Part shown: positions 1 to 64,000 of the stretch, piece by piece
Layout: the number at the start of each line of letters is the position of its first letter
Position numbering within the stretch: the stretch's first letter is position 1
Position numbers and translations under genes: made by a program
The notes under the pieces: model-generated
What the model was told of the DNA's origin: nothing
Database searches by the model: none
What the model saw: only the letters and a program-made list of their open reading frames with translations
Assembly: GCA_963737495.1 (NCBI GenBank)
Contig: CAVTSS010000009.1
Location: 57,167 to 121,166, forward strand
DNA: 64,000 nt
Reading direction: 5' to 3'
Source: Terriglobia bacterium
GTDB lineage: Bacteria; Acidobacteriota; Terriglobia; Bryobacterales; Bryobacteraceae

Positions 1-355
1 CCCGATCCGGAAAATCCGGAACAAATGACTTCGGCAGGCTCGGCTACGGCGGTCCCTGTCCCCCGGAAGGCGGAGGGCCGCACCGTTACTTTTTCCGCCT
101 GTTCGCGCTCGACATCCTACACTCGGCGTGCCTGAAGGAGCGAAGCGGCCAATACTTGAGAAGGCTCTCAAGAAGCATGCTATTGGGCAAGCTGTCTACA
201 TGGGGCGCTACGAGCGGCAGTGAAGGAAGTCGATTTTCAACCACTTCGCGACCCGGTGATTGCGATTCCAATCGGGGACTCCGAAGCGAATCAGTGGCAC
301 GGTTCGATCATCACGATCCGATCGGTCTTCGAATTGCACTCAAACGCTCAAATCA

Positions 356-782
356 ATGACAAATGGCACCGTGATTCTGCTTGGAAATCTTCCTCCTGGC
401 CCGCTCGACCGCGTCGTCACCGAGTTCGGGTGGTCCCTTGAGATCGTCCGCAGCCTCGATCGGGTGCGCGAGATGAGCGCCGGCCGCAAACTTATCGCCG
501 ATCCTCTTCGAGCCGTACTCTCTCGGCCTTTCGTGGAGCTTGGCTCTGCGGTCAGTGCTCTACGCGGCGCCCACCGCTCTCCCGATTGCATGTCACCGAT
601 TCTCAGACGCGATTGACTGGCCGGAACTCGCGAATGCCGGAGCGTTTCACGCGCTGTCTTCTCCCTTTAACGAGCGCGAGCTGAGGCAGAGTCTGGGATT
701 CATCTGGGCCCGAAGGTTTGAGAGGCTACAGAAACCGCTCCTCGAGCTTCACCGAGCCCAGGACACCGAGCTTGTCGCTTAA
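356..782 (+). pseudogene. receiver-like conserved hypothetical protein, reading frame broken near 500
   Basis: ATG 356 gives [15 protein letters not shown]...GRKLIA. Sensible sequence continues in the +1 frame (ORF 540..782) as ILFEPYSLGLSW...AGAFHALSSPFNERELRQSLGFIW. A 1-nt correction near 497-501 joins them. Confidence 0.4.
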
Positions 783-941
783 GTCGATTCTTGCTAATTA
801 GTAAGACTCATCGCCGTAAGGTCGAAGACGAGATTTCTTGTATTCTTGCCCACTTGGGCTAACACGCGCAGGTCTTGAGGACTATCACCCAGATTTGACC
901 CAGGTGGGGAAGCAGCGTCCACAAGGCGCGAGGCTTTAGGG

Positions 942-958
942 CGGTGCTCAAGTTGCAC
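942..958 (+). promoter_or_regulatory. sigma54-like -24/-12 candidate upstream of CBS gene
   Basis: cGGTGCTcaagTTGCAc: GG-N10-GC spacing with a perfect TTGCA -12 element, about 38 nt upstream of ATG 995. The -24 half is weak. Confidence 0.3.
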
Positions 959-994
959 CTTCAAATCCGTATTCCCCGAAAGAAGGAGGCCAAC

Positions 995-1474
995 ATGAAA
1001 GTGCGTGAACTGATGACTAAGAGGGTTACGGCTTGCCGTCCTGAGACCAACCTTGCGGCGGCCGGCGCGCTGATGTTTGAGAACGACTGCGGTGTTCTTC
1101 CTCTGGTGGACGAAAGCGGCAAAGTGACCGGCATCCTCACGGATCGTGACATTTGCATTGCTTTGAGCACGAGAGACGGCAAATCCTCGAAGATTACTGC
1201 CGCGGATGTCTCCAAGCCTCGGGTGGTCATGTGCGAGCCGGATGATGACCTCCACGCTGCGCTGAAGACGATGCGCAAGGAAAAGATTCACCGGTTGCCT
1301 GTCGTGAATCGTGCGGGGGCTCTGGAAGGCATTCTCTCGATGAACGACATCATTCTGCGATCGGAAAAAGGCGATGGCAAGAGCCAAGCGGAACTGTCGT
1401 ATGACGACGTAGTGCATACGCTGCAAGGAATCTGCGCGCATCGCGCTGCCAAGATCCACGTGGTGGCCGCATAG
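995..1474 (+). CDS. CBS domain pair protein
   Basis: MKVRELMTKRVTACRPETNL...GILTDRDI...IHRLPVVN...GILSMNDI are typical tandem CBS motifs. AAGGAGG RBS at 983-989. The first 17 codons of track ORF 944..1474 were dropped. Confidence 0.85.
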   Translation: MKVRELMTKRVTACRPETNLAAAGALMFENDCGVLPLVDESGKVTGILTDRDICIALSTRDGKSSKITAADVSKPRVVMCEPDDDLHAALKTMRKEKIHRLPVVNRAGALEGILSMNDIILRSEKGDGKSQAELSYDDVVHTLQGICAHRAAKIHVVAA

Positions 1475-1484
1475 GAGCTTGTTG

Positions 1485-1514
1485 AAAAAAAGGGGGACAG
1501 ACTACTCTGTCCCC
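1485..1514. terminator. hairpin GGGGACAG/CTGTCCCC preceded by an A-run (inverted copy of the repeat-borne terminator)
   Basis: gttgaaaaaaaGGGGGACAGactactCTGTCCCC. The reverse complement of its first 20 nt equals the ctgtcccccttttttcaac tail of the downstream repeats. Confidence 0.4.
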
Positions 1515-1552
1515 AGTCGCAAACTGCTGATTTCGCATCGGAGCGTCGGCGC

Positions 1553-1579
1553 GGACAGAACGGTCTGTCCCCCTTTTTT
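1553..1579 (+). terminator. rho-independent terminator-like hairpin (repeat unit 1)
   Basis: GGACAGA-acgg-TCTGTCC followed by CCCTTTTTT. Confidence 0.6.
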
Positions 1580-1649
1580 CAACAGGCTCCTAAGCAGTGC
1601 CGTATCGCATGAGTCGCAAACCGCTGATTTCGCATCGGAGCGTCGGCGT

Positions 1650-1676
1650 GGACAGAGCGGTCTGTTCCCCTTTTTT
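1650..1676 (+). terminator. rho-independent terminator-like hairpin (repeat unit 2)
   Basis: GGACAGA-gcgg-TCTGTTC (one G:U) followed by CCCTTTTTT. Confidence 0.55.
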
Positions 1677-1767
1677 CAACAAGCTCCGATGCAGTGCCGT
1701 ATCGCATGACCCACGGCTCCCTCGCGGGAGTCCATTAATCACCGAAGAAAACAAAAAGGAGTAAAGC

Positions 1768-2320
1768 ATGTCCGAAGTGAATGTGACGAAAGAAAAATCG
1801 CCCGCAAAGCGGGAAACCGCGCCGGCCGAGTTCAAGGAGTTCTTCAAGCCGGTGCTTCCATTCAGAAGCTTTTTCCACCAGAGCCCGTTTGCGCTGATGC
1901 GCGACTTCAGCGCCGAAATGGATCGGATCCTTCGTGGGGTCGCGCCGGCGACTGACGGAGGAGCCTGGTCCCCTGCCATCGACATTCAGCAGTGCAACGG
2001 CAACCTGGTGGTGACCGCGGAGCTTCCCGGCCTTAAGAAGGAGGAAGTGAAAGGTCGAGCTCACCGAGGACGCCCTCATCATCGAAGGCGAACGAAAACG
2101 CGAGCACCAAGAGGATCACGAAGGATTCCATCGCTGGGAGAGAAGCTACGGCCAATTCTATCGGTCGATCCCGTTGCCTGAGGGTGCAAAGACAGACCAG
2201 GCAAAGGCCGAGCTTACCGAGGGCATTTTCAAAATTACATTGCCCGTCGCGGAGGCGAAAAAGAAGATCCACCAGGTGACGGTTGAGGAAGGGACGAAAA
2301 CGAAGCCTGCGGCGGCGTAA
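1768..2320 (+). pseudogene. Hsp20/alpha-crystallin small heat-shock protein with +1 frameshift at 2050-2053
   Basis: The N-terminal part ends ...NLVVTAELPGLKKEEVK. The +1 frame continues VELTEDALIIEGERKREHQEDHEGFHRWERSYGQFYRSIPLPEGAKTDQAKAELTEGIFKITLPVAEAKKK...* with stop at 2318-2320. There is one extra base in the gtgAAAGGtc run. RBS AAGGAG at 757-762 (i.e. 1757-1762). Confidence 0.8.
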
Positions 2321-2404
2321 AGAAAAGATCGCAGTGTCATCGAAGGACGGAGGAAATGCGGCGCCGTGGCAGAATACGGCGCCGCATTGAACGAACGACC
2401 CGGC

Positions 2405-3052
2405 TCATCGCTGTTTGCGCAGCAGCGCAGTGCCGGCGGCGTTACGAGCTTGCTTAGCCAGGCGGACTAGTTGGACCGAGCTCGCTTGTGGACCTTCTTC
2501 GCCGGCTTCCTCAGCAAACCGCACGTCGCTTCCGATGCGTAGAAGATTGAACCGTTCATCCAAAACGCTGTTGCGGTGAAAATAGATCTCGCGCCCATCC
2601 GGTGTTTCCAGGAAACCGTAATCCTCAAACAGCTTCACGACTCTGGCCGGGACTGGAGCCTCATGCTGCTTCGTTTGTCCTTGCAAGCGCCGCGCATAAT
2701 CCTGCAAACGACGGCGCATCTCATGGAACGCCTCGTGAATCGCGCGGTACACGTCACGGCTGTCCCGCTTCGGCTCGGACTGCTTGGTTCTCTTCGAAGC
2801 CTCGATGTCCTGAAGAGTTCCGTGAAGGCTGGGCGTGTGCTCAACCACCAACTCCTCCGTGGGGACTCCGAGGTCGATTCGCACATGGTACAAGCCACCG
2901 TAACGCCGGCCTCTTGGTCCCTCGATCATGACGCGGCAACTCATGATCCGCTTGAAGAATCGTTCGAGAACCGCTATTTCCTTGAGCACCGCCGGTTCAA
3001 GGTTTGGAACCGGCTCCATATTTCGCAGCGTGATCTGTGGGGGTAGTGTCAT
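2405..3052 (-). CDS. HPF/RaiA-like ribosome-associated domain fused to a cold-shock-like domain
   Basis: The N-terminus (ITLRNMEPVPNLEPAVLKEIAVLERFFKRIMSCRVMIEGP...YHVRIDLGVP) resembles the S30AE/HPF fold. The C-terminus (ARVVKLFEDYGFLETPDGREIYFHRNSVL...IGSDVRF) is CSD-like. Confidence 0.7.
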   Translation of the reverse strand: MTLPPQITLRNMEPVPNLEPAVLKEIAVLERFFKRIMSCRVMIEGPRGRRYGGLYHVRIDLGVPTEELVVEHTPSLHGTLQDIEASKRTKQSEPKRDSRDVYRAIHEAFHEMRRRLQDYARRLQGQTKQHEAPVPARVVKLFEDYGFLETPDGREIYFHRNSVLDERFNLLRIGSDVRFAEEAGEEGPQASSVQLVRLAKQARNAAGTALLRKQR

Positions 3053-3058
3053 ATGTTT

Positions 3059-3619
3059 TCATCCGAGCCATTGAATTTCAGGAACGTTGCGGCCGTGCGA
3101 GCTCGGCCACGCCACTGGATGTCCCAGCACGATAGGAGCGACGACGTGGTATTTCTCCGCCAACCCGAGTTCGTGCTTTATCTCCGGCAGATTCAGCCAG
3201 GGACGAGCGAAGCCGACCCAACAGCTGGCAATCCCCTGGTCGCGCGCGGCCAGCATCAGATTCTCCGCGGCCAGGCAGCAGTCTTCCATGGCCTGCGCTT
3301 CCGGGGATTTCGCCAAGATCATCACCAACGCCGGCGCGTGATGGAACAAGGCGTATTTTGGATCCTCAATCATCCCCCGGATGGACGGGCCGTACATCGT
3401 ATCGGAAAAGTTCGCCAGCAGCCACTTCTTGACGCGTTCGGCAAGCTGGTCGACCCGCGCCCGGCCGAGAAGGACTGCGAAGGCCCACGGTTGCAGATTC
3501 ATTGCGCTGGGCGCGAGGATTGCGGCACGGATCAGCCGCTCGATGGTAGACCGTTCCACAGCCGCATCGGTGTATTCCCGGACCGCGCGCCGTTTTTCAA
3601 GGACATCCATCAACTCCAT
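3059..3619 (-). CDS. nitroreductase family protein
   Basis: MELMDVLEKRRAVREYTD...ILAPSAMNLQPWAF...AAENLMLAARDQGIASCWVG are the classical nitroreductase motifs. It lies 6 nt upstream of the HPF-CSD gene, so it is probably the first gene of a two-gene operon. Confidence 0.85.
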   Translation of the reverse strand: MELMDVLEKRRAVREYTDAAVERSTIERLIRAAILAPSAMNLQPWAFAVLLGRARVDQLAERVKKWLLANFSDTMYGPSIRGMIEDPKYALFHHAPALVMILAKSPEAQAMEDCCLAAENLMLAARDQGIASCWVGFARPWLNLPEIKHELGLAEKYHVVAPIVLGHPVAWPSSHGRNVPEIQWLG

Positions 3620-3699
3620 AAGTCAACTCCATATCCTGGATTGCCGCCTTTGCCCAGTGCACTTCGTGGACCGAAGCCGGCTTCCCTCTATCGCGCCGT

Positions 3700-3716
3700 T
3701 TGGCAGAAAGCATGCA
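3700..3716 (+). promoter_or_regulatory. sigma54-type -24/-12 promoter candidate for the CBS-archease-rtcB operon
   Basis: tTGGCAGaaagcATGCAg: GG (3702-3703)-N10-GC (3714-3715), close to the TGGCAC-N5-TTGCA consensus. It is about 33 nt upstream of ATG 3749, with RBS AAGGAG at 3735-3740. Confidence 0.45.
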
Positions 3717-3748
3717 GCGATCAATTCGTTAACCGAAGGAGAAAACTT

Positions 3749-4198
3749 ATGCCGGTTGGAGAACTTTGCATCCGTCAAACCGTGGTTGCGTCCCGCGGGA
3801 TGTCCGTTCGTGAGGCAGCAAAACTTATGCGCCAATTTCATGTTGGCGACCTTGTCGTCACAGATAAGCTCGATGGGAAACGCATACCTGTCGGGATCGT
3901 TACCGACCGGGATATCGTCGTCGAGGTATTGGCTTTGGAGTTAGATGCAGCCAGCCTCGCGGTTGAAGACATCATGACCCGCGATCTGGTCACCGTGCGG
4001 GAGCAGGAAGGTGTTCTTCAAACGATCGCAAAGATGCGGACGAACGGAATTCGCAGGGTCCCGGTTGTGGATGCGGAAGGCGCGTTGGCAGGCATCGTGG
4101 CTGTCGATGACATGGTTGAACTGCTGGCCGACGAACTGGGCGAACTCGCCAAGCTTATTTCGCGGGAGCAGAAACACGAAGTGCTCGCACGCCCTTAG
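3749..4198 (+). CDS. CBS domain pair protein
   Basis: MPVGELCIRQTVVASRGMSVREAAKLM...GIVTDRDIVV...IRRVPVVDAEGALAGIVAVDDM. Only the last 150 codons of track ORF 3053..4198 are real; the rest is antisense to the nitroreductase gene. Confidence 0.85.
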   Translation: MPVGELCIRQTVVASRGMSVREAAKLMRQFHVGDLVVTDKLDGKRIPVGIVTDRDIVVEVLALELDAASLAVEDIMTRDLVTVREQEGVLQTIAKMRTNGIRRVPVVDAEGALAGIVAVDDMVELLADELGELAKLISREQKHEVLARP

Positions 4199-4200
4199 TT

Positions 4201-4647
4201 ATGCAGGTGGGCAAGCCGACCAAAGAGTCCACGGCGCGGTGGGAGCATTTTCCGCACGGCGCCGACATCGGTGTCCGCGGCATCGCCGCAACCAAAGAGG
4301 GAGCTTATGAGCAAGCGGCGCTCGCCCTTATGGGAGTCATTACTGATCCTTCGCGGGTAGTAGGACGAAGAGTGGTCGTCGTCGAATGCGAGGCCGAGAA
4401 CCGTGAAACTTTGCTGGTCGACTGGTTAAACGCGCTGGTTTACGAAATGGCCGTCCGTGGAATGATCTTCAGACGCTTCGAAGTGCGCATCCAAGGAAAT
4501 CGCTTACGGGGCAGAGCTTGGGGAGAGGATGTCGACGTCGCGCGTCACGAGCCGGCGGTCGAGGTCAAGGGAGCCACGTATACCAGCTTGTTCGTCGGCC
4601 GGAACGCGGCGGGGGAATGGGTCGCGCAATGTGTCGTGGATGTGTGA
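4201..4647 (+). CDS. archease (RtcB activator)
   Basis: RWEHFPHGADIGVRGIAATKEGAYEQAALAL...VKGATYTSLFV is the archease signature. It starts 3 nt after the CBS gene and ends 6 nt before rtcB. Confidence 0.85.
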   Translation: MQVGKPTKESTARWEHFPHGADIGVRGIAATKEGAYEQAALALMGVITDPSRVVGRRVVVVECEAENRETLLVDWLNALVYEMAVRGMIFRRFEVRIQGNRLRGRAWGEDVDVARHEPAVEVKGATYTSLFVGRNAAGEWVAQCVVDV

Positions 4648-4653
4648 GGGCTC

Positions 4654-6085
4654 ATGGAAACGGCGCTGCTAAATCGCGTGTCCGAATTTGAGTGGAAGAT
4701 TGAACCGCATGGCAAGATGCGCGTTCCTGCCGTTCTTTATGCGAGCGAAGACCTGATACATGACATGGACGCGAAGGTCTACGAGCAAATCGTGAATGTA
4801 GCAACTTTGCCGGGCATTCAGAAAGCCGCCTATGCGATGCCGGATGCGCATTGGGGGTACGGATTTCCGATCGGCGGCGTGGCAGCATTCGATCCTGAGC
4901 AAGGCGGCGTGGTCTCCGCGGGAGGCGTAGGATTCGACATCTCGTGCGGTGTTCGCACTTTGTTGACGGGCCTGAAGTCTGACGACATTACGACGGTAAA
5001 GCAAACCCTCGCGGACGCGCTCTATCGGCACATCCCTGCCGGCGTTGGAAGCCGGGGCCTGCTTAATTTCACGGATTCACAGTTGGATGAAATGCTCGAC
5101 GGCGGCGCGCAATGGGCGTTGCGCATGGGCTACGGCGTCGAGGCGGACCTCGATCGGACTGAGGAGCGCGGCCGGATGCTCGGCGCTCAGCCTGGCACGG
5201 TCTCCGGCTTCGCCAAGAATCGGCAACGGCGTGAAATGGGGACGCTCGGATCGGGAAACCACTACCTCGAAGTGCAGCGCGTGGTCTCGATCTTCGATGA
5301 ACCGTCGGCCCGCGCCTTCGGCATCCAGCTCGACGACATCCTGGTGAGCATTCATTGCGGATCGCGCGGGCTTGGCCACCAGATCGGGACGGAGTTTCTT
5401 CGTGACATGGTGATGCAGGCCGCACAATACGGAATTGAGCTGCCGGATCGGGAGCTGGCGTGCGCGCCGATCGAATCTCCACTTGGAGAGAAATATCTCG
5501 GTGCCATGCGGTCGGCCATCAACTGCGCGCTGGCCAACCGTCAGATGATCACTCACCTGGTCCGCCGCGCCTTCGCCGAAGTAGTGCCAAAAGCCGAGCT
5601 GACAGTGCTCTACGATGTATCCCACAATACTTGCAAAGTGGAAGAGCATAAAGTCGATGGGTGCACGAAGCGCCTCTTCATTCATCGCAAAGGCGCAACC
5701 CGTGCGTTCGGCCCGAATCATCCTGCGATTCCAGAAGCTCTGCGCTCGATCGGGCAGCCAGTGCTGATCGGCGGCACGATGGGCACGGCATCGTACATCC
5801 TGGTGGGAATGGGGGAAAGCGAGAAGCGATCGTTCAGCTCGTCCTGCCACGGAGCCGGACGGCAGATGAGCCGTCACCAGGCGACCAAGCTCTGGCGCGG
5901 CAGGCAACTGATCGACGATCTTGCCGACCGAGGCATTCTGATCCGCTCACCCTCGTCACGCGGAGTCGCCGAAGAGGCGCCGGGAGCTTATAAGGATGTA
6001 ACGGAGGTGGTAGAAGCTAGCCGAAAATGCCGGACTCTCGCGACGTGTCGCGCGGCTCGAACCAATGGTCTGTATCAAAGGATGA
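4654..6085 (+). CDS. rtcB: RNA-splicing ligase RtcB (long, archaeal/eukaryal-like form); C-terminal frameshift near 6019
   Basis: DAHWGYGFPIGG, GSGNHYLEV, HCGSRGLGHQ and SSCHGAGR motifs are present. After ...YKDVTEVVEA the track frame turns into nonsense, while the +1 frame reads AENAGLSRRVARLEPMVCIKG* (stop 6083-6085), the canonical RtcB C-terminus. Confidence 0.9.
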
Positions 6086-6127
6086 TTTCGTATCGAACTT
6101 GCGGGCCGCATCTTATTCTCCTTTTAT

Positions 6128-6361
6128 TCACCTGCTGTGCGCCCGCTTGTGGCTGATCAAGCCCGTATACGCGCGATGTCGTTCTTGGGTCGCATTCTCC
6201 TGATCTTTTCTCAAGGCTTCATACTCATCCATGTCTGAAACCCCGCCAAATCGCTCATGCGTGATCAGGTAACACCGCAGCCCAGTTTCAGCCTTGTCGG
6301 CCGCGACCATCGCCTCGAGCAGAAAGCGCTCCAACCGTGCACATCCATCGCAGTTCGTCAT
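6128..6361 (-). CDS. small hypothetical protein
   Basis: 77-codon ORF with ATG and an AGAGG RBS. It does not overlap rtcB once the rtcB stop is corrected to 6085. Confidence 0.45.
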   Translation of the reverse strand: MTNCDGCARLERFLLEAMVAADKAETGLRCYLITHERFGGVSDMDEYEALRKDQENATQERHRAYTGLISHKRAHSR

Positions 6362-6387
6362 CTAATAACCTCTTTTCGCAACCATGC

Positions 6388-6417
6388 CGGCACGTGACAG
6401 ACCAATCAGACGTGCCG
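6388..6417. promoter_or_regulatory. 8-bp inverted repeat CGGCACGT-N14-ACGTGCCG in a divergent intergenic region
   Basis: Read directly from the sequence. It lies between the divergent genes starting at 6361 (-) and 6507 (+). Confidence 0.35.
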
Positions 6418-6469
6418 CCACAGCGACCGCAGACAGGCCTTCAAAGCCACCTGGTCACAACGCGGGAAT

Positions 6470-6486
6470 TGGCATCCCGAATGCCA
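6470..6486. promoter_or_regulatory. perfect palindrome TGGCAT-CCCGA-ATGCCA (also fits sigma54 GG-N10-GC spacing)
   Basis: TGGCATCCCGAATGCCA, 21 nt upstream of ATG 6507. Confidence 0.35.
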
Positions 6487-6506
6487 GTATCATCCTGAGG
6501 TTCATT

Positions 6507-7169
6507 ATGGCAACAAAACGTAAAGTCAAGAAAAGTACAAGCCGCTCCAGCGGTTTTCCAGGAGGAGGAGCCGGGCGGAAAGATCGAGTTGGCCCATCCG
6601 GAGTGTATCCGATGTCGGGTCCGCACCCGCCCGGCGACGCTCCCATGGTTTGGCCCGGTTCTTGGGGACAAGGCAAACGTGGAGCTTCCGGATACGAAGA
6701 TCACGGCGAATCGGAATTGAATATCGCCCCGGTGATGCCCGAAAAGTGCCGGGACATCATGACCAAGGATCCGGTGTTCTGTCAGGCGAGCGATAGCGCT
6801 TCGCTCGCGGCGAAGCTGATGCTGAAGCACAATATCGGAGCCCTGCCGGTGGTCGGTAGCTTGCCCGAGAACAAGTTGGTCGGCATCCTCACAGATCGCG
6901 ATTTGGCGATGAAAGTCGTGGCTCCCGGCCGCGATCCGCACCAAACGACCGTGTACGACATTATGTCGAGCCCGGTGATAACCTGCTCGCCGGATGACGA
7001 TTATCAGACAGCGCTGGATTTGATGGAAGGGCATCAGATCAAGCGAATTCCGGCCGTTGACAGAGGGGGACACGTCGTCGGAATGATCTCCGAAGCCGAC
7101 GTCGCGCTGCGCATTCCCGACGAAAAGAAAATCGAGGAGCTTGTCCGAAGCGTGGTACAACCGGTCTGA
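6507..7169 (+). CDS. CBS domain pair protein with a basic Gly/Pro-rich N-terminal extension
   Basis: MATKRKVKKST...CRDIMTKDPVFC...ALPVVG...GILTDRDLAMKV...IKRIPAVDRGGHVVGMISEADV. The ATG at 6507 lies inside track ORF 6384..7169. Confidence 0.8.
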   Translation: MATKRKVKKSTSRSSGFPGGGAGRKDRVGPSGVYPMSGPHPPGDAPMVWPGSWGQGKRGASGYEDHGESELNIAPVMPEKCRDIMTKDPVFCQASDSASLAAKLMLKHNIGALPVVGSLPENKLVGILTDRDLAMKVVAPGRDPHQTTVYDIMSSPVITCSPDDDYQTALDLMEGHQIKRIPAVDRGGHVVGMISEADVALRIPDEKKIEELVRSVVQPV

Positions 7170-7175
7170 AGGAAA

Positions 7176-7910
7176 TTGGCGGAATCCCGTGTGAAGCTGA
7201 CGTTCCTGGGAACCCGAGGAGAAATCGAAGCAAGAACGCCGCTGCATCGCATGCATTCGTCGCTGCTGGTGTCCTGGCGCCGCAAGGCAGTCATGATCGA
7301 TTGCGGCGCGGACTGGGCCGGCAACGTCGAGCGTATTGGTCCGGATGCGATCCTGCTCACCCACGCACACTCGGACCATGTTGCCGGACTAAAGACGGGC
7401 GCCTTCTGCCCTGTCTATGCGGCTGCGGAGACATGGAGCAGGATCTGTACTGCCCGGATCGCTTCCAAAGTCGTGATCCGGTCACGTTGCAGGTTCGAGT
7501 TGTTCGGGATCGGGTTCGAAGCATTTCCGGTAGAGCACTCCATTCGCGCGCCCGCGGTCGGATATAGAATCACGGCGGGACGGCACAGCGTCTTCTACGT
7601 TCCAGACCTGGTACAGATTCGAGATCGGAGCGAAGCCCTGCGCGCGATCAGTCTCTATATCGGCGATGGGGCGTCGATTACACGTGGGATTCTTCGCAGG
7701 CGCGGCAAAACTGTGATCGGACATGCTTCGATTCGCACGCAGATTCAATGGTGCAAAGAAGAAGGCGTGCGGCGTGCGATTTTCTCTCATTGCGGTTCGG
7801 AAATCGTGACGAGCGATCCGGAGGAGGCTGCCCGGAAAGTTCGGCTTCTCGGCTCAGATTTCGGCGTGGATGCACGTATCGCTTATGACGGACTGAGCGT
7901 CACGCTGTGA
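7176..7910 (+). CDS. MBL-fold metallo-hydrolase
   Basis: KLTFLGTRG...MIDCGADW...ILLTHAHSDHVAGL (HxHxDH motif). It starts 7 nt after the CBS gene. The exact start (TTG 7176 or GTG 7191) is uncertain. Confidence 0.75.
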   Translation: MAESRVKLTFLGTRGEIEARTPLHRMHSSLLVSWRRKAVMIDCGADWAGNVERIGPDAILLTHAHSDHVAGLKTGAFCPVYAAAETWSRICTARIASKVVIRSRCRFELFGIGFEAFPVEHSIRAPAVGYRITAGRHSVFYVPDLVQIRDRSEALRAISLYIGDGASITRGILRRRGKTVIGHASIRTQIQWCKEEGVRRAIFSHCGSEIVTSDPEEAARKVRLLGSDFGVDARIAYDGLSVTL

Positions 7911-9773
7911 GGCTTCCGTGGGGCTTTCAACGCTCAAAATGAGCCGGTCGAGCTCGTCGCGCTCCAATGTCTCTTTACGGACGAGCTCTACGGAAATGCG
8001 GTCCATCGCCGCGATTCGCTGTTGCAGGATCTGTCTTACTTCACCGTAGATTTCATCCACAATCCGCCGCGATTCCGCGTCGATCATCTCTGCGCTTTTT
8101 TCGCTGTAGTTGCGTTCTTCCATATCGAACGGCGATTTCAGGAATGCTCCGGACATCGGCTTGCCATAAGTAAGCTTCCCGAGCTGCTCGCTCATCCCAA
8201 AGCGCGTCACCATTTGCCGGACCAGCTCGGAAGCCCGCTCGAGATCGTCCGACGCGCCGGTTGAGACCACTCCCCGATAGTGAATTTCTTCGGCCGCACG
8301 CCCGCCCAGCAGAACGGCGATCTGATCCTCCAGTTGCGGCTTGGTCATCAAATAGCGCTCCTGCGTGGGTAATTGCAGCGTATAGCCCAAGGCGCCAATC
8401 GATCGCGGAATAATAGAGACGCGATGCAATGGATCGGCGTGCTTCACCGAAAGCGCCACCAGCGCATGGCCGGACTCGTGAACCGCGACGCGTTCTTTCT
8501 CTTCCGGGCTCATGACGCGGCTCTTTTTCTCAAGACCGAGCATGACACGATCCACCGCCTGCTCCAGATCGCGGATTTCGACACTTTCCGCGCCCCGGCG
8601 CACGGCCAGCAGCGCCGCCTCATTCACGATGTTGGCCAGATCGGCGCCCGCCATTCCGGGCGTTCGCGCCGCAATCGTCTCCAGGTCGACATTTTCCGCC
8701 ATGTGGATTTTGCGAGCGTGAACCTTTAAAATCTCGACGCGATCCTTGAGGTCCGGACGATCCACAAGAACCTGCCGATCGAAGCGCCCGGCGCGCAGCA
8801 GCGCTGCATCCAGCACCTCCGGCGTGTTGGTGGCCGCCATCAGGATCACGCCTTCGGAACTGTCGAATCCATCCATTTCCGCCAGGAGTTGATTGAGCGT
8901 CTGCTCGCGTTCATCGTTGCTGAATCCCACCGCCCGTCCGGAAGTTCGCGATTTGCCGATCGCATCCAGTTCGTCGATAAACACGATGCAGGGCGCCTTC
9001 AGCTTGGCCTGCTCAAACAAGTCGCGCACGCGGGCCGCACCGACGCCGACGAACATCTCCACAAACTCCGATCCTGAGAGCGAGAAGAAGGACACGTGCG
9101 CTTCGCCGGCCACGGCTTTCGCCAACAAGGTCTTGCCGGTGCCCGGCGGTCCCACCAGCAGAACGCCTTTCGGAATCCGGCCGCCGAGCTTCTGATACTT
9201 CGCCGGCTGGCGAAGAAAGTCTACCACCTCTTCCAGTTCCAGCTTGGCTTCATCCAGGCCCGCGACATCGTCAAAAGTCACCTTGCTCGTGCTCGATTCA
9301 TCGTGAATCTTGGCCCGGTTCTTCCCGAACGTCAAAGCGCCGCCCGCTTGAGTCATGCGCCGCATTCCCATTCTGAAGATCAAGACGATAAACAGGAACG
9401 GCAGGACCCAACCCAGGATGTTCCAGATCCACGAAGTTTGGTCGATGCGGCCTTGGAACTTCACCGGATGTGCTTCGAGCTCCTTCAGGAGTTCTGATTC
9501 GTCCACGCCCGGCAGCCGCGTGGCGGTGATCGTCTGCGGCGGACCAGGGTTCTTTGCGTGAGCCGCATCGCTCTTCAGCACGCCGATCAGTTCGTGCTCG
9601 GTAACCTGAACCTCGCTCAAATGATCCGCTCGAAGCTCCACCAGGAAATCGCTGTAGGAAACCGCTTTGGATTGAGCCCCGGGAATGAGCCTGGTGGCAA
9701 GATAGATCGCAACCATGAGCACCGCGAAATTTACGGTTGAGAAGATCAAGCGATTCTTTTGCTTACTGTCCAT
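7854..9773 (-). CDS. ftsH: ATP-dependent zinc metalloprotease FtsH
   Basis: Walker [26 protein letters not shown], the SRH region and the zinc motif HESGHALV are present, with an N-terminal TM segment. Start taken at MDSKQKNRL (9773). The 3' end overlaps the convergent MBL gene by 57 nt. Confidence 0.95.
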
Positions 9774-10122
9774 AGCTGTTTTTGGCCGGGCGTTTGCGTA
9801 GGCTGGCGCTCTCTCCAGGAGCTGCACGTAGACCACCAGAAAGAACCAGATAAGACGTCGATTAGAAACGGGGAATCTAGGCGGGCGCACGCATTCTTCG
9901 CGCATGTACGTCGCTTAGGGATTTACTTCGGTCGCCAGTGCACCGGATACGAGTGATCGCGCCCTCGGCCCCGGTTTCTCGGCTGCTTCCGCCGCCATAT
10001 CGCCGACCGCTGAGCTATTGTGCGCAGAAATCGCGGTCACTTGCGCTTTTTCGCGCTTGCTGGTCACAGGACCAGAAAGAGTCCAAAAAGACTCGACCGC
10101 GGCTCGAAGCCACGCTCACCGA

Positions 10123-11046
10123 TTACCGGTCGCCCGACGGCCGCGGCTCGGGCGCTACATAGACCTTGGGTGCGGCCACGATTTCTGCATTCGGAATCTC
10201 TGTGGTAAAACGAACCGGCGCCAACTCGGGCTTCGCGAGCGGCTTCATCAGAAAACTCACCGAATACTGATGCGTCAGGCGCTCCGCCAGATCGGTCAAA
10301 TACGGCCCGATCGACACCGGAGGTCCGAACCCGAGCATGTACGCTTCGCCACCGGTCTCTTCCGCGAGCTCGGTTAACTGGTTCTGTCCCCAGTTCATGC
10401 GCCATAAGCTGTGGCCGCCGTGCCCGGCGTGAGGCGTGTAGATCGCGTACACGATCGTGCCGGCCCGCTGCGCATGCGCGATCGCGCTATCGAGATACGG
10501 ATTGATCGGGCCGGTTCCACCCAGCGGGTCGACTCCGCTTGAAACCATCAGGACTTCTCTTCGCACGCAGCAACTTGGCCATCTCTTGATGAGATCGCTG
10601 AGTGCGAGATATGGGCTTTCGCCGGCAGCGATGCTTCCTAACGGTAGCCGCAGCGCTTGGGCCGCCTTGGCGTGATCGGAAGTCAGGTCCTGTTTAATGT
10701 CGGCGATCCCGTTGTGCATGTATCCGATTCCGATCAGCGCGCTGGCCGGCTGGCGGTTGATGAATTCGCGTAAATCGGCCAACTGCGATCCGAGACTCAG
10801 GGCGGATGCGTCGTCGATCAGAATGAAAAGCTCCAGTCCGGCCTGTTCTCCTTTGAGCGTGGTCCACTCGGTTACCGGAAGACGTTCTTTTCCATGAAAA
10901 ACCATTACGTCCTCGCGCTTCAGCTCGGGGACCTCTTTTCCGTGAACCGCCTCCACGGTGACGGTCACGTGAACCGGAATCTTCTCCTGTGCGATGCCGA
11001 GAGTCGCGGTCATCGCCATAACTGCGATAAGACTTTGTTTGATCAT
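10123..11046 (-). CDS. secreted VWA domain protein (acidobacterial type)
   Basis: Signal peptide MIKQSLIAVMAMTATLGIAQE, then LFILIDDAS... VWA-like. GGAGGA RBS before ATG 11046. Confidence 0.75.
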   Translation of the reverse strand: MIKQSLIAVMAMTATLGIAQEKIPVHVTVTVEAVHGKEVPELKREDVMVFHGKERLPVTEWTTLKGEQAGLELFILIDDASALSLGSQLADLREFINRQPASALIGIGYMHNGIADIKQDLTSDHAKAAQALRLPLGSIAAGESPYLALSDLIKRWPSCCVRREVLMVSSGVDPLGGTGPINPYLDSAIAHAQRAGTIVYAIYTPHAGHGGHSLWRMNWGQNQLTELAEETGGEAYMLGFGPPVSIGPYLTDLAERLTHQYSVSFLMKPLAKPELAPVRFTTEIPNAEIVAAPKVYVAPEPRPSGDR

Positions 11047-11054
11047 GATTCCTC

Positions 11055-12788
11055 CTACGCCGCGGCTGCCGCACGATGCTTCAGCCAGCGGCTTAGCTTT
11101 GTCCAAGTCCAGGTATTGATCACCGATCGCGCTTCCACCCATCCGCGGCGGGCTTGGAAGACGCCGTAACGGATCCATTCAAGCTGCGAGGTGCTGTGCG
11201 CGTCGGAGCCGATGGCCAGCAAGGCGCCGCCTTCCTGTGCGGCTCTGGCCATTACGTCATTCAGATCCAGGCGGTACATCGACCCGTTCACTTCCAGCGC
11301 GACCCCGGATTTTGCAGCCGCCGCGATCACCCGTTCGAAATCGACTTCGAGCGCTTCACGCGCGCCAATCAGCCGGCTGGTGGGATGCGCGATGACATCG
11401 ACATATGGATGCGCGATCGCATCCAGCAGGCGTCCGGTAATCCGGTCTTTGCTCTGGCGGAAGCTGGAATGAATCGCAGCCACAACCACGTCGAGCTTCG
11501 AAAGAATGTCGTCGGGATAATCCAGCTTGCCGTCGCCAAGAATGTCCACTTCGGAACCGATCAGGATGTGCGGCAGCCGGTCTTTCCTCTTCTTACGCAG
11601 AGCTTCGATTTCCTGGATTTTCTTTTCCAGCCGGGCGCGATCGAGACCGTGCGCTACGCGCTCCGACGGCGAGTGATCGCTCAGCGCGATGTATTCATAG
11701 CCGAGCTCGGCCGCGCGCTCGACCATCTCCTCGATAGTCGATTTGCCGTCGGAATAGGTCGAATGCGTATGTAAATCGCCGCGCAGGTCGCTAACTTCGA
11801 TAAGCTTCGGCAGCTTTTCGTTAAGGGCCGTCTCAATCTCGCCGCGATCCTCGCGCAGCTCAGGCGCCATCAGTGGGATATGCAGGGATTGGTAAACATC
11901 GGCTTCTTCCTCGCCGGCAATCCGTCTTTCGCCACGAAACACGCCGTACTCATTGAACTTCAATCCGCGCCTTCGCCCCAGCGTTCGCAGATGAATGTTG
12001 TGCTGCTTCGATCCGGTGAAATATTGAAGCGCGGCTCCATACGATTTCTGCGGGACCGCGCGAACGTCTACCTGAATGCCGCCTTCGATCATCACTGTCG
12101 CTTTGGTGTCGCCGAGCCCGAGGACCTGTTTCACGACAGGCAGTTCCGTAATGCGCTTCAATGCACTCGGACTATCTTTAGAAATCACCAGCACATCCAC
12201 ATCGCCGATCGTCTCACGCCGCCTGCGCAGAGAGCCCGCGATATCGGCACGCTCAATCCCTTTGATTTTTCGAATTTCGGCAAGCAGATTCTCGGCCAGC
12301 GGCAGCGCGACACTGATCAGCATCCGCTGTTGGCTGGCGAGCCACAGATCGATGCCGCGCTTGATGTTGTCGATTTTCTTCTGGCCGAAGCCCTTCAACT
12401 GGAGAACCGCTTCGCCCTCCAGGCATCTTTTGAGATCTTCAAAGCTGGTTACGCCGATCTCTTTGTGAAGCAGGGCGAGCGTCTTCGGCCCCAGGCCCGG
12501 AATGCTCATCAAATCGATCAGCTCATCGGCGATGCCTTTGCATTCCTGCGTATACCGCTTCATCTTCCGCGTGTCGATGTACTCCTCGATCATTTCCGAA
12601 AGATCCTGGCCGATGCCCGGCACATCCTGAAGTTTTCCCTGTTCGGCGACATCGGCGAGATCCTCTTTCAGATCGCGAATCGATACGGCTGCGCGCTCAT
12701 AGGCCATGATGCGAAACCGGTCTCCGCCTTTGAAAGCAAGCACGTGAGCCATCCGCTCGAAGATGCGGGCGATTTCTTCGTTGACCAT
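11055..12788 (-). CDS. polX: DNA polymerase X family protein with C-terminal PHP domain
   Basis: MVNEEIARIFERMAHVLAFKGGDRFRIMAYERAA (HhH), GIGQDLSEMIEEY, GSLRRRRETIGDVDVLV, then PHP motifs GDLHTHSTYSDG...SDH... Confidence 0.9.
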   Translation of the reverse strand: MVNEEIARIFERMAHVLAFKGGDRFRIMAYERAAVSIRDLKEDLADVAEQGKLQDVPGIGQDLSEMIEEYIDTRKMKRYTQECKGIADELIDLMSIPGLGPKTLALLHKEIGVTSFEDLKRCLEGEAVLQLKGFGQKKIDNIKRGIDLWLASQQRMLISVALPLAENLLAEIRKIKGIERADIAGSLRRRRETIGDVDVLVISKDSPSALKRITELPVVKQVLGLGDTKATVMIEGGIQVDVRAVPQKSYGAALQYFTGSKQHNIHLRTLGRRRGLKFNEYGVFRGERRIAGEEEADVYQSLHIPLMAPELREDRGEIETALNEKLPKLIEVSDLRGDLHTHSTYSDGKSTIEEMVERAAELGYEYIALSDHSPSERVAHGLDRARLEKKIQEIEALRKKRKDRLPHILIGSEVDILGDGKLDYPDDILSKLDVVVAAIHSSFRQSKDRITGRLLDAIAHPYVDVIAHPTSRLIGAREALEVDFERVIAAAAKSGVALEVNGSMYRLDLNDVMARAAQEGGALLAIGSDAHSTSQLEWIRYGVFQARRGWVEARSVINTWTWTKLSRWLKHRAAAAA

Positions 12789-12792
12789 TGGG

Positions 12793-14139
12793 CTACACTC
12801 CCGAAGGAAACGTCTCGGCCGGCTCGCCGATACCCCATTCGGCACTGGGCTCGAGTGGTTCCACTGCGCGAGTTCGATCGAAATGGATCACCGCGTCGAA
12901 CTGATCGGAAAGAGAGGCGTGGAAGTAGTGACTCGCCAGCTCCGACTCCGGGCGGTAAATGACGCCGATCGCGCGCTCGAGCATTGGTGCACGCAGACCG
13001 TTCGAAACATGGCTGTTCCGCGGCAGCGTGAGCAGGAACGCCGGGATGTTCACGTCATGAAACAGCGATTCGACGCTGCCGGGCATCCCCGGACGGACGC
13101 GTTTGCGCTCGGCGGCTGCGCCCCAGTCGGATGCGGCAGTCACGGTGCCGGTGTAAGTTGTGAATCCGACCAGCACGCACTCGCGGCCGTATCGTTGCCG
13201 CACCAGCTGACCGACATTCCACTCGCCGGACCGGCCCATATCGGTGGCGCGCGCATCGCCCAAGTGCGAGTTGTGTGCCCAGATTACGACTTTCGATCGG
13301 CTGCCCTGATACTCAAAATGCTCCACCAGCGCGGCCAGCGTTTCCGTCATGTGCCGATCGCGAAGGTTCCACGAAGAAACCCGCCCACGGAACATCGTGC
13401 GGTAATACTCCTCGGCGTTCTTGATCAGACGCGCGTTTTGTTCGGCGAAGAAGTAATCATCCGCCGCGATCCGTCCGTCACGACGGGCATAGTCCGCGGC
13501 GCGCCGTTGCAACTCGATCAACTGCGCGACCACTTCGGACTCGCAGGTGTCGCCCAGGCCGAATCCAGCAGCGTAGCCATAGGCTTGCGGGTCCTCGCCG
13601 AAATTCTCGAAGCAGCCGTACCGGTAGCGTGCGCGCCGCGCACCCTCCGGATCCACCTTTTCGAGGTAACTCAGGACGGCTTCAATCGACGTGTGCAGGC
13701 TGTACAGATCAAGCCCGTAGAATCCCGCCTTCTTGGACCCCGGCGTGAGCGAATCGTTGTACTCGCGCAACCAACCGGCGAAGTCCAGGATGTCGGCATT
13801 CCGCCACATCCACGCGGGAAAACGCTTGAAGCCGGCGAGTGCTTCCTCGGCGTCGGGATCGGCGCTTGCGCCGCGTATGTAACGATTCACTCGATAGGCG
13901 TCCGGCCAATCGGCTTCGACGGCGATGGCGGTAAAGCCTTTTTCTGTAATGAGCCGTTTCGTAATTCGCGCGCGCTCGCGATAGAACTCATGCGTCCCGT
14001 GCGAGGCTTCCCCCAACAGGACGAACCGGGCATCGCCGATAAACTCGAGAAGCGGATCGTAATCTTCGTGACCGTAAACAATCGGATGCGCGGAATCGCG
14101 CACCAAGTCCAGTGCGATTGCCTCAGTTGCTGAAGGCAT
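12793..14139 (-). CDS. erythromycin esterase family protein
   Basis: FVLLGEASHGTHEFYRERARITKRLI...FTAIAVEADWPDAYRVNRYI...IWAHNSHLGDARAT. Confidence 0.85.
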   Translation of the reverse strand: MPSATEAIALDLVRDSAHPIVYGHEDYDPLLEFIGDARFVLLGEASHGTHEFYRERARITKRLITEKGFTAIAVEADWPDAYRVNRYIRGASADPDAEEALAGFKRFPAWMWRNADILDFAGWLREYNDSLTPGSKKAGFYGLDLYSLHTSIEAVLSYLEKVDPEGARRARYRYGCFENFGEDPQAYGYAAGFGLGDTCESEVVAQLIELQRRAADYARRDGRIAADDYFFAEQNARLIKNAEEYYRTMFRGRVSSWNLRDRHMTETLAALVEHFEYQGSRSKVVIWAHNSHLGDARATDMGRSGEWNVGQLVRQRYGRECVLVGFTTYTGTVTAASDWGAAAERKRVRPGMPGSVESLFHDVNIPAFLLTLPRNSHVSNGLRAPMLERAIGVIYRPESELASHYFHASLSDQFDAVIHFDRTRAVEPLEPSAEWGIGEPAETFPSGV

Positions 14140-14334
14140 GGCATTTACCTCCTGGGGTTCAAGATTAGAGCAGCAACTGAGAAACCATATTGGGTTAACA
14201 CCAGGAGGCGACAGCTCGCCTTACGACGTGTGCGGTTTCACCCACATCTTCGAGTCTCCTGTGCTTGCGTAAGTATTGCTCACGCAGTCTTTGTTAGCCG
14301 GCTCTCGTGGTCGTGCACGTGCTCTTTCGAAGAT

Positions 14335-14538
14335 ATGGCCCAAGCGAAAATCTTTGCCGAGGAAGGTCCCCCTGAAATACTCTGTCCGCGCTGTCGTGGC
14401 GACGCAACCTGGCGTTTTCTCGATGAGACGAAGAACCTGATTGAAGTGGTATGCTCCGACTGCGGCATATTCGAGATGCCGCGCACGGAATTCGAAAAGG
14501 CCGAGGCCGACATCGCCGAGCCGGAAGAACGCCGCTGA
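14335..14538 (+). CDS. small zinc-ribbon protein
   Basis: MAQAKIFAEEGPPEILCPRCRGD...VVCSDCGIFEMP (two CxxC pairs). ATG at 14335 lies inside track ORF 14230..14538. Confidence 0.5.
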   Translation: MAQAKIFAEEGPPEILCPRCRGDATWRFLDETKNLIEVVCSDCGIFEMPRTEFEKAEADIAEPEERR

Positions 14539-14597
14539 GCTAGATTCTCCGGCAGACGTGCCAAGCGAGGTGGCAAAATGGACGCAGATACAGCGAC

Positions 14598-15287
14598 ATG
14601 ACGTCGCGCCTCACCTGGAGCGTTCACTTACTGATCCTGCTGGCGGTGCTCTCGACCGCGGGAGCTCTGAACGTCTTCTTGCGCCATAGGACTCAGTGGC
14701 GCCGGCCCACGCGATTCCTCCTCGCCGGCCTGCTCGCCGCGAATGAGTTGATATGGTATGGCTACCGGATCCATCAGAACGGATTTCGGTTCCCGCAGTC
14801 GCTTCCACTCCAGTTGTGCGATCTCACCTTGTGGCTGACCGTGATCGCGGCGCTGACGTTGAGCCCAGGAATCTACGAGGTTGCGTATTTCTGCGGCCTC
14901 GGCGGCAGCGGCATGGCATTGCTCACACCCGATCTTTGGGCTCCATTTCCCTCTTACCCGACCATCTACTTTTTCGTCTCCCACGGGCTGGTGGTGATTA
15001 CGCTGCTCACGCTGACCGGCTCACGGTTCGCGTGGCCGCGGCGAGGCTCTCTATGGCGCGCCTTTGGCGTCCTGAACGCGTACGCGGCTGCGATTGCCGT
15101 ATTCGATGCAGTTTTCAAGACCAATTATATGTATCTCTGCGAAAAGCCCGGCAGTGCTTCGCTTCTGGATTATTTCGGCCCGTGGCCGGCTTATGTGTTT
15201 GTCGCGGATTGCTTTGCGCTGGCCGTTTTTTGGCTGCTATGGCTGCCGGTCAGACGCATGAAAGTGCATCCCCCCAGGGACTCTTAA
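14598..15287 (+). CDS. TIGR02206/YwaF-like integral membrane protein
   Basis: Multi-TM protein with FPQSLPLQLCDLTLWL and LLTPDLW motifs. Confidence 0.7.
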   Translation: MTSRLTWSVHLLILLAVLSTAGALNVFLRHRTQWRRPTRFLLAGLLAANELIWYGYRIHQNGFRFPQSLPLQLCDLTLWLTVIAALTLSPGIYEVAYFCGLGGSGMALLTPDLWAPFPSYPTIYFFVSHGLVVITLLTLTGSRFAWPRRGSLWRAFGVLNAYAAAIAVFDAVFKTNYMYLCEKPGSASLLDYFGPWPAYVFVADCFALAVFWLLWLPVRRMKVHPPRDS

Positions 15288-15586
15288 GCAGCGAGCGATT
15301 CGGATTTCTGAATTGAAACCACACATTAGCGTCGCAGAATCCCAACGAGCCGTCGCTGAACTAGGCGCGTTAAAGACGGAAGCGGCCCCTTTGATTGCTG
15401 ACTGACGCGGGTTCGCCCCCATTTCTCCAGAAGGCGCAAACAGACTTCCGTTATTGAGTATTGTCGGTAGCTACGTCATGTGGACATTACCTCGGGTCGG
15501 AGCCCAGATCAACTGAAGTTTTGCCGCGAACCCTTGACAGCTTGCTGATCAGATATAATGTGGACCCATCAGAGGAGGAAGGTACC

Positions 15587-16144
15587 ATGAGCACACCGTC
15601 CCTGGGTGCAATCTCGAAGGAGTCAGTTGGGTGGTCCATCGCGCTTAGCGTCCTGATGATTCTTGGCGGCGTTCTCGCCATCGTGATTCCACCAGCGGCA
15701 GGAGTAGCGGTGCTTGTCGTCGTTGCCTGGCTGCTTATGATCAGTGGCGCTGCCCATCTGGTATTCGCCTGGCATACGCGAACGGCGGGCGGAATCGTAT
15801 GGGAGCTGCTGCTGGGCGTTCTCTACATTTTTGTTGGCGCCTATGCTTTTCTTAACCCAGTGGCGGGCTTGGCGTCCCTCACGCTTGTACTGGCGATTTA
15901 CCTGTTTATGGAAGCGGCGCTGGAACTGATCTTGTCGTTCACTCTGCGCCCGCTGCCTGGATCGAAATGGCTGTTGCTCGATGGGATCATCACCTTGGTT
16001 CTGGCGATCCTGATTTGGAGGAGCTGGCCGTCGAGCACCGAATGGGTGATCGGCACCCTGGTAGGGATAAGCATGCTTTTCAGCGGTGCCGCCCGTTTAT
16101 CACTGTCTCTGGCTGCACGTCGGATGGTTACCAAGTTGCCTTGA
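15587..16144 (+). CDS. HdeD/DUF308 family membrane protein
   Basis: GWSIALSVLMILGGVLAIVIP...LMISGAAHLVFAW... repeated DUF308-type helices. GAGGAGGAAGG RBS before ATG 15587. Confidence 0.75.
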   Translation: MSTPSLGAISKESVGWSIALSVLMILGGVLAIVIPPAAGVAVLVVVAWLLMISGAAHLVFAWHTRTAGGIVWELLLGVLYIFVGAYAFLNPVAGLASLTLVLAIYLFMEAALELILSFTLRPLPGSKWLLLDGIITLVLAILIWRSWPSSTEWVIGTLVGISMLFSGAARLSLSLAARRMVTKLP

Positions 16145-16178
16145 AAGGACAGAATCTCAAAGCACAAGGCTGAGCTTA

Positions 16179-16844
16179 GTGGGAACTATAGTCCCGTTAT
16201 CGGACGCGTCGCGACGTCCCAGGCATTTCCCTGCTATCACGGCGTTAATCATATTGATCAATGTGGTTGTATTCGTGAACGAGTTGATCCGTGGGAACCA
16301 ATTCGTCTTGAAGTGGTCCGTCGTTCCTGCAGACATAGTCGCCGGTCATCACTGGGTCACCATTCTGACGGCGATGTTTCTGCACGGAAGCTGGTCGCAC
16401 ATCATAGGCAACATGGTGTTCTTATGGGCGTTCGGTCCGGAGATCGAAGACGCCATGAATCCACTACGCTTCTCTGCGTTCTACCTTTCCGGCGGGCTGG
16501 TGGCGATGCTGGCGCAGGTCTTAGCCAGCCCAGACTCCACAGTGCCGAACTTAGGCGCAAGCGGCGCGATTGCCGCCGTGATGGGTGCGTTTCTGGTGAC
16601 CTATCCTCGCGATCGGATGCGGTCGCTGCTGGTGATCTTTGTTTTCGTGACCGTCACACGCATCCCTGCTGCGCTTTTGATCGTCGTCTGGTTTCTGATT
16701 CAGCTCCTCAATGCCGGGGCGGTGGCAAATGTGCAGACGGGCGGCGTCGCCTATCTCGCGCATGTCGGCGGCTTCATTTTCGGAGCGGTGACCGCACGAT
16801 GGTTTAAGGATCCCCAGCGGATTGCCGACCAAGGATGGAGCTAA
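16179..16844 (+). CDS. rhomboid family intramembrane serine protease
   Basis: MFLHGSWSHIIGNMVFLWAFG, GASGAIAAVMGAFL and AHVGGFIFG motifs. The GTG start at 16179 is a guess. Confidence 0.85.
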   Translation: MGTIVPLSDASRRPRHFPAITALIILINVVVFVNELIRGNQFVLKWSVVPADIVAGHHWVTILTAMFLHGSWSHIIGNMVFLWAFGPEIEDAMNPLRFSAFYLSGGLVAMLAQVLASPDSTVPNLGASGAIAAVMGAFLVTYPRDRMRSLLVIFVFVTVTRIPAALLIVVWFLIQLLNAGAVANVQTGGVAYLAHVGGFIFGAVTARWFKDPQRIADQGWS

Positions 16845-17078
16845 TGATTTTCCGACGCCGACACAGCCTGAGCTAATTCTCGATATCGACCGGCCGAGCT
16901 ATTCCAAAGCCTGGACAGATCGCGTGCCTGAGGCTCCGTCGCGCCCCAACGGTACTTCATGGACCAGTTTCAGAATAAACGCGATCGGTAACGACAGATG
17001 GGTCCGCTGACATGTTTGCAACTCGCCCGTGGCGCGGCAGGAAAATCGATCCTGACAAGCAGCATTAACGGCCATAAA

Positions 17079-17495
17079 TCACTTCCCGAACGCGTACAGA
17101 TGCCCCGTCGTCCGCACATAGATCCTTCCGTCGACAATCGCCGGCGTGGCGAAAATCGGCTCGCCCAGATCGTTCCGCGCGATCACGTTTAGCGCGTCTT
17201 CTGACCCATCCGCCACGCACACCACCCCGTCGCCTGACGCGAAATAAATCTTCCCGCCCGCCTCCACCGGCGACGAATAATACACCCCTCCCGCTCCCAG
17301 CCGAGCGCGATAAATCACCTTTCCCGACCTGCGCCCGAGCGCCGTCACGATTCCGCCATTGGTCACCGCGTACACCCGGTCCCGATACACCAGCGGCATC
17401 GGCACCTCCGGCACCGCCCGCGTCTCAATCCATTCGATCTTCTTTGATTCCGAATCCAGCCGGATCGCCATCAGCAGCGAAGTTCTGAAATTCAT
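17079..17495 (-). pseudogene. C-terminal fragment of a PQQ-like beta-propeller repeat protein
   Basis: Only about 3 blades are present (VYAVTNGGIVTALGRRSGKVIY...KIYFASGDGVVCV...GRIYVRTTGHLYAFGK). There is no N-terminal or signal part, and upstream DNA appears to code on the other strand. Confidence 0.5.
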
Positions 17496-17646
17496 AAAGG
17501 ATCACGGGGCGAAGTCGGTCGTCCGGACGGAGCGCATCATCGGGTGTCCACACGAAGAGGGCGTGGACTATCCAGAAGGAGCGTTTTGTCTGCAGTGCCC
17601 GTTCTGGGCTCATCGGGACCGCTGGTCGGGCGAACTGGTCCAATAG
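17485..17646 (+). CDS. small Cys-rich ORF (start unclear)
   Basis: ...KDHGAKSVVRTERIIGCPHEEGVDYPEGAFCLQCPFWAHRDRWSGELVQ* looks protein-like (CPH...CxxCPFW), but no ATG/GTG/TTG start is visible. Confidence 0.3.
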   Translation: MKFIKDHGAKSVVRTERIIGCPHEEGVDYPEGAFCLQCPFWAHRDRWSGELVQ

Positions 17647-17670
17647 GCGGGATCGGTGTCCGTTTTCCAC

Positions 17671-17692
17671 CCTGATGTGTGGTGTTATCGGC
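17671..17692 (+). repeat. copy 1 of the 22-nt motif CCTGAYRT-N6-TTATCGRC
   Basis: CCTGATGTGTGGTGTTATCGGC. Confidence 0.7.
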
Positions 17693-17930
17693 AAGTACCC
17701 GGCTTCGGCGCCCCTTTGCTCCTACCGTCCCTTGCGATCTCATACCTCACACCTAGTTGGCGTCCGCATATTTTAAATAGACCGATCAGAAAGCTTCCGA
17801 TAAAGGGTTCCCAGTTCGCCGCGCGGGGTATCTTCCCGGTGGCGCTGGTACGCAAGGTCGTATTAAAGGATCCGTGACCGAATAGCCGGTCTTGTCGGTT
17901 ATCGTTAACGCAAATTTATCGATAAATGAT

Positions 17931-17959
17931 TTGACTAAGTTTCCGACTTGTGAGAAGAT
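17931..17959 (+). promoter_or_regulatory. sigma70-like promoter candidate ahead of the tRNA array
   Basis: TTGACT (17931-17936), 17-nt spacer, GAAGAT (17954-17959). The -10 element is weak. Confidence 0.35.
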
Positions 17960-17974
17960 CGAGGCGTGTTGAGA

Positions 17975-18121
17975 ATGGCGAAATATACGGGCTATACGCG
18001 CGAGCAGGCAACGCTCGTCGCGGAACCGCGTATAACTGACGCCACATTCACCGCGATCCATCGTGGAGCGTTTGGCGTCACGCCAAATACTCAACTTGGG
18101 CAGGCCGCCGTTCGACCGTAA
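17975..18121 (+). CDS. 48-codon ORF immediately upstream of the first array tRNA (may be a non-coding leader)
   Basis: ATG 17975 ... TAA 18119-18121: MAKYTGYTREQATLVAEPRITDATFTAIHRGAFGVTPNTQLGQAAVRP. Weak RBS and no recognisable family. Confidence 0.2.
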   Translation: MAKYTGYTREQATLVAEPRITDATFTAIHRGAFGVTPNTQLGQAAVRP

Positions 18122-18148
18122 GCCCCAAATCCTTTAACCATTTTCTGT

Positions 18149-18224
18149 TGCGGGCAGGTGTAACGGCTGCATTCGAGGCTCATAACCTCCGAGGTACTGA
18201 GTTCAATTCTCAGGCCCGCAACCA
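18149..18224 (+). tRNA. tRNA-Met(CAT)
   Basis: Acceptor TGCGGGC/GCCCGCA, loop CTCATAA, T arm CTGAG-TTCAATT-CTCAG, A73 plus CCA. Weak D stem, A at position 8, and a C:C mismatch in the anticodon stem. Confidence 0.75.
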
Positions 18225-18231
18225 TTTTCAA

Positions 18232-18306
18232 GCCGGAGTAGCTTAAGAGGAAAAGCCCTGGTCCTGTAAATCAGTGTTGGGATTTCGAGCATCCCCTCCG
18301 GCTCCA
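18232..18306 (+). tRNA. tRNA-Thr(TGT)
   Basis: Acceptor GCCGGAG/CTCCGGC, D stem GCTT/AAGC, anticodon stem CTGGT/ATCAG, loop CCTGTAA (C33), T arm GGGAT-TTCGAGC-ATCCC, CCA. Confidence 0.85.
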
Positions 18307-18309
18307 CAA

Positions 18310-18337
18310 GGCTGTTCGATTCAGCCACCGCGCTCCA
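18310..18337 (+). pseudogene. orphan tRNA 3' fragment (T arm + 3' acceptor strand + CCA)
   Basis: GGCTG-TTCGATT-CAGCC ACCGCGC T CCA, with no matching 5' half. It sits in the 37-nt gap between the two tRNA-Thr genes. Confidence 0.6.
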
Positions 18338-18343
18338 GATTTA

Positions 18344-18417
18344 GCCGGCGTAGCTCAGTGGCAGAGCAGTTGTTCGGTAAACAACAGACGAGCGTTCGAT
18401 TCGCTCCGTTGGCTCCA
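18344..18417 (+). tRNA. tRNA-Thr(GGT)
   Basis: Acceptor GCCGGCG/CGTTGGC (two G:U), D arm GCTC-AGTGGCA-GAGC, anticodon stem GTTGT/ACAAC, loop TCGGTAA (C33), T arm GAGCG-TTCGATT-CGCTC, CCA. Confidence 0.85.
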
Positions 18418-18425
18418 GATTTTTC

Positions 18426-18491
18426 GCGGGATTAACTGAACGGTGGCAGTCTTCCAAACTGCAAAGCCGGGTTGGACTCCCGGATCTTGCT
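18426..18491 (+). tRNA. tRNA-Gly(TCC), 66 nt with a reduced D arm
   Basis: Acceptor GCGGGAT/ATCTTGC (two G:U), 10-nt D arm ACT-GAAC-GGT without GG, anticodon stem GCAGT/ACTGC, loop CTTCCAA, T arm CCGGG-TTGGACT-CCCGG (G instead of C56). No CCA. Confidence 0.6.
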
Positions 18492-18502
18492 CTATCGTTT
18501 TT

Positions 18503-18576
18503 GCGAGTGTGGCCGATTGGTTAGGTTTCTGGTTGCCAGCCAGAACAACGCAGTTCGATTCTGCGCACTCGCTCCA
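18503..18576 (+). tRNA. tRNA-Gly(GCC)
   Basis: Acceptor GCGAGTG/CACTCGC, anticodon stem TCTGG/CCAGA, loop TTGCCAG, T arm CGCAG-TTCGATT-CTGCG, T73 plus CCA. Confidence 0.85.
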
Positions 18577-18581
18577 GGTTT

Positions 18582-18655
18582 GGGTTGGTAGCTCAACGGG
18601 AGAGCTCCGGTCCTGCAAACCAGCGATAAGGGTTCAATTCCCTTCCGATCCACCA
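18582..18655 (+). tRNA. tRNA-Ala(TGC)
   Basis: Acceptor GGGTTGG/CCGATCC with the G3:U70 Ala identity pair, D arm GCTC-AACGGGA-GAGC, loop CCTGCAA (C33), one C:A mismatch in the anticodon stem, T arm AAGGG-TTCAATT-CCCTT, CCA. Confidence 0.8.
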
Positions 18656-18658
18656 ATT

Positions 18659-18733
18659 GTGGCTGTAGCTTATACGGTAAAGCCGCTGGCTGTGAACCAG
18701 TGAAAGAGGATTCAAGCTCCTCCAGCCACCCCA
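18659..18733 (+). tRNA. tRNA-His(GTG)
   Basis: Acceptor GTGGCTG/CAGCCAC, D stem GCTT/AAGC, anticodon stem GCTGG/CCAGT, loop CTGTGAA, T arm GAGGA-TTCAAGC-TCCTC, C73 plus CCA. The base at -1 is T, so G-1 is not encoded. Confidence 0.85.
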
Positions 18734-18735
18734 TT

Positions 18736-18810
18736 GTGGGCGTCGTCCAAGGGATAGGGCATCGGTTTCCTAAACCGACGATCAGAGTTCGAGTCTCTGC
18801 GTCCATACCA
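18736..18810 (+). tRNA. tRNA-Arg(CCT)
   Basis: Acceptor GTGGGCG/CGTCCAT, D stem GTCC/GGGC, anticodon stem TCGGT/ACCGA, loop TTCCTAA, T arm CAGAG-TTCGAGT-CTCTG, CCA. Confidence 0.85.
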
Positions 18811-18813
18811 TTT

Positions 18814-18888
18814 CGGCCCGTCATCCAACGGGATAGTGTACAGCTCTCGGATAGCTGAGATCGCCGTTCGGTCGGCGCTGGCCGACCA
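18814..18888 (+). tRNA. tRNA-Pro(CGG), irregular copy
   Basis: C1:G72 acceptor CGGCCCG/CTGGCCG (one mismatch), anticodon stem CAGCT/AGCTG, loop CTCGGAT, T arm CGCCG-TTCGGT-CGGCG with only a 6-nt loop, CCA. Confidence 0.6.
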
Positions 18889-18913
18889 GTTCTTTGACAT
18901 TCGAATTCAACCT

Positions 18914-18988
18914 CGCGGATTCGCCAAGTGGTATGGCACCGGTTTCGGGAACCGGGTTTCCGGTGTTCGATTCACCCATCCGCGACCA
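18914..18988 (+). tRNA. tRNA-Pro(CGG)
   Basis: Acceptor CGCGGAT/ATCCGCG (C1:G72), D stem GCCA/TGGC, anticodon stem CCGGT/ACCGG, loop TTCGGGA (G37), T loop TTCGATT, CCA. Confidence 0.85.
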
Positions 18989-18990
18989 TA

Positions 18991-19069
18991 CGGGGAGTAT
19001 AGGAGTCTGGTTTATCTAACCTGCTTTGGAAGCAGGGGCACGTTGGTTCAAATCCAACCTCCCCGACCA
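18991..19069 (+). tRNA. tRNA-Pro(TGG)
   Basis: Acceptor CGGGGAG/CTCCCCG, anticodon stem CCTGC/GCAGG, loop TTTGGAA, T arm GTTGG-TTCAAAT-CCAAC, CCA. Confidence 0.85.
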
Positions 19070-19076
19070 TTTTCAT

Positions 19077-19150
19077 TCCTCGCTAGCTCAACGGTAGAGC
19101 GCGCGGCTGTTAACCGCGTTGTCGTGGTTCGATCCCACGGCGGGGAGCCA
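19077..19150 (+). tRNA. tRNA-Asn(GTT)
   Basis: Acceptor TCCTCGC/GCGGGGA (U1:A72), D arm GCTC-AACGGTA-GAGC, anticodon stem CGCGG/CCGCG, loop CTGTTAA, T arm CGTGG-TTCGATC-CCACG, G73 plus CCA. Confidence 0.9.
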
Positions 19151-19151
19151 T

Positions 19152-19225
19152 GCCCTGTTAGCTCAGTGGTAGAGCGCGAAGCTTACATCTTCGTAACCGG
19201 TGTTCGATTCATCGACGGGGCACCA
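19152..19225 (+). tRNA. tRNA-Val(TAC)
   Basis: Acceptor GCCCTGT/ACGGGGC, D arm GCTC-AGTGGTA-GAGC, anticodon stem CGAAG/CTTCG, loop CTTACAT, T arm CGGTG-TTCGATT-CATCG, CCA. Confidence 0.9.
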
Positions 19226-19230
19226 AGTTC

Positions 19231-19308
19231 GCAGGAAAAGCTCAGTGCGGCTTGAGCACTCGACCGATAATCGAGAGGCCGCTGGTTCGATCCCAGCTTC
19301 CTGCACCA
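19231..19308 (+). tRNA. tRNA-Ile(GAT)
   Basis: Acceptor GCAGGAA/TTCCTGC, D stem GCTC/GAGC, anticodon stem CTCGA/TCGAG, loop CCGATAA (C33), T arm GCTGG-TTCGATC-CCAGC, CCA. Confidence 0.85.
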
Positions 19309-19310
19309 AT

Positions 19311-19385
19311 GTCCCCGTGGTCTATCGGAATGGGCACCGCCCTTCTAAAGCGGCGAGGCTGGTTCAACTCCAGCCGGGGACCCCA
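19311..19385 (+). tRNA. tRNA-Arg(TCT)
   Basis: Acceptor GTCCCCG/CGGGGAC, anticodon stem CCGCC/AGCGG (one C:A mismatch), loop CTTCTAA, T arm GCTGG-TTCAACT-CCAGC, CCA. Confidence 0.8.
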
Positions 19386-19390
19386 ATCGA

Positions 19391-19462
19391 GGGGAGATGG
19401 CCGAGCGGCTAAGGCGCTGACTTTGAATCAGTCTTACGCACGTTCAGCTCGTGCTCTCCCTC
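19391..19462 (+). tRNA. tRNA-Gln(TTG)
   Basis: Acceptor GGGGAGA/TCTCCCT (G1:U72), Gln-like D arm GCCGAGCGGCTAAGGC, anticodon stem GCTGA/TCAGT, loop CTTTGAA, T arm GCACG-TTCAGCT-CGTGC. No CCA. Confidence 0.7.
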
Positions 19463-19492
19463 GCAGCGAATTGCGCTGGCGAAGTGGTTATC

Positions 19493-19567
19493 GAGACCGT
19501 GGCTTAGCGGCAGAAGCACGTGACTTTTGATCACGGGAGGCGAGTTCGCCTCTCGCCGGTCTCACCA
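19493..19567 (+). tRNA. tRNA-Lys(TTT)
   Basis: Acceptor GAGACCG/CGGTCTC, D stem GCTT/AAGC, anticodon stem CGTGA/TCACG, loop CTTTTGA (G37), T arm GCGAG-TTCGCCT-CTCGC, CCA. Confidence 0.85.
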
Positions 19568-19576
19568 AGGTTTCAC

Positions 19577-19653
19577 GAGGCAGTAGGCAAGAGGATTAAG
19601 CCGTAGCACTTTCAATGCTGAGATCGTGGGTTCGAATCCGATCTGCCTTACCA
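19577..19653 (+). tRNA. tRNA-Glu(TTC)
   Basis: Acceptor GAGGCAG/CTGCCTT, D stem GGC/GCC, anticodon stem TAGCA/TGCTG, loop CTTTCAA, T loop TTCGAAT (one stem mismatch), CCA. Confidence 0.8.
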
Positions 19654-19654
19654 T

Positions 19655-19729
19655 GTCCCCGTCGTCCAATGGACAGGACAGTTCGCTACGAACGAACAAA
19701 TCGGCGTTCAAATCGTCGCGGGGATACCA
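19655..19729 (+). tRNA. tRNA-Arg(ACG), array copy
   Basis: Acceptor GTCCCCG/CGGGGAT, D stem GTCC/GGAC, anticodon stem GTTCG/CGAAC, loop CTACGAA, T arm CGGCG-TTCAAAT-CGTCG, CCA. Confidence 0.85.
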
Positions 19730-19737
19730 GAGTTTAC

Positions 19738-19813
19738 GAAGTGGTGGCCGAGCGGCAGAGGCACTTCACTGTCTATGAAGACTAAGCGGGTTCGACTCCC
19801 GTCCACTTCGCCA
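19738..19813 (+). tRNA. tRNA-Asp(GTC)
   Basis: Acceptor GAAGTGG/CCACTTC, anticodon stem CTTCA/TGAAG, loop CTGTCTA (pyrimidine at 37), Asp-like T arm GCGGG-TTCGACT-CCCGT, G73 plus CCA. Confidence 0.8.
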
Positions 19814-19820
19814 TTAGTTT

Positions 19821-19895
19821 GTCCCTGTCTTCTAGTGGCAGGAAAGCGGACTCTCAATCCGCGAGCGAGAGTTCGATTCTCTCCCGGGGAGCCCA
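19821..19895 (+). tRNA. tRNA-Glu(CTC)
   Basis: Glu-like body GTCCCTG TC TTCT AGTGGCA GGAA, anticodon stem GCGGA/TCCGC, loop CTCTCAA, T arm GAGAG-TTCGATT-CTCTC. The 3' acceptor strand pairs imperfectly. Confidence 0.7.
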
Positions 19896-19901
19896 GTGGG
19901 G

Positions 19902-19945
19902 CTGTCGCAACTTGACAGGCTGGAACCACGGAACATGATCCAGCC
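19902..19945 (+). promoter_or_regulatory. two adjacent hairpins in the 78-nt tRNA-Glu/rtcB spacer
   Basis: CTGTC-gcaactt-GACAG (19902-19918) and GGCTGGA-accacggaacatga-TCCAGCC (19918-19945), followed by GAGGA RBS 19964-19968. Confidence 0.35.
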
Positions 19946-19973
19946 CGGTAGCCTTTAAGAATTGAGGAAAATC

Positions 19974-21155
19974 ATGCGACTTGAAGGAAAGATAGCGATT
20001 TTCGGCGAGCACGAGGACAATACCATTCAGCAGATCCGCCGCGCGGCAGCCCCGGCATTTGTGCGTCAGGCGGTCTTGTGCGCGGACGGCCACAAGGGCT
20101 ACGCCGTGCCGATCGGTGGCGTTGTCGCGTACGAAGACGCGATATCCCCGTCCGGCGTCGGCTACGATATCGCGTGCGGGAACAAGGCCATCCTGACGGA
20201 CGCCAATGCTGACGAGGTCAAGGCCAACATCTCGAAGATTATGGACGATGTTTGGCGCACGGTATCATTTGGCGTCGGGCGCAAGAATGAGGACGAGCGC
20301 GTTGACCATGATCTATTCGACGATCCGGCATGGAAGGTAGGAGCCTGCGCTCCGCTAAAGGAGATGGCGCGTCAGCAACTCGGGACCGTTGGGTCAGGCA
20401 ATCATTACGTCGATATTTTCGAAGATGAGCAGGGCCGGATTTGGGTGGGGGTCCACTTCGGCTCCCGTGGTCTCGGTCACAAAACTGCGACATGGTTCCT
20501 GAAGGCCGCAGGTGCGTCGGACGGCATGGATGTCGACCCGTGCGTCTTGCCGGTAGGATCAGACTTGGGCGCTCAATATCTCGAAGGGATGCGCCTTGGC
20601 GGATTATATGCCTACGCCGGCCGCGATTGGGTGTGCACACGCGTCGCGCGGATTCTGGGGGCGAACGTTATCGAAGAGGTTCACAATCACCACAATTTCG
20701 CGTGGCGCGAGAATCACGGTGGTCGCGATCTGTGGGTCGTCCGTAAGGGCGCGACGCCGGCATTCCCCGGCCAGCGCGGATTCGTTGGCGGGAGCATGGG
20801 CGACATGTCAGTGATCATCGAAGGCGTGGAGCACGCGGACGCGGCACATTCTCTCTATTCGACCGTGCACGGAGCCGGACGAGTAATGGGGCGCATGGAG
20901 GCTAAGGGTAAGGTTGACCGAAAGACCGGCGAAGTGAAGAGGGCTGGCAAGGTCACGCAGGAAATGATGGCTGCGTGGGTTCACCGTGAAGGCGTCGAAC
21001 TCCGTGGAGCGGGCTTGGACGAATCGCCACATTGCTACAAGCGGTTGCCTGACGTTCTCGCGCAACATGACCGGTCGATAAAGATCCTGCACACTCTGCG
21101 ACCGCTGGGTGTCGCGATGGCTTCAGCATTTGAGTTTGATCCGTTCAAAGATTGA
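19974..21155 (+). CDS. rtcB: RNA ligase RtcB (short bacterial form) embedded in the tRNA array
   Basis: 393 aa. CADGHKGYAVPIGGV, GYDIACGN, GSGNHYVD, HFGSRGLGH, HNHHN and TVHGAGR motifs are present. ATG 19974 has a GAGGA RBS (track ORF starts at TTG 19962). Confidence 0.92.
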   Translation: MRLEGKIAIFGEHEDNTIQQIRRAAAPAFVRQAVLCADGHKGYAVPIGGVVAYEDAISPSGVGYDIACGNKAILTDANADEVKANISKIMDDVWRTVSFGVGRKNEDERVDHDLFDDPAWKVGACAPLKEMARQQLGTVGSGNHYVDIFEDEQGRIWVGVHFGSRGLGHKTATWFLKAAGASDGMDVDPCVLPVGSDLGAQYLEGMRLGGLYAYAGRDWVCTRVARILGANVIEEVHNHHNFAWRENHGGRDLWVVRKGATPAFPGQRGFVGGSMGDMSVIIEGVEHADAAHSLYSTVHGAGRVMGRMEAKGKVDRKTGEVKRAGKVTQEMMAAWVHREGVELRGAGLDESPHCYKRLPDVLAQHDRSIKILHTLRPLGVAMASAFEFDPFKD

Positions 21156-21160
21156 CCTTT

Positions 21161-21236
21161 GGCTGGCAAGCTAATCAGGTGAAAGCACCAGTCTGAAAAG
21201 CCGGATAGCCTGGATCGATACCAGGGCCAGCCACCA
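21161..21236 (+). tRNA. tRNA-Phe(GAA)
   Basis: Acceptor GGCTGGC/GCCAGCC, anticodon stem CCAGT/GCCGG (one A:C mismatch), loop CTGAAAA, T arm CCTGG-ATCGATA-CCAGG (atypical loop), CCA. It starts 5 nt after the rtcB stop. Confidence 0.8.
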
Positions 21237-21243
21237 AGGTTGC

Positions 21244-21318
21244 AGGGGATTAGCAAAGTGGGAATGCATCTGGCTCTGACCCAGACATGACGAGGTTCGA
21301 TTCCTCGATCCCCTGCCA
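21244..21318 (+). tRNA. tRNA-Gln(CTG)
   Basis: Acceptor AGGGGAT/ATCCCCT (weak 1:72 pair), anticodon stem TCTGG/CCAGA, loop CTCTGAC, T arm CGAGG-TTCGATT-CCTCG, G73 plus CCA. Confidence 0.85.
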
Positions 21319-21327
21319 AACATTTTC

Positions 21328-21356
21328 TTGCGAATTCGGTATTTCACGGATATACT
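21328..21356 (+). promoter_or_regulatory. sigma70-like internal promoter candidate of the array
   Basis: TTGCGA (21328-21333), 17-nt spacer, TATACT (21351-21356), in the only long (140 nt) tRNA-free gap of the array. Confidence 0.45.
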
Positions 21357-21458
21357 GATCACATGAACCGCGCACTCAGTTTATCCCGCCTATCGCGCGC
21401 CTCCTGGTCGACATCGCGACTCAGTGGGTTGTGTTCATATTCAAGCCTCTAAAGTTCT

Positions 21459-21532
21459 CCAGTCGATCCTGAACGGCCAAGGGGCTGCCTGCAAAGCAGC
21501 TATTCGCAGTTCGACTCTGCGCGACTGGTCCA
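21459..21532 (+). tRNA. tRNA-Cys(GCA)
   Basis: Acceptor CCAGTCG/CGACTGG, anticodon stem GCTGC/GCAGC, loop CTGCAAA, T arm CGCAG-TTCGACT-CTGCG, T73 plus CCA. Confidence 0.85.
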
Positions 21533-21534
21533 AT

Positions 21535-21619
21535 GCCCCGCTGGTGGAATTGGGAGACACGCTGGTCTTAGAAACCAGTGCTTTCGGGCGTGGGGGTTCA
21601 AGTCCCTCGCGGGGCACCA
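21535..21619 (+). tRNA. tRNA-Leu(TAG), type II
   Basis: Acceptor GCCCCGC/GCGGGGC, anticodon stem CTGGT/ACCAG, loop CTTAGAA, long variable arm TGCTTTCGGGCGT, T arm GGGGG-TTCAAGT-CCCTC, A73 plus CCA. Confidence 0.9.
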
Positions 21620-21634
21620 AAGTTCTTTGACATT

Positions 21635-21723
21635 GGGAGGTGGCGCTGAATGGTCGGCGAGCGGTCCTGAAAACCGTGCCGTGGTGCTGAGCCACGAGGG
21701 TTCGATTCCTTCACCTCCCGCCA
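21635..21723 (+). tRNA. tRNA-Ser(TGA), type II
   Basis: Acceptor GGGAGGT/ACCTCCC, anticodon stem GCGGT/ACCGT, loop CCTGAAA (C33), variable arm hairpin CCGTGG-tgctga-GCCACG, T arm GAGGG-TTCGATT-CCTTC, G73 plus CCA. Confidence 0.85.
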
Positions 21724-21730
21724 GGTTTGT

Positions 21731-21806
21731 GTGGGTGAGGCTCGATTGGGAGAGCTGCGGTCTCCAAAGCCGTTATTTGAGAGTTCGAATCTCTCCACCC
21801 ATGCCA
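21731..21806 (+). tRNA. tRNA-Trp(CCA)
   Basis: Acceptor GTGGGTG/CACCCAT, D stem GCTC/GAGC, loop CTCCAAA, T arm GAGAG-TTCGAAT-CTCTC, G73 plus CCA. Confidence 0.85.
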
Positions 21807-21807
21807 C

Positions 21808-21899
21808 CGAGAGCGAGGCGGACGGTAAGCCACCTCACTGCTAATGAGGCAAGCGCCGGTTGACGGTGCGACGCGGTTCGACTCCGCGGCTCTCGGCCA
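21808..21899 (+). tRNA. tRNA-Ser(GCT), type II
   Basis: Acceptor CGAGAGC/GCTCTCG, anticodon stem CCTCA/TGAGG, loop CTGCTAA, 22-nt variable arm, T arm CGCGG-TTCGACT-CCGCG, G73 plus CCA. Confidence 0.85.
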
Positions 21900-21905
21900 G
21901 ATTAT

Positions 21906-21990
21906 GGGTATCAGGCGGACGTGGCGGGCCGCGCTGCGCTGTAAACGCAGTTCTTCGGACGACGGGGTTCGAATCCCTGGATACCCACCA
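21906..21990 (+). tRNA. tRNA-Tyr(GTA), type II
   Basis: Acceptor GGGTATC/GATACCC, anticodon stem CTGCG/CGCAG, loop CTGTAAA, variable arm TTCTTCGGACGA, T arm CGGGG-TTCGAAT-CCCTG, A73 plus CCA. Confidence 0.9.
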
Positions 21991-21998
21991 AAGTTGAC

Positions 21999-22073
21999 GC
22001 TGGTGTAGCCCAATTGGCAGGAGGCGACTCGCTTAAGACGAGTTCAGTGCGCGTTCGAATCGCGTCACCAGCA
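21999..22073 (+). tRNA. tRNA-Leu(TAA) with a short (5-nt) variable loop
   Basis: Acceptor GCTGGTG/CACCAGC, 3-bp D stem GCC/GGC with a large loop, anticodon stem ACTCG/CGAGT, loop CTTAAGA (G37), variable TCAGT, T arm GCGCG-TTCGAAT-CGCGT, A73. No CCA. Confidence 0.7.
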
Positions 22074-22077
22074 CCGC

Positions 22078-22151
22078 GGGCCGCTAGCAGAATTGGTATA
22101 TGCACTCGCCTCAAGAGCGAGAGGATCTCGGTTCGAGTCCGAGGCGGCCCA
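22078..22151 (+). tRNA. tRNA-Leu(CAA) with a short (5-nt) variable loop
   Basis: Acceptor GGGCCGC/GCGGCCC, anticodon stem CTCGC/GCGAG, loop CTCAAGA (G37), variable AGGAT, T arm CTCGG-TTCGAGT-CCGAG, A73. No CCA. Confidence 0.75.
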
Positions 22152-22285
22152 TCACCCGATTTGAGCGAGCATCATTTCATCGCCGCCAATCGCGAAACGA
22201 ACTGCGGGGCTGGAAGCTCACTGGCAGATCAGCACACGGCGCGGTGGCCACGCCGAAGCCACACGGTCTTGCCCGGCTGTTAACG

Positions 22286-22307
22286 CCTGACATCCCACAT
22301 TATCGGC
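22286..22307 (+). repeat. copy 2 of the 22-nt motif CCTGAYRT-N6-TTATCGRC
   Basis: CCTGACATCCCACATTATCGGC, 135 nt after the last array tRNA. Confidence 0.7.
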
Positions 22308-22520
22308 CTCTGACCTATTCCTATTCCACTTGTACGGCCCGGCCGATCTCCTTTGATTCAAGTGAGGTATGGTCGCGTACAATGAGCGCCGGTCCGCTGG
22401 CGCGTGAGAAGTTTTAGATCGTCGCGTAACTTTCTGCTCCTATCCCGCGAACCTGCAACTGACAGCTGCGACAAGCTCGCTTCCGAAAACCGCAGCGGTC
22501 AGACTACAGGAGAATACGCA

Positions 22521-23567
22521 ATGCAAAACTTGACGGAAAAGTTGACAAGGCTTGGCGCGATCGCGCTTCTGGCCGGTGCGGCAGTCAGCGCGCAAAACCA
22601 GAGCGGGCAACCCCTTGTGGTTACTGCGACGAACGCCGCTTCCAACCAGTTGCTGGTTTACAACACCAGGGCGCAGCTAATCCAAACGGTCAGTACGCAG
22701 GGTCAGGGCGGCGTGAGCGGGAACGCGGGCGGCATCGCCGTCCATGATCAGCAGATTGCCGTGGTCAACTTCGGGTCGAAGTCGGTCTCATTGTTCACGC
22801 AGGAAGGGAACGCCTTCAAAGTGATGCGGATCATCCCTGCCGCTTCGAGCCCGGTGAGCGTGGCATTCGGAAACGACCATCTCTACATCCTGGGAACGAC
22901 AACGATTGAGTCGCATCAAATGTATGGCAACGAGATTAATACGAACCCCGACGGGATGGCCCGCCTGTTCAAGGCCGATGGCTCCGCGGCGCAGGTGGGG
23001 GTGGTTGAGAACCAGCTCGTCATCAGCGAGAAGGGCACTCCGGGCGCGATCGTCGCCGGTAGTTCAGGGAACGGCGTGATTGAGACGGTGAACCTGTCGG
23101 CAACCGGTGCGATCAGCGGTGGCACGGTCCGGGAAGTTGCGGGCAGCCTCAACGCGCCCTTCGGGTTGGCGACCCGCGGCAATGACGCTTACGTCACCAT
23201 CGCCCACGCCAACGAAATCAGCCTGGTGAGGAATGACGCGGTCCTCACGATCACCGGCTCCGGGACGCAGAACGCCCCTTGCTGGGTGGCGCTCGACGGA
23301 CCTTTCCTGTTCTCCTCCAATTCGCCGAGCCAGACCATTTCGCGCTACGCAGTCTACGGGCAGAAGATCGTGCAGGACGCCGCCGTGGTTGCTTCCCTCG
23401 CCGGCGATCCGACCGATATTGCCTATCGGCAAGGGACGGTCGCGGTCATTGACGGCGTCAACCTCTCGATCTTCAGTGTGGACGAGGATGGGAATCTTGT
23501 TCTTTCCGGACGCGCGCCGATCACCAGCGTGGATAACGGGGCCGCTATCGTCTCCGGTCAGAATTAG
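22521..23567 (+). CDS. secreted beta-propeller (lactonase/YncE-like) protein
   Basis: Signal peptide MQNLTEKLTRLGAIALLAGAAVSAQ, then repeated ...V..F....V.. blades. AGGAGA RBS before ATG 22521. Confidence 0.65.
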   Translation: MQNLTEKLTRLGAIALLAGAAVSAQNQSGQPLVVTATNAASNQLLVYNTRAQLIQTVSTQGQGGVSGNAGGIAVHDQQIAVVNFGSKSVSLFTQEGNAFKVMRIIPAASSPVSVAFGNDHLYILGTTTIESHQMYGNEINTNPDGMARLFKADGSAAQVGVVENQLVISEKGTPGAIVAGSSGNGVIETVNLSATGAISGGTVREVAGSLNAPFGLATRGNDAYVTIAHANEISLVRNDAVLTITGSGTQNAPCWVALDGPFLFSSNSPSQTISRYAVYGQKIVQDAAVVASLAGDPTDIAYRQGTVAVIDGVNLSIFSVDEDGNLVLSGRAPITSVDNGAAIVSGQN

Positions 23568-23621
23568 CTCCGTTTCTCTTATAATCAACCAGGATGCAAG
23601 CCGCGCTCTTACGCGGGCCAG

Positions 23622-24293
23622 GTGAATGAGAGCAGATCCAGGATTTGCACGATAGATCTGTATGCAGGTAGCCTCACTCTTGCAGGACTCGCCGCTAGAC
23701 TGCGGGTCGCTGGGAAAGCCTTCGTGAGCTCTCCCTTAGCGTCCGAGTGGGCGCGCGATGAGAAGCTGGAGGCGTTGATGTCCCGGTATCAGAGCGGGGA
23801 TCACGACGCCGCCCACCTCCTCATCGGGCGTGTGACTCCACTGCTACACCGTTACTTCCTGATCCACGCTGCAGATCGTCGATATGCGGATGACCTGGTA
23901 CAGGAAACCTGGATGCGAATACACAAGGCGCGTCACACCCACCGGCGCGGCGAACCTGTCCTACCATGGATTTTCGCGATTGCACGGCATACCAGCCTGG
24001 ACGCTTACCGTAAGGCGCGGCGCATCGAAGTTCACGAGCGACAGGTGGACTCGCTACCGGAACGGCCGCCGTGGAATCCCGGGTCCGCAGCAAACGGTCC
24101 GGATCTCGACGTGATGCTCGGGTCGTTGCCGAAGACGCAGCGCGAAGTGATCGTCATGCTGAAAATCTTGGGGATGACAATTGAGGAGGCGGCACGGGCC
24201 ACTTCATCGAGTGCGGGTTCAGTAAAACAGAAAGCGTTTCGCGCGTATAAAAAGTTGCGCGAAGTGCTGTCGCTTGGGATGAATGTGAGATGA
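23622..24293 (+). CDS. ECF-family RNA polymerase sigma factor (start uncertain, possibly GTG 23724)
   Basis: LMSRYQSGDHDAAHLLIGRVTPLLHRYF...DDLVQETWMRIHKARHT (region 2) and PKTQREVIVMLKILGMTIEEAARATSSSAGSVKQKAFRAYKKLR (region 4). Confidence 0.85.
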   Translation: MNESRSRICTIDLYAGSLTLAGLAARLRVAGKAFVSSPLASEWARDEKLEALMSRYQSGDHDAAHLLIGRVTPLLHRYFLIHAADRRYADDLVQETWMRIHKARHTHRRGEPVLPWIFAIARHTSLDAYRKARRIEVHERQVDSLPERPPWNPGSAANGPDLDVMLGSLPKTQREVIVMLKILGMTIEEAARATSSSAGSVKQKAFRAYKKLREVLSLGMNVR

Positions 24294-25003
24294 CGCCGGA
24301 CGAGATCGACAGAATCCTCGCCGAAGCAGCGAAGCGCGCCTCCCCGGACGACGGCGCGCCAGACGCCATGGTTCGGCGCGCGGAGGATGCCATCCTCGCG
24401 GATCTGCGTCCGGTCCGGCCGTTGGCGTCCGCCTGGGTCTTTACGATGGTCTTGGTCGCGATATTCCTGGCGTTCGCCGCGGTGAGCGCCTTGGTCCTCG
24501 GTCTGCACGGCCTCGCTGCTCTCGATGCGGCTCAGATTGCGCTCATCTTGCCGGCGCTGCTGTGCGCGGCATGGCTGGCGGCGGCGGCGTGCGTCCGCGA
24601 GATGAGCCCAGCGGCTGGACCTCGGCTCGACATCATTGCTCTGGCTCTTGCAGCGGCGGGTTTTCCGATCCTTTTCGCCCTGGTGTTTCACGGCTACAGT
24701 TCGGGCGATCTGGTGAAAGAAGGCGTCCCATGTCTTGTCACCGGATTGTGCGTGGCGATCCCCACCGGCCTCACCATCGCATTGATCTTTCGCCGCGGCT
24801 TCGTGCTCGCGTGGAGCGCGGCGGGCTTAGCCGCGGGGGTTTTGTCGGGACTCGCCGGTCTCGGAACGCTAGAATTGCACTGCGCCAACTTGAAGGCGAT
24901 CCACGTAATCATCTGGCATGTGGGTGTGGTATTGGTCAGCGGACTCTTCGGATTCGGTTCCGGCCGGATCGTTGACTCTTACCGTGCTAATTCAGCGCGC
25001 TAG
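24290..25003 (+). CDS. NrsF/DUF1109-type anti-sigma factor (multi-pass membrane)
   Basis: ATGA overlap with the sigma gene. Short cytoplasmic N-terminus followed by six hydrophobic helices. Confidence 0.65.
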   Translation: MTPDEIDRILAEAAKRASPDDGAPDAMVRRAEDAILADLRPVRPLASAWVFTMVLVAIFLAFAAVSALVLGLHGLAALDAAQIALILPALLCAAWLAAAACVREMSPAAGPRLDIIALALAAAGFPILFALVFHGYSSGDLVKEGVPCLVTGLCVAIPTGLTIALIFRRGFVLAWSAAGLAAGVLSGLAGLGTLELHCANLKAIHVIIWHVGVVLVSGLFGFGSGRIVDSYRANSAR

Positions 25004-25016
25004 GGACATTATCGGC
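25003..25016 (+). repeat. half-copy of the TTATCG motif (GGGACATTATCGGC)
   Basis: Matches the right half of copy 4 (55855-55868) at 13 of 14 positions. Confidence 0.5.
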
Positions 25017-25461
25017 CGCGCTATCGCGACTTTAAGATCGCCGGCCCACAAGCCACTTGTCGGGCGTAACCCGACGTAGTCCGCGCGGGCTCCGCCATGA
25101 AAGGCGCCGAGAAACGGCGATAACTGCAATGAATCGGCTGCTTCGCATGAGCCGCGGTGACCGGATGGCACGGCAAGCGCAAACGTCGGCGACCAGGGAG
25201 CAATCGCTAAGTGACGTGCCAATGCTCGTGTCGGCCGAACGACAATTCACTGTCAATTCGAGACGGCGTTTCGGCAGCTTGGAAACAATATCGCGCGGCA
25301 AACGCTTCCCAAACGGTTTCGCTTCAATCGCATAACTAAAAAATCCAGGTTGGCGGGTAAGTTGCCTTTGCAGAAGTTCAAATCACCTCAGCGGCGGGTG
25401 ATGGGCGCCATACGCATCACGATTGCTGGTTTGACAGCCGGTTCAACAAAGGAGATTAGGC

Positions 25462-26037
25462 ATGAAATGCAAAAGTATCGGGGTAATCGTATTAGTTGGA
25501 GCATTTCTCTCTGTTCTGATGGCGCTGGCCATGGCTGCCCAGGATAAGTACACCGTGAAAGTGCCGAATGGGCTCGCTTTCTCCGAGTTCAGGGGATACG
25601 AAGACTGGCAGGTTGTCGGTCCCAGTCAGACCGACGCCGCGAACGTGATCAGAGTGATCTTGGCGAATCCCGTGATGATGAAGGCTTACAGGGAAGGCAT
25701 TCCCGCCAACGGCAAGCCTTTCCCCGACGGCTCCAAGATTGCCAAGATCGAATGGCAACCGAAAAAGATTACCGACGCCCCTTTTTCCGTGAACACGCCG
25801 GACACGGTACCGGGCCCCCTGACGGAGGTTGAGTTCATCGAGAAGGATGCCAAGCGATTCCGGGACTCCAACGGATGGGGATACGCCGTTTTCAAATATG
25901 ACGCTGCATCCGATACGTTCACTCCAGGCACTTTGGCTGACAAGCCGCCGCAGGGGAACGACGCCAAGTGCGGGGCTGCATGCCATAAGCTAGCGGCCGC
26001 AAAGGATTACATTTTTACAGCGTACCCGAAAAGGTGA
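25462..26037 (+). CDS. cytochrome P460 family protein
   Basis: Signal peptide, YEDWQVVGPS, KIAKIEW, and heme motif CGAACH near the C-terminus. Confidence 0.75.
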   Translation: MKCKSIGVIVLVGAFLSVLMALAMAAQDKYTVKVPNGLAFSEFRGYEDWQVVGPSQTDAANVIRVILANPVMMKAYREGIPANGKPFPDGSKIAKIEWQPKKITDAPFSVNTPDTVPGPLTEVEFIEKDAKRFRDSNGWGYAVFKYDAASDTFTPGTLADKPPQGNDAKCGAACHKLAAAKDYIFTAYPKR

Positions 26038-26117
26038 ACGGGGAACGACGCGCTCCAAGCCCTGCATGGTGATTCAAAGAGTACGATTTAGACGCCCGCT
26101 TCTAGGAGAAAACTTTC

Positions 26118-26960
26118 ATGCCCACTATCACGACCAAAGACGGTATAGAGATTTACTACAAGGACTGGGGTAAAGGACAGCCTGTAGTTTTCAGCCATGG
26201 TTGGCCGCTCAGCGCGGACGACTGGGATAACCAGATGTTGTTCTTCCTGCATCACGGCTATCGGGTGATCGCCCATGATCGCCGTGGGCACGGCCGCTCG
26301 ACTCAGACCGCCGACGGCCACGATATGGACCATTATGCCGATGACCTGGCGGCTCTTACAGCGCATCTCGACCTGAAAAATGCCATCCATGTTGGCCATT
26401 CCACCGGGGGCGGCGAGGTGGCGCACTATCTGGCACGGCATGGCGAAAGCCGGGTAAGCAAGGCAGCGCTGATCAGTGCGGTGCCCCCTCTCATGGTGAA
26501 GACGGCGGCCAATCCGCTCGGCCTTCCCAAGGAAGTGTTCGATGGTTTGCAGGCGCAGCTTGCCGCGAATCGTTCGGAATTCTATCGCGATCTGGCGTCG
26601 GGGCCTTTCTACGGCTACAACCGGCCGGGCGCGAAGGCTTCAGAGGCTGTCATTCAAAATTGGTGGCGCCAGGGCATGATGGGCGGAGCCAAAGCGCATT
26701 ACGACGGTATCGTGGCCTTTTCCCAAACGGATTTTACGGAAGATCTCAAGAAGATCAACGTCCCGGTCTTGGTCATGCATAGCGAGGACGATCAGATCGT
26801 GCCTTATGTCGCCGCCGGTCCGCGGTCCGCTAAGTTGCTGAAGAACGGAACTTTTATAAGCTACAAGAGCTTCCCGCACGGTATGCCCACCACGGAAGCG
26901 GACACGATTAACGCCGACCTGCTGGCATTCTTCACAGCCGCTGCGACGGTCGCGGCTTGA
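26118..26960 (+). CDS. alpha/beta hydrolase, non-heme chloroperoxidase/arylesterase-like
   Basis: [39 protein letters not shown]...[10 protein letters not shown]...[11 protein letters not shown]...FPHGMP. Confidence 0.9.
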
Positions 26961-27119
26961 ACATTTCCCGGCCTCATTGCTGCGAAGGCCGGGATCAAGT
27001 ACTTCTAACCTCGCTCACAAAAGGAATCGTGAAATGGTGTATCCCGCGGCCGTGGTCAAAAACATTGTGCTCGTTCACAACCGGGGCTTGGCCCCAACAC
27101 CTTAAGGTACGGGAGATCC

Positions 27120-27632
27120 ATGAATATCAGTGGTCTGTCCAACCTCTCTAGGCGCCATTTCATCTCGGCAGGTCTTGGCGCCAGCGCCCTGATCGTGGCT
27201 CCGCGCCGTCTGTTCGCAGAAGAGACGGGTATTGTCCCCACGATGATCCAGGCGGCCTCGCAGGCGAAGATCGAGGTTAATCGGCTTCGTCGGAACATCG
27301 CCGTTCTGGAGGGTTTCGGCGGCAATATCGCCGTACTCACCGGCAAGGATGGCAAGCTTCTCATCGACGCCGGGTTTACGGTGTCAAGACCACCAATCTC
27401 GCCAGCCCTCGATAGCCTGAGTGCGGACCGAATCACCCGGCTGATCAACACGCATTGGCATGTAGATCACACCGACGGGAATGCCTGGCTCCATGCGGAG
27501 GGAGCAGCCATCGCGGCGCATGAAAACACCAAGAAGCACCTATCGACTTCGACTCGGCGTTCGAAGAGATCTGTCTGCCTCCATCTTTCATCTTCAGCTC
27601 ATCGCCAAAAAAGTCGCCAATTGGAACGCTAA
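27120..27632 (+). pseudogene. Tat-signal MBL-fold hydrolase, 3'-truncated
   Basis: RRHFISAGLGASAL (twin-arginine), LIDAGF, NTHWHVDHTDGN. Recognisable sequence stops after HENTKKHLSTSTR (about 27555), roughly half the expected length, and the tail is nonsense. Confidence 0.6.
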
Positions 27633-27905
27633 GGCCCAAGTCATAGCGTGTTTCATATGATTAGCCCCGAGAAACGCCCGGGGTCCGCCACTGCAATTGG
27701 GCGTGTAGTCGGCATGTCGGACTCTCGGGAGAGTACGCCGTAAGCTGCCTGTTATGAACAATTATCGGCTTCTATGCCGGAGTACCTTGCGACTGCTTCG
27801 CTTCGCGCTCGGCACGGCGCACGTGCGCTTGCAAGCTTTATCAACTTGGCCGAAGACACGCGCCGCAGCAGCTGCGCTTGAAGCTTAGAATTTTGAGCAA
27901 ATGCG

Positions 27906-29780
27906 CTAGAGTCCGACCCGTGTGACGAACGCTTGGAAGCGCGGATCTCCCCGCACGCGGTCGAACTGCGGATGCAGGCGCAGCAGAAGCAGCGCACCGC
28001 TTCGCTCGGAAAACGCCTTTTCCATCCACGGCACCATTCCGTCGGCATCGCCCAACGAGGCGTAAATCGATGCCACCACTACTTCAAGGCCGTGTTCCCG
28101 GCCGACCCTTTCGACCAGCTTCTTGAGCAGCAAGCGAGCCTCGGCGTCGCGGCCATCCGATGCATAGGCGTATGCCAGCGCGTCCAACCGGAACGCGTCA
28201 GACTCTTGAACGTCCGGACCCAGAACAGCGACAGCCTCCGCAAAGCGGTGTTGTGCGGTGTACGCCCACGACAGCCAGCTTCGGATCAGCGGGAACGACG
28301 GATCGATGTCCAGCGCCCGCTTGCCTTGGGCCTCGGCTTCTTGAAGGCGGCCCGTGAAGACGTACATCTGGATCGTGTCCGCCATGATGATCAGCGACGT
28401 AGGCTCCAGCGCCTGCGCGCTCTTCAATTCCTGAAAGCCTTCGTCGGGATGACCCGTCACCAGAAGATTCACCGCGCGCCACTGATGTGCTGTCGCATAG
28501 CTCGGGTTCAGGCTGATGGCTCGCCGATATTCCTTTTCCGCATCCGCGCATTTCCAGTCGTAGTGCATCAGGATGAACGCCAGAGCCGTGTGCGCCTCCG
28601 CCAGATCCCCGTCGAGCGCGATGGATCTCAGTGCCGCCGCCCGCGCCTTTTCCATCGCCTCGGCGCGCGGCAGCTCTTGATTCGGATTAGAACCGAGCAG
28701 AGCATAGGCGTCGGCCAAACCCGCGTATGCCAGCGCGTAACTCGGATCGATCCGCGCGGCTTCCTGGAACTCCGCGATGGCCTTGCGATACCCCTCGGCT
28801 GTTCGCCGGCTCCACAAATAGCGTCCCCGAAGATACGCCTGCCAGGCTTCGGAGTTTTCGGTGTAGCGCTTCCGCAACCGCTCGCGTTCGGGAGCCGTCA
28901 ACTCGCCCACGAGCCCGTTGGCGACCTGCCCTCCGATGGCATCCTCAAGCGCGAACAGGCGGCTGTAAGGCTGATCGAATTTTCCGCTCCATAGCGACGC
29001 GCCATCGGAGACCCTCAGTAACTGCACGGTAACGCGAACCAGATCGCCATCCCTCTGGATGTTGCCCTCCAGGACCGCGTCTACGCCCAGTTCCCGCCCC
29101 GCGGTCAAAGGATCCGGTGTGGGACCACCGGAGTATTTCCGCACCGCGCTGGTCGGCCGCACCTGTAGCGCCGAAAGCATTCCCAACCGGTTGATCAGCA
29201 CATCGGCAAGTCCCAGGCCCAGATGCGGCGACTCCTCGTCAATCGAATGAAACGGCAGAATCGCAAGGCTGCGAACGCGTGGCTTCGGACGTTCCCATCG
29301 AATGGCGACGATAATCGCCAACGCAGCCATCAGAACTACGAAGGTCATGGCCCACCATCGTCGAAAGCGCGAAACAGCAATGGGCGGGGTAGGCGCGATC
29401 TCCCTGGGTGCCGGACTCGTGACGTCTACGGCAAGCCGGTACCCTCGCTTGGGCACCGTTTCGATCCACTCCGGATCCGGAAGTGCCTTCCGAAGGGTCA
29501 TTATATTCTGCGCCAGGGTCCCCTCCTCGACGAAGGTACCCGGCCAGACCGTTTTGAGTAACTCCTCCTTGGAAACGATCTTGGGGTGGTTGCGCACCAG
29601 CACGATCAGGGTATCGAGCGATTTCGAAGTGAGTGCGACAGAGCGGCCGTCAAGCAGCAGAGTGCGTTCGCGGGCGTCCAGACGATAGGGTCCGAACTCG
29701 TAAATCTCTGATTCCTCGATTTGAGAACTCTTTGACCCGTTCATGATGGAGATCTGATCGAAATTTGAGCCCAACCGCAA
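27906..29780 (-). CDS. CadC/OmpR-type winged-helix DNA-binding domain + TM + TPR repeat regulator
   Basis: YEFGPYRLDARERTLLLDGRSVALTSKSLDTLIVLVRNHPKIVSKEELLKTVWPG...VPKRGYRL, one TM segment, then TPR-like repeats. The start may be ATG 29744. Confidence 0.8.
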   Translation of the reverse strand: MRLGSNFDQISIMNGSKSSQIEESEIYEFGPYRLDARERTLLLDGRSVALTSKSLDTLIVLVRNHPKIVSKEELLKTVWPGTFVEEGTLAQNIMTLRKALPDPEWIETVPKRGYRLAVDVTSPAPREIAPTPPIAVSRFRRWWAMTFVVLMAALAIIVAIRWERPKPRVRSLAILPFHSIDEESPHLGLGLADVLINRLGMLSALQVRPTSAVRKYSGGPTPDPLTAGRELGVDAVLEGNIQRDGDLVRVTVQLLRVSDGASLWSGKFDQPYSRLFALEDAIGGQVANGLVGELTAPERERLRKRYTENSEAWQAYLRGRYLWSRRTAEGYRKAIAEFQEAARIDPSYALAYAGLADAYALLGSNPNQELPRAEAMEKARAAALRSIALDGDLAEAHTALAFILMHYDWKCADAEKEYRRAISLNPSYATAHQWRAVNLLVTGHPDEGFQELKSAQALEPTSLIIMADTIQMYVFTGRLQEAEAQGKRALDIDPSFPLIRSWLSWAYTAQHRFAEAVAVLGPDVQESDAFRLDALAYAYASDGRDAEARLLLKKLVERVGREHGLEVVVASIYASLGDADGMVPWMEKAFSERSGALLLLRLHPQFDRVRGDPRFQAFVTRVGL

Positions 29781-29874
29781 GACTTCGTTTCCGGGGACGA
29801 TTCATGCTTGCTTGTCAGGAGCCTGGCTCCGCTTAGGACGTACATTCTATCATCGGGCTCACAAGGAAGAAAGC

Positions 29875-30765
29875 ATGGCATCCTGTCACAATTTGCGATT
29901 AACGCTGATAGCGTCGGGATTGGCCGTGACGTGCGCCTTGCCTGCCGGAGCGTCCACATTGTTCAGCGCCACGGCATCCGCCTCTGGGAACGGATTTTGC
30001 GGGGGGTTCAGCGTGCAGAACGTCACGAACCCGATATCTGCAAGCGCGTCGGCAAGTTTCTCCGGATTTGCGGGCGAGACACCGGCATGTCTTGACCCAA
30101 CCGACCCCAGATTTGGCGCCATCGAGGTCGGGGATGGCATGTCGCAAGCCAGTCTTGCCACGGGAGTGCTCCAGGCGTCCGCTGAAGGGGGAGACAGTTT
30201 ACCTATAAAGGAAGACGGCGGTGGCGCATATGCTGAATTCACTGATACGATCACCGTACTCCCCATCGGCGCGGGGCTCCTGATGCCTGGCCCGGGCATC
30301 CTCACCCTGACCCTCGACGACAGTTCCTTAGGCCTAGCTGAGGACACTGGAGGCAGCTACAGTTACATCATTGCCATGATTGCTGCCACACAGAACGGGA
30401 TCCCCATAACACCGAGCGCAAATAACACTTGTATGCTTTCTTTCATGCCGGTAACGCCTGACACCGCGCAATGTAACGCCGCACTTCAGCTAGCCATTCC
30501 GATTGATGCCTCGGACACGACGTTCTCGTTTACCATGCTTCTAAACGTCGGCTCAGACGATGGCTACGCTGACGCGTTTAATACGGCGCAGGCGGGCCTG
30601 ATCCTGCCGGCCGGAGATACGTTTACGTCCGCTTCCGGCGTCTTCCTGACGGAGCAGGGTGAATCGTCGGTGCCTGAACCCGCGTCGATCGCTCTGCTTT
30701 TTGCCGGCCTGCTGGGCGTCGCAGCGGTCCGTATGCGCAAAGCGGGGATTGCCTGGCGGAACTAG
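29875..30765 (+). CDS. PEP-CTERM sorting-domain protein
   Basis: Signal peptide MASCHNLRLTLIASGLAVTCALPAGA, and C-terminal VPEPASIALLFAGLLGVAAVRMRK. Confidence 0.85.
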   Translation: MASCHNLRLTLIASGLAVTCALPAGASTLFSATASASGNGFCGGFSVQNVTNPISASASASFSGFAGETPACLDPTDPRFGAIEVGDGMSQASLATGVLQASAEGGDSLPIKEDGGGAYAEFTDTITVLPIGAGLLMPGPGILTLTLDDSSLGLAEDTGGSYSYIIAMIAATQNGIPITPSANNTCMLSFMPVTPDTAQCNAALQLAIPIDASDTTFSFTMLLNVGSDDGYADAFNTAQAGLILPAGDTFTSASGVFLTEQGESSVPEPASIALLFAGLLGVAAVRMRKAGIAWRN

Positions 30766-30839
30766 GGCCCAGGACGAACGATGCAAGGAATGTCCCAACC
30801 CCAGTTCCTGTTGTTGCCATTACCGGCGACTATTTTGGA

Positions 30840-31253
30840 TTGCCTTCATGCTACGAATCAGGTGCCGTCTGGACGATTGCACGAGCGGCTTCAAGTGGCA
30901 TTAGTTCGCTTGGCCGGAAGACCGATAACGCGCGCCGGCGCATTCCTCTTTCTCAACGCGTCCAGTCAATCCTGGATATGCGGCGCGGGCAGGTCGAAGG
31001 GCCATGGGTTTTTCCCGCACCAACGCGGAGCGGCCACATTGAGCCGTCGAGTCTTCAGGGCCAGCACGCAAAGGCGTGCGTACTCGGGAAGGTGACGCAC
31101 TTCCCGCTGTACAACTTCCGCCACACTTGCCTAACCCGCTGGGCGCCGTTCATGGACCCGTGGACGCTCGCTTATCTTGCCGGTCACCGCGATATGTCGA
31201 TCACGAAAAGGTATGTGCACCCGCGGGAAACACAACACCAGGGCCGCGATTGA
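30840..31253 (+). pseudogene. tyrosine integrase, C-terminal catalytic fragment only
   Basis: GRKTDNARRRIPLSQRV...WVFPAP...LYNFRHTCLTRWA...LAYLAGHRDMSITKRYVHP. The N-terminal SAM/arm-binding part is absent. It lies 110 nt from the 3' end of tRNA-Arg. Confidence 0.7.
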
Positions 31254-31362
31254 GAAGGCCCGCGTGGCGTTGAGTCGGCACAGTTCTGGGCACAGTCTGA
31301 TTCTGAACTCAGAAACCCCAATCGGGGATTCGGCCGTAAGTAGCTAATTCCTTTGAGTTTAG

Positions 31363-31439
31363 TGGTGCGCCCGGCATGACTCGAACATGCGACCTTCTGG
31401 TTCGTAGCCAGACGCTCTATCCAACTGAGCTACGGGCGC
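31363..31439 (-). tRNA. tRNA-Arg(ACG), canonical housekeeping-type copy
   Basis: Reverse complement GCGCCCG TA GCTC AGTTGGATA GAGC G TCTGG CTACGAA CCAGA AGGTC GCATG TTCGAGT CATGC CGGGCGC A CCA. All stems are perfect. Confidence 0.95.
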
Positions 31440-31441
31440 GC
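31396..31441. repeat. attL-like 46-bp direct repeat (tRNA-Arg positions 1-44 plus 2 nt upstream)
   Basis: tctggttcgtagccagacgctctatccaactgagctacgggcgcgc is identical to 63730-63775. Confidence 0.85.
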
Positions 31442-31540
31442 GCATAACTGATAAGCCGAGTTTAGCATAGCTGTTGCATGTCGTTACGAACTTTCGCGCC
31501 CACCATTTTTCTTCGGCGGCTTAGGGCCGACTCGGGGGCT

Positions 31541-31553
31541 GCACCTCCAAAAC
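31541..31553 (+). repeat. GCACCTCCAAA(AC) motif, copy near attL (candidate integrase arm site)
   Basis: gcacctccaaaac, 100 nt inside attL. The same 11-mer occurs twice about 75-100 nt inside attR. Confidence 0.5.
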
Positions 31554-31565
31554 ACACCCAAAACC

Positions 31566-32825
31566 TCAGACGAGACACGCATTGGCCGCCTCCGCGCGGA
31601 GCTGCTCCTCGTGCTTGCACTGCCGTTCGAGTAGCTCCGCCTCGAGTGCGATCGCCGCAGCCTTCACCGCCGCCGGGATCGCCTGTTGGTAATGCCTCAA
31701 CGTTACCTGCGGGTCCGCGTGGCGCATATGGGCTTGGGTCGATTTCGGATCCTTCGCCTTCCCTCCGAACAGCGTTGACGAGGTACGCCGGAGAGATTGG
31801 AAGTTCAGCGCCGTCGTTTCCTTGCCCTTGGAGTCCTTCGTGATGGCGATGCCGGCGCGGATCGCCGCTGGCTTCAGCACGCGCCTGAGAAAGTTCGCCG
31901 GGCGAATCGGCACATCCTTGTGGCTCGAAGGGAACAGCCAGGCCGTGGGGCTCGGGTCGATTGTCTCCAGGTAGTGCCTCAACTCGGTCGCGAGGTCTGG
32001 CGGAAGGAAGACGGATGAGGCCGATGCCAGGGTCTTGGGTTCCTTCGTGCGGCCGTTCACCATCGCCTCGTCGATCACCAATTCCTGATCGCGAACGTCG
32101 TTTCTCCGAAGTGCGCACCATTCCTCAGATCGAAGCCCGAGTTGCACAAGGATGCGGATGGCGACGTGATCGCGGCCGGATACCCCCGTGTACAGGGCGA
32201 CGCATTCTTCAGAAGTGTGCGACAGATTGCAGCGCCGCTTCCTCGACTTGGCCTTCAGATTCCGTGCCGGGTTGCGGTCGATCAGCCTGCGATCGACGGC
32301 GACATTCAGAATCGCGCGCAAGTGCGTTGTCAGCTTCGAGAGCAACGACACACTGGAACTGGCTTCCACGTAGCCGTTGATGAACCGTTGAAGCTCGGCG
32401 TCCGCCAGTTCCCGAACCGGGCGCGCGCCGAGTTTTCCGATCAGGTGAATCTTAATCAGGTTCGCGCTAACCCGCCTTTCGTTGTCTCCCCAGTTAGGTT
32501 TGTTCAGGTCAACGTACTCGCGCGCCAGCTCGCCGAACGTGGTCCTGGTCGTGAAAGCCATGGGCGCGGAGTTGCTTTCGCCGATGAGCTTGCCGAGGAC
32601 CTTCCAGGCATCTGTTTTGATCAGTGGGCCGGCGTAGTCGAGAACGAATCCCATTTTCTCCGCCAGGGCGCGGTCGATGATTTTTGAGGGCCGCTTAACG
32701 CACTCGGTTCCGTCAGGTCGGCGGACATAGAGTCTCCATCGCGACCAGTAACGGCCGCGCTGGAGCTTGCCGCGGCGCGGCGGCGATTCGCGGATCTCGC
32801 CCTGTTGCGATTTAGGCCTGGACAT
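31566..32825 (-). CDS. tyrosine-type site-specific integrase
   Basis: ...LRILVQLGLRSEEWCALRRNDV...KTLASASSVFLPPDL...NFQSLRRTSSTLFG...QAHMRHADPQVTLRHYQQ (R..HxxR..Y pattern). ATG 32825 was chosen because it avoids overlap with the upstream HTH gene. Confidence 0.85.
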   Translation of the reverse strand: MSRPKSQQGEIRESPPRRGKLQRGRYWSRWRLYVRRPDGTECVKRPSKIIDRALAEKMGFVLDYAGPLIKTDAWKVLGKLIGESNSAPMAFTTRTTFGELAREYVDLNKPNWGDNERRVSANLIKIHLIGKLGARPVRELADAELQRFINGYVEASSSVSLLSKLTTHLRAILNVAVDRRLIDRNPARNLKAKSRKRRCNLSHTSEECVALYTGVSGRDHVAIRILVQLGLRSEEWCALRRNDVRDQELVIDEAMVNGRTKEPKTLASASSVFLPPDLATELRHYLETIDPSPTAWLFPSSHKDVPIRPANFLRRVLKPAAIRAGIAITKDSKGKETTALNFQSLRRTSSTLFGGKAKDPKSTQAHMRHADPQVTLRHYQQAIPAAVKAAAIALEAELLERQCKHEEQLRAEAANACLV

Positions 32826-32866
32826 ATGGCGACCAACCTGTTTCAGGTCAACCGGCAGCACAGAGG

Positions 32867-33067
32867 TTACCATGCAGTCTTCCCTCCTGATATGCGGATG
32901 CACTCCGCGATGAACTGTTCAACGTCTTCTCGCCGGAACCGCACGGCCTTGCCGAGCTTCACAGACGTCAGCCGTGGACGGCGCCGGCTCGCATGGTCCA
33001 GCACCCAAGCCACGGACATGCCAAGCCAGTCGGCGACCTGTTTCGGCGTTAGAAGACTCTCAAGCAT
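32867..33067 (-). CDS. excisionase/AlpA-like helix-turn-helix protein
   Basis: LLTPKQVADWLGMSVAWVLDHASRRRPRLTSVKLGKAVRFRREDVEQFI. Confidence 0.7.
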   Translation of the reverse strand: MLESLLTPKQVADWLGMSVAWVLDHASRRRPRLTSVKLGKAVRFRREDVEQFIAECIRISGGKTAW

Positions 33068-33100
33068 TTCCTGCCGGTCCCTGTTCCGTTCTGTGATGCG

Positions 33101-33215
33101 CTGACGGGTACTGACGGGTTTGACGGGTTTGCGGGAATTTCTTCCTTCGCGAGAGAAAATCTATAAGAGACTCCGAAAAGCCGTCAAAACCCGTCAGTTT
33201 CGGCAAACCCGTCAG
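33101..33215. repeat. iteron cluster: 3 direct TGACGGGT + 3 inverted (ACC)CGTCA copies
   Basis: cTGACGGGTacTGACGGGTtTGACGGGT (33101-33128), then CCGTCA 33181-33186, ACCCGTCAG 33189-33197 and ACCCGTCAG 33207-33215. Confidence 0.8.
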
Positions 33216-33217
33216 TC

Positions 33218-34537
33218 TCATAAATTCGTCCTCAGTCCGATTCCGAAATAGAGATTGCCGCGGTCGGTGTGCTTCTTTTCAAAGTGATGGCCATCCGTGA
33301 GCCGTTTGCCGAAAGCCGTTTCCGTCAAGGAGTCGCGCTCTCCGGTCTGTTCCACCCAGGTTTTGTATGCCGCATAAAGATTTCTGCCGAGAGCAGAAAC
33401 GCGCTCGCCAACGACACAGCGATCGTCAATAAACCGGCCTACCTGGTCGCTCTCAGAGCGGTAGTCGCCTGTGGCCTTCATCACGGAGTCGGGCGACGGC
33501 AATCCTTCCGCCTGCCAATGCAAGCATCCCTCGACGGCCCACGCGAGCACACCCGGCAGCTCATCCAGCAGCGCGGCTTTGAGCGTCCGGTCCTCGCGGC
33601 CCTCGAATGACACGTCAAACGGGATCAGTCGAATCCTAGACCAGATGGCGGGGTCCGTCCCGCGAATCGTTGGCTTATAGTTGCTCGCCAGCCAAATCTT
33701 CCAGGTAGGATCGAACTCGTAAGAATTCTCGTGGAGCTTTCGGGCTCGCACCCGATCGCCACCGGTCAACCATTTGACAATTGATTCCGCGAGCGGCGCG
33801 CCCTCGCGCGCTTCTTGTGCGGTGACCAAGCGCCGGCCTTTCATGTTGGCGATGTCGTCGCGCGGGCTGCGATCGTCGCGCGTCGCGATGAACGTGGAGA
33901 AATCGCTAGTGCCGGCGTAGTCGCCCATCACCGCGGCGAGAATCTTCAGAAGCGTACCCTTCCCGTTTCGTCCCGTGCCATTCAGCAAGAAAAGACACTC
34001 TTCGCGAGTGTCCGCGGTCAGCGAATAACCGGCCGCCAGCTGCATAAACGGAACGATGTCCGGGTGCAGTTCAAACACTTCCGAAAGAAATCTCAACCAG
34101 CGCGGACATTTGGCATCGCGGCGATATTCCACCGGTGCCAGCCGCGTCATCAGATCCTCGCGGCGGTGTCGACATAGTGTGCCCGTCCGCAGATCGATCG
34201 TGCCGTTGGCGACGTTGAACAGCATCGGATCCACGTCGAGCTCAGACGGCAGCACGGGAACACCGGCTTCCGACGCTGCAAGTCGAACCATGGCCGCGAG
34301 CTGGGCCGCCTTCTCTGACCGCTTTGCCCATTCTGCGGTAGCGGTGCGGAGCGTCGCATCGTCCAAGCCGGCGGCCTCCTGGTAGATGCCACGGACGGTG
34401 TCCTTAGCCCAGCGTTCCATTTGGCCGAGTTCATCGTCGATCCAGCGTCGGCCGTCGTGAACGAGAAACACTCCCCGCGGTCCGCAATAACGGAACCTTT
34501 CACCGTAGGCTGTCACCAACCTTTCGGCATTTCCCAA
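33218..34537 (-). CDS. phage/plasmid primase, P4 family (D5-type NTPase domain)
   Basis: LFLLNGTGRNGKGTLLKILAAVMGDY (Walker A), RLVTAQEAREG, KWLTGGDRVRARKLHENSYEF. TTG start. Confidence 0.85.
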   Translation of the reverse strand: MGNAERLVTAYGERFRYCGPRGVFLVHDGRRWIDDELGQMERWAKDTVRGIYQEAAGLDDATLRTATAEWAKRSEKAAQLAAMVRLAASEAGVPVLPSELDVDPMLFNVANGTIDLRTGTLCRHRREDLMTRLAPVEYRRDAKCPRWLRFLSEVFELHPDIVPFMQLAAGYSLTADTREECLFLLNGTGRNGKGTLLKILAAVMGDYAGTSDFSTFIATRDDRSPRDDIANMKGRRLVTAQEAREGAPLAESIVKWLTGGDRVRARKLHENSYEFDPTWKIWLASNYKPTIRGTDPAIWSRIRLIPFDVSFEGREDRTLKAALLDELPGVLAWAVEGCLHWQAEGLPSPDSVMKATGDYRSESDQVGRFIDDRCVVGERVSALGRNLYAAYKTWVEQTGERDSLTETAFGKRLTDGHHFEKKHTDRGNLYFGIGLRTNL

Positions 34538-35397
34538 TTCCGTGAGCGGGCGTGCTCCTTCTTTGCTGGGCGCGCCTCGACAGTAGATGGAGACTTCCGT
34601 TGTCGCCGGACACGCGCCCCGGCAATCAACTTGAGCGTTTCCTCAGGTCCGCGGGCCGCCAGAAAATCATCAATGCCCTTCACGTCGGCTGGAAGATTCT
34701 TCGGCCACGGAAACCATGCGACGGTCGCGCCTCGCTCCTGAAGCTCACTTGTAAGCTCGAGGCGCGCCCTCGTGACAGACGGGTTCTTCTCGACGTCGTT
34801 GTCATAAATAATCACCACGAGGCGCCGGAAGTCAATTTTGGAGAAATCAGGGATAACACCCTTGACATCAACGCGCGCACCATCCGCATCGAAATCCTTT
34901 CCGACGACTCCGCGGAATCCCCACACGCCGTTAATCGCTACGGGGAGAGCATGTGGCTTCTCGGCTCCATCACAAAGCCCGAACCATGCGGCTCGCCAGA
35001 GCGCGATTGCCTTAAGTGGCCCTTCGGTGATCCAAAGTGGCGTGCCGGTGTCCAGGAGCAAGCCGGCATCGACGTCCACCGGCACGTACAACAGATTCCC
35101 GCGGCCTGGCGGGTACAGATACTTCCCGCGCGGTTTCTTGGTGCCATCCGCCTTTTGTTCGAGCTCTGGGTGATCGCGTCGGATCAGCCACTCACGAACG
35201 TAATCGTCACCTGGCCACCGCAAAGGAATTGCGATTCCTTCGTACCGGCCGGCGCCGTTGCGCCCAACCAGTCCGCCGCCCGTGAAGCTGTCTACGGTAC
35301 GCAGTCCCGCCCGATCCGCTCCAGCGTGATTTATCCAGCGAGGCTCGCAAACACGCAGGACGTGTTCGGGAGTGATGGGCGAACCCGGTAGCGTCAT
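34513..35397 (-). CDS. DUF3854/Toprim-like domain protein
   Basis: LWITEGPLKAIALW...VAINGVWGF...VVIIYDNDVEKNPSVTRARLEL...VKGIDDFL. Confidence 0.65.
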   Translation of the reverse strand: MTLPGSPITPEHVLRVCEPRWINHAGADRAGLRTVDSFTGGGLVGRNGAGRYEGIAIPLRWPGDDYVREWLIRRDHPELEQKADGTKKPRGKYLYPPGRGNLLYVPVDVDAGLLLDTGTPLWITEGPLKAIALWRAAWFGLCDGAEKPHALPVAINGVWGFRGVVGKDFDADGARVDVKGVIPDFSKIDFRRLVVIIYDNDVEKNPSVTRARLELTSELQERGATVAWFPWPKNLPADVKGIDDFLAARGPEETLKLIAGARVRRQRKSPSTVEARPAKKEHARSRNWEMPKGW

Positions 35398-35517
35398 GTT
35401 ACTTACCCCTGCCCACGCTCGAAGTGCACAGCTCGGTGTACTGCTTCGGAACCGCCAACGCAGTCAGCGACTCGAAAGGCTCGTGACCCCACGCGGCCAG
35501 CACCCCAGGCGACTGCG

Positions 35518-35763
35518 TCATACCGTTCTCCCGCCACCAGCGGGCTGCTGGTCGAGGAATGCCCTTAGGCCCGAGACGCTGTAACGGATGACCTTCCCCA
35601 TAACCTTGCGGTACGAAGGTCCAACTCCCTTCCGGCGCCAGGTTCGTAGGGTTTGGGGACTCAGACCAAGAAATCGTGCGGCGAATCGTTCGTCCCGACA
35701 GAAGATGTCGTCGGCCAGTTCTTGGGTTACTGCTGGTTGCGATAGGTGATTTTCCGTTTGCAT
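35518..35763 (-). CDS. small helix-turn-helix DNA-binding protein
   Basis: ERFAARFLGLSPQTLRTWRRKGVGPSYRKVMGKVIRYSVSGLRAFL. ATG 35763 lies inside track ORF 35518..35874. Confidence 0.6.
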   Translation of the reverse strand: MQTENHLSQPAVTQELADDIFCRDERFAARFLGLSPQTLRTWRRKGVGPSYRKVMGKVIRYSVSGLRAFLDQQPAGGGRTV

Positions 35764-35792
35764 TGCGCAGCCAGAATAAACTGCGCTGCGCC

Positions 35793-35843
35793 ACTCGGAC
35801 CAGTCCGAGTTAATCCGAGTTGGTCCGAGTGCTGAGTCCGAGT
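35793..35843. repeat. heptamer repeats TCCGAGT x4 (10/10/13-nt phasing) plus one inverted ACTCGGA
   Basis: ACTCGGA 35793-35799; TCCGAGT at 35804, 35814, 35824 and 35837. The cluster lies directly upstream of the HTH gene start (35763). Confidence 0.75.
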
Positions 35844-36610
35844 TCCGCCGCGGTCTTCCGAGCCGCTTCGACAATCTCCTGCTGCTTCGGTTTGCTAACT
35901 CTCCCTATGGCCCTGCCGCCTGTGTAATCCGTCACCGACGTTTTTTTCAAGTTGTGTTGTGCCAGAAACGATTCGATCCCAACTGCCGCGATCACGCGCC
36001 TTACCAATTCCATGTCAGAATCGCCGTCTTGAGGGTTGGTCGGTTCCTGTTGTTGCGCCTCGCTTTCGCTAGTGTTGCCCGGCGCTTCGGCCCGGCCCGG
36101 CGGGACTAGCGCAGGAAGCGCGCCCGCTTTGCGCTCCCGGACCTGTTGCGCCTGAGCTTTCGCCTTGATCGTCCAATACGCCACGCGCGCGTTCATGATC
36201 ATCTTGACGGTGTCCTCGCCCAAGATTGGCGATGCGAGATCCAACATCTCAGCCTGCTGGTCTACGAGACGAAAGAGTAAATCAATGTATGGTTTTGCGT
36301 CCGGTGCCCATGCCCAGGCGGCCAAGTGACGGCGCGCGGCGACATCGAACCAATCCTCAAGAATGCCCGTAAAATCCTGCACGAGCTGAGCCTCCGTCCC
36401 TGGGAAGCTGGAAAGGAGCTTCAGGCGAGCAAGTCGCGAATGCAAAGTAGTCCGCTCTTCGTTGACATCGTCGTTGATTTTGACTTCGAGCGCCTCCAAA
36501 AGCTTGGGGACGCTCTGGGGATCACTCGTCACGGCGCGGACAATCTCGGTCAGCTCCGGACAATAGGGATTTTCGCGGAGGCCTTCAATAAAAATATCGG
36601 AAAGGTCCAT
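35810..36610 (-). CDS. hypothetical protein
   Basis: 266-codon ORF with ATG and protein-like composition (MDLSDIFIEGLRENPYCPELTEIV...). No family recognised. Confidence 0.55.
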   Translation of the reverse strand: MDLSDIFIEGLRENPYCPELTEIVRAVTSDPQSVPKLLEALEVKINDDVNEERTTLHSRLARLKLLSSFPGTEAQLVQDFTGILEDWFDVAARRHLAAWAWAPDAKPYIDLLFRLVDQQAEMLDLASPILGEDTVKMIMNARVAYWTIKAKAQAQQVRERKAGALPALVPPGRAEAPGNTSESEAQQQEPTNPQDGDSDMELVRRVIAAVGIESFLAQHNLKKTSVTDYTGGRAIGRVSKPKQQEIVEAARKTAAELGLSTRTNSD

Positions 36611-36936
36611 CGTTCCCGTTCTGCACGATCTCCCGTTTTGACCAAAAAAAGAAGGAAGCCGCCGCGGGAACGGGTTCCGCTCGTCGTCCGGATCGCGAGT
36701 CCAGACCGAGGCGGCTTCCCATCAGCGTACAGCAATTTCAGGCGGGCGCGATAGACGCTCGCCGCCTTTGCCTCCGCCCGCACCGCGCGGCGTTCCTGTT
36801 GCGTTCGGTGGCGACCAAGTCGGTGTTGCCCGTGTACTCTCGACGGCTGACTCGGATTGAAGCGGCCACATATTGGTCGTGAAGGCGCGCCGACCGACCG
36901 CACAGGTAGTGCGCTAAATCCGTGTGGCCGCCCGCC

Positions 36937-36993
36937 ATGGCCGCTGGAATTGCGGATCACATCTGGTCCGTGCGGGAATTGCTTTTAAATTAA
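36937..36993 (+). pseudogene. possible transposase C-terminal remnant
   Basis: (P)AMAAGIADHIWSVRELLLN* resembles the conserved ...TPAMAAG.xDHxWs.eEL tail seen at the end of some transposases. The upstream frame is interrupted by a stop. Confidence 0.3.
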
Positions 36994-37069
36994 GCGTTTG
37001 CGGGAAGCATTCAAGTCCGGGTTGCGCTCTGCCGATTGGTAGAATAGTATCTAGAGACGCGACCTTACC

Positions 37070-37318
37070 ATGGCACTCGAAACTGAACTGGCGCACTACG
37101 AAACGATCAAACCTGATCTCCTAAAGCACCACGAAGGTAAATATGTGCTAGTGATCGGAAACGAACACTTCGGTGTTTTCGACAAGCGTGAGGATGCTTA
37201 CGCGCGCGGCATTGAGTTGAAGGGCAATGTGCCGATGCTCATTAAGCAGATCCAAAAGGTCGATCCCATCGAGCATATTCCTGCTATGGTCCTGGGCCTC
37301 ATAAATGCCCACTCTTAG
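37070..37318 (+). CDS. small hypothetical protein
   Basis: 82 codons: MALETELAHYETIKPDLLKHHEGKYVLVIGNEHFGVFDKREDAYARGIEL... Lower GC than its surroundings. Confidence 0.5.
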   Translation: MALETELAHYETIKPDLLKHHEGKYVLVIGNEHFGVFDKREDAYARGIELKGNVPMLIKQIQKVDPIEHIPAMVLGLINAHS

Positions 37319-37522
37319 TAACTTCTCGTTCCAGCAGATTCAAGGACAGTCGATGCAACCAGCGCCACAGAACTTAGTGTTTTCTTGGTGGCGACCGTTT
37401 GCCCCCCGGCTCGGTCGAGCGAGGGGTGAAGCAGACTACATCCAGAGGGCCGGCGGCCTTGCCTACGTTACGGACTGAGCGCCGGGCTGCTGGGTTTTCG
37501 ACAATCCGCCGATTCTTTAGTC

Positions 37523-38305
37523 ATGAAGATCTGGTTTACCGCGCTCGCCCTGCTTGCACCTGGATCGTTCGGCCAAACGGTTCTACAGAGCGGCGAGGGT
37601 ATTTTCGTAATCTCCGTTAGCGGCGGACTTGGCGTTGGCTTCCGCGGCAGTTGCCTGACGACTAAAGCCAACGGCGAGGCCGTCATCACGAAGCTGGAGG
37701 GCGCTGTGCTCGCGAACTTCATCGGACAAGAGTACAGAGTGGCCGGCACGGCAGTATACCTGACCGTGCAGAATCAAACCGCCGGCAAGGAGCCAGAGGT
37801 GCGCGTCGATGCAAACGGCAACACCGTGCTCGACAAGAAATCGCCGGGTGCATTGGGTGGTCATTTTCTCGAAGTGTCCCTGTCGAAGAACGGCACGACT
37901 ATCAAGACACAGCGAACCGACGCCCCGTATGGTGTAATTTCCCTTCGAAGCGACCCGCCGGCGACCTCGGCAACGCCGATCCTTACTGAGCTTCGAGTCG
38001 AGGGCGACGTGAAGTTTGCCATGGTTACGTACACCAATGAGACCGGCGATTCAGAGCAGCAGCTCCTGCCGATTCCCTTCAGCAAGCAATTCTATCCACG
38101 AGAAGGTTCGATCGTAGGATTGTTGGCGCAAAAAACGCGCGTCACTCGCCTGGATTCATCCTCCCTCAGAGAGGCGAGCTTGATCTTGGATGATGGACGA
38201 GGCGGCTCGCTCCACGTAGCGATCCGAGTAAACGGTGCAGTGTTGGCCGAAAGCCAGACCAGCGAGCCGTTCGGTGTGGCGAGTGTCTCCACGCGCATTC
38301 CCTGA
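37523..38305 (+). CDS. secreted hypothetical protein
   Basis: Signal peptide MKIWFTALALLAPGSFGQ. 260 codons. Confidence 0.55.
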   Translation: MKIWFTALALLAPGSFGQTVLQSGEGIFVISVSGGLGVGFRGSCLTTKANGEAVITKLEGAVLANFIGQEYRVAGTAVYLTVQNQTAGKEPEVRVDANGNTVLDKKSPGALGGHFLEVSLSKNGTTIKTQRTDAPYGVISLRSDPPATSATPILTELRVEGDVKFAMVTYTNETGDSEQQLLPIPFSKQFYPREGSIVGLLAQKTRVTRLDSSSLREASLILDDGRGGSLHVAIRVNGAVLAESQTSEPFGVASVSTRIP

Positions 38306-38361
38306 GCTAAGCAGCAACTCTCAGGGAATTGTGGAATTAAAGCCGTTTTCCAGGAAAGCCG

Positions 38362-38769
38362 ATGACTTTGGTCATGGTGTGCCCAAATTGCAGTGTCGAG
38401 AATCCTCCTTCAGCCCAGAAATGCGACTGCGGATTCCCGCTCAAGGGACCGCAAGCGCCGACGCCGTTGTTCACGGACCGCGCCATATGCGACCGCTTAA
38501 ACATCGCGGTAGCGTTGCTCCTGCTGCTCTTGCTAGCCTCGATTGGCTCTGTCTTCGTTCACCGCGCCGTGCCTGAAACGTGGCAGTACACGATTGCGGT
38601 TCCGAAGGACACCGAACTCATAACCGTGGTAAACAGGATGGGTGCCGATGGCTGGGAGTTGGTTTCCGCCCGCCGAGCATCGGACGGGTCCACCCCGCCA
38701 AACATGAGCTACGAAATGATCTTCAAGAAACGCGGCGTGGCGTCTGCCTCAGAAGCGACCGGACACTGA
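38362..38769 (+). CDS. zinc-ribbon / TM / DUF4177-like protein
   Basis: CPNCSVENPPSAQKCDCG, one TM segment, then WQYTIAVPKD...MGADGWELVSARRA...YEMIFKK. Confidence 0.6.
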   Translation: MTLVMVCPNCSVENPPSAQKCDCGFPLKGPQAPTPLFTDRAICDRLNIAVALLLLLLLASIGSVFVHRAVPETWQYTIAVPKDTELITVVNRMGADGWELVSARRASDGSTPPNMSYEMIFKKRGVASASEATGH

Positions 38770-38846
38770 GGAGCTTTGCGCGCCGCAACGGGCCGCAGTT
38801 TCGTGCGACATCCGACAATGCCGAGAATTACAACTCTTTCCGCGAA

Positions 38847-39073
38847 ATGCCGATCATTTGCGCGATGAAGGTCTGTGGACGATGCGGAGCTGCGTACGAT
38901 TCGCCGGGGCGAGGCTCTGTGAGAGCTGTGGCGAATTAGCGCCGCACGAATCCTCTCCGGTAGCCAAGCCCAGCGTCGCCCGTGGCGCGTTCGGCTTCTT
39001 GATGGGAACCAGCATGGCGATCTGTTTCATCATCATCGGGCATGCTGACGTTGACTGGACCCAACCGCGGTAG
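38847..39073 (+). pseudogene. small zinc-ribbon membrane protein split by a 1-nt frameshift at the GGGG run 38906-38909
   Basis: MPIICAMKVCGRCGAAYDSPG (frame a), then (A)RLCESCGELAPHESS...FGFLMGTSMAICFIIIGH (frame of ORF 38858..39073). Together these give CxxC...CxxC + TM. Confidence 0.35.
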
Positions 39074-39142
39074 ACGCCTATCGATCTGCGAGTCGCGGAC
39101 AGGTCTGCGCCTTGACTCGTTAAGCCATCAAACATACGATTA

Positions 39143-39907
39143 TCATCCAACGCGTTTTTTCTGTCGTAATGCGGCCGACGTGTCTGTCCCTCTTGATAGT
39201 TCTCGGTTGAGCCGCACCAGGATCGTTTCGATGCGTTCAAGGCGGTCGGCCAAGTCTTTAGTTTCGGTGTTCGCACTCTGCTGAACAAAGTAGCTAGTGA
39301 TCGATGCCGCCAATGTAGACATCAGTCCGATGCCCACGAGCATCAGCAGAACAGCAATCACCCGCCCCAGGACCGTGCTGGGCGCAATGTCGCCGTATCC
39401 GACGGTGCTGGCTGTGACCACGGCCCACCAGATTCCATCCCCGAAGCCGCCCTTAACGGTCTGCGGCTCAAGAATCGAAAGGCTGCCTCCGCCCACCAAG
39501 ATCAAGAGCGTCGTAATCGCGACAGTATAGAGCAGCCCGCGACGCCCGAGGATCTCCTTGAGCGCACCAAGCCCCCGCGCAGTCACACCTGCAAGCCTGG
39601 CCAGGCGAAGCAATCGAACCAATCGCGCTACGCGCACGAGTGCCAGCAGGTTTGGCAGCAAGGGGAACGAAATCGCAACGACGGCAAAATCGAAGATGGT
39701 TGATGGTCGGAGTAGCGGAGCGCGCGGACGCGCGCTCACGACGAAAAGAAACTCGAGTACGAATATACTCCACACGGCCCAGTCCATAGCGTCGAGAACT
39801 CGCGTTGGCGCACCGTGCTCTTGAAGGACCGTGAGGGGTATCGTCCCCAATGCCGCCACAATAACGGCAAGCTCAAGGGCCTGACGGAGCCGAGCGTGAG
39901 AAATCAT
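39143..39907 (-). CDS. ion-transport (K+ channel) protein
   Basis: S4-like VRVARLVRLLRLARLAG and selectivity filter TVGYGD. Confidence 0.85.
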   Translation of the reverse strand: MISHARLRQALELAVIVAALGTIPLTVLQEHGAPTRVLDAMDWAVWSIFVLEFLFVVSARPRAPLLRPSTIFDFAVVAISFPLLPNLLALVRVARLVRLLRLARLAGVTARGLGALKEILGRRGLLYTVAITTLLILVGGGSLSILEPQTVKGGFGDGIWWAVVTASTVGYGDIAPSTVLGRVIAVLLMLVGIGLMSTLAASITSYFVQQSANTETKDLADRLERIETILVRLNRELSRGTDTSAALRQKKRVG

Positions 39908-40458
39908 TCCGGAACTCGCCCGTTCGCCGTTGCGATATCGGACGGAGCTGAAGACGTCGTCTCGCGGACCACCGGAGCCGCCGCACTATCCGAACGAGGG
40001 ACGCAATCTGCTTTCACACCTAGCTGAAGCGGCTCGCTCGCCCGAAGCGACAGGACGAAGAGTAGAGCGGCAGCGAGGATCACTACCGCGATCCCGATCG
40101 TTCGGGCGGATTGACGTCGGCCGCCACCCGTCGCCGCGTTCACGCTCGGATTGGTGAGTTGATGACCGCACCGCGAACAGAACTTAGGCCGAAGCTGATA
40201 AGCCATTCCACATGCGGGGCAACGGAAGTCGATCACAGACGGTGGGCCCTGGGGCAACTCGCGTCGCGTAGAGGCCCTTTTGTAAGACCGCCAGGAAAGT
40301 CCAGTGCCCGGAACGCTTGCGCTCGTATATCTCCGGCCCTTCGCATCAATACCGACACGAAGGCCGCGGACTCCGGCAGAAAATCCCACTCCTGACTTGC
40401 TCAGGTTCAGGGTCAATCCGCGGAAGATCTTAATCCGACGCTGAAAACGGAATCCCAT
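39904..40458 (-). CDS. DUF4236 domain + zinc-ribbon + TM protein
   Basis: MGFRFQRRIKIFRGLTLNLSKSGVGFSAGVRGLRVGIDAKGRRYTSASVPGTGLSW, then CPACG...CSRCG. ATGA-type overlap with the channel gene. Confidence 0.7.
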   Translation of the reverse strand: MGFRFQRRIKIFRGLTLNLSKSGVGFSAGVRGLRVGIDAKGRRYTSASVPGTGLSWRSYKRASTRRELPQGPPSVIDFRCPACGMAYQLRPKFCSRCGHQLTNPSVNAATGGGRRQSARTIGIAVVILAAALLFVLSLRASEPLQLGVKADCVPRSDSAAAPVVRETTSSAPSDIATANGRVPE

Positions 40459-40553
40459 TTTGAGTCGGTCGGCTTTTGCCGTACGGTATCTATCGGCGGT
40501 GCGATTTATTAGCTGTAGTGGCAGAGGCCCCAAAGCTACCAGACTCTACGTAG

Positions 40554-40982
40554 GTGAAAGACCTACTCGTACTACTCGGCAAGCGTGTACACGATCTGCG
40601 CGCGGCCAAGAAGTGGTCGCAGGAGGAGTTCGCCCACATCAGCGGACTGCATCGAACCTACATCGGTCAGATCGAACGCGGCGAAAAGAACATCAGCTTT
40701 GCGAACCTCCTGAAAGTCGCAGAGGTACTCGGCGTAACGATGTCCGAGATGTTATTCGGCCTGGAGGACAACGCCTGGCCCGACCAGCAGCCCGTCGGCA
40801 AGGTTTCTGGATCGAAACGCCGCACAGCGGCATCCCGCCCCTTGTTCGAGATTCACAGGCTCATCAAGAGCCTGAAACAGCAACGAGTCGCGATGGATCG
40901 CACAGTAGAGTTGCTGGAACAACATGCCATCGAGGCTGCGGGGACTGGGACGAAACCGCCGCGCAAGGTCTCGGGGAAATAG
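40554..40982 (+). CDS. XRE-family helix-turn-helix regulator
   Basis: LGKRVHDLRAAKKWSQEEFAHISGLHRTYIGQIERGEKNISFANLLKVAEVLGV. GTG start. Confidence 0.85.
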   Translation: MKDLLVLLGKRVHDLRAAKKWSQEEFAHISGLHRTYIGQIERGEKNISFANLLKVAEVLGVTMSEMLFGLEDNAWPDQQPVGKVSGSKRRTAASRPLFEIHRLIKSLKQQRVAMDRTVELLEQHAIEAAGTGTKPPRKVSGK

Positions 40983-40988
40983 AAGGCT

Positions 40989-41390
40989 TCAGAATCTCTT
41001 GTCGGCGAAGCGCGACTTTCCGGCCGTTCCCTGTTTGGTGCGGCCGGTCTTTTTCGCGAGCCTACTTCTCACGCGCTCAGCTTCGATAAGAATGTCGCCG
41101 GGATCGCCAAGCTTCCTTTCCCGCGCGCCACACAGCCGCCCGAGCCGAGCCCAATCGCCCTCTTCGCGGTCGCGCAGAATCTCAAGTACTTCGAAGCACG
41201 CCCACGCGCGCGTCTCCGCGACCATTAGGCCGCAGGATTCTAGGAACTCGTGCCCGCGAAACAAATGAGATCGCTGCAACTGCTCCAGACCCTGAAGAAC
41301 CTGATCGAAGCTGCGATTGATGGCACACAGCGTTTCGTAGATCATCAGTTCTCCGGGTGTTTCTTTGCTGGGGGTATTCTTGGTCCGCAT
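40989..41390 (-). CDS. hypothetical protein
   Basis: 133-codon ORF downstream of, and on the same strand as, the recombinase gene. Confidence 0.45.
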   Translation of the reverse strand: MRTKNTPSKETPGELMIYETLCAINRSFDQVLQGLEQLQRSHLFRGHEFLESCGLMVAETRAWACFEVLEILRDREEGDWARLGRLCGARERKLGDPGDILIEAERVRSRLAKKTGRTKQGTAGKSRFADKRF

Positions 41391-41479
41391 GTTTGTACGC
41401 AGTCACATGGACGCTCCTCCTCGCGGATAAGTCAAGAGTGCGTGAATCTGAACGCGCCGCGCCGCGTCTCCATCCCGAA

Positions 41480-42403
41480 CTACACTGCAACTCGGAGTTT
41501 GATCGCGTCGTTTGGCGCGTGGACCAGATCCTGCTTGGTGCCGAGATAGCGTTCGGTCGTTTGGACGGAAGCGTGACCCAGGAGCATCTGAATCTGCTCC
41601 AGTTCGCCGCCCGCGGCGCGGCATAATTTCGCGCACGTGCGACGAAGGTCGTGGGGCGCGATGCCGGGCACGCCAACTTCGGCTGCGTATTGCCGGAGCA
41701 TCTGCCAGACGACCTTCTCGCCCAGCCGTTCCCCGGTTACGCAGCCCGCACGGTTCACGGGGCGGAAAGTGTGGCCAGCCTCGACGCCGGCGTTCGTGGT
41801 CCAGGCGTCGATCGCCACCTTCACCCAAGTCGGCATCGGTGCGGTCCGAACACGACCATGCTTGCCGACCAAATCCACAATGCACCAGCGTCCGTCGCGT
41901 TGCTGGAGATGCGCGAATGTGAGCGCCGCGACTTCAGACCGTCGGAGCCCGCAACCGAGGAGGACGGCGAGGATCGCACGATCGCGCAGGCCGCGAACGG
42001 TCGAGATGTCCGGCGCGCTCAGAAGCGCCTGCGCCTGCCGCTGCGACAACCAGTTGCCGACGCGGATGCCGGTCGATTTTACGCTCTTCACGCGGCTGAT
42101 ACCTTGCGCCAGTTCTGGCGCGAGCAGGCCGTTGTCTGCCGCCTCCGCCGCCAGCTTGCGGATCGCCGACATTCTAATAATGATGGACGACGACCCGAGG
42201 TGACGTTCTTCCAGCGATACCCGCCACGCGCTCACGGTCGCCTTGGTGAAACCCGGCCGCGGCGCCTGCTGGAACCAGGTGTAAAATTCCTCCAGCGCCA
42301 TGTTGTAGACGCGTTTCGTGATCGGCGAAGACACGCTGTCCAGCACCAGCGCCTTCAGTTTCTGCCACTGCGCGATCTTTTCAATTGCAATCAAATCAGG
42401 CAT
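41480..42403 (-). CDS. XerC/XerD-like tyrosine recombinase
   Basis: RDRAILAVLLGCGLRRSEVAAL...PHDLRRTCAKLC...LLGHASVQTTERYL. Confidence 0.9.
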   Translation of the reverse strand: MPDLIAIEKIAQWQKLKALVLDSVSSPITKRVYNMALEEFYTWFQQAPRPGFTKATVSAWRVSLEERHLGSSSIIIRMSAIRKLAAEAADNGLLAPELAQGISRVKSVKSTGIRVGNWLSQRQAQALLSAPDISTVRGLRDRAILAVLLGCGLRRSEVAALTFAHLQQRDGRWCIVDLVGKHGRVRTAPMPTWVKVAIDAWTTNAGVEAGHTFRPVNRAGCVTGERLGEKVVWQMLRQYAAEVGVPGIAPHDLRRTCAKLCRAAGGELEQIQMLLGHASVQTTERYLGTKQDLVHAPNDAIKLRVAV

Positions 42404-42609
42404 TTCAGGTCCTTTTAATGGGCATTAACGGTAGCGCATTTGGACATTACCTCGGTGTGGTGGGAACATCAAGAACGGAATGCAACAGGAGCGTGCCGGC
42501 TTCAGGAAGCGACGATCGGAAGAGTCGCGTGTCGCAGCTATGTGCCCGGGGGGTGTAGCGTCGAGAGCCGCCGCTGATTCAGGCTCGAGCAATTCACGGG
42601 AGAAATAAA

Positions 42610-43148
42610 ATGGCCTCGCAATCGACTTTGCTCGGTGCCGCCGGCGAGCACTACGTTATGTCGGAATTACTCCGTCGCGGGTACATTGCGGCGCTGCCGC
42701 CACAGGGTGTTCCGAACGCCGACATCGTTGTAACCAACCTTGAGGGCGCGCGGCTCTGCTCAATTCAAGTGAAGGCCCGACGTGATATTGGCTCAGATGG
42801 CGGCTGGCATATGAACGCGAAGCGTGAAGCTGCCCGCGCCGACCGCCTCTTCTACTGCTTCGTCGACTTCGGCAAAAGCCCATCAGATCACGCGATCGTA
42901 CATGTCTTGCCGAGCGCGCTCGTTTCCGAAGTCCTTCAGAGGTCACATCGAAAATGGTTGGCTACGCCGGGGAAGAACGGTCAAGCCCACAAGGATGGCT
43001 CCATGCGCCGGCTAATGCCAGACTATTCCCGCATCTTTGGAGCGAGACTGACAACCCCTACCCAAAAGGTTGGCTCGATTCGTACCGTGATGGATGGCAT
43101 CTGCTCAAGCTTGAACCTGCAGCGATCGAAGTCGCTGCCGAGACCTGA
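42610..43148 (+). pseudogene. PD-(D/E)xK (PDDEXK_5-like) nuclease-fold protein, probably frameshifted around 42990-43045
   Basis: GAAGEHYVMSELLRRGY...NADIVV...CSIQVKAR. The tail of track ORF 42610..43290 is nonsense, whereas ORF 42954..43148 ends ...ETDNPYPKGWLDSYRDGWHLLKLE, which reads like a genuine C-terminus. Confidence 0.45.
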
Positions 43149-43229
43149 AGTTGCTCCTACGTTGGATTCAAAAAACGGCGTCCGATGTGCGGCATCATTG
43201 TCGGAACTGACAAGTGTTGTTCGTGAACT

Positions 43230-45275
43230 TTACTGCGCACAGGCCCCCGCGCGGCCGAAGACGACGTGCCGGATGTCGATATCTACTTGATCGCTGGGGA
43301 GTACAAAGCCCGCCCCTGCGGATTTGTCCTTAGTGAGCGCATAGCCGAAAGCATCGAAAAACGCGCCATGCAGGCTGGCGGTGTAATTCTGCCGGAGGGT
43401 GACATAATCTCCATACTCGCTTCCGGTCACACTCGCTGAAGTCGTGTCGTAAGTCTTATAGTCCCCCCAGATTCCGACTGCATGGTTCGGAAAGACTGAA
43501 CCACCTCCGCCGCGCGCCAAGGAAAAGCCGATCTCCTGAGTGCAGGCGTTGGTGGCGAGTGACGGAAGGCCGTAAGCGTAAGACGCATTCCAAATCTGCA
43601 CTTGCGAGAGGACGACCTGGGGAGTGGCAAGGGCGTCAATGGCCACCAGTTCAACGTATGGCTGGGGATGGTTGGCGGCTGTATTGGGCGCGGCGTTCCA
43701 GGCGAACCAGATGTTCGACCCGCTTCGCGTGGCACCGACAATAGCGTCATCCGCTTTTCGAAAGAGCCAGTCCTGGGCCGGGGGCACGGTCTCGCCGCCG
43801 AGCGCCGGCACCGGTGCAACCGAGCCCACGTGCCCACTGGCCGTGCAAAGCTTGGGGACCGTCCCCGGGGGACTGCCTTTAGGAACTTTGGCGCAGCCGT
43901 CCGCGTTCGTGATGTAGCTGGAAGGAAGCGGGACGTCTGCCCAGGTGTAGGTGTTACTACTCTCCGGCCATGAGAAAACCCTCAATGCACCGTTGCCGTT
44001 GTGGCCAGCCCAATAGACTTCCTTACCTGTGTCCTGCGTGAGGAAACTCGCCCAAGCCATGCACGAAGCTCCGGTGCATCCGCCGCTGACGCCGGCGTTT
44101 GAAGTGTAGCGGACCGGCAGGGGGTTAGCCTCGGCTTTAAGATCAGACAACTTGATCCGCACCACCTGGCGGCCGAAGATGCAGCCGGGAACGTTTTTGC
44201 CACTAGGGAGCGCGCAATTATTGTCCCAACTGATGTACAGGTAGTCGTGTCCCACCGACATGCTCGGAAAATCGAATTCCGTCCCGAAGATCAGGTTGAA
44301 TTTTTCATCCGTGAACACCCAGGGGTGCCAGGCGTCTTTCTGACCGCTGTATTTCTTGATGTCTGCGGGGCTCGCCACGGCGAGCCGGTATGCCCCCGGA
44401 CCGCTACCTGCGTTGTGGTAATTGAGCTGTTGAAGCCAGACAAAGAGTCCGATCTTGGGAACGTATTGCACGTGTTGGTCGCAGCAGACATCGTAGGTGG
44501 GGTGCGAAAAGATCGTCGTCGGATCGATCACGTTGAAGGGCCCTCCGGCGCTGGCCTGATAAGCCGCACCCCAGTTGAACGAGACGAACGTCATGTCTCC
44601 GTTGCTGGCCCCACTCGGCTCACCGGGGTCGCCTCCGGCCGGGGTCCCCTGGCTGAGCACGTTTCCAAAGCCTTCGTTCGAATGGATCGTGACGCCGGAA
44701 TATCTCGGCTCCAGCGCCGGCGTTACGCCGTTTGAGACCGCCATCGGTTGTGCCGACGTACTTTGTTGCGTCGGCGTGCCGGCAACGAACGGGGCCATCG
44801 GGACCGGAGGACTCGGTTCATTGATGCCCGGCCCAAAACCACTCGGCTCGTGAGCGAACGGGCCGCCGGACAGATCTTCGGCGGGGACCGTGGTCGTTTG
44901 TGTGGTTCCGCTGCCGGGACTCGCCGGCGGAAGGCCGACCTCCAGTCTCAAAGTGAAACTGAACGGAACCTCGTTGATCTGGTACGTTCCCTTAACGGTC
45001 AGCGGGTACATTGTATTTTGCGCCAGGCTCGACGCGTCAAAGTCGGCCTGAAAGATAGACTCGTCATCCGGCGCCATTGTACCCAGCACCACGGGGAACG
45101 TCGCCGGACTGAGCAGGCCCGCGGCCCCCAAAGTCGCACCAGTGATCTGTACGTTCGCGGCGCTCACAGTGCCGTCGTTGGTGATCGGAACGGCGATCAT
45201 AAACCGCTGGCCCACGATTCCCACCCCCGGCGTCTCCGCCTCGAGATCCGCCGGCGAGACTTGAGCCTGAGCCAC
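43230..45275 (-). CDS. large secreted hypothetical protein (in-frame TGA upstream, see findings)
   Basis: 681-codon ORF. The codons just upstream encode a signal peptide, RKRILLLLLAAGIAAIVLLVAQA, continuous with an ATG at 45389 except for a TGA at 45342-45344. Confidence 0.7.
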   Translation of the reverse strand: MAQAQVSPADLEAETPGVGIVGQRFMIAVPITNDGTVSAANVQITGATLGAAGLLSPATFPVVLGTMAPDDESIFQADFDASSLAQNTMYPLTVKGTYQINEVPFSFTLRLEVGLPPASPGSGTTQTTTVPAEDLSGGPFAHEPSGFGPGINEPSPPVPMAPFVAGTPTQQSTSAQPMAVSNGVTPALEPRYSGVTIHSNEGFGNVLSQGTPAGGDPGEPSGASNGDMTFVSFNWGAAYQASAGGPFNVIDPTTIFSHPTYDVCCDQHVQYVPKIGLFVWLQQLNYHNAGSGPGAYRLAVASPADIKKYSGQKDAWHPWVFTDEKFNLIFGTEFDFPSMSVGHDYLYISWDNNCALPSGKNVPGCIFGRQVVRIKLSDLKAEANPLPVRYTSNAGVSGGCTGASCMAWASFLTQDTGKEVYWAGHNGNGALRVFSWPESSNTYTWADVPLPSSYITNADGCAKVPKGSPPGTVPKLCTASGHVGSVAPVPALGGETVPPAQDWLFRKADDAIVGATRSGSNIWFAWNAAPNTAANHPQPYVELVAIDALATPQVVLSQVQIWNASYAYGLPSLATNACTQEIGFSLARGGGGSVFPNHAVGIWGDYKTYDTTSASVTGSEYGDYVTLRQNYTASLHGAFFDAFGYALTKDKSAGAGFVLPSDQVDIDIRHVVFGRAGACAQ

Positions 45276-45479
45276 CAGAAGGACGATCGCTGCGATTCCG
45301 GCTGCGAGAAGCAGCAGCAGGATTCGTTTTCGCGTAGTACTTCAAAGGAGCCGCAACGGGCTCGACGGGGGCTTGTTTTCGGATTGCATTTGTTTCTCTC
45401 GCTTTCTGCCAGCGGTGAGGAGTATCCTTGGATGACCGCTTCGCCTGATTCATCTCCTTGAGGTGTGATTCTAGTCAAA

Positions 45480-46448
45480 TCAATAGAAGATCATCCAGTA
45501 AGCGCCCCAGATGTGGTCGCTGCCCAGCGCCGGCGCCGCCGTACCGTAAATGAATTTGGTTACCGTGCCGCTGCTGGAAATCTCGTAGACATGGTCCGGG
45601 GTGCTGAAGGTCGGAGGTGAAATGTTAAAGGTGGACGTGTAGATGTCGCCGCCAAACAGCACCAGATTGCCATCCAGTTGCGCAGAAAGCGTGGCCACCA
45701 GCACGATGGGGCCGCCAGGGTTCGTCTCCTTGGCCAGTTGACCCGTGAAGATGCTGGTCAGGTACATCCGGTCATCTCCGTCGAAACTCAAGCCCCCCGG
45801 TTCTATTGAGAGGCCGCTGGCAGCAATCTCGGCCGAGTAGTCGTGGGTCTTCGCGCCGGTGGATGCATTGAAGCATTGCACGTCCTTATCGATGAAGCTT
45901 GCGATGCAGAGATCCCTCGACCCGTTAAACGCCATCTGACCGCCTCGGTACAGCGTGGCCAGAATCGGGCCTGGCTGGGCCGGCGGATCGGGCAGCGCGA
46001 GGTCCGCAGCCAGGTATTTTAGGATGTAGATCGGCCCACCCAAATCCGTTCCGTAGGCGGTCGCCACCCAAAGGTCTCCGGACGAGTCGAAAACCAAGCT
46101 GGCCGTCTGTGCAGTGGGGCACAAACCGCATGTGATGGTGAAGGTGTCCCAATCGACGTTGAATTTTCCGTTTTGCTGATATCGCAGTATCTTATTCGTG
46201 AGCTGACCCACCTGCGGCCCCGACGCCCAGATCGTGGTCACAAAGATGTCTCCGGTCGTCGGGCTTTGGGCCAATGCAACCGGGGCATACGGACCAGTGG
46301 TCGCAAAGGTGCGAAGCCACTTCCCACTGGTGTCAAACTCCTCGATGGAATTGCTCCTGCTGCTGGCCACTAGGATGCGGGTGGCCGCCTGAACGGAAGC
46401 GGATCCCAGCAGCGTGGCGAAAACGGCGATCAAGAGTTTCTTGCTCAT
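45480..46448 (-). CDS. secreted NHL/beta-propeller repeat protein
   Basis: Signal peptide MSKKLLIAVFATLLGSASVQA, then repeated ...G..Y.. blades. Confidence 0.65.
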   Translation of the reverse strand: MSKKLLIAVFATLLGSASVQAATRILVASSRSNSIEEFDTSGKWLRTFATTGPYAPVALAQSPTTGDIFVTTIWASGPQVGQLTNKILRYQQNGKFNVDWDTFTITCGLCPTAQTASLVFDSSGDLWVATAYGTDLGGPIYILKYLAADLALPDPPAQPGPILATLYRGGQMAFNGSRDLCIASFIDKDVQCFNASTGAKTHDYSAEIAASGLSIEPGGLSFDGDDRMYLTSIFTGQLAKETNPGGPIVLVATLSAQLDGNLVLFGGDIYTSTFNISPPTFSTPDHVYEISSSGTVTKFIYGTAAPALGSDHIWGAYWMIFY

Positions 46449-46591
46449 GGTTGTCTCCTCTTTCCCTATCTGTGTTTCTGTTTCTGGCCGTCACCCTCAT
46501 AAGCGTGAAAGCTTTGTCAAAGTGCGGTCCGGATGCCCAAATATTTCGAACCCGGAAAAAAGGAATAGAATCGAGCGAGGGGGGTTAGGGC

Positions 46592-47170
46592 ATGGAGGAA
46601 GGCCCGGGGGACATCAGCCGCCTGCTAGAGCGATGGAGCGGCGGGGATCGGGCAGCGTTCCAGGAACTGATCCCTGTCGTCTACGGCGAACTGCGGCGCT
46701 TGGCGAGTCACTACCTGCAAAGCGAACGCGGCGGGCACACTTTGCAAAGCACAGCTCTGGTCCATGAGGCGTATGTGCGCCTGGTCAATGCCAAGAGTCC
46801 GCACTGGCAGGGGCGCGCGCACTTCTTTGCCGTCGCCGCCCAGAGCATGCGCCGCATTCTGGTGGACCATGCGCGCCAGCATCAGGCCGGCAAGCGCGGG
46901 TCGGGCGCCAGGAAAGCGCCTTTCGAGGAAGCTCTAACCGTCCCGGTCCAACCAGGCCTTGATATCGCGGCGCTCGATGAAGCTCTCGACCGTCTCGCCG
47001 CCTTCGATCTCCGCAAGTCCCGCGTGGTGGAGCTACGATTCTTCGGCGGCTTGTCGACGGCAGAGATTTCCGAGGTGCTGGATATCTCGGCTGCCGCGGT
47101 GAGAAACGATTGGGTGGTTGCAAAAGCCTGGTTGTACCGCGATCTGGAGCCCGGAGAGACGAGCCAGTGA
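46592..47170 (+). CDS. ECF-type sigma factor (Sigma70_ECF/TIGR02999-like)
   Basis: ISRLLERWSGGDRAAFQELIPVVYGELRRLASHYLQSERGGHTLQSTALVHEAYVRLV...VVELRFFGGLSTAEISEVLDISAAAVRNDW. Confidence 0.85.
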   Translation: MEEGPGDISRLLERWSGGDRAAFQELIPVVYGELRRLASHYLQSERGGHTLQSTALVHEAYVRLVNAKSPHWQGRAHFFAVAAQSMRRILVDHARQHQAGKRGSGARKAPFEEALTVPVQPGLDIAALDEALDRLAAFDLRKSRVVELRFFGGLSTAEISEVLDISAAAVRNDWVVAKAWLYRDLEPGETSQ

Positions 47171-49635
47171 AACCCGAACTCTGGGCTGAAATCGACCGTG
47201 TGCTCGCCGGGGCCCTCGCGCTTGACGAGGATCAAAGGGCCGCTTACCTGGCTGGATGCTGCGGAGATAAGCCGGCGATTCGGGTAGAAGTCGAGTCCCT
47301 CCTGGCTTCACACCAGCGGGCGAGGGGTTTCATTGAAACCGATACTTGGATCGAAGCCACTGGGTCCGAACCCTCCCCCGCGGGACCGTCGGCCGGGAGC
47401 CGCGTGGGGCCCTACAGGCTGGTGAAGGAAATCGGACGCGGCGGAATGGGAGTTGTATTTCTGGGCGAGCGCGACGACGGCCAATTCCAGAAACAGGTCG
47501 CCATCAAGTTGATCGGCACCGGGATCGCCAGCGCGGAAAGCCTCGAACGCTTTCGGAGCGAGCGCCAGATTCTGGCCAGCCTGGAGCATCCCAACATCGC
47601 CCGGCTGTTGGATGGCGGCGTGGCGGACAACGGGTCGCCGTACATTGCTATGGAATACATCGAGGGCCGGCCCATCCATGAGTATTCGGCCACCCAACAG
47701 CTCTCTCTAGGACAGAAAGTGGCGTTGTTCCGTTCCGTGTGCTCCGCCGTTCATTTCGCTCACCGGAACCTGGTGGTGCATCGCGATATCAAGCCCGGAA
47801 ATATTCTAGTGACGCAGGAGGGGGTTGCAAAGCTTCTGGATTTCGGAGTCGCCAAACTCCTGCATGCTGCCGACGCCGGTTCTCAGGAAATAGTAACGGC
47901 GCCCTTGCTTCGGGTCATGTCCCTCGACTACGCCAGCCCCGAGCAGGTGCGGGGATTGCCCGTCACCACTACCAGCGATATCTATTCGCTTGGCGTGCTC
48001 CTGTATGAACTCCTGGCCGGGAAAAAGCCCTACGCACTGGCGTCGAAGACCCTCGATGAGGTTCTCAGACTCTTAGCCATCGAGAAGCCGAACTCTCCCG
48101 CGATTGCCAATCGAGAATTGCACGGGGATCTGGAAGCGATCATTCTCAAGGCCATGCGCAAAGAGCCAGGCGAGCGATACGCATCCGCCGAAGAACTCTC
48201 CGAGGACCTGGGCCGGTACCTCGCAGGACAACCCGTATCGGCGAGACACCCGTCCTTTCGCTACCTTGCGGGCAAATATATTGCGCGGCACCGCTCGCGC
48301 GCGGCAATTCTGGCCGCGGGAGTTGTGGTTCTGTTGGCCGGCTCAGGCGCGATCGCGTGGGAGGCGCGAGTAGCTAACCTCGAACGCGCCAAAGCACAGC
48401 GGCGGTTTGACGACCTCCGCAAGCTGGCCAGCGCCATGGTTTTCGAAGTCAACCAGAGCCTGGCCGAGTACCCGGGATCCACGCCGGCACGAAAGTTGCT
48501 GGTAACGAGAGGCGTGGAGTATCTGGATGCGCTTGCGAACGAGTCGCAAGGCGATCCCAGCCTGCAGCGCGAGGTGGCCGCCGCATATCTTCGAATGGGA
48601 GACATCCAGGGGAACATCGGGATGGCCAACCTGGGGGATTTCCAAGGTGCGAACTCCAGCTACGAAAAGGCCCGCCGAATTTTGGTTGCGGCGGTGGCAA
48701 AGTCCCCTGGGGATGTGGATGCGAGCCTTTCCCTGGTGAACGCGGATCGTAAGTTGAGCCAAGCCTATCTTGGAGTCCGCAATTGGGCCGAGAGCCTCCG
48801 AACCGCGCGCGAGGCACTGGCAGCCGCGGAATCCATCGCCAAAATCAAGCCGGCGGAGGAACGCGTGCACGGGGCGTTAGGCAGCGCGTACTTCGCGCTC
48901 GCGGTGGCTTTGCAAGACGGGGACCAGGCGCTGGAAATCTGGCAGAAGTGCCTGGACCTCTACATGTCGCTTTTGCGCGACAAGCCGCAAGGGGATCGGG
49001 AACTGCGCAACGTAGCGCTGGTTCACAAGTACATGTCCGGACAATTTCTGTCCCGTTCTCTGTGGACCCAGGCCCTCGACCATGCCAGGCTGGCCGAGGA
49101 AGTGGATTCCAGGCGCGTTGCGGCGCAGCCCGCGAGCCGGGCGGCGCAAATCGACCTGGCCAACGATTTCGGAGTCACCGCGGATTGCTATAAGAAGGTA
49201 GACGACGAGGAACACGCCCTGGATCGTTACCAAAGATCGCTCGATATTCGCCAAAGGCTCGCTGCGGCCGACCCCAAGGATGCGCGCTTGCAAGAAGTGC
49301 TGGCCTACAACGAAATTACGGTGGCGTCCTCTCTGTTGACACTAGGAGAGGCCCCGGAAGCGCTCCAGAGGTTTCAAACGGCGGCACGGATGGCAAAGGC
49401 ACAGAGCGAATCCAATACGTCGGATGCCAGGGTTCATTCCGATTGGGCATGGGCCCTGGAGGGCGAGGGCGAAGCACTGGACCGGCTCGGGCGTCCGGTC
49501 GAGGCTTGTTCGTCCTATCGCGGGGCCATGGCTATTTATGAGGATCTCGCGCGGCGAGGTATTGCGACGAAACGCGATAACCCCGAAGCCAACGATCTGG
49601 CGACGAGAATTGCCGCCTGCCGCTCGAAGCAATAA
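47167..49635 (+). CDS. Ser/Thr protein kinase with TM segment and TPR-like C-terminal region
   Basis: GRGGMGVVFL, VAIK, HRDIKPGNIL, DFGVAK and SPEQ motifs. The GTG start overlaps the sigma gene stop (GTGA). Confidence 0.9.
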   Translation: MKPELWAEIDRVLAGALALDEDQRAAYLAGCCGDKPAIRVEVESLLASHQRARGFIETDTWIEATGSEPSPAGPSAGSRVGPYRLVKEIGRGGMGVVFLGERDDGQFQKQVAIKLIGTGIASAESLERFRSERQILASLEHPNIARLLDGGVADNGSPYIAMEYIEGRPIHEYSATQQLSLGQKVALFRSVCSAVHFAHRNLVVHRDIKPGNILVTQEGVAKLLDFGVAKLLHAADAGSQEIVTAPLLRVMSLDYASPEQVRGLPVTTTSDIYSLGVLLYELLAGKKPYALASKTLDEVLRLLAIEKPNSPAIANRELHGDLEAIILKAMRKEPGERYASAEELSEDLGRYLAGQPVSARHPSFRYLAGKYIARHRSRAAILAAGVVVLLAGSGAIAWEARVANLERAKAQRRFDDLRKLASAMVFEVNQSLAEYPGSTPARKLLVTRGVEYLDALANESQGDPSLQREVAAAYLRMGDIQGNIGMANLGDFQGANSSYEKARRILVAAVAKSPGDVDASLSLVNADRKLSQAYLGVRNWAESLRTAREALAAAESIAKIKPAEERVHGALGSAYFALAVALQDGDQALEIWQKCLDLYMSLLRDKPQGDRELRNVALVHKYMSGQFLSRSLWTQALDHARLAEEVDSRRVAAQPASRAAQIDLANDFGVTADCYKKVDDEEHALDRYQRSLDIRQRLAAADPKDARLQEVLAYNEITVASSLLTLGEAPEALQRFQTAARMAKAQSESNTSDARVHSDWAWALEGEGEALDRLGRPVEACSSYRGAMAIYEDLARRGIATKRDNPEANDLATRIAACRSKQ

Positions 49636-50054
49636 ACATGCTGCTGGATTGAGTTCTTTTAGCGAGCCGATGGGTTCCCCTCGCAGAGGATCCTCATGAA
49701 TCATCTGGGTTGTTTCGCGCCTCTGAAACAGTCTTCGACACGGCGAACCCGTAAGCTGCTCCGGCGTGCTGTAGCTCTTGATCTGTTTCTCCTCTTCTCC
49801 TTGCCGACGACCAGCCAGCGAAAGAAAGACTAAGTTGTTCCACGGGCTCGAAGGCTCCAGTCAAAGGTACGTCAATCGCAGGCCAGACCAGATTGTGCGT
49901 CGGGGTCTCACCACCAATACAGGCGCGATCTATGCTCATCCGCAAACCTATTTTCATCCTCCGAGGTGGCCGCACCGGCGGCCATGGGGTCATTGTGTTA
50001 TCGGCACTGATCCGGGGCGCGCCCCGAACGTCGATCCAATGATAGGCTTGCGGT

Positions 50055-52442
50055 ATGAAGGACGTCCGCTACGCGCTGCGCGGATTCCGCCGCTCCCCCG
50101 GATTCACGCTGATTGCGATTCTCTCGCTTGCCCTCGGCATCGGCGCAAATTCCGCGATCTTCAGCCTCGTCGACGCCTACTGGTTCCGTCCCCTCGCTGT
50201 TCCTGATCCAGGCCGCATCGTGCGCATCTTCGGCGTCACCAATCAGGACCGGCGCGCGCTGCTCTCGTATCCCGAATATCTCGATTTCAAGCTGGTTTTT
50301 CACGATGCGGTGATCATCGGCGGACGAGGCGCGACGCTCGTCGAGGGCGATACCCGCGAACTCCAGAATCTTTATGTGGTCTCGACTAATTTCTTTACAG
50401 TGCTGGGCCTAAAACCAGCGCTCGGCCGCGTGTTCAGTACACAGGACTCGCCCAACGAACAGGTAGTCGTCCTTGGCAACAGTATCTGGCAGCTGCACTA
50501 CGGATCGGACCCGTCGATCGTCGGCCGCCAGATCCACATTCAGCGTGCGAAAGATCTTCTGGTCACCGTCATCGGTGTGCTTCCCGAAACGTTCCGCGAT
50601 ATTGACCCCGCGAGCGATCGCGACCTTTGGTTTCCCGACACGATGTGGCCCGATCTCGGTGACGCCAAGGAACTGGTCACGCGGGATAACCGCTGGTTCC
50701 GCGTCCTCGCGCGGCTGTCGCCCAGGCTCAGCCTCGCATCCGCCAACGCGCAAGTGGAAGCCATCGCGCAGCGCATGGCCGAAACCTCCCCGTCCACCAA
50801 TCGCGACCGCCGCGCCACGGTCATCTCCGATTTCGATTATCGATTGGATCAGGCCGGCGCCAACGCCGTCGCGCTTCTGGCGATCGTCGCGCTGGTGGTG
50901 CTCATTTCGTCCGTCAACGTCGCCAATCTTCTGCTCTCACGAGCCGGCTTGCGCGGAACAGAAATGGCCATCCGCCTCGCAATCGGCGCCGGTCGGGCGC
51001 GTCTCATCCGTCAGCTCATGACCGAAAATTTCCTTCTCGGCCTCGCCGGACTCGCACTCGGCCTCGCCATCGGCGCCCTGATCACCTCCATCCTGCCGGC
51101 GTTGATCATCCAGCCGCCCGGTTTCTTCGTCCCCATCGATTTCAACTTCGATTCACGAGTCCTCAGCTTCAGCTTCGCCGTTTCGCTGGTCACTATTTTG
51201 TTTTTCGGCCTTGCCCCCGCATGGAAAAGCGCGCGTCCCGCCCTTCTGCCCGCTCTCAAAGGCGAAGCTGCCTTCGCGTCCACTACCCGCCGATGGCCGC
51301 TCCGCAACTGGCTCGCAGTTGCGCAGATCGGCGTTTCGCTCACTTTGGTTGCGAGCGCCGGTGTTCTCGCGCGCAGCTTTTTCAGCACCCGCACGGCCGA
51401 TCTCGGCTTTGGACGGAAGCCGCTACTGCTCGTTTGGCTCGCCTCCGATGACAAACCCGCGGTGTACCGCGACGTGATTTCGCATTTCCAATCGCTTCCT
51501 GGAGTCCGCAGCGTCGCCGCTGCCGTGCGCGCTCCCCTCAGCCTTTCGAGCAATGGAATGTTCCGGCGCGTCACCTTCCCCGGCCGCACTGAATTCGCCG
51601 GCAAGCCTCCCTTCGAAATCAAGTACAACTCTGTCACCGCGAATTTCCTGAGCACCATGGGCACGCCCATCCTGCGCGGGCGCGGTTTCGACAAATCCGA
51701 CGAAAATCCCGCCGCGACTTCCGTCCTCATCAATGAGCGCATGGCCCAGCAATTCTTCCCTGGCGAAGACCCGATCGGAAAGGCCGTCCATATCGGCAAG
51801 CGCGATCACACCATCATCGGCGTCGTTAAAAACGCACCCATCAACGCCGTCGGCGAGTCGTGGGAACCTTACGTGTATCTCTCCTACTGGGCGAATTTCG
51901 AATCCGAGGTCACTTTCCTGATCGAAACTGAAGGCGATCCGATCGCCCTCGCCCAAGCCGCCCGCCGCGAGCTCAAGGCCGTTGACCCGCTCCTCGATCC
52001 TTTAACCATTACCACCCAGAACGACCTCATCCGCTTCTCCGCGCAGCTCTACCAGATCACGGCCGAGCTCGCCGCTACCCTCGGCCTGCTCGGCCTGATC
52101 CTCACGGCCGTCGGACTCTACGGTGTGATTGCCTTCGGCGTCTCGCAGCGCACGCGCGAGCTGGGAATCCGCATGGCCTTGGGCGCTGATCGCGCCGACA
52201 CGCTCCGCCTGGTTCTACGCGAAGTCGCGATCCTGGGGATCGCCGGCCTAGCGCTCGGGATTCCGCTCGCCCTCACAGCAACACGGCTTCTCAGCTCGCT
52301 CCTGTTCGGCATCGGCCCGTGGGACCTGCCCGCATTCCTCGCAGCCGCACTCCTTTTAGCCGCCGTCCTTCTCGCCGCCGGTCTGCAGCCCGCATTGCGC
52401 GCTACCGGGATTCAACCATCCTCAGCTCTGCGCAGTACATAA
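50055..52442 (+). CDS. ADOP-family duplicated FtsX/MacB-type ABC transporter permease
   Basis: MKDVRYALRGFRRSPGFTLIAILSLALGIGANSAIFSLVDA is the typical N-terminus. Two FtsX-like 4-TM modules are present. Confidence 0.85.
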   Translation: MKDVRYALRGFRRSPGFTLIAILSLALGIGANSAIFSLVDAYWFRPLAVPDPGRIVRIFGVTNQDRRALLSYPEYLDFKLVFHDAVIIGGRGATLVEGDTRELQNLYVVSTNFFTVLGLKPALGRVFSTQDSPNEQVVVLGNSIWQLHYGSDPSIVGRQIHIQRAKDLLVTVIGVLPETFRDIDPASDRDLWFPDTMWPDLGDAKELVTRDNRWFRVLARLSPRLSLASANAQVEAIAQRMAETSPSTNRDRRATVISDFDYRLDQAGANAVALLAIVALVVLISSVNVANLLLSRAGLRGTEMAIRLAIGAGRARLIRQLMTENFLLGLAGLALGLAIGALITSILPALIIQPPGFFVPIDFNFDSRVLSFSFAVSLVTILFFGLAPAWKSARPALLPALKGEAAFASTTRRWPLRNWLAVAQIGVSLTLVASAGVLARSFFSTRTADLGFGRKPLLLVWLASDDKPAVYRDVISHFQSLPGVRSVAAAVRAPLSLSSNGMFRRVTFPGRTEFAGKPPFEIKYNSVTANFLSTMGTPILRGRGFDKSDENPAATSVLINERMAQQFFPGEDPIGKAVHIGKRDHTIIGVVKNAPINAVGESWEPYVYLSYWANFESEVTFLIETEGDPIALAQAARRELKAVDPLLDPLTITTQNDLIRFSAQLYQITAELAATLGLLGLILTAVGLYGVIAFGVSQRTRELGIRMALGADRADTLRLVLREVAILGIAGLALGIPLALTATRLLSSLLFGIGPWDLPAFLAAALLLAAVLLAAGLQPALRATGIQPSSALRST

Positions 52443-52513
52443 CATCAATCTCTCGCGCGTAGGCGACAGGATCACGTTTCGCGTGATCGGCAGATGGGGC
52501 TTGTCTTTTGACG

Positions 52514-52535
52514 CCTGATGTCCACCATTATCGAC
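52514..52535 (+). repeat. copy 3 of the 22-nt motif CCTGAYRT-N6-TTATCGRC
   Basis: CCTGATGTCCACCATTATCGAC. Confidence 0.7.
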
Positions 52536-52594
52536 AACAACCCGCTCATGGAGTCCGAACGAGTGGTTCTTGCGGTCATCACGATTCAGCACTA

Positions 52595-53718
52595 GTGGCC
52601 TGTCGCAGCGAGTTCGTTAGCATGGCTGGATTCTCCGCCGAACATCGTTGTATTTCCATTTGAAGGGGCGGGCGGTTTTCGAGTAGGCGCGAATGTAGCG
52701 GATGAGTTTTCGTGCGAGATCGCGGACCGAAGTGAAAATGCCGCGAGCGATGACTTCGCGCTCCAGCCTTGCGAACCAGATCTCGACCTGATTGAGCCAG
52801 GAAGAATAGGTGGGCGTGAAGTGAAGCTTCACGTTGGCGTTTCGCTCCAGGAACTCTTCGACCTGGTTGGTCTTGTGTGCGGACAGATTATCCAGAATGA
52901 TGTGGATCTCCTGGCCCGGCTTGCAGCCGGAGACGACTTGTTCCAGGAAACCGACGAACTCCGTGCTGGTATGCCGCTCGGCGGTCTTGCCCTGCACCTT
53001 TCCGGTCTTTACATCGAGCGCCGCGTACAGCGACAACGTGCCATTGCGTCGATATTCAAAGCCGTGCCGTTCCAGCCGTCCGGGCGACAACGGAAGCACC
53101 GGATCGAGGCGGTCCAGGGCCTGAATCGCAGTTTTCTCATCCACGCAAAACACAGCCGCATGCTGCGGCGGAGTCAAGTACAGTCCGATCACGTCGGCCG
53201 CCTTGGTCTCGAAATCCGGATCGTCACTGGCCATATAACGTTCCAGTCGATGGGGACGCACATCGGCTTGGGCCAGAATCCGTTGAATGGTATCTTTGCT
53301 GACGCGGAAGCGGCTCGCCAGTTTTCGGCACGACCAGTGCGTGGAACCGTCTTTCGGTCCTTCTTTGATCGCGGCCAGCACCTTGGCCTGCAGTTTCGGC
53401 GTCCTCACCGAGGGCTTCTGGCCGGGATGTCGTTCCTCCATCAGCCCCGCGATGCGATGTTGCCGAAACCGTTCCTTCCACCGCGCAATCGTAGGGGCTG
53501 TGGTGTCCAAAAGCTCCTGAATCTTCTGATAAGAAACGCCGTCGGCGAGCAGCAGAATCATGCGCGCTCTGAGAACATCGCCCGCCGGTAGCATCCGCGA
53601 TTGCGTCATCTGCTGGAGTTCTCGCCGCTCATCTTCGATCAACATCAAAGGCTCGGCACCAAAGGGCATACTTCTAAGGCGCCGGCCCAATGCTAATAGT
53701 TACTCAGAGACGGGCCAC
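52595..53718 (-). mobile_element. IS630-family insertion sequence (1124 bp) with TA target duplication in a CTAG site
   Basis: Left end c-TA-GTGGCCTGTCGCAG..., right end ...GAGACGGGCCAC-TA-g. The imperfect terminal inverted repeats begin GTGGCC.GTC. Confidence 0.8.
52617..53690 (-). CDS. IS630 family transposase
   Basis: HTH N-terminus (LSYQKIQELLDTTAPTIARWKERF) and DDE domain (VFCVDEKTAIQALDR...ILDNLSAHKT...FTPTYSSWLNQVEIWF). The likely true start is ATG 53669. Confidence 0.9.
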   Translation of the reverse strand: MGRRLRSMPFGAEPLMLIEDERRELQQMTQSRMLPAGDVLRARMILLLADGVSYQKIQELLDTTAPTIARWKERFRQHRIAGLMEERHPGQKPSVRTPKLQAKVLAAIKEGPKDGSTHWSCRKLASRFRVSKDTIQRILAQADVRPHRLERYMASDDPDFETKAADVIGLYLTPPQHAAVFCVDEKTAIQALDRLDPVLPLSPGRLERHGFEYRRNGTLSLYAALDVKTGKVQGKTAERHTSTEFVGFLEQVVSGCKPGQEIHIILDNLSAHKTNQVEEFLERNANVKLHFTPTYSSWLNQVEIWFARLEREVIARGIFTSVRDLARKLIRYIRAYSKTARPFKWKYNDVRRRIQPC

Positions 53719-53757
53719 TAGGTGATCCGAAGCCGGGCTGGCGGCGCCACCGCACTC

Positions 53758-55740
53758 CTACTGGTGGACCGTGATCACATCGTTCGATGGAGTCGAGGCG
53801 CCGTTGTAGGCGCAGACGATCGGGAGGTCGCCGTTCGGACTCCCAAGCGGGATCGTCAGGTTGAATTGATACAGGCCCGGGCTGATCAATCCGGCGAACG
53901 CGACTGCTGCAGTACTCCCGCCGACCTGGCATTGAGGTAGAGTCGGCAATGCTCCTGATTGGCTCGACGATCCGTTGGTCAACAAATTTGCCGGGAGGCC
54001 GAAGCCGACGCCATAAACCACCACGCTCTCTCCGGGTTTTGCTGGAGTCGAGAGTCCCGGGTAGAGGCTCAGCGGACCGAGCAGGCTTCCGTCGACATGC
54101 GTCGCGACCACATAACCCGCGGGACTGAACAGCAGGAACGCGGGCGAGATCGCGTTCATATTCGCTGTGAATGGTCCGCTGGAAACTCCTTGATTGTTGA
54201 CCACGATCTGGATCTGGCCGGTGGTCGAATCGAGAGGACTCAGAACATTGATCTGATCGCTGGTACAGACAGTGCTGGTGACAGCGCTGCAATAGAAATA
54301 AATGAATGCGGGTTTACCGTTGACGGTGACGCTCACGTTAGCGATCTTGACCGGCAACATGCCGGAGGCGAAATCCGAAGCATTGCTCCAATCGACTCCA
54401 GCGGCGGGCGCGTTCGCGGGCACCAGATTATTGCCTTTGATGACGATCCAGCTGTTCTGCGCAATGTCGGTGCCGCCGTTCGCTGTTGTGACGGAACTGA
54501 TCGACGGACCCGCCCCGATCAACACCTGGGAGCCGATCCCTGCTAAGTCCACTGCGAGGGAGCCGGATTTATCAAGCAGAACGATCATGCGCGTGAGCGG
54601 CGCGCTAGTGTAGCCGACCCAGGTATTGAACGGTCCGTTGGCGCCGTCCTTCCACCTCTCGAGTTCGCCGGTGACAAGCGTGACGGTCTGCCATCCGAGT
54701 TCCTGACCCCCGCCTGGATACTGTTCATAGTTGTGATGGATCACCGGCAGGGCACTGAGGAGCGAGGTGCTGGTCGTATTTCCGTAGGCATTGTAGGAAA
54801 CGAACTGGAGGAGATCCTGAGCTGTGGAGAAGAGTCCTCCAGCGGGATTCCCCACCGGAAGCCAATCGAGAAGCTGGCAATTGACGTTGGTATTGCGTGT
54901 GGCCGGATCGCAATGGCTCGCGGCGCGAGCGACCTGCGACGCCGTGAACGATTCGAGCGGAACCGTATCCGGCATACCGAGTGGTTGGGTGATCTCCTGA
55001 AGATTCGCCTGGTTCCAGTTCGGATAGCCGAGCCAACTGGCGACCTCATCGCCGAGGACCTCGAATCCCAGATTCGAATAGACCCAGCCCGCTGCCCCCT
55101 GGGTCGGCGGGTGAGTCGGGCAGGAATAGACCGGATTCGCCCCGCCGGTTCCGCAGGTGGGTTGCAGGCCAAGCAGGGACATGTATACCGGATCGCAGCA
55201 GCCACAATCGTGAATGAGTTCTGGCGTGGCTGGATCGCACGTGATCGGGTCGGCTGCGTAGTCAGCATAAAGATCGCCGAGTGAATTGAAAAGATGACCT
55301 TCGTTCTTGGGCAGCCCGCCATGGTGATCGGCCAGGTCCAGAAGGCGGATCGCGGCACGATTCGCGGCCGCCGGAATCGGGTCCTGCACAGGCAGAAGGC
55401 TGCTGGCGAGCGTATCCAGCCCAAGTCCTTTGGTATTGGCGATTCCGAACAATGTCGCGGCGAAAAGCTTGGTGAGCGAGCCGATGCCAAAAAGCGTTCT
55501 TTCGTTCAGGGGCACCGTTCCATCGACAGTCGCTTTTCCATATGATTTGTAGACCGGTCCGAGATCGTCGAGATAGCCGACCTCGATTGCACCGTATCCG
55601 GACGGCAACTGAGATGGATTGACGATCTGATCGATAAGCTGCGAGATGTAATTCGCGCGATCCTGTTGCGGTTGGGCGTCCAGGAGCGAGACCAGGGCAA
55701 GCCCGGCCGTCAGCAAAGTGAGAGAGCGCGCTCCGGTCAT
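53758..55740 (-). CDS. serine hydrolase (beta-lactamase family) with C-terminal TIGR03437-type domain
   Basis: Signal peptide MTGARSLTLLTAGLALVSLL, SxxK motif (FGIGSLTKLF), and C-terminal ...AFAGLISPGLYQFNLTIP... typical of the Solibacter C-terminal domain. Confidence 0.8.
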   Translation of the reverse strand: MTGARSLTLLTAGLALVSLLDAQPQQDRANYISQLIDQIVNPSQLPSGYGAIEVGYLDDLGPVYKSYGKATVDGTVPLNERTLFGIGSLTKLFAATLFGIANTKGLGLDTLASSLLPVQDPIPAAANRAAIRLLDLADHHGGLPKNEGHLFNSLGDLYADYAADPITCDPATPELIHDCGCCDPVYMSLLGLQPTCGTGGANPVYSCPTHPPTQGAAGWVYSNLGFEVLGDEVASWLGYPNWNQANLQEITQPLGMPDTVPLESFTASQVARAASHCDPATRNTNVNCQLLDWLPVGNPAGGLFSTAQDLLQFVSYNAYGNTTSTSLLSALPVIHHNYEQYPGGGQELGWQTVTLVTGELERWKDGANGPFNTWVGYTSAPLTRMIVLLDKSGSLAVDLAGIGSQVLIGAGPSISSVTTANGGTDIAQNSWIVIKGNNLVPANAPAAGVDWSNASDFASGMLPVKIANVSVTVNGKPAFIYFYCSAVTSTVCTSDQINVLSPLDSTTGQIQIVVNNQGVSSGPFTANMNAISPAFLLFSPAGYVVATHVDGSLLGPLSLYPGLSTPAKPGESVVVYGVGFGLPANLLTNGSSSQSGALPTLPQCQVGGSTAAVAFAGLISPGLYQFNLTIPLGSPNGDLPIVCAYNGASTPSNDVITVHQ

Positions 55741-55846
55741 TCTGGGACCTACTGATATGAAATCACACCTGCGGATCGTCCGCGCGGCACACTTTTCACA
55801 CCTACACCGCACAGCGCGTGCCCGTCGCCGACCGTCCTCTTTGTCG

Positions 55847-55868
55847 CCTGATGTGGGACATTATCGAC
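55847..55868 (+). repeat. copy 4 of the 22-nt motif CCTGAYRT-N6-TTATCGRC
   Basis: CCTGATGTGGGACATTATCGAC. Confidence 0.7.
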
Positions 55869-56059
55869 CGGCTTCCTGAATCCTTTCCAGGTTCGGACTC
55901 GGCGAACGATGCGCTACACTGGGCGCTAATCGCGATTGCCGGACCGGGCCTAACCTGGAAGGTGCGTTCCACGGACGGGCGGCCAAGTAGCCGCATACTC
56001 CCGATGCTGGCGATTCGTTTCGGCCTGGCGTTACCTCGCCACCTTCGCGTATACAGACC

Positions 56060-58877
56060 TTACGGAGCGATCGTGAAGGGCAGCGTGAACTGAAGTGAGC
56101 CGTTGCGAAACAGCTTCACTTGCCAGTTGCCAGGATCTTGCGCAGCCTCGCTCCCGGCGAGGACCAGCGGTGCGGCCGCGCAGCCGCTGCCGCTGTTACC
56201 GAGGGTCAGCGAAGGTTGCGACGGGTCCACTTGCCCCGAAGGATGAAGCCAGTTCGCCGTCAACACATCACCCGCGCGCGCGCCGGTGTAGGTGAAATAC
56301 AGCCAAACGATGGGAGCCGTCGATTGAAACGACGACTGCGCGGGCGGCGCCAAGCAAGCCAACTCGCCAATGCTCGCGGTGTTGACCGAGCCGGCCAGCT
56401 CCTCCGAAGTGATCGAGAACGCGGAGCCTGCGGCCACAGCAATGGTTACGCCGGATTGGCTCATGCCGCTGCCGACTTGCACAACCACTGGCACCGCACT
56501 GCCGCTCGCCGCTGGCGGGATCACCGCGGTGATCTGCATGATTCCCGACACCTCACCAAACGCCGCATTCGCCGATTGCACAACGGCCGCCACGCCTCCG
56601 ATCGTCACGGTTACTGGAGCCACCGGCAGCGAGAGCGGAACGGTCGCGAATGATCCGTCTACGCTCGCGGGAAACGTCTGACCTGCTCCGGTGGCTTCGA
56701 AAGTGATGGTGCTGCCAGCAGCCGCCGGCGCGGCGGCGGAGTTCGGGGTGCGGCCGTCGGCATTGACCGCTGCGGCTTGGCCGACCCCCTCCCCATTCGC
56801 GGTAAACACGCCCGGGGTCGATGCGGCGATGTTGACTGTTACGGGCGCTGACGTTTTTCCCTGATAAGTGACCGTGACCTGCGCCGTCGACCCAGTAATT
56901 TCGTAGGGCACCATCGCAGTGATCGTGGTGGACGTGGTGGAGACCAGCGGCGCAGCGATTCCGTTGAACTGAACGCTAAGCAAAGCATTGGTGGTGAACT
57001 GTGAGCTGATGAGACCCGAGGCCAGCGCAAACCCGGAAGGCTGCGCGGGGGCCAGCCCTGTACCCGAAATCACCACCATTTCACCAGGTGACACCGTGCC
57101 CGCGACGAGGCTGGCGGCGTTGGCTACCAACCTAATGACGGGCGTTTCGCCCGCGGCAGTCGCCGCGGTCCAACCAGTGACGAGATTATAAGTGTCGATC
57201 GATCCGAGGCCGGTGGCCAGGTCGTATCCGATGCCTGCGTCATAGCCTAGACTGCCGTTCACGCAGTTCGACGTTCCGGCGGCGCATGGCACGATGTTGT
57301 TGTTGTTAACCACATCGTGAAACATGGAGGGCGAACTCAGCGCCAACCCGTAGATGCTGGCGTTGATGTTGCCCGCCCCATTCTGCTTCAACGCCTGGTT
57401 CAATAGAGCAAGCATGCCGGCGAAGACGGGGGTAGCGGCTGATGTGCCTCCAATCTGCATGGTTTGGCCGGAGGTAATGATGTTATAGGGATCGTGCCCG
57501 TTTGACGCCGCGAAGGCCAGATCCGGGACATCCCGCTGGCCGTCCGCCGGAACGCCGGGTCCGACTTGCCAGGCGGGCTTGGCGTAGAGGCTGCTGACGC
57601 CGCCGCCAGTCGCTGCGAGTCCAGGACCTGTTTCGACCGCAAACCAAGGGAAGGTGTCGTTCCAGGCCATCTCCGGAATGTAACTCAGCGCCGAGCCGCC
57701 GTTCGTGCCGTTTTTCGAGCTCGAATAAACACCGTTCCCCTCGTTGAATTCCGTGCCTCCGACCGCTGTGACTTCGGGTACACTGGCCGGAAAGTTGACG
57801 GCCAAGCCATACTGTGCAGCCGGTTGTCCCGAAAGATCGCACCCTGCCGCTCCAGAATCGCCGCTGGCCGCGATCCAAGTGATGCCAAGCGCGTTCGCTT
57901 TCTTGGCTTCCGCTTCGTATTGAGAAATGGCGGAGGGAAGGACGCCGGCTTCGCAGCGGCCGAAGCTCTCGCTGATGATCGGAGCCAGCTTTTGATCGAT
58001 GGCATAAAACGCGGAACTGTCGGCGTCGTTGCTGTAGACAAAGATCAAAGCGGCATTCGGTGCGATGGCGCCGGCCCACTCCAGATCGAGATCGGCCTCA
58101 ATGAGGTCGTCCGGGTCGGTGCCCGGACTTCCGTTCGATATTAACGTGATTAGCGGCGCCGGCAACCCGAAGTTCGTTCGAAACTGCTGGATGTCGGAAA
58201 TGTCCACGGCGGACTGCCCCAACGATGGCAATCTTCTGGCCGGTGCCGTTGATTCCCTGGCCGTAGAGTGGGTTGACGTTATAGATAGTCGCGAGGTCGG
58301 CGGGGGCCAGCGAGTATGCACCATTGGAAACGTAGGCGGGCTTGGCCATGGACCTTGGATGGAAGTCGTTCAGGCCCAGGATCGAGCCGACCAGCGGCGT
58401 GAACTCGGGCGGGAGCACCGGCTCGGTGGACGCCGCGTAGTGTTGTTCGCTTCCGACTCGATAGCGGCGCACGGAGGTGTGAAAGGCGGCCTCGACTTGC
58501 GCGGCGTTACCGCTGAAGGTGATCCAGTCGCGGCCGCGAGCCGTAGACTCGATGGTAAATCCAGATGATTTGAGCCATGCCGTGACTCGCTGAAGATCGG
58601 TAACGCCTAATCCGAAGCGATCGGCATATTGTTCCGGGGTTAGCCATTGGTGGTAACTCGAAGACGCGGGGTCGCGTTGCGCGGCCAGCAACTGGTCAAG
58701 CTCCGCTCGCTGGGCGGCGGTCTGCTGGAACATCCATTGGATGTACCCAAGCCGAAGATTCGAATCGGCCGGCCCTTGATCGTAACGAGGCTGCGCCAGC
58801 GGATGGACGTCTTGGCCGGAAAGCATACCGGCGAAGACCCCCAGAAGCGCGGCAAATGGGCCAAATCGCAATCGCAT
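56060..58877 (-). pseudogene. S53 (sedolisin/kumamolisin-like) peptidase with TIGR03437-type C-terminal repeats; frameshift in the C4 run 58217-58220
   Basis: Pro-domain ORF 58098..59090 ends ...GINGTGQKIAIVG. The peptidase continues in ORF 56060..58324 as QSAVDISDIQQFRTNFGLP...GGTSAATP. One extra G in the coding-strand gttGGGGcag separates them. Start taken at MRLRFGPFAALLGVFAG (58877). Confidence 0.8.
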
Positions 58878-59511
58878 GCCAGGTAGATCGACAGATCGGC
58901 AGGGAATATTTAGGACGGATGCTGTTGCCCAAGCCAGAGGATAACAACAGTACCGCCAATGCTCACCTACCCCGACTCCGTGCGCTCCCTCGACAGACCG
59001 GGCAACGAAATCAAAACAGTCAAGCTCGGATTCGATCGCATCCGGAGCGTCCTTCCTGCGCTTCGCGATCGTCAAAACGGGAAAAAGCACTTATCGATGG
59101 CAAATCGGCGTCAAATCAGGCACACCGAGATAATCGCTCCCGTTTTGCGTCACGAGAGGCGCGCCAGATAAATTTACATTATCGTCCGCTCGCTGTTTGC
59201 TGCCGCAACCGGACGAGCATGACCAAGTAGGAGAGTCGGTCCCGGGTCCACCCGCCCAGCCAGCAAACACGCCAATCGTCGAAGCGAGAGCCAAGCGTTA
59301 CCGGCGTGCGAAGTCGCAAGAATTTTGTTTCGAGCCGCATCGTGCTGACCGCTGGTAGGGTCACCACATTCATTGATCGGGCGAAACGAAACGTCAAGTT
59401 ACCCCTTGGCCTCTCGGAATCCCGCAGGCTATTCGAGATTTCGCTTGCATTCTGGGCAGAACGGAGTGATCGATGTCGTGACGCGGTAATCACCGCCCAA
59501 AGGAGAAAAAC

Positions 59512-59901
59512 ATGACATCGATTACAGAACAAACCGAGACCACGCAAACGGCGGCGAACGGTGCGGCGGCCAAGCCCGCCAAGAAGGCCAGCGTTGGCGC
59601 ACGTCGCGCGCACGTCGCGCCGTCCAAGGGGAAGTCGGGCAAGAAGGCCACTCCGGCTAAGAAAGCGCCCAAAAGCGCGAAGAAAGCCACCGGCTCCCGC
59701 GACGGCAGCAAGGCCGCCAAGATCCTCGATCTGCTGAAGCGGCCGGGCGGAGCTACATCCAAGGAATTGCAGAAGGCCACCGGGTGGCAGCCGCATTCAG
59801 TCCGGGGGTTCCTGTCCGGGACCGTCGGCAAGAAAATGGGACTGACCGTTACGTCGACGAAGGGGGAAGACGGCGAACGCAGCTACTCCGTGAAAACTTG
59901 A
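59512..59901 (+). CDS. DUF3489 domain protein
   Basis: Lys/Ala-rich N-terminus, then SKAAKILDLLKRPGGATSKELQKATGWQPHSVRGFLSGTVGKKMGL. AGGAG RBS. Confidence 0.8.
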   Translation: MTSITEQTETTQTAANGAAAKPAKKASVGARRAHVAPSKGKSGKKATPAKKAPKSAKKATGSRDGSKAAKILDLLKRPGGATSKELQKATGWQPHSVRGFLSGTVGKKMGLTVTSTKGEDGERSYSVKT

Positions 59902-60014
59902 TCTGTATCACCGCCGTTCTCAATCGCGCCGTCGGAGCTACAAAGCCCGGCGGCGTTATTGCTTCTGGGGAGCCGACTCGATAACTTCTAGCCGCAGTCC
60001 GATTCGCCATGCGC

Positions 60015-61439
60015 TCAAAACTGCGAAATCGTCACGCGATCGCTGAAGACAACCGTCTCCTCCCGTAACACGACTTTGAGGAACGCCATCACCAGCGCTT
60101 CAGCGCGGTCCGGCGACGACTGCCCCCGCTTCCTCGCCTCTTCCTTGGTCTCAATCTCGGTACGGCCTGAAGACGTTGGCCGATAAAGGATCGCGGAGAG
60201 CTGCGCTTCGGTTTCGAGATCGTTCAATCCGCTGATCGCACCCTTCTCCATGTGCTCGCGCAATTGCCAGTACGCTTCTGCTTTCAAGTTTGTAAAACGT
60301 TCCGTGTCAATCGGTCGGTGGCCCGCGTTGAACTGCACCACGGGAAACCCGAGATCCGCCAAATGCAGGGCGAAGTTGTAGCCGATTCCAATAACGTCGA
60401 CGACTACCCACTGCAGTCTTCCGGTTCGGTTCCACCGAGACAGTACTTGAACGACACGCCCCCGCGGATCGGCTTCAGCGAAAGCGTGCGTCTCCAAGAC
60501 AACGCCGCCGCCACGCACCACGACCACGGTTTCGTCTTCGCCTGGACCAGCGACATCGATGCCTATCTGTATCCGAGCCGTTTTCAATAGTTCGGTTTCC
60601 TGCGGGGTGGGATCGCGCTTCGCTCGTTCAATGAGTTCCAGGCTGAAGACGCAGTATGCGGATTGAGTCGGAAACTCGCCAAGCACACGGGCGCAGAACA
60701 TCGGGTGCTTCTGCCCCCAGGCCAGCGCCCGCTCCCTGACCCATCGGCGAGTCACCAAGTACGGGGCCGGAGCGTGCGCGAGCTCCTCATCACTCATTGC
60801 CAGGAGCTGCTCCATCGTCACGCCAACGAGATTCGGCGTATCGAAGGCGCTTATGGTGAACGTGTCCCAAATTGCCCGCCCGCGGCCGAAAGCGTTGAAG
60901 AAATAGCCACTCGGGATAACGGGGTTACCGAGCATGAGCACGTGGACATCGCCGCCGGCGCGAACGCCTTCGATCGCGTCCCAGATGTCCGCGCGGATTC
61001 CCGGCGCCTCATCCGCGATGATCAGGATGTTACGCCCGTGGATTCCCTGGAACTTCACAGCCTCGTTCGTCGAGATGCCCTGGATGTAATTCGAGTCCGT
61101 GATGCGCAATTCGGTCGCACTCGGCTCTGGGAACGCGATTCGGGATCGTCTTCGAGCCAGGCGGATTTCATCCCACATCAGCCGAACCTGACGCCAGCCG
61201 GGAGCGGTGTTGATGACCTTTCCCTCCGGGAACCGTATCAACCACCACAGGGCGAGCCTGGCGGCCTGATACGTCTTTCCGCTCGCGTGGCAAGCTTTGA
61301 CCGCAACCAGAGGCCTCGTCGCCACCGCGCGCATGATGTCGCGCTGGCGCCGCCACAAGTCGGAGCCGAGAATATCGCTCGCGAAGTGCACTGGGTCAGT
61401 AAGCGAAGTGGGTGCTTCACTTTTTGATGGGCTTTTCAT
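60015..61439 (-). CDS. phage terminase large subunit-like protein
   Basis: VKACHASGKTYQAARLALWW (Walker A-like), ILIIADEAPGI (Walker B), and a C-terminal nuclease-like domain. The start (61439, 61445 or 61469) is uncertain. Confidence 0.75.
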   Translation of the reverse strand: MKSPSKSEAPTSLTDPVHFASDILGSDLWRRQRDIMRAVATRPLVAVKACHASGKTYQAARLALWWLIRFPEGKVINTAPGWRQVRLMWDEIRLARRRSRIAFPEPSATELRITDSNYIQGISTNEAVKFQGIHGRNILIIADEAPGIRADIWDAIEGVRAGGDVHVLMLGNPVIPSGYFFNAFGRGRAIWDTFTISAFDTPNLVGVTMEQLLAMSDEELAHAPAPYLVTRRWVRERALAWGQKHPMFCARVLGEFPTQSAYCVFSLELIERAKRDPTPQETELLKTARIQIGIDVAGPGEDETVVVVRGGGVVLETHAFAEADPRGRVVQVLSRWNRTGRLQWVVVDVIGIGYNFALHLADLGFPVVQFNAGHRPIDTERFTNLKAEAYWQLREHMEKGAISGLNDLETEAQLSAILYRPTSSGRTEIETKEEARKRGQSSPDRAEALVMAFLKVVLREETVVFSDRVTISQF

Positions 61440-61827
61440 CCTCATCCTCTGGAGGCCGCGAAGCTGCATCCTTCTCCAGCAGTGCGCGCGCTGCCTCGAT
61501 AGGAATCAACGCCCGGCCGTCCGGTCCTGTATGCTCCACTCGACTGGTTTCTTTCCACCCGTTGCGGCACTTCAGCCAGAAATAGGTCGCCGAGGGCGGG
61601 TCGCCGGCCACTGCCATCTGATACGCTCTGTTTGCCACCGCTGCGTTGGCTTTAATCGCCGCCGTCTTCAGGTCCACGGCGAAATGCTTGCGCATGGTCT
61701 TCGGGTCTATCCCCGCGGTCCCAAGGCAGGTCGCGATCTGCTCATGGGTGAAGCCGGTGGCAGCCATCGATCGGACGGTGTTGCGGTCGGCTTCCGTCGG
61801 CTTGTACTTTGGCTGTCCGCGTGGCAT
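61417..61827 (-). CDS. terminase small subunit-like HTH protein
   Basis: MPRGQPKYKPTEADRNTVRSMAATGFTHEQIATCLG... lies directly upstream of, and overlaps, the large subunit gene. Confidence 0.55.
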   Translation of the reverse strand: MPRGQPKYKPTEADRNTVRSMAATGFTHEQIATCLGTAGIDPKTMRKHFAVDLKTAAIKANAAVANRAYQMAVAGDPPSATYFWLKCRNGWKETSRVEHTGPDGRALIPIEAARALLEKDAASRPPEDEDEKPIKK

Positions 61828-61869
61828 AGCTTTTTTATAGGCGGGAAGTATTCGCTTCGCCCGGAATCG

Positions 61870-62103
61870 TCAAGGACTTGGCCGCTCCCTTCTTAATCGA
61901 ACATTTCGCTTGGCTTTTGCTTGAAACAGAGCGATGAATGGCCCCTTCACGCTGCCGGGTTCGCCCTGGCGGCGTTTCTCGTTCTGGAGGATTCTCACCT
62001 CGGCGGACCAATCGGACAGTGCCATGCACAAGCCCGCGACATCGGCATGCCCAGAGAAGATCAGCGATTCGATTTCCGCAATCTCCCGGCGGCAACGTTC
62101 GAT
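61870..62103 (-). CDS. small ORF in the same frame as, and directly after, the methyltransferase TGA stop (no visible start codon)
   Basis: IERCRREIAEIESLIFSGHADVAGLCMALSDWSAEVRILQNEKRRQGEPGSVKGPFIALFQAKAKRNV... is more protein-like than the track ORF 61835..62107, which lies in another frame. Confidence 0.3.
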   Translation of the reverse strand: MERCRREIAEIESLIFSGHADVAGLCMALSDWSAEVRILQNEKRRQGEPGSVKGPFIALFQAKAKRNVRLRRERPSP

Positions 62104-63392
62104 TCACGCGGCGATCCCCGCTCTCTCGGTTTTCACCTGCTCGAATGTTCGGCCGTCCGCCTCGAGCGTGGCCTGCTTCCCGGTGAGTTGCTGCCAGCGC
62201 TCCACGATGACGTCAACGTACTTCGGATCAAGCTCCAGTCCGCAGCAGGTCCGCTCCGTGAGTTCGGCGGCCGCGAGCGTGGTGCCACTGCCAAGGAACG
62301 GGTCGTACACCAGCTCGTCGCGCCGGAGATGATTCAGGATCGGGCGCCTCATCAGCTCGACGGGTTTCTGAGTCGGGTGGTCCCATTTCTCTTCATCGGA
62401 GCCGCCCATGATGAATTTCGGTGACGGTGAGTCCCAGACGGTGGAATTTTCGCCGGCCTTGCCGAACCACGGAGCGTTCTTTTTTCGAGCGTAAACAGCG
62501 GGCTCATGGCCATACCAATAGTGCGTACGGGTGAGCACGGCTCGGCCCTTATTCCATATGATTTGTTGCGGATACAGAAAGCCAATTCGTAGGATTCCAT
62601 CGAGCACTTCCCGCGTGTAAATGCTGGCGTGCCACACGTACACGACTTGTAAGGAGGGCACGAGTTCGAAGGCTTCCGACCAGTCGGCACGCGTGTCGCC
62701 GGAAATCGAAGTCTCGGTGTGGCCCGCGGTCCGTTTTTTCATGTAACTCGGCTCGGCCGGCCCGCAGGAATTTAAGCCCGCTCGATCTCTCCATTCGCTA
62801 TCGAGGCTTATTCCGTACGGCGGATCAGTAACCATCAGCCGCGGCGTTCGTTCGCCGAGCAGCCGCGCCACCGCCTCCGGGCTGGTCGCATCGCCGCACA
62901 GCACGCGGTGCTCGCCGCAGAGCCACAGGTCGCCTGGCCGCGTGGCAGCGACGGCGGGAAGTGGCGGCGCTTGGTTTGCCCTTTCCTCATCCATCGGATC
63001 GCGCAGGAGCGTGTCGAGTTCATGGACATTGAAACCGGTGAGGCCAAGATCGAAGTCGAGCGCTCGCAGGTCCGCAAGCTCGGGGGCCAGGAGTCGAGGT
63101 CCCAAGTCGCCTCTTCGTGCGAGCGATTGTCCATCAATCGGTATGCGCGGATCTGCGCCGGCGTCAGCTTCTCGGCGACATGCACCGGCGCCTCGGTCCA
63201 GCCGAGTTGGAGCGCTGCGAGCCGGCGAACATGGCCCACGATAATCACACCGTGCTTGTCCACCACGATCGGCTGCTGCCAGCCGAACTCTTGCAGGGAG
63301 GCCGCGACCTTGTCGACCGCCCGCTGCGGGATCTTGCGCGCGTTTTTCTCATACGGAAAGATTTCGTGAAGTGGGCGGATCTCGATCTTCAT
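62104..63392 (-). pseudogene. ParB-like nuclease domain fused to N4/N6 DNA methyltransferase; frameshift near 63093
   Basis: ParB-N part from ATG 63392 (GGAGG RBS): MKIEIRPLHEIFPYEKNARKI...IVVGHVRRLAA...AYRLMDNRSHEEATWDLD. It continues in the frame of ORF 62104..63105 as LLAPELADLRALDFDLGLTGF...LMVTDPPYG. The join needs 1 nt restored (gacctc rather than gactc). Confidence 0.75.
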
Positions 63393-63629
63393 TGGGGCAC
63401 CTCCGGCGCGAGATGCGGCAAATTGCAATCGCTCGTTGAACATTCTCGGTCGGAAATGGTTCGAGGATGCCGCGACGTTCGCGCACGGGCGCGCCACGTC
63501 GCGTTCTTGGCGCCCGGCTGGCAGTGTCGGGGCACCTCTGGCGGAAGAAACGCGCTGTGCGCGTTTCATGCGAGGGTTCGCCGGCTGGTCGTTCTTCGTG
63601 GCGGCTGCGGCAGACCTGGGCGCAGCGTT

Positions 63630-63654
63630 GCACCTCCAAATGCACCTCCAAAAC
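63630..63654 (+). repeat. two tandem GCACCTCCAAA motifs near attR (candidate integrase arm sites)
   Basis: GCACCTCCAAA t GCACCTCCAAAAC, 76-100 nt inside attR, in the same orientation as the copy at 31541. Confidence 0.5.
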
Positions 63655-63729
63655 CCGCCGAGAAGCACGGGGAAACGCGACAAAAGAGGCTGAATTACAA
63701 CGGAAACTGAAAGGCTTACGGGGGAAGTG

Positions 63730-63775
63730 TCTGGTTCGTAGCCAGACGCTCTATCCAACTGAGCTACGGGCGCGC
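63730..63775. repeat. attR-like 46-bp direct repeat (orphan 5' half of tRNA-Arg)
   Basis: Identical to 31396-31441. There is no tRNA 3' half beside it. Confidence 0.85.
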
Positions 63776-63796
63776 AGGATTAGACTGAAAGACATT

Positions 63797-63988
63797 TTAA
63801 CACGCTCGTCGACCCGCCGCCTTCCGGAGAGCTGCGATTCGCGGAGCCCGGCTCTTCGGACTATCCAGCGAAAACGACCGCGCATCGCCCAGTTGCACGC
63901 GAACAAATTCCTCCATCCGCTTCACCGCGCGTTCCAGATCCTTGTTCTTGGCGACAAACGCCACCCACGCGATCGACTCCGTCTCCAT
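63797..63988 (-). CDS. hypothetical protein (ORF may extend beyond what the window shows)
   Basis: 63-codon ORF METESIAWVAFVAKNKDLERAVKRMEEFVRVQLG... just outside the element. Confidence 0.3.
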   Translation of the reverse strand: METESIAWVAFVAKNKDLERAVKRMEEFVRVQLGDARSFSLDSPKSRAPRIAALRKAAGRRAC

Positions 63989-64000
63989 GTCGTACTCCCA

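Follow-up and report, generated by a model that had tools for sequence, protein, structure and literature searches.

A chromosomal tRNA array enclosing an rtcB gene in a Terriglobia bacterium and its kinship with a cassette of Acidobacteriota and phages

Does a dense tRNA array that encloses an RNA ligase gene represent the ordinary tRNA complement of its host, or is it a separate module added to that complement? The question is raised by a 64,000-nucleotide stretch of a Terriglobia bacterium contig (the window), in which positions 18149-22151 hold a tightly packed tRNA array, all on the plus strand, with an rtcB gene inside it. The array is 100% identical across seven independently assembled metagenome contigs and thus is not an assembly artefact; its sequence, examined for periodicity, is not periodic. 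Intergenic gaps are mostly 1-9 nt, the larger ones measuring 25, 30, 37, 78 and 140 nt. Gene order, strand and spacing are as given in a preliminary description made from the sequence, which had counted 31 tRNA genes with 30 distinct anticodons for all 20 amino acids.

Detector searches reduced these counts. At default settings, ARAGORN found 27 tRNA genes in the array, 24 of which were also matched by the Rfam tRNA model at its gathering score. The Rfam model added Phe-GAA (21161-21233, 46.8 bits) and, with lax filters, matched Gly-TCC (18426-18491, 37.9 bits), Cys (43.6 bits) and Ser-GCT (30.2 bits); Tyr and Ser-TGA were identified by ARAGORN together with tRNA-Sec model matches below threshold. 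In this way, 29 of the 31 claimed genes reach the threshold of one or more standard detectors. The remaining two, Met-CAT (18149..18224) and the first Pro-CGG (18814..18888), had no Rfam tRNA match even at E<=10, and ARAGORN saw them only once its threshold was lowered to 80-85% of the default, where obvious false positives appear as well. The Met-CAT candidate is initiator-like (75% identical to a canonical initiator tRNA in locus L036) and degenerate, with a defective D arm and anticodon stem; in the first Pro-CGG, the T loop has only 6 nt and the stems contain mismatches, and it shares 56% identity with the second Pro-CGG. D, anticodon or T arms are defective in both, and the two are probable pseudogenes. 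The firm content is therefore 29 genes with 29 anticodons for 19 amino acids, plus a degenerate candidate as the sole Met gene.

In the following, genes were found by ARAGORN unless stated otherwise, and bits are Rfam scores. After the Met-CAT candidate, the array continues with tRNA-Thr(TGT) (18232..18306; 49.2 bits), which has the anticodon loop CCTGTAA, and tRNA-Thr(GGT) (18344..18417; 61 bits). Between them lies a tRNA 3′-half remnant (18306..18342; direct-repeat family D2) that comprises a T arm, acceptor strand and CCA and matches the 3′ end of Gly-GCC at 78% identity. The atypical tRNA-Gly(TCC), found by ARAGORN only when relaxed, has a reduced D arm, the T loop TTGGACT and no encoded CCA. 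It is followed by tRNA-Gly(GCC) (18503..18576; 50.7 bits), tRNA-Ala(TGC) with G3:U70 present (18582..18655; 55.3 bits), tRNA-His(GTG) (18659..18733; 56.9 bits), which has T at -1 and keeps C73, and tRNA-Arg(CCT) (18736..18810; 53.3 bits). Past the first Pro-CGG come tRNA-Pro(CGG) (18914..18988; 48.7 bits), tRNA-Pro(TGG) (18991..19069; 55 bits), tRNA-Asn(GTT) (19077..19150; 59.7 bits), tRNA-Val(TAC) (19152..19225; 62 bits), tRNA-Ile(GAT) (19231..19308; 60.4 bits) and tRNA-Arg(TCT) (19311..19385; 44.1 bits). Class-II-like D arms occur in tRNA-Gln(TTG) (19391..19462; 43.2 bits), which has no encoded CCA, and in tRNA-Asp(GTC) (19738..19813; 50.5 bits), which carries a pyrimidine at position 37. 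Between these two lie tRNA-Lys(TTT) with G37 and the loop CTTTTGA (19493..19567; 56.4 bits), tRNA-Glu(TTC) (19577..19653; 55.3 bits) and the array isodecoder of tRNA-Arg(ACG) (19655..19729; 52.8 bits); tRNA-Glu(CTC) (19822..19893; 41 bits) is the last gene before rtcB.

Downstream of rtcB, tRNA-Phe(GAA) (21161..21236; ARAGORN only when relaxed) has the T loop ATCGATA and is followed by tRNA-Gln(CTG) (21244..21318; 60.4 bits), tRNA-Cys(GCA) (21459..21532) and tRNA-Leu(TAG) (21535..21619; 53.5 bits), a class II tRNA with a long variable arm. The top Rfam match of tRNA-Ser(TGA) (21635..21723) is to the tRNA-Sec model (44.9 bits, below the gathering score), and this model also gives the only Rfam match of tRNA-Tyr(GTA) (21906..21990; 28.7 bits); tRNA-Trp(CCA) (21731..21806; 52.7 bits) and tRNA-Ser(GCT) (21808..21899) stand between them. 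The array ends with two class-I-like tRNA-Leu genes, Leu(TAA) of 77 nt with a short variable arm (21999..22075; 54.3 bits) and Leu(CAA) of 74 nt (22078..22151; 63.3 bits), both of which have A73 and lack an encoded CCA. Of the incidental findings, the most unusual is a recurring anticodon-loop variant, C33, present in both Thr genes and in Ala, Ile and Ser(TGA).

The embedded rtcB (19974..21155) encodes a short-form RNA 3′-phosphate/5′-OH ligase of 393 aa (Pfam RtcB PF01139, E 2e-66). The encoded protein is intact: the motifs quoted in the preliminary description align with the catalytic residues of Pyrococcus horikoshii RtcB, and relative to that enzyme the residues that bind metal or GTP, as well as the His-GMP residues, are conserved without exception. 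A dN/dS of about 0.06 relative to locus L001 indicates that the gene is under purifying selection. As first reported, it begins 78 nt after tRNA-Glu(CTC) and ends 5 nt before tRNA-Phe; its ATG is preceded, at a distance of 6 nt, by a GAGGA ribosome-binding site. In view of the tight spacing, co-transcription of the tRNAs and rtcB would be the simplest reading. The 78-nt spacer contains a promoter-like site (19912..19939, TTGACA, 16 nt, CATGAT; consensus scan 10/12), as does the 140-nt spacer (21319..21458; site at 21328-21356, TTGCGA, 17 nt, TATACT; 9/12), which has no similarity to other loci. The consensus scan found no such site upstream of the first array gene, and promoter-like sites are no more numerous in the region than expected from shuffled sequence.

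The array shows signs of decay: two degenerate genes, the half-remnant, a tRNA-His without G-1, four to five genes without encoded CCA, and several tRNAs without U33 or without a canonical T loop. Covariation is seen among the array tRNAs, though partly circular, as the collection took cloverleaf-forming sequences only. Array tRNAs score 30-63 bits, well below the window's top score of 70.9 bits for a stand-alone tRNA-Arg(ACG), and some of them may not be chargeable. The anticodon set favours U34 tRNAs cognate to the codons that the host uses least, and only 47% of host codons are Watson-Crick cognate to the anticodon set. Given this last figure, the failing Met gene and the missing G-1 of tRNA-His, the proposal of a self-contained set with every amino acid is not supported.

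The surroundings of the array bear on whether it is the host's own tRNA equipment. The stand-alone tRNA-Arg(ACG) (31363..31439 (-); ARAGORN and Rfam) is canonical, lies 9 kb away and matches the array Arg-ACG at 49 of 78 aligned positions (63%). A second, long-form RtcB of 500 aa (4654..6156 (+); Pfam RtcB, E 1e-159) is encoded 14 kb upstream of the array and is 29% identical to the array RtcB (BLASTP). The presence of these two genes in the window indicates that the cassette supplements equipment which the host already has. Its presumed supernumerary status draws on this single isoacceptor present in duplicate, on arguments from composition and on the published finding that Acidobacteria have dispersed tRNA genes. 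At the array's left edge, a PQQ/BamB-like beta-propeller gene (17079..17495 (-); Pfam PQQ_2; NCBIfam BamB positions 269-376/377) is truncated on the array-facing side and retains only the C-terminal ~110 of ~380 residues; its missing 5′ part would fall where the array now sits. The downstream gene trio has 79 metagenomic relatives (55-82% amino-acid identity) without the array.

That the tRNAs and rtcB form one module, as first proposed, is borne out by other loci: RtcBs of the same clade occur inside or beside long tRNA arrays at 15 further loci, mostly in Acidobacteriota, and in the cultured jumbo phage Tunturi_5. Of the loci that encode the 80 best RtcB relatives in GTDB genomes, 10 show rtcB surrounded or flanked by 6-37 tRNAs, and the same holds for five IMG/VR contigs. 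In the RtcB tree, the array-linked proteins fall into three neighbouring clades. A homologous HNH endonuclease is embedded in nine related arrays, two of which also contain a TROVE/Ro60 protein, and short tRNA-Leu genes are common to all these arrays. Unlike its relatives, which usually carry the HNH gene, the array in the window lacks it, and no remnant of it was found. Tunturi_5 contains the same cassette, in the order ...Thr [HNH] Thr Thr Pro His Ala Ala Ala Phe [RtcB] Pro-CGG Pro-CGG [RimK-like]; its RtcB (gp296) is 65.5% identical to that of the window and 77% to that of locus L014, and its HNH shares 46-55% identity with those of the arrays. In locus L091, of the same RtcB clade as the window, a large terminase subunit is encoded 700 nt after the array. 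The impression that no array with an internal rtcB had been described must be revised: jumbo-phage tRNA sets "supplemented by" RtcB have been published (PMC7824862), as have the 43 tRNAs plus RtcB of acidobacterial phage Tunturi 5 (PMC11924767).

Taken as a whole, the explanation we favour, with moderate confidence, is that the locus is a horizontally acquired, supernumerary L-array with its own internal short-form RtcB, a chromosomal, HNH-less copy of a circulating cassette (tRNA array, RtcB and usually an HNH endonuclease) that moves between Acidobacteriota chromosomes and phages. Its likely function, by analogy, is tRNA-pool back-up combined with resealing of cleaved tRNAs. The whole block would give one or a few precursor transcripts, from which RNase P and 3′ processing would release ~29 tRNAs, the majority carrying an encoded CCA, along with the rtcB mRNA. 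Ribosome-targeting antibiotics, toxin RNases or anticodon nucleases that deplete or cleave the resident tRNA pool would be the trigger. Under such stress, the array could supply sequence-divergent replacement or decoy tRNAs, and RtcB would reseal tRNAs broken to 2′,3′-cyclic-phosphate/5′-OH ends.

The module is real, but comparable ones have already been reported from cyanobacteria and from a giant phage that infects Acidobacteriota. The Anabaena trn operon contains an HNH, all8564, with 34-39% full-length identity to the HNHs of Acidobacteriota and phage, and the operon also shares the unusual tRNA-Leu genes of 75-78 nt and the Asp-Glu(CTC) and Ala-His adjacencies. Because of the clade-wide RtcB-array linkage, the homology to all8564 and the short tRNA-Leu genes, the array, judged by sequence, belongs with the published "L-arrays", which are horizontally spread, supernumerary tRNA operons. 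Common ancestry with cyanobacterial trn operons is part of our favoured explanation and is held with the same moderate confidence. In Anabaena, the repressor TrcR controls both the trn operon and rtcB, which ribosome-targeting antibiotics induce together through it; 23 of the operon's 26 tRNAs are charged in vivo, and the array improves survival (PMC8421152, PMC10272220). A spare-tRNA and ligase role against translation stress or tRNA-cleaving toxins would match these findings, and by the same analogy the array in the window may be inducible and protective.

The tRNA array is real but was slightly overstated in the preliminary description, which had counted 31 genes with 30 anticodons for all 20 amino acids. 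With default settings, ARAGORN predicts 27 tRNA genes on the + strand (18232-22151) and, outside the array, a single further tRNA in the window (Arg-ACG, 31363-31439, - strand). In the Rfam tRNA covariance model, 24 array genes reach the gathering score and Phe-GAA (21161-21233, 46.8 bits) is added; laxer Rfam filters on short stretches recover Gly-TCC (18426-18491, 37.9 bits), Cys (43.6 bits), and Ser-GCT (30.2 bits). Tyr and Ser-TGA come from ARAGORN; in Rfam, they match best to the tRNA-Sec model, below its threshold. By one detector or the other, most of the genes thus hold up, and two fail both ARAGORN at its default and the Rfam tRNA model, namely Met-CAT (18149-18224, +) and the first Pro-CGG (18814-18888, +), which are probable pseudogenes. 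Both emerge only at an ARAGORN threshold of 80-85%, where clear false calls appear as well, inside rtcB and on the opposite strand; neither is matched by the Rfam tRNA model at E ≤ 10, and their folds have broken D, anticodon or T arms. The Met candidate is 75% identical to the canonical initiator tRNA of a related array (L036) and, by its sequence, looks like a decayed initiator-type gene. At 18306-18342, the block also holds a 37-nt remnant of a tRNA 3' half. The corrected content is 29 genes with 29 anticodons for 19 amino acids, to which two probable pseudogenes and one or more fragments are added. Weak Rfam matches to YrlA and plastid ycf2 were set aside as tRNA look-alikes or antisense hits.

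The gene order and spacing described earlier agree with the sequence on checking: the 29 supported genes fit in 4.0 kb, all on the + strand, with spacers mostly of 1-9 nt and at most 140 nt. No tandem periodicity was detected in the array, and its direct repeats are confined to shared T-arm and acceptor motifs. The source organism is a peat-soil MAG population, and the block is 100% identical in seven contigs, which are independent assemblies of different samples. Several of these contigs cover both junctions, so the block is no assembly chimera. All seven being identical, they hold no within-species variation by which structural constraint could be tested.

The rtcB gene inside the array (19974-21155, +) follows a GAGGA ribosome-binding site and encodes a short-form protein of ~390 aa (Pfam RtcB, PF01139, E 2e-66). 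Alignment with the RtcB of Pyrococcus horikoshii shows that the metal ligands, the GTP-binding residues, and the GMP-accepting histidine are all kept, which upholds the earlier claim of an intact RtcB with catalytic motifs and makes the protein a predicted ligase. The conserved residues are those that we take to be D65/H67, D95/C98, N202/H203, H234, H329/N330, S385, H404/R408, and K480 in P. horikoshii numbering. At dN/dS ~0.06 relative to its closest relative, the array RtcB shows strong long-term purifying selection. Its NCBIfam scores lie below the cut-offs for both the E. coli RtcB equivalog (119.9 bits versus 407) and the PrfH-coupled RtcB2 (102 versus 272), and the protein is an equivalog of neither. 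The preliminary description had overlooked a second RtcB 14 kb upstream of the array (4654-6156, +; Pfam E 1e-159), a canonical long form of 500 aa that is 29% identical to the array protein. Around it are genes for CBS-domain proteins (944-1474, 3053-4198, 6384-7169), a ribosome hibernation factor/CSD protein (2405-3052, -), and FtsH (7854-9905, -), a neighbourhood that looks like a resident stress or RNA-repair cluster. The array thus adds a dedicated ligase to the long-form enzyme already resident.

Within one 64-kb window and for one duplicated isoacceptor, the evidence points to the array being an add-on to the host tRNA genes. The stand-alone tRNA-Arg-ACG, 9 kb from the array, scores highest of all window tRNAs in Rfam (70.9 bits), and 49 of the 78 positions in its alignment with the array copy are identical (63%). 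Downstream of the array lies a trio of genes (22521-25003) for a beta-propeller-like protein, an ECF sigma factor, and an NrsF anti-sigma factor. This trio is conserved in 79 metagenomic relatives from peat and soil contigs, with downstream-gene homologues 55-82% identical and the sigma and anti-sigma genes divergent in most, and none of the 79 carries tRNAs beside it; the array is therefore patchy in its distribution. On the other side, a PQQ/BamB-like ORF (17079-17495, -) is cut at the end facing the array: only a 3' fragment is left (model positions 269-376 of 377, the last ~110 of ~380 residues), probably a trace of the rearrangement by which the array arrived. The GC content of the array is not deviant. 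We found no clean array-free (empty) site in the relatives, and we draw no exact insertion junction because their upstream DNA is unrelated to the upstream flank in the window. A 16-nt direct repeat flanking the block (17435-17450 and 22344-22359) was discarded, as ~0.2 such pairs are expected by chance on a rough estimate.

The setting of the array is cellular. Its nearest flanking ORFs encode a rhomboid protein, the PQQ fragment, an unknown protein, and the ECF sigma factor, and the genes within 9 kb on either side include FtsH, PolX, an esterase, rhomboid, ECF sigma/anti-sigma, cytochrome P460, and hydrolases; phage structural or replication genes were not found in these flanks. Conserved chromosomal genes lie between the array and an integrase/primase element at 31.5-42.4 kb. 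This element follows the stand-alone tRNA-Arg-ACG (31363-31439, -) and comprises a tyrosine integrase (31566-32903), a D5-type primase (33218-34537), a DUF3854 protein (34513-35397), and a second integrase (41480-42403). The whole stretch, 31363-42403, in which a related contig (L081) differs from the window, is an integrative element separate from the array. The right end of the window further carries a DDE-type transposase (52617-53690, -) and an N6/N4 DNA methylase (62104-63105, -).

Linkage of rtcB to tRNA genes recurs in relatives. Among the best 80 RtcB relatives in GTDB genomes, ten loci, nearly all from Acidobacteriota, have 6-37 tRNA genes around or beside rtcB (L006, L014, L029, L030, L031, L032, L036, L046, L047, and L080); the array lies ~5 kb downstream of rtcB in L032 and on the opposite strand in L014. 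Five IMG/VR contigs show a like arrangement. In a neighbour-joining tree, the array-linked RtcBs form three neighbouring clades, with stand-alone acidobacterial RtcBs interleaved. The window RtcB groups with those of L006, L091, L011 (two tRNAs left), L087/L088 (one tRNA), and L001 (no tRNAs); since this clade mixes arrays with loci of 0-2 tRNAs, arrays both persist and erode within it. Flanks are not syntenic between the window array and the other RtcB-array loci, and we found no upstream or spacer elements conserved between them.

ORF clustering revealed an HNH endonuclease of 170-205 aa embedded in nine related loci. A TROVE/Ro60-VWA protein is encoded in two loci, directly 3' of rtcB and the tRNA array in L097 (7555-9024) and just upstream of rtcB, within the array, in L090 (4529-5938), which links the arrays to Rsr/Y-RNA-type RNA quality-control operons. 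A tblastn search of the window gave no HNH gene or HNH remnant (best E 0.15), and TROVE remnants were not found either. The surroundings of L097 and L030 are of a defence or mobile type (McrBC, a subtilase with an AAA ATPase, an SNF2 helicase, a methyltransferase). The L006 and L014 arrays are chromosomal, as metabolic genes flank them. L091, from the RtcB clade of the window, is viral, because a large terminase subunit gene directly follows its array. We did not take the IMG/VR label 'viral' at face value: a terminase is present in L091 only, and the flanks of L092 and L097 are defence or cellular genes. Many related arrays (L006, L014, L029-L031, L036, L080, L090-L092, L097) contain Ile(TAT) calls, often of 80-94 nt, and related arrays also have over-long Arg-ACG (89-94 nt) and Lys-TTT calls, none of which occurs in the window; these may be insertions, introns or mis-calls.

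The one close match to the array RtcB among GenBank phages is gp296, a 'tRNA splicing ligase' of the Tunturiibacter phage Tunturi_5 (PP885688.1), a 309-kb jumbo phage of Acidobacteriaceae. It is 65.5% identical to the window RtcB and 73-77% identical to those of L014, L029, L031, L090, and L092. The GenBank record annotates no tRNAs; ARAGORN finds 41 of them in a 36-kb stretch, in the order ...Gln Gln Gly Thr [HNH gp292] Thr Thr Pro His Ala Ala Ala Phe [RtcB] Pro-CGG Pro-CGG [RimK-like].... The HNH protein gp292 shares 46-55% identity with most array HNHs and 34% with that of L030. The published account of Tunturi_5 lists the ligase, a CCA-adding enzyme, and 43 tRNAs that serve 20 amino acids, and leaves the arrangement of these genes undescribed (PMC11924767). 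Phage and window have the RtcB subfamily in common, along with tRNA genes directly on both sides of rtcB, a duplicated Pro-CGG, and short tRNA-Leu genes, and the phage HNH is homologous to that of the relatives of the window array. They differ in setting: the phage region, part of a virion genome, is spread over ~25 kb with many phage genes in between, including those for the CCA-adding enzyme and the RimK-like protein, whereas the window array is packed into 4 kb in a chromosomal context. From the contexts of Tunturi_5 and L091 as against L006 and L014, it follows that the cassette moves between phages and chromosomes. Chromosomes and uncultured phage contigs share this cassette with a cultured jumbo phage, which, with its cultivable host Tunturiibacter, offers an experimental system in which to ask whether the cassette acts as a translation back-up, in repair after tRNase attack, or as a decoy.

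Most array tRNAs encode CCA and have a good fold. Across 13-14 arrays, tRNAs with the same anticodon are very divergent in sequence and keep the cloverleaf, with compensatory changes at 18/20 and 19/21 pairs, a covariation that is partly expected because the alignment took in only tRNAs already detected. Some positions are unusual. Bacterial HisRS normally requires G-1; the array tRNA-His (18659-18733) has C73, but a T at position -1, so that G-1 is not encoded, and it is encoded in 5 of 14 related arrays. Position 37 is a pyrimidine in Asp and a G in Lys, the D arms of Gln-TTG and Asp are class-II-like, and several T loops depart from the canonical form.

The most striking deviation of the array tRNAs is C33 in place of U33, a base that is near-universal in tRNAs. 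Five window tRNAs carry it (coordinates are gene starts): Thr-TGT (18232), Thr-GGT (18344), Ala-TGC (18582), Ile-GAT (19231), and Ser-TGA (21635). Across 17 arrays, in all three RtcB clades, C33 is present in 51 of 375 tRNAs (besides the window, in L006, L014, L029-L031, L036, L046, L047, L090-L092, L097, and L106), and it recurs in the same isoacceptors, namely Thr-GGT, Ile-GAT, Ala-TGC, Thr-TGT, and Val-TAC. Elsewhere, it was seen in 2 of 34 singleton tRNAs, 1 of 40 in Tunturi_5, and 0 of 24 in the Anabaena trn operon; we found no literature on C33 variants of such arrays. The two tRNA-Leu genes at 21999-22075 and 22078-22151 have a short, class-I-like variable arm and A73, and short-arm tRNA-Leu is unusual for bacteria. 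Similar genes of 74-79 nt occur in L030, L032, L047, L092, L097, L106, the phage (L248), and the Anabaena plasmid (L250), and their shared form serves as a marker of common ancestry of the acidobacterial, phage, and cyanobacterial arrays. Both features, the conserved C33 and the short tRNA-Leu, are tangible peculiarities of tRNA biology that lend themselves to testing.

The best-supported reading of the locus is a foreign, supernumerary tRNA operon with its own RNA ligase, and the earlier interpretation as spare tRNAs plus a ligase, which draws on analogy, appears reasonable. Judging from the spacing, one or a few precursors would be transcribed, from which RNase P and 3' processing enzymes would cut out the tRNAs and the rtcB mRNA. 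Promoter and terminator scans of the locus were uninformative, with counts at the shuffled expectation; promoter-like motifs, such as those ahead of rtcB (19912-19939) and within the 140-nt spacer (21328-21356), do not exceed chance frequency. If the block works like the Anabaena array and the tRNA-plus-ligase sets of jumbo phages, it may maintain a functional tRNA pool during inhibition of translation or after cleavage of tRNAs to 2',3'-cyclic-phosphate/5'-OH ends. Long, non-periodic tRNA operons that spread by horizontal gene transfer (HGT) and add supernumerary genes have been termed L-arrays (Santamaria-Gomez et al, 2021; PMC8421152), and are defined by ~15-43 tRNA genes in the same orientation, at intergenic distances short enough for co-transcription (PMC8421152). 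The window array has many close same-strand genes, is non-periodic with 29 different anticodons, and is patchy and HGT-like in its distribution, as seen from array-free relatives, phage copies, a truncated neighbour gene, and non-syntenic flanks.

The main rival, which we consider possible but doubtful, is that the block is relic cargo: a silent, decaying tRNA leftover of a phage or mobile element, with no role in the cell, that looks intact from youth alone. The two degenerate genes, the tRNA half-remnant and a possible further remnant upstream, the loss of the HNH gene of the relatives, the missing G-1 of tRNA-His, and the low covariance-model scores are in line with decay; arrays do erode, since L001, L087/L088, and L011 of the same RtcB clade keep 0-2 tRNAs by rtcB, and L-arrays have been reported to be nearly silent in standard conditions. 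However, the rtcB ORF is full-length, with complete catalytic residues and strong long-term purifying selection, 29 of the 31 genes keep the cloverleaf, the anticodon, and mostly CCA, the block is unchanged in all seven metagenome assemblies, and the 'cryptic' Anabaena array proved inducible and beneficial. Another reading, that this is the main tRNA cluster of the organism, as in Firmicutes, with rtcB as a passenger, would fit the coverage of 19 amino acids, the one tRNA per codon box, and the mostly encoded CCA. It is poorly supported and, in our view, very improbable: the array has no valid Met or initiator tRNA, is missing at this site in relatives, is homologous to phage and plasmid cassettes, and leaves a better-scoring Arg-ACG outside. 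In four-codon boxes, it mostly supplies U34 tRNAs, cognate to the rarest codons of the host; Leu-CAG/GAG, Ala-GGC/CGC, Val-GAC/CAC, Arg-CCG, and Lys-CTT are absent, and with them tRNAs cognate to the commonest host codons (CTG, GCC/GCG, GTG/GTC, CGC, AAG), so that in 18 window genes only 47% of codons find a Watson-Crick cognate anticodon in the array. In the published survey, moreover, tRNA genes of Acidobacteria are mostly stand-alone (PMC8421152).

Two other proposals give the array RtcB or the variant tRNAs a more specific task. RtcB is the tRNA splicing ligase of archaea and metazoa, and the over-long calls in some related arrays (Ile-TAT of 92-94 nt, Arg-ACG of 89-94 nt) could suggest that it joins the exons of intron-containing or split array tRNAs here too. 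This idea is likewise poorly supported, and we give it next to no credence, because no window array tRNA has an intron or an abnormal length, yet rtcB is kept, and the annotated neighbourhood contains no splicing endonuclease gene. Alternatively, the array tRNAs might not be chiefly spare adaptors: variants with C33, a short-arm Leu or an altered position 37 might resist or soak up tRNases, while RtcB recycles those that are cut. The frequency of C33 in the arrays relative to singletons, its recurrence in particular isoacceptors, the defence-type genes (McrBC, SNF2 helicase, methyltransferase) adjoining related arrays, and the proposal that the operonic tRNAs of Anabaena, of which some are cut during stress, act as a sponge all speak for such a decoy or nuclease-evasion function, which would be the most novel outcome if true. 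We nevertheless hold it to be quite improbable: no tRNase gene was identified near the array, any effect of C33 on nucleases is hypothetical, and C33 is nearly absent from the phage and absent from Anabaena, and hence is no general property of the cassette. A broader version, speculative and in our estimate unlikely, sees the acidobacterial arrays as a phage-derived 'tRNA immunity' cassette that has been domesticated on the chromosome; in it, C33, fixed in Thr, Ile, Ala, Val, and Ser, and the short-arm Leu would let tRNAs escape or titrate tRNA-cleaving toxins, and the short-form RtcB would reseal those that are cut. If true, this would amount to defence or counter-defence via nuclease-resistant isodecoders that are host-encoded, not phage-encoded.

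As a probably supernumerary tRNA operon with its own ligase, the block most resembles the trn operon of Anabaena, which ribosome-targeting antibiotics induce together with the HNH gene all8564 and rtcB (PMC8421152). There, 23 of 26 tRNAs are charged and the array aids survival (PMC8421152), and TrcR is a common repressor of the trn operon and rtcB, with a regulon that also includes RimK (PMC10272220). Near the window array, an erythromycin esterase gene lies 4 kb upstream (12793-14139, -; Pfam E 2e-142), which is curious given that L-arrays respond to such antibiotics, and which may be a coincidence. On the comparison with the Anabaena delta plasmid, the two systems are alike in being long, non-periodic, same-strand operons with isodecoder redundancy (probable for the window), a patchy, HGT-like distribution, and few pseudogenes (3/26 in Anabaena, 2/31 in the window). 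The Anabaena array likewise contains odd tRNA-Leu genes of 75-78 nt and has the neighbour pairs Asp-Glu(CTC) and Ala-His in common with the window. An HNH endonuclease of the all8564 type is a frequent, though not universal, feature of L-arrays (PMC8421152); it is absent from the window copy but present in nine related arrays, Tunturi_5, and Anabaena, and full-length alignments of all8564 with the acidobacterial array HNHs and phage gp292 give 34-39% identity (E 1e-27 to 1e-30). On the strength of these shared derived traits, that is, the all8564-type HNH, the short tRNA-Leu, and the neighbour pairs, we argue that the acidobacterial, phage, and cyanobacterial arrays form one evolutionary family. 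Differences remain: the Anabaena rtcB is chromosomal and co-regulated only, whereas that of the window is physically inside the array; CCA is encoded in almost all window genes but in about a third of those in Anabaena; C33 variants occur in the window and not in the Anabaena array, and phage tRNAs keep U33; and the host phylum is Acidobacteriota, with TrcR-type regulation known for the Anabaena array and not for that of the window.

Two further systems share single traits with the locus. The rtcBA and rsr-yrlBA-rtcBA operons of E. coli and Salmonella are RNA repair operons under RtcR and sigma-54. They are comparable in that RtcB is linked with tRNA damage and that TROVE/Ro60 is found near rtcB in the two related acidobacterial arrays; the array RtcB, however, scores too low for the E. 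coli equivalog, its neighbours are tRNAs and cellular ORFs, and no rtcA, rtcR or archease was seen among the neighbouring genes. The E. coli thrU-tyrU-glyT-thrT-tufB operon is a tRNA-mRNA co-transcript. Here too, a protein gene lies a few nucleotides from tRNA genes, so that tRNA processing would set the mRNA ends, but the array has 29 tRNAs and the product is an RNA repair enzyme instead of a translation factor.

An array with an internal rtcB, which the preliminary description had thought undescribed, was already largely anticipated in the literature (PMC8421152; PMC7824862; PMC11924767): rtcB has been reported as linked, embedded or co-regulated in L-arrays, and counter-defence sets of tRNAs and RNA ligases have been described for jumbo phages in general (PMC7824862). 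The locus adds a new phylum to this known kind, with a chromosomal copy and a physically internal rtcB, and contributes some tRNA oddities and a clear phage connection. The 2021 survey recorded only short, accretive A-arrays in Acidobacteria (PMC8421152), and the phylum is thus new for arrays of the L kind. Long, HGT-spread tRNA operons thereby extend to the Acidobacteriota, a dominant soil phylum for which that survey had none, and in which the rtcB gene is routinely part of the array itself, beyond mere co-regulation.

What the first reader, a model, noticed from the sequence alone, without database searches (positions are those of the whole stretch)
18232..21723. C instead of the near-universal U at anticodon-loop position 33 in five array tRNAs, plus odd position-37 bases
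Seen in sequence: the 7-nt anticodon loops read CCTGTAA (Thr-TGT, 18232..18306), TCGGTAA (Thr-GGT), CCTGCAA (Ala-TGC), CCGATAA (Ile-GAT) and CCTGAAA (Ser-TGA). In each case the flanking 5-bp stem fixes the register, so position 33 is C. In addition, Asp-GTC has a pyrimidine at 37 (CTGTCTA) and Lys-TTT has G37 (CTTTTGA). Established knowledge: U33 is one of the most conserved tRNA nucleotides (it forms the U-turn). Anticodon nucleases cut within or next to positions 32-38 and read loop identity. Phage T5 tRNAs have been reported to escape such nucleases through anticodon-loop substitutions. Inference: a repeated substitution at the same position in five unrelated isoacceptors is unlikely to be random decay. 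It could be a nuclease-evasion signature, or it could mark these genes as non-translational tRNA-like RNAs.
Basis: partly seen in the sequence, partly recalled or inferred. Interest (0 to 1): 0.7.

Follow-up and report, generated by a model that had tools for sequence, protein, structure and literature searches.

The report
C33 tRNAs in RtcB-linked array
Five intact tRNA genes in a horizontally acquired tRNA array carry C instead of the almost invariant U before the anticodon, and the same swap recurs in the same tRNA types across related arrays and phages, so it is a maintained variant and not decay.

Summary
ARAGORN and the Rfam tRNA model agree on the register. C33 is present in Thr-UGU, Thr-GGU, Ala-UGC, Ile-GAU and Ser-UGA. 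Asp-GUC has U37 and Lys-UUU has G37.

The genes lie in a long tRNA array (about 31 tRNA genes, all 20 amino acids) with an intact rtcB RNA ligase embedded, in a chromosome that is probably acidobacterial.

I pooled 29 RtcB-linked arrays, giving 542 unique tRNAs.
- 78 (14%) have C33 and none has A or G.
- C33 is concentrated in Thr-GGU (11/15), Ile-GAU (11/16), Ala-UGC (8/15) and Val-UAC (6/11).
- It is absent from Lys-UUU, Gln, Met, Phe, Arg-ACG, Arg-UCU and Ile-UAU.
- This pattern replicated in an independent metagenome set.
- C33 tRNAs are not more degenerate than U33 array tRNAs.
- The state switches between close relatives.
- General phage tRNA clusters show 1% C33, and isolated chromosomal tRNAs 0/19.
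- The same Ile-GAU anticodon arm with C33 occurs in Klebsiella/Raoultella phages and a Pseudomonas megaplasmid.

The U37 and G37 oddities are singletons.

Most likely these are working tRNAs with a selectively maintained loop variant. Evasion of loop-directed nucleases or toxins is plausible but untested. Near-neutral tolerance is a serious rival.

The parts
18149..22151 (+). Long tRNA array (L-array). It holds 27 tRNA genes by default ARAGORN plus 4 weaker tRNA or tRNA-like genes, covers all 20 amino acids, and is interrupted by rtcB.
   Evidence: That is 27-31 genes in 4.0 kb. Most spacers are 2-10 nt. CCA is encoded in 24 of 27.
18232..18306 (+). tRNA-Thr(UGU), loop CCUGUAA, C33 at 18264
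   Evidence: ARAGORN. Rfam RF00005 49.2 bits with C in the U33 column. G1-C72 and C2-G71 are kept.
18344..18417 (+). tRNA-Thr(GGU), loop UCGGUAA, C33 at 18375
   Evidence: Rfam 61.0 bits. C33 in 11 of 15 unique Thr-GGU of related arrays.
18582..18655 (+). tRNA-Ala(UGC), loop CCUGCAA, C33 at 18613
   Evidence: Rfam 55.3 bits. G3:U70 is kept. C33 in 8 of 15 related Ala-UGC.
19231..19308 (+). tRNA-Ile(GAU), loop CCGAUAA, C33 at 19265, anticodon arm CUCGA-CCGAUAA-UCGAG
   Evidence: Rfam 60.4 bits. C33 in 11 of 16 related Ile-GAU. The same arm is found in Raoultella phage Ro1, pMPPla107 and 63 viral contigs.
21635..21723 (+). tRNA-Ser(UGA), class II, loop CCUGAAA, C33 at 21667
   Evidence: Long variable arm and G73. 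Best Rfam hit is the tRNA-Sec model at 44.9 bits, below its gathering score of 47. The anticodon is UGA, not UCA.
19738..19813 (+). tRNA-Asp(GUC), loop CUGUCUA, U37 at 19774
   Evidence: Related arrays have A37 or G37 at this position, so U37 is a singleton.
19493..19567 (+). tRNA-Lys(UUU), loop CUUUUGA, G37 at 19529
   Evidence: In the first set of related arrays all eight other Lys-UUU loops read CUUUUAA.
19974..21155 (+). rtcB, a 3'-phosphate/5'-OH RNA ligase (393 aa), embedded between the two tRNA blocks
   Evidence: Pfam PF01139, 1.9e-66. PDB RtcB matches with the DGH-GY, GYDIxCG, GSGNH, GSRGLGH and HGAGR motifs aligned. The start at ATG 19974 is confirmed by exact-protein look-up.
18149..18224 (+). 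tRNA-Met(CAU)-like gene with a short D-loop, loop CUCAUAA (U33)
   Evidence: ARAGORN at relaxed threshold. Not reported by Rfam at E <= 1.
21161..21236 (+). tRNA-Phe(GAA), loop CUGAAAA (U33)
   Evidence: Rfam RF00005 46.8 bits. ARAGORN relaxed.
31363..31439 (-). Non-array tRNA-Arg(ACG), loop CUACGAA (U33). This is the only housekeeping comparator in the window.

Best explanation
The five genes are working members of a horizontally acquired long tRNA array. The array supplies a spare tRNA for every amino acid and carries its own RtcB ligase, which reseals tRNAs cut to 2',3'-cyclic-phosphate and 5'-OH ends.

C33 is a selectively maintained variant of array-borne and phage-borne tRNAs. It keeps a pyrimidine at the U-turn, so the tRNA can still be charged and can still decode. 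It also changes the base and the local geometry that anticodon-loop-directed enzymes meet. These enzymes are anticodon nucleases or modifying toxins, and possibly U33-dependent modification enzymes. The spare tRNA is therefore handled differently from the housekeeping isoacceptor when the tRNA pool is attacked.

Decoding limits where the swap is allowed. It is common in tRNAs with a purine at position 35 or that read family boxes (Thr, Ala, Val, Ser; Ile-GAU). It is excluded from tRNAs that read purine-ending codons of split boxes (Lys, Gln, Glu, Arg-YCU, Met, Trp, Ile-UAU) and from Arg-ACG and Phe.

Shown: the substitution exists, it is restricted to pyrimidine, it is isoacceptor-specific, it recurs, the genes are intact, and it is linked to RtcB arrays.

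Inferred: expression, charging, decoding, and evasion as the selective agent.
For: 1. The register is fixed by two methods.
2. Of 542 unique tRNAs from 29 RtcB-linked arrays, 78 have C33 and 0 have A or G.
3. The isoacceptor bias found in set 1 (split-box purine-ending 2/127 against 50/217, Fisher 4e-9) replicates in an independent metagenome set (4/86 against 22/111).
4. C33 tRNAs deviate at other conserved positions as often as U33 array tRNAs (0.71 against 0.63). They have fewer stem mismatches (0.69 against 1.29) and 96% encode CCA. Their 31:39 closing pair is Watson-Crick in 77/78 against 198/235 (Fisher 2e-4).
5. C33 is 13 times more frequent in these arrays than in 1315 viral-cluster tRNAs. 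Other conserved positions differ only about 2-fold. The per-array C33 fraction does not track overall degeneracy (rho 0.09).
6. Close relatives differ in state: Thr-GGU in L047 has C and in L092 has U; Thr-UGU in L092 has C and in L007/L047 has U. At least 18 changes are needed on a tree of 107 Ile-GAU sequences.
7. The same Ile-GAU arm with C33 occurs in lytic Klebsiella/Raoultella phages, in Pseudomonas megaplasmid pMPPla107 and in 63 viral contigs.
8. RtcB is intact. Nucleases that cut next to position 33 and leave RtcB-ligatable ends exist: CdiA-CT EC536 cuts between 32 and 33 (PMC11724271).
9. Some loop enzymes need U33 and others do not (PMC8887486, PMC4105751), so C33 can change recognition.
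10. Phage tRNAs that escape tRNases through anticodon-arm substitutions are documented (PMC10264068, PMC12409363).
Against: - No nuclease or toxin is identified in the window or the related loci.
- The classical nuclease targets (Lys-UUU, Gln, Glu, Arg) are the tRNAs that lack C33.
- Gamma-toxin cuts C33 substrates as well as U33 substrates (PMC2275089).
- The isoacceptor pattern can also be read as simple tolerance.
- U33 and C33 coexist among close relatives.
- A cultured acidobacterial jumbo phage with RtcB and 37 tRNAs has no C33, and neither does the Anabaena L-array.
- Expression and charging were not tested.
- The housekeeping isoacceptors of this genome were not available.
Confidence: 0.4

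Rival explanations
1. Near-neutral tolerance under relaxed selection. The array tRNAs are rarely used spares, so selection on decoding speed is weak. U33C is the least harmful change at this position. It drifts to appreciable frequency only in tRNAs where a weakened U-turn costs little (purine 35, strong or family-box codons). No enzyme is being evaded.
For: - Array tRNAs deviate from many invariant positions: U8 21%, G53 8%, C56 8%, C61 8%.
- C33 rate by base 35 is G 35%, A 17%, C 9%, U 5%. This fits the established U-turn contact between the 2'-OH of residue 33 and N7 of a purine at 35.
- C33 is nearly absent from the weak, split-box decoders.
- Both states occur in close relatives.
- U33 mutations lower translational efficiency and U33 may be a GlnRS determinant (PMC3664417). 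That would explain the exclusions without invoking a nuclease.
Against: - C33 is enriched 13-fold over viral clusters, while other conserved positions are enriched only about 2-fold. It does not correlate with per-array degeneracy.
- It is the majority state in Thr-GGU and Ile-GAU.
- Phe-GAA, Met-CAU and Ile-UAU have a purine at 35 and yet show 0/65.
- C33 tRNAs have better stems than U33 ones.
- C33 Ile-GAU is common in lytic phages that depend on their tRNAs.
Confidence: 0.3
2. Non-translational role. The C33 tRNAs act as decoys or sponges for tRNA-targeting RNases, or as substrates for another tRNA-dependent pathway, and not as decoders.
For: - A sponge role was proposed for cyanobacterial L-array tRNAs, some of which are cleaved under stress (PMC8421152).
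- U33 mutations are reported to lower translational efficiency (PMC3664417).
- An adjacent RtcB could recycle cut decoys.
Against: - Aminoacylation identity elements and encoded CCA are conserved.
- A decoy should mimic the housekeeping loop, not differ from it.
- The array covers all 20 amino acids.
- 23 of 26 Anabaena array tRNAs are charged, and the ones tested were found on polysomes (PMC8421152).
- The pyrimidine-only restriction and the isoacceptor pattern follow decoding logic.
Confidence: 0.1
3. RNA editing. The genomic C33 is deaminated to U (or converted to pseudouridine) after transcription, so the mature tRNA is canonical. Precedents are C8-to-U8 editing in Methanopyrus kandleri and C32-to-pseudouridine editing in Vibrio cholerae tRNA-Tyr (both from my own knowledge).
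For: A genomic C at an otherwise invariant U in many tRNAs of one system is the signature that led to the Methanopyrus discovery. Only C, never a purine, replaces U.
Against: - Clustering ORFs around 26 arrays found only RtcB, an HNH endonuclease (15 arrays) and a TROVE/vWA protein (3 arrays). No deaminase was found.
- The same C33 Ile-GAU occurs in very different hosts. That would need a portable or universal editor.
- U33 and C33 alternate freely among relatives.
Confidence: 0.07
4. Artefact or pseudogenes. The anticodon loop is mis-registered, or the tRNA genes are decaying.
For: Array tRNAs as a class are non-canonical, and a few neighbours in the window are degenerate (the Gly-UCC-like and Pro-CGG-like genes).
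Against: - Two independent predictors agree. The register is strictly best in 76/78.
- Four of the five score 49-61 bits on the general tRNA model, against a gathering score of 29. Ser-UGA is detected as a class-II tRNA.
- The array is 100% identical in six contigs from separate metagenome samples.
- No transversions occur at position 33.
Confidence: 0.03

Closest known systems
[quoted passage not shown]
   Same: - More than 20 densely packed tRNA genes in non-periodic order.
- Supernumerary copies.
- Patchy, horizontally spread distribution.
- Non-canonical tRNA sequences.
- HNH endonuclease and RtcB as recurrent neighbours or co-regulated genes.
- Asp-GUC with G37 is shared with the Anabaena array.
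   Different: - Here rtcB sits inside the array.
- The host phylum (Acidobacteriota, inferred) was listed as lacking L-arrays in the 2021 survey.
- 14% of the tRNAs have C33, whereas the Anabaena array has 0/24. I found no report of C33 in arrays in the library searched.
Phage tRNAs that escape host tRNases through anticodon-arm substitutions: mycobacteriophage C1 cluster, T5 tRNA-Lys/Thr/Asn against PARIS AriB (PMC10264068, PMC12409363)
   Same: - tRNAs borne on mobile elements whose anticodon arm differs from the host norm.
- Complete or near-complete tRNA sets.
- Association with RNA repair enzymes.
   Different: - The documented escape substitutions lie at positions 32 and 37-41, at known cleavage sites, and not at the invariant U33.
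- The nuclease is known there and unknown here.
- Phage Sf14 and its host have U33 in all 25 compared pairs (PMC12482277).
Eukaryotic cytoplasmic initiator tRNA-Met with C33 (PMC8887486)
   Same: A natural, functional tRNA with C33. C33 acts there as an anti-determinant for some t6A machineries, including E. coli TsaBCDE in vitro.
   Different: It is a eukaryotic initiator that binds the P site. Here the tRNAs are bacterial elongator types for Thr, Ile, Ala, Ser and Val, and the array Met-CAU tRNAs keep U33 (0/21).
RtcB RNA repair modules: the E. coli rtcBA operon and the Salmonella rsr-yrlBA-rtcBA operon (the operon layouts are from my own knowledge; RtcB's role in repairing cleaved tRNA is cited in PMC8421152)
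   Same: An RtcB with intact catalytic motifs next to tRNA or tRNA-like RNAs. Three related arrays also carry a Ro60-like TROVE/vWA protein.
   Different: No RtcA, RtcR or archease was found among the neighbours scanned. The partner RNAs are full tRNA sets, not Y RNAs.
C8-to-U8 tRNA editing in Methanopyrus kandleri (CDAT8) and C32 editing in Vibrio tRNA-Tyr (both from my own knowledge)
   Same: A genomic C at a position where U is otherwise invariant, in many tRNAs of one system.
   Different: No deaminase is linked to the arrays. Editing is untested.

Membership tests
tRNA array unit / L-array | At least 20 tRNA genes at a density of at least 2 per kb (definition in PMC4758250) | tested here: met
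   27 genes (31 with relaxed calls) in 18149-22151, about 7 per kb.
tRNA array unit / L-array | Supernumerary genes that duplicate housekeeping isoacceptors | tested here: inconclusive
   The array Arg-ACG (19655-19729) duplicates the separate chromosomal Arg-ACG at 31363-31439. The rest of the genome is not available.
tRNA array unit / L-array | Patchy distribution that indicates horizontal transfer | tested here: met
   The flanking genes have no counterparts next to other arrays. The closest RtcB relatives (L001-L006, 69-77% identity) have no array. Related arrays occur on IMG/VR contigs.
tRNA array unit / L-array | HNH endonuclease and RtcB in the neighbourhood (PMC8421152) | tested here: met
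   RtcB is embedded in the array. An HNH ORF lies inside 15 of 26 related arrays but not in the window.
tRNA array unit / L-array | Silent in normal growth and induced under translational stress; tRNAs charged | not testable with these tools
   Needs RNA data. The promoter scan was not above chance.
Canonical bacterial elongator tRNA | Cloverleaf that scores above the Rfam gathering threshold | tested here: met
   41-63 bits against 29 for 25 array tRNAs. Four of the five C33 tRNAs score 49-61 bits, and Ser-UGA is detected as a class-II tRNA.
Canonical bacterial elongator tRNA | U at position 33 | tested here: not met
   C33 in five tRNAs.
Canonical bacterial elongator tRNA | Purine at position 37 | tested here: met
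   A37 in all five C33 tRNAs. Not met by Asp-GUC, which has U37.
Canonical bacterial elongator tRNA | Synthetase identity elements. The E. coli rules are from established knowledge. | tested here: met
   Ala has G3:U70 and A73. Both Thr have G1-C72 and C2-G71. Ile has A73, C29-G41 and U12-A23. Ser has a long variable arm and G73. All 11 Ala-UGC sequences aligned (ten from arrays, one from phage Tunturi_5) keep G3:U70.
Nuclease-evading phage tRNAs | Encoded by a phage or other mobile element | tested here: inconclusive
   The window array is chromosomal, with no integrase adjacent to it. The integrated element at 31.4-63.8 kb is separate. Relatives lie on IMG/VR contigs.
Nuclease-evading phage tRNAs | A substitution at the recognition or cleavage site of a host tRNase, relative to the host isoacceptor | not testable with these tools
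   Neither the host isoacceptors nor the nuclease are known.
Nuclease-evading phage tRNAs | Demonstrated resistance to cleavage | not testable with these tools
   Needs biochemistry.
RtcB RNA repair operon | RtcB with metal-binding and GMP-histidine motifs | tested here: met
RtcB RNA repair operon | Partner genes RtcA, RtcR or archease adjacent | tested here: not met
   Pfam scans of the neighbouring ORFs found none of these.
Edited tRNAs (CDAT8 or TrcP type) | An associated cytidine deaminase | tested here: inconclusive
   No deaminase is among the conserved array neighbours. A gene elsewhere in the genome cannot be excluded.
tRNA-Sec | UCA anticodon and a score above the gathering threshold | tested here: not met
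   The Ser-UGA gene scores 44.9, below 47, and its anticodon is UGA.

The most novel reading that the evidence does not exclude
C33 marks a class of 'armoured' spare tRNAs. A still unknown family of U33-dependent anticodon-loop nucleases or tRNA-modifying toxins is common in soil Acidobacteriota and also present in enterobacteria and pseudomonads. It targets Thr-GGU, Ile-GAU, Ala-UGC, Val-UAC and Ser tRNAs. Arrays and phages answer with U33C versions that still decode, backed by RtcB resealing. On this reading the most conserved nucleotide of tRNA is an arms-race site.
Probability: 0.3. Interest if true: 0.85.

Novelty: new variant of a known kind. Interest (0 to 1): 0.66.

Why it matters
U33 is treated as invariant in elongator tRNAs and as essential for the U-turn. 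Here about one in seven tRNAs of a whole class of mobile tRNA arrays carries C33, as does a large share of phage tRNA-Ile(GAU). The pattern is reproducible and specific to certain isoacceptors.

If these tRNAs decode, they define natural limits of U-turn chemistry on the bacterial ribosome. They also show which decoding tasks tolerate C33.

If C33 protects against tRNA-targeting enzymes, it points to unknown defence or toxin activities directed at Thr, Ile, Ala and Val tRNAs. It would also give a simple sequence marker for counter-defence tRNAs.

The finding also extends L-arrays to Acidobacteriota, and ties them physically to RtcB.

Tried and rejected
- **Alternative stem registers.** Rejected.
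- **Ser-UGA as tRNA-Sec.** Rejected. The score is below the gathering threshold and the anticodon is wrong.
- **Array as part of the integrase-bearing element at tRNA-Arg.** Rejected. The 46-bp repeats bound 31396-63775, to the right of the array.
- **Synteny of flanking genes with other arrays.** None found.
- **Population polymorphism to measure selection.** Six contigs from separate metagenome samples are 100% identical (one shows a single gap), so there was no signal.
- **C33 as a general property of L-arrays or of acidobacterial phage tRNAs.** Rejected. Anabaena has 0/24 and Tunturi_5 has 0/36.
- **C33 explained by overall degeneracy.** Not supported.
- **A conserved deaminase or other accessory gene that explains C33.** Only RtcB, HNH and TROVE/vWA recur.
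- **Promoter and terminator scan.** Not above chance.
- **Retrieving the same genome's housekeeping Thr, Ile, Ala and Ser tRNAs.** Not possible.
- **The Mycobacterium avium plasmid array.** Not examined.
- **Literature.** Searches on C33, U33C and tRNA array found no report of C33 in arrays or phage tRNAs in the held library.

Full report
**Observation**

ARAGORN finds 27 tRNA genes on the + strand between 18232 and 22151, and one more on the - strand at 31363-31439. Parsing its structures gives 7-nt anticodon loops closed by 5-bp stems:
- CCTGTAA (Thr-TGT)
- TCGGTAA (Thr-GGT)
- CCTGCAA (Ala-TGC)
- CCGATAA (Ile-GAT)
- CCTGAAA (Ser-TGA)
- CTGTCTA (Asp-GTC, U37)
- CTTTTGA (Lys-TTT, G37)

I checked the coordinates against the raw sequence. 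The C33 bases are at 18264, 18375, 18613, 19265 and 21667. The Rfam tRNA covariance model aligns the same C to its U33 column with maximal posterior probability for Thr-GGT, Ile-GAT and Ala-TGC and Thr-TGT. The class-II alignment of Ser-TGA gives the same loop.

**Context**

The genes form a long tRNA array.
- Relaxed ARAGORN settings and Rfam add Met-CAT (18149-18224), a Gly-TCC-like gene, a Pro-CGG-like gene and Phe-GAA (21161-21236). All 20 amino acids are then covered.
- The two tRNA blocks are separated by rtcB (19974-21155). This ORF matches Pfam RtcB and solved RtcB structures, with the metal-binding and GMP-histidine motifs in place.
- The flanks look chromosomal: rhomboid, DUF308, an ECF sigma factor with NrsF, cytochrome P460.
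- An integrase-bearing element bounded by 46-bp repeats lies to the right of the non-array tRNA-Arg and does not include the array.
- The closest RtcB sequences come from Acidobacteriota MAGs, so the host is probably acidobacterial. This is an inference.
- The identical array occurs in six contigs from separate metagenome samples.

**Relatives**

I searched three collections with RtcB: species-representative genomes, IMG/VR and JGI metagenomes. This recovered 28 further arrays with RtcB inside or beside them, mostly from Acidobacteriota MAGs and soil or peat samples. Fifteen of 26 arrays also contain an HNH endonuclease ORF, and three contain a Ro60-like TROVE/vWA protein. HNH and RtcB are the neighbours reported for cyanobacterial L-arrays (PMC8421152). 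The window meets the published array definition (PMC4758250). That survey-type work listed Acidobacteria among phyla without L-arrays (PMC8421152).

**C33 across arrays**

In the first 16 arrays (344 unique tRNAs), position 33 is U in 292, C in 52, and never a purine. The distribution is strongly isoacceptor-specific:
- High: Ile-GAT 8/12, Thr-GGT 7/11, Ala-TGC 5/9, Val-TAC 3/7, Ser-CGA 3/6, Cys 3/6.
- Zero: Phe, Met, both Gln, both Lys, Arg-ACG, Arg-TCT, Arg-CCT, Ile-TAT, Asp, Trp and Gly-TCC.

Grouped by decoding task, tRNAs that read purine-ending codons of split boxes have 2/127, against 50/217 for the rest (Fisher 4e-9). These counts are not phylogenetically independent.

I then used the metagenome arrays as a replicate. 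Among 197 new unique tRNAs there are 26 C33 and no purines. Thr-GGT has 4/4, Ile-GAT 3/4, Val-TAC 3/4 and Ala-TGC 3/6. The split-box purine-ending group has 4/86.

Combined, 78 of 542 have C33: Thr-GGT 11/15, Ile-GAT 11/16, Ala-TGC 8/15, Val-TAC 6/11.

**Not decay**

- C33 tRNAs deviate at other invariant positions as often as U33 array tRNAs. They have fewer stem mismatches and encode CCA equally often.
- Their 31:39 closing pair is Watson-Crick in 77/78, against 198/235 in U33 tRNAs of the same isoacceptors (Fisher 2e-4).
- In the window, four of the five score 49-61 bits, and Thr-GGT and Ile-GAT are among the best in the array.
- Identity elements for AlaRS, ThrRS, IleRS and SerRS are kept (the rules are from established E. 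coli work).

**Background rates**

- Isolated tRNAs near RtcB relatives: 0/19.
- The window's own non-array Arg-ACG: U33.
- The Anabaena L-array: 0/24.
- The acidobacterial jumbo phage Tunturi_5, which also carries RtcB, a CCA-adding enzyme and 37 tRNAs: 0 C33.
- Three other cultured phages: 4/70.
- Viral-cluster tRNAs: 1.1% of 1315.
- Phage Sf14 and its Shigella host: U33 throughout (PMC12482277).

Arrays are only about twice as deviant as viral clusters at other conserved positions, but 13 times as deviant at position 33. The per-array C33 fraction does not follow overall degeneracy.

**Recurrence**

Neighbour-joining trees show C and U states interleaved, with close pairs that differ.

The window's Ile-GAT anticodon arm, CUCGA-CCGAUAA-UCGAG, is shared with Raoultella phage Ro1 and with one of two Ile-GAU genes in the Pseudomonas megaplasmid pMPPla107 array. 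Exact-pattern scans of IMG/VR find 63 contigs with the C33 arm and 103 with the U33 arm. On a tree of 107 unique Ile-GAU sequences at least 18 state changes are needed, against 36 for shuffled labels. Viral contigs whose Ile-GAU has C33 also have more C33 in other tRNAs (15/547 against 4/808).

**Position 37**

In the first set of related arrays, Asp-GUC has A37 or G37. G37 is also seen in Anabaena and Tunturi_5. Only the window has U37. In that same set all eight other Lys-UUU loops have A37. These two features are singletons. I do not treat them as part of the C33 pattern.

**Mechanism**

The pyrimidine-only restriction, the intact genes and the decoding-related exclusions argue that these tRNAs work on the ribosome.

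C33 frequency follows base 35: G 35%, A 17%, C 9%, U 5%. This fits the known U-turn contact between the 2'-OH of residue 33 and N7 of a purine at 35. But Phe, Met and Ile-UAU have A35 and never show C33, so structure alone does not explain the pattern.

U33 matters for some loop enzymes and not for others.
- E. coli TsaBCDE fails on a U33C initiator in vitro (PMC8887486), yet the TsaBD-tRNA structure shows no base-specific contact to U33 (PMC13276492).
- S. aureus TrmJ needs U33 and E. coli TrmJ does not (PMC4105751).
- Gamma-toxin is indifferent to C33 (PMC2275089).
- U33 may be a GlnRS determinant (PMC3664417).

Nucleases that cut beside position 33 and leave RtcB-ligatable ends exist (PMC11724271). 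A toxin that targets the anticodon loop of tRNA-Thr(GGU) has been described (PMC13617354). Phage tRNAs escape tRNases through nearby substitutions (PMC10264068, PMC12409363).

I therefore favour a maintained variant that changes recognition by loop-directed enzymes in a tRNA-pool rescue module (confidence 0.4). Near-neutral tolerance is the main rival (0.3), followed by decoy function (0.1), editing (0.07) and artefact (0.03).

**Verdict**

It extends to a whole class of RtcB-linked arrays and to phage tRNA-Ile. I found no description of it in the literature I could search. It is a new variant of a known kind (L-arrays and mobile-element tRNAs). The evasion reading remains a hypothesis. The key missing data are the same genome's housekeeping isoacceptors, and expression, charging and cleavage assays.

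Noticed in passing
window 31396-31441 and 63730-63775; integrase 31566-32903 (-); D5-type primase 33218-34537 (-): A 46-bp perfect direct repeat that covers the 5' part of the non-array tRNA-Arg(ACG) bounds a roughly 32-kb stretch. That stretch starts with a tyrosine integrase and a D5/primase gene. It is probably an integrated mobile element, separate from the tRNA array.
   Followed up: partly
window 18149-18224, 18415-18490, 18814-18888, 21161-21236: Four extra tRNA or tRNA-like genes are missed by default ARAGORN: Met-CAT with a 5-nt D-loop, degenerate Gly-TCC-like and Pro-CGG-like genes, and Phe-GAA (Rfam 46.8 bits). With them the array covers all 20 amino acids.
   Followed up: partly
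window array, position 8 of Ile-GAT, Cys-GCA, Trp-CCA and Tyr-GTA (A8), Ser-TGA and Ser-GCT (G8), Glu-CTC (C8); related arrays: The invariant U8 is replaced in about 21% of array tRNAs, mostly by A. The rate in viral clusters is 11%. This is another unusual departure from the canonical tRNA core and I did not analyse it further.
   Followed up: partly
L007, L014, L029, L030, L031, L037, L085, L086, L087, L101, L386, L387, L389, L392, L399 (for example L389 1248-1826): A conserved HNH endonuclease ORF of about 180 aa sits between tRNA genes in 15 of 26 related arrays, as reported upstream of cyanobacterial L-arrays. The window's array has none.
   Followed up: partly
L085 8547-9956, L092 11654-13123, L406 2953-4290: A TROVE plus vWA (Ro60/Rsr-like) protein is encoded next to RtcB in three arrays. 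This recalls the Rsr-Y RNA-RtcB repair operons. Rfam also gave a weak YrlA-like hit across two window tRNAs (19096-19209, 22 bits, below threshold).
   Followed up: no
L007, L014, L029, L030, L031, L037, L078 and metagenome arrays: Most related arrays carry tRNA-Ile with a UAU anticodon (22 unique sequences). This anticodon is rare in bacteria, which normally read AUA with a lysidine-modified CAU tRNA. The window's array lacks it.
   Followed up: no
window 21635-21719: The Ser-UGA gene scores higher on the Rfam tRNA-Sec model (44.9 bits, just under the gathering score of 47) than on the general tRNA model. The long variable arm explains this. The anticodon is UGA, so it is not tRNA-Sec.
   Followed up: yes
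window 22524-23567 (+): A 347-aa ORF directly downstream of the array has no Pfam match and no counterpart next to other arrays. An ECF sigma factor with NrsF anti-sigma pair follows at 23622-25003.
   Followed up: partly
L173 (pMPPla107, record positions 701985-714843): The Pseudomonas megaplasmid array contains a tandemly repeated block (Lys-TTT, Asn-GTT, Tyr-GTA, Gln-CTG) and two different Ile-GAU genes, one with C33 and one with U33.
   Followed up: no
L001-L006 and many of L340-L385: The RtcB proteins closest to the window's (69-79% identity) mostly have no tRNA array within 10 kb. The embedded ligase is therefore not a distinct array-only lineage.
   Followed up: partly
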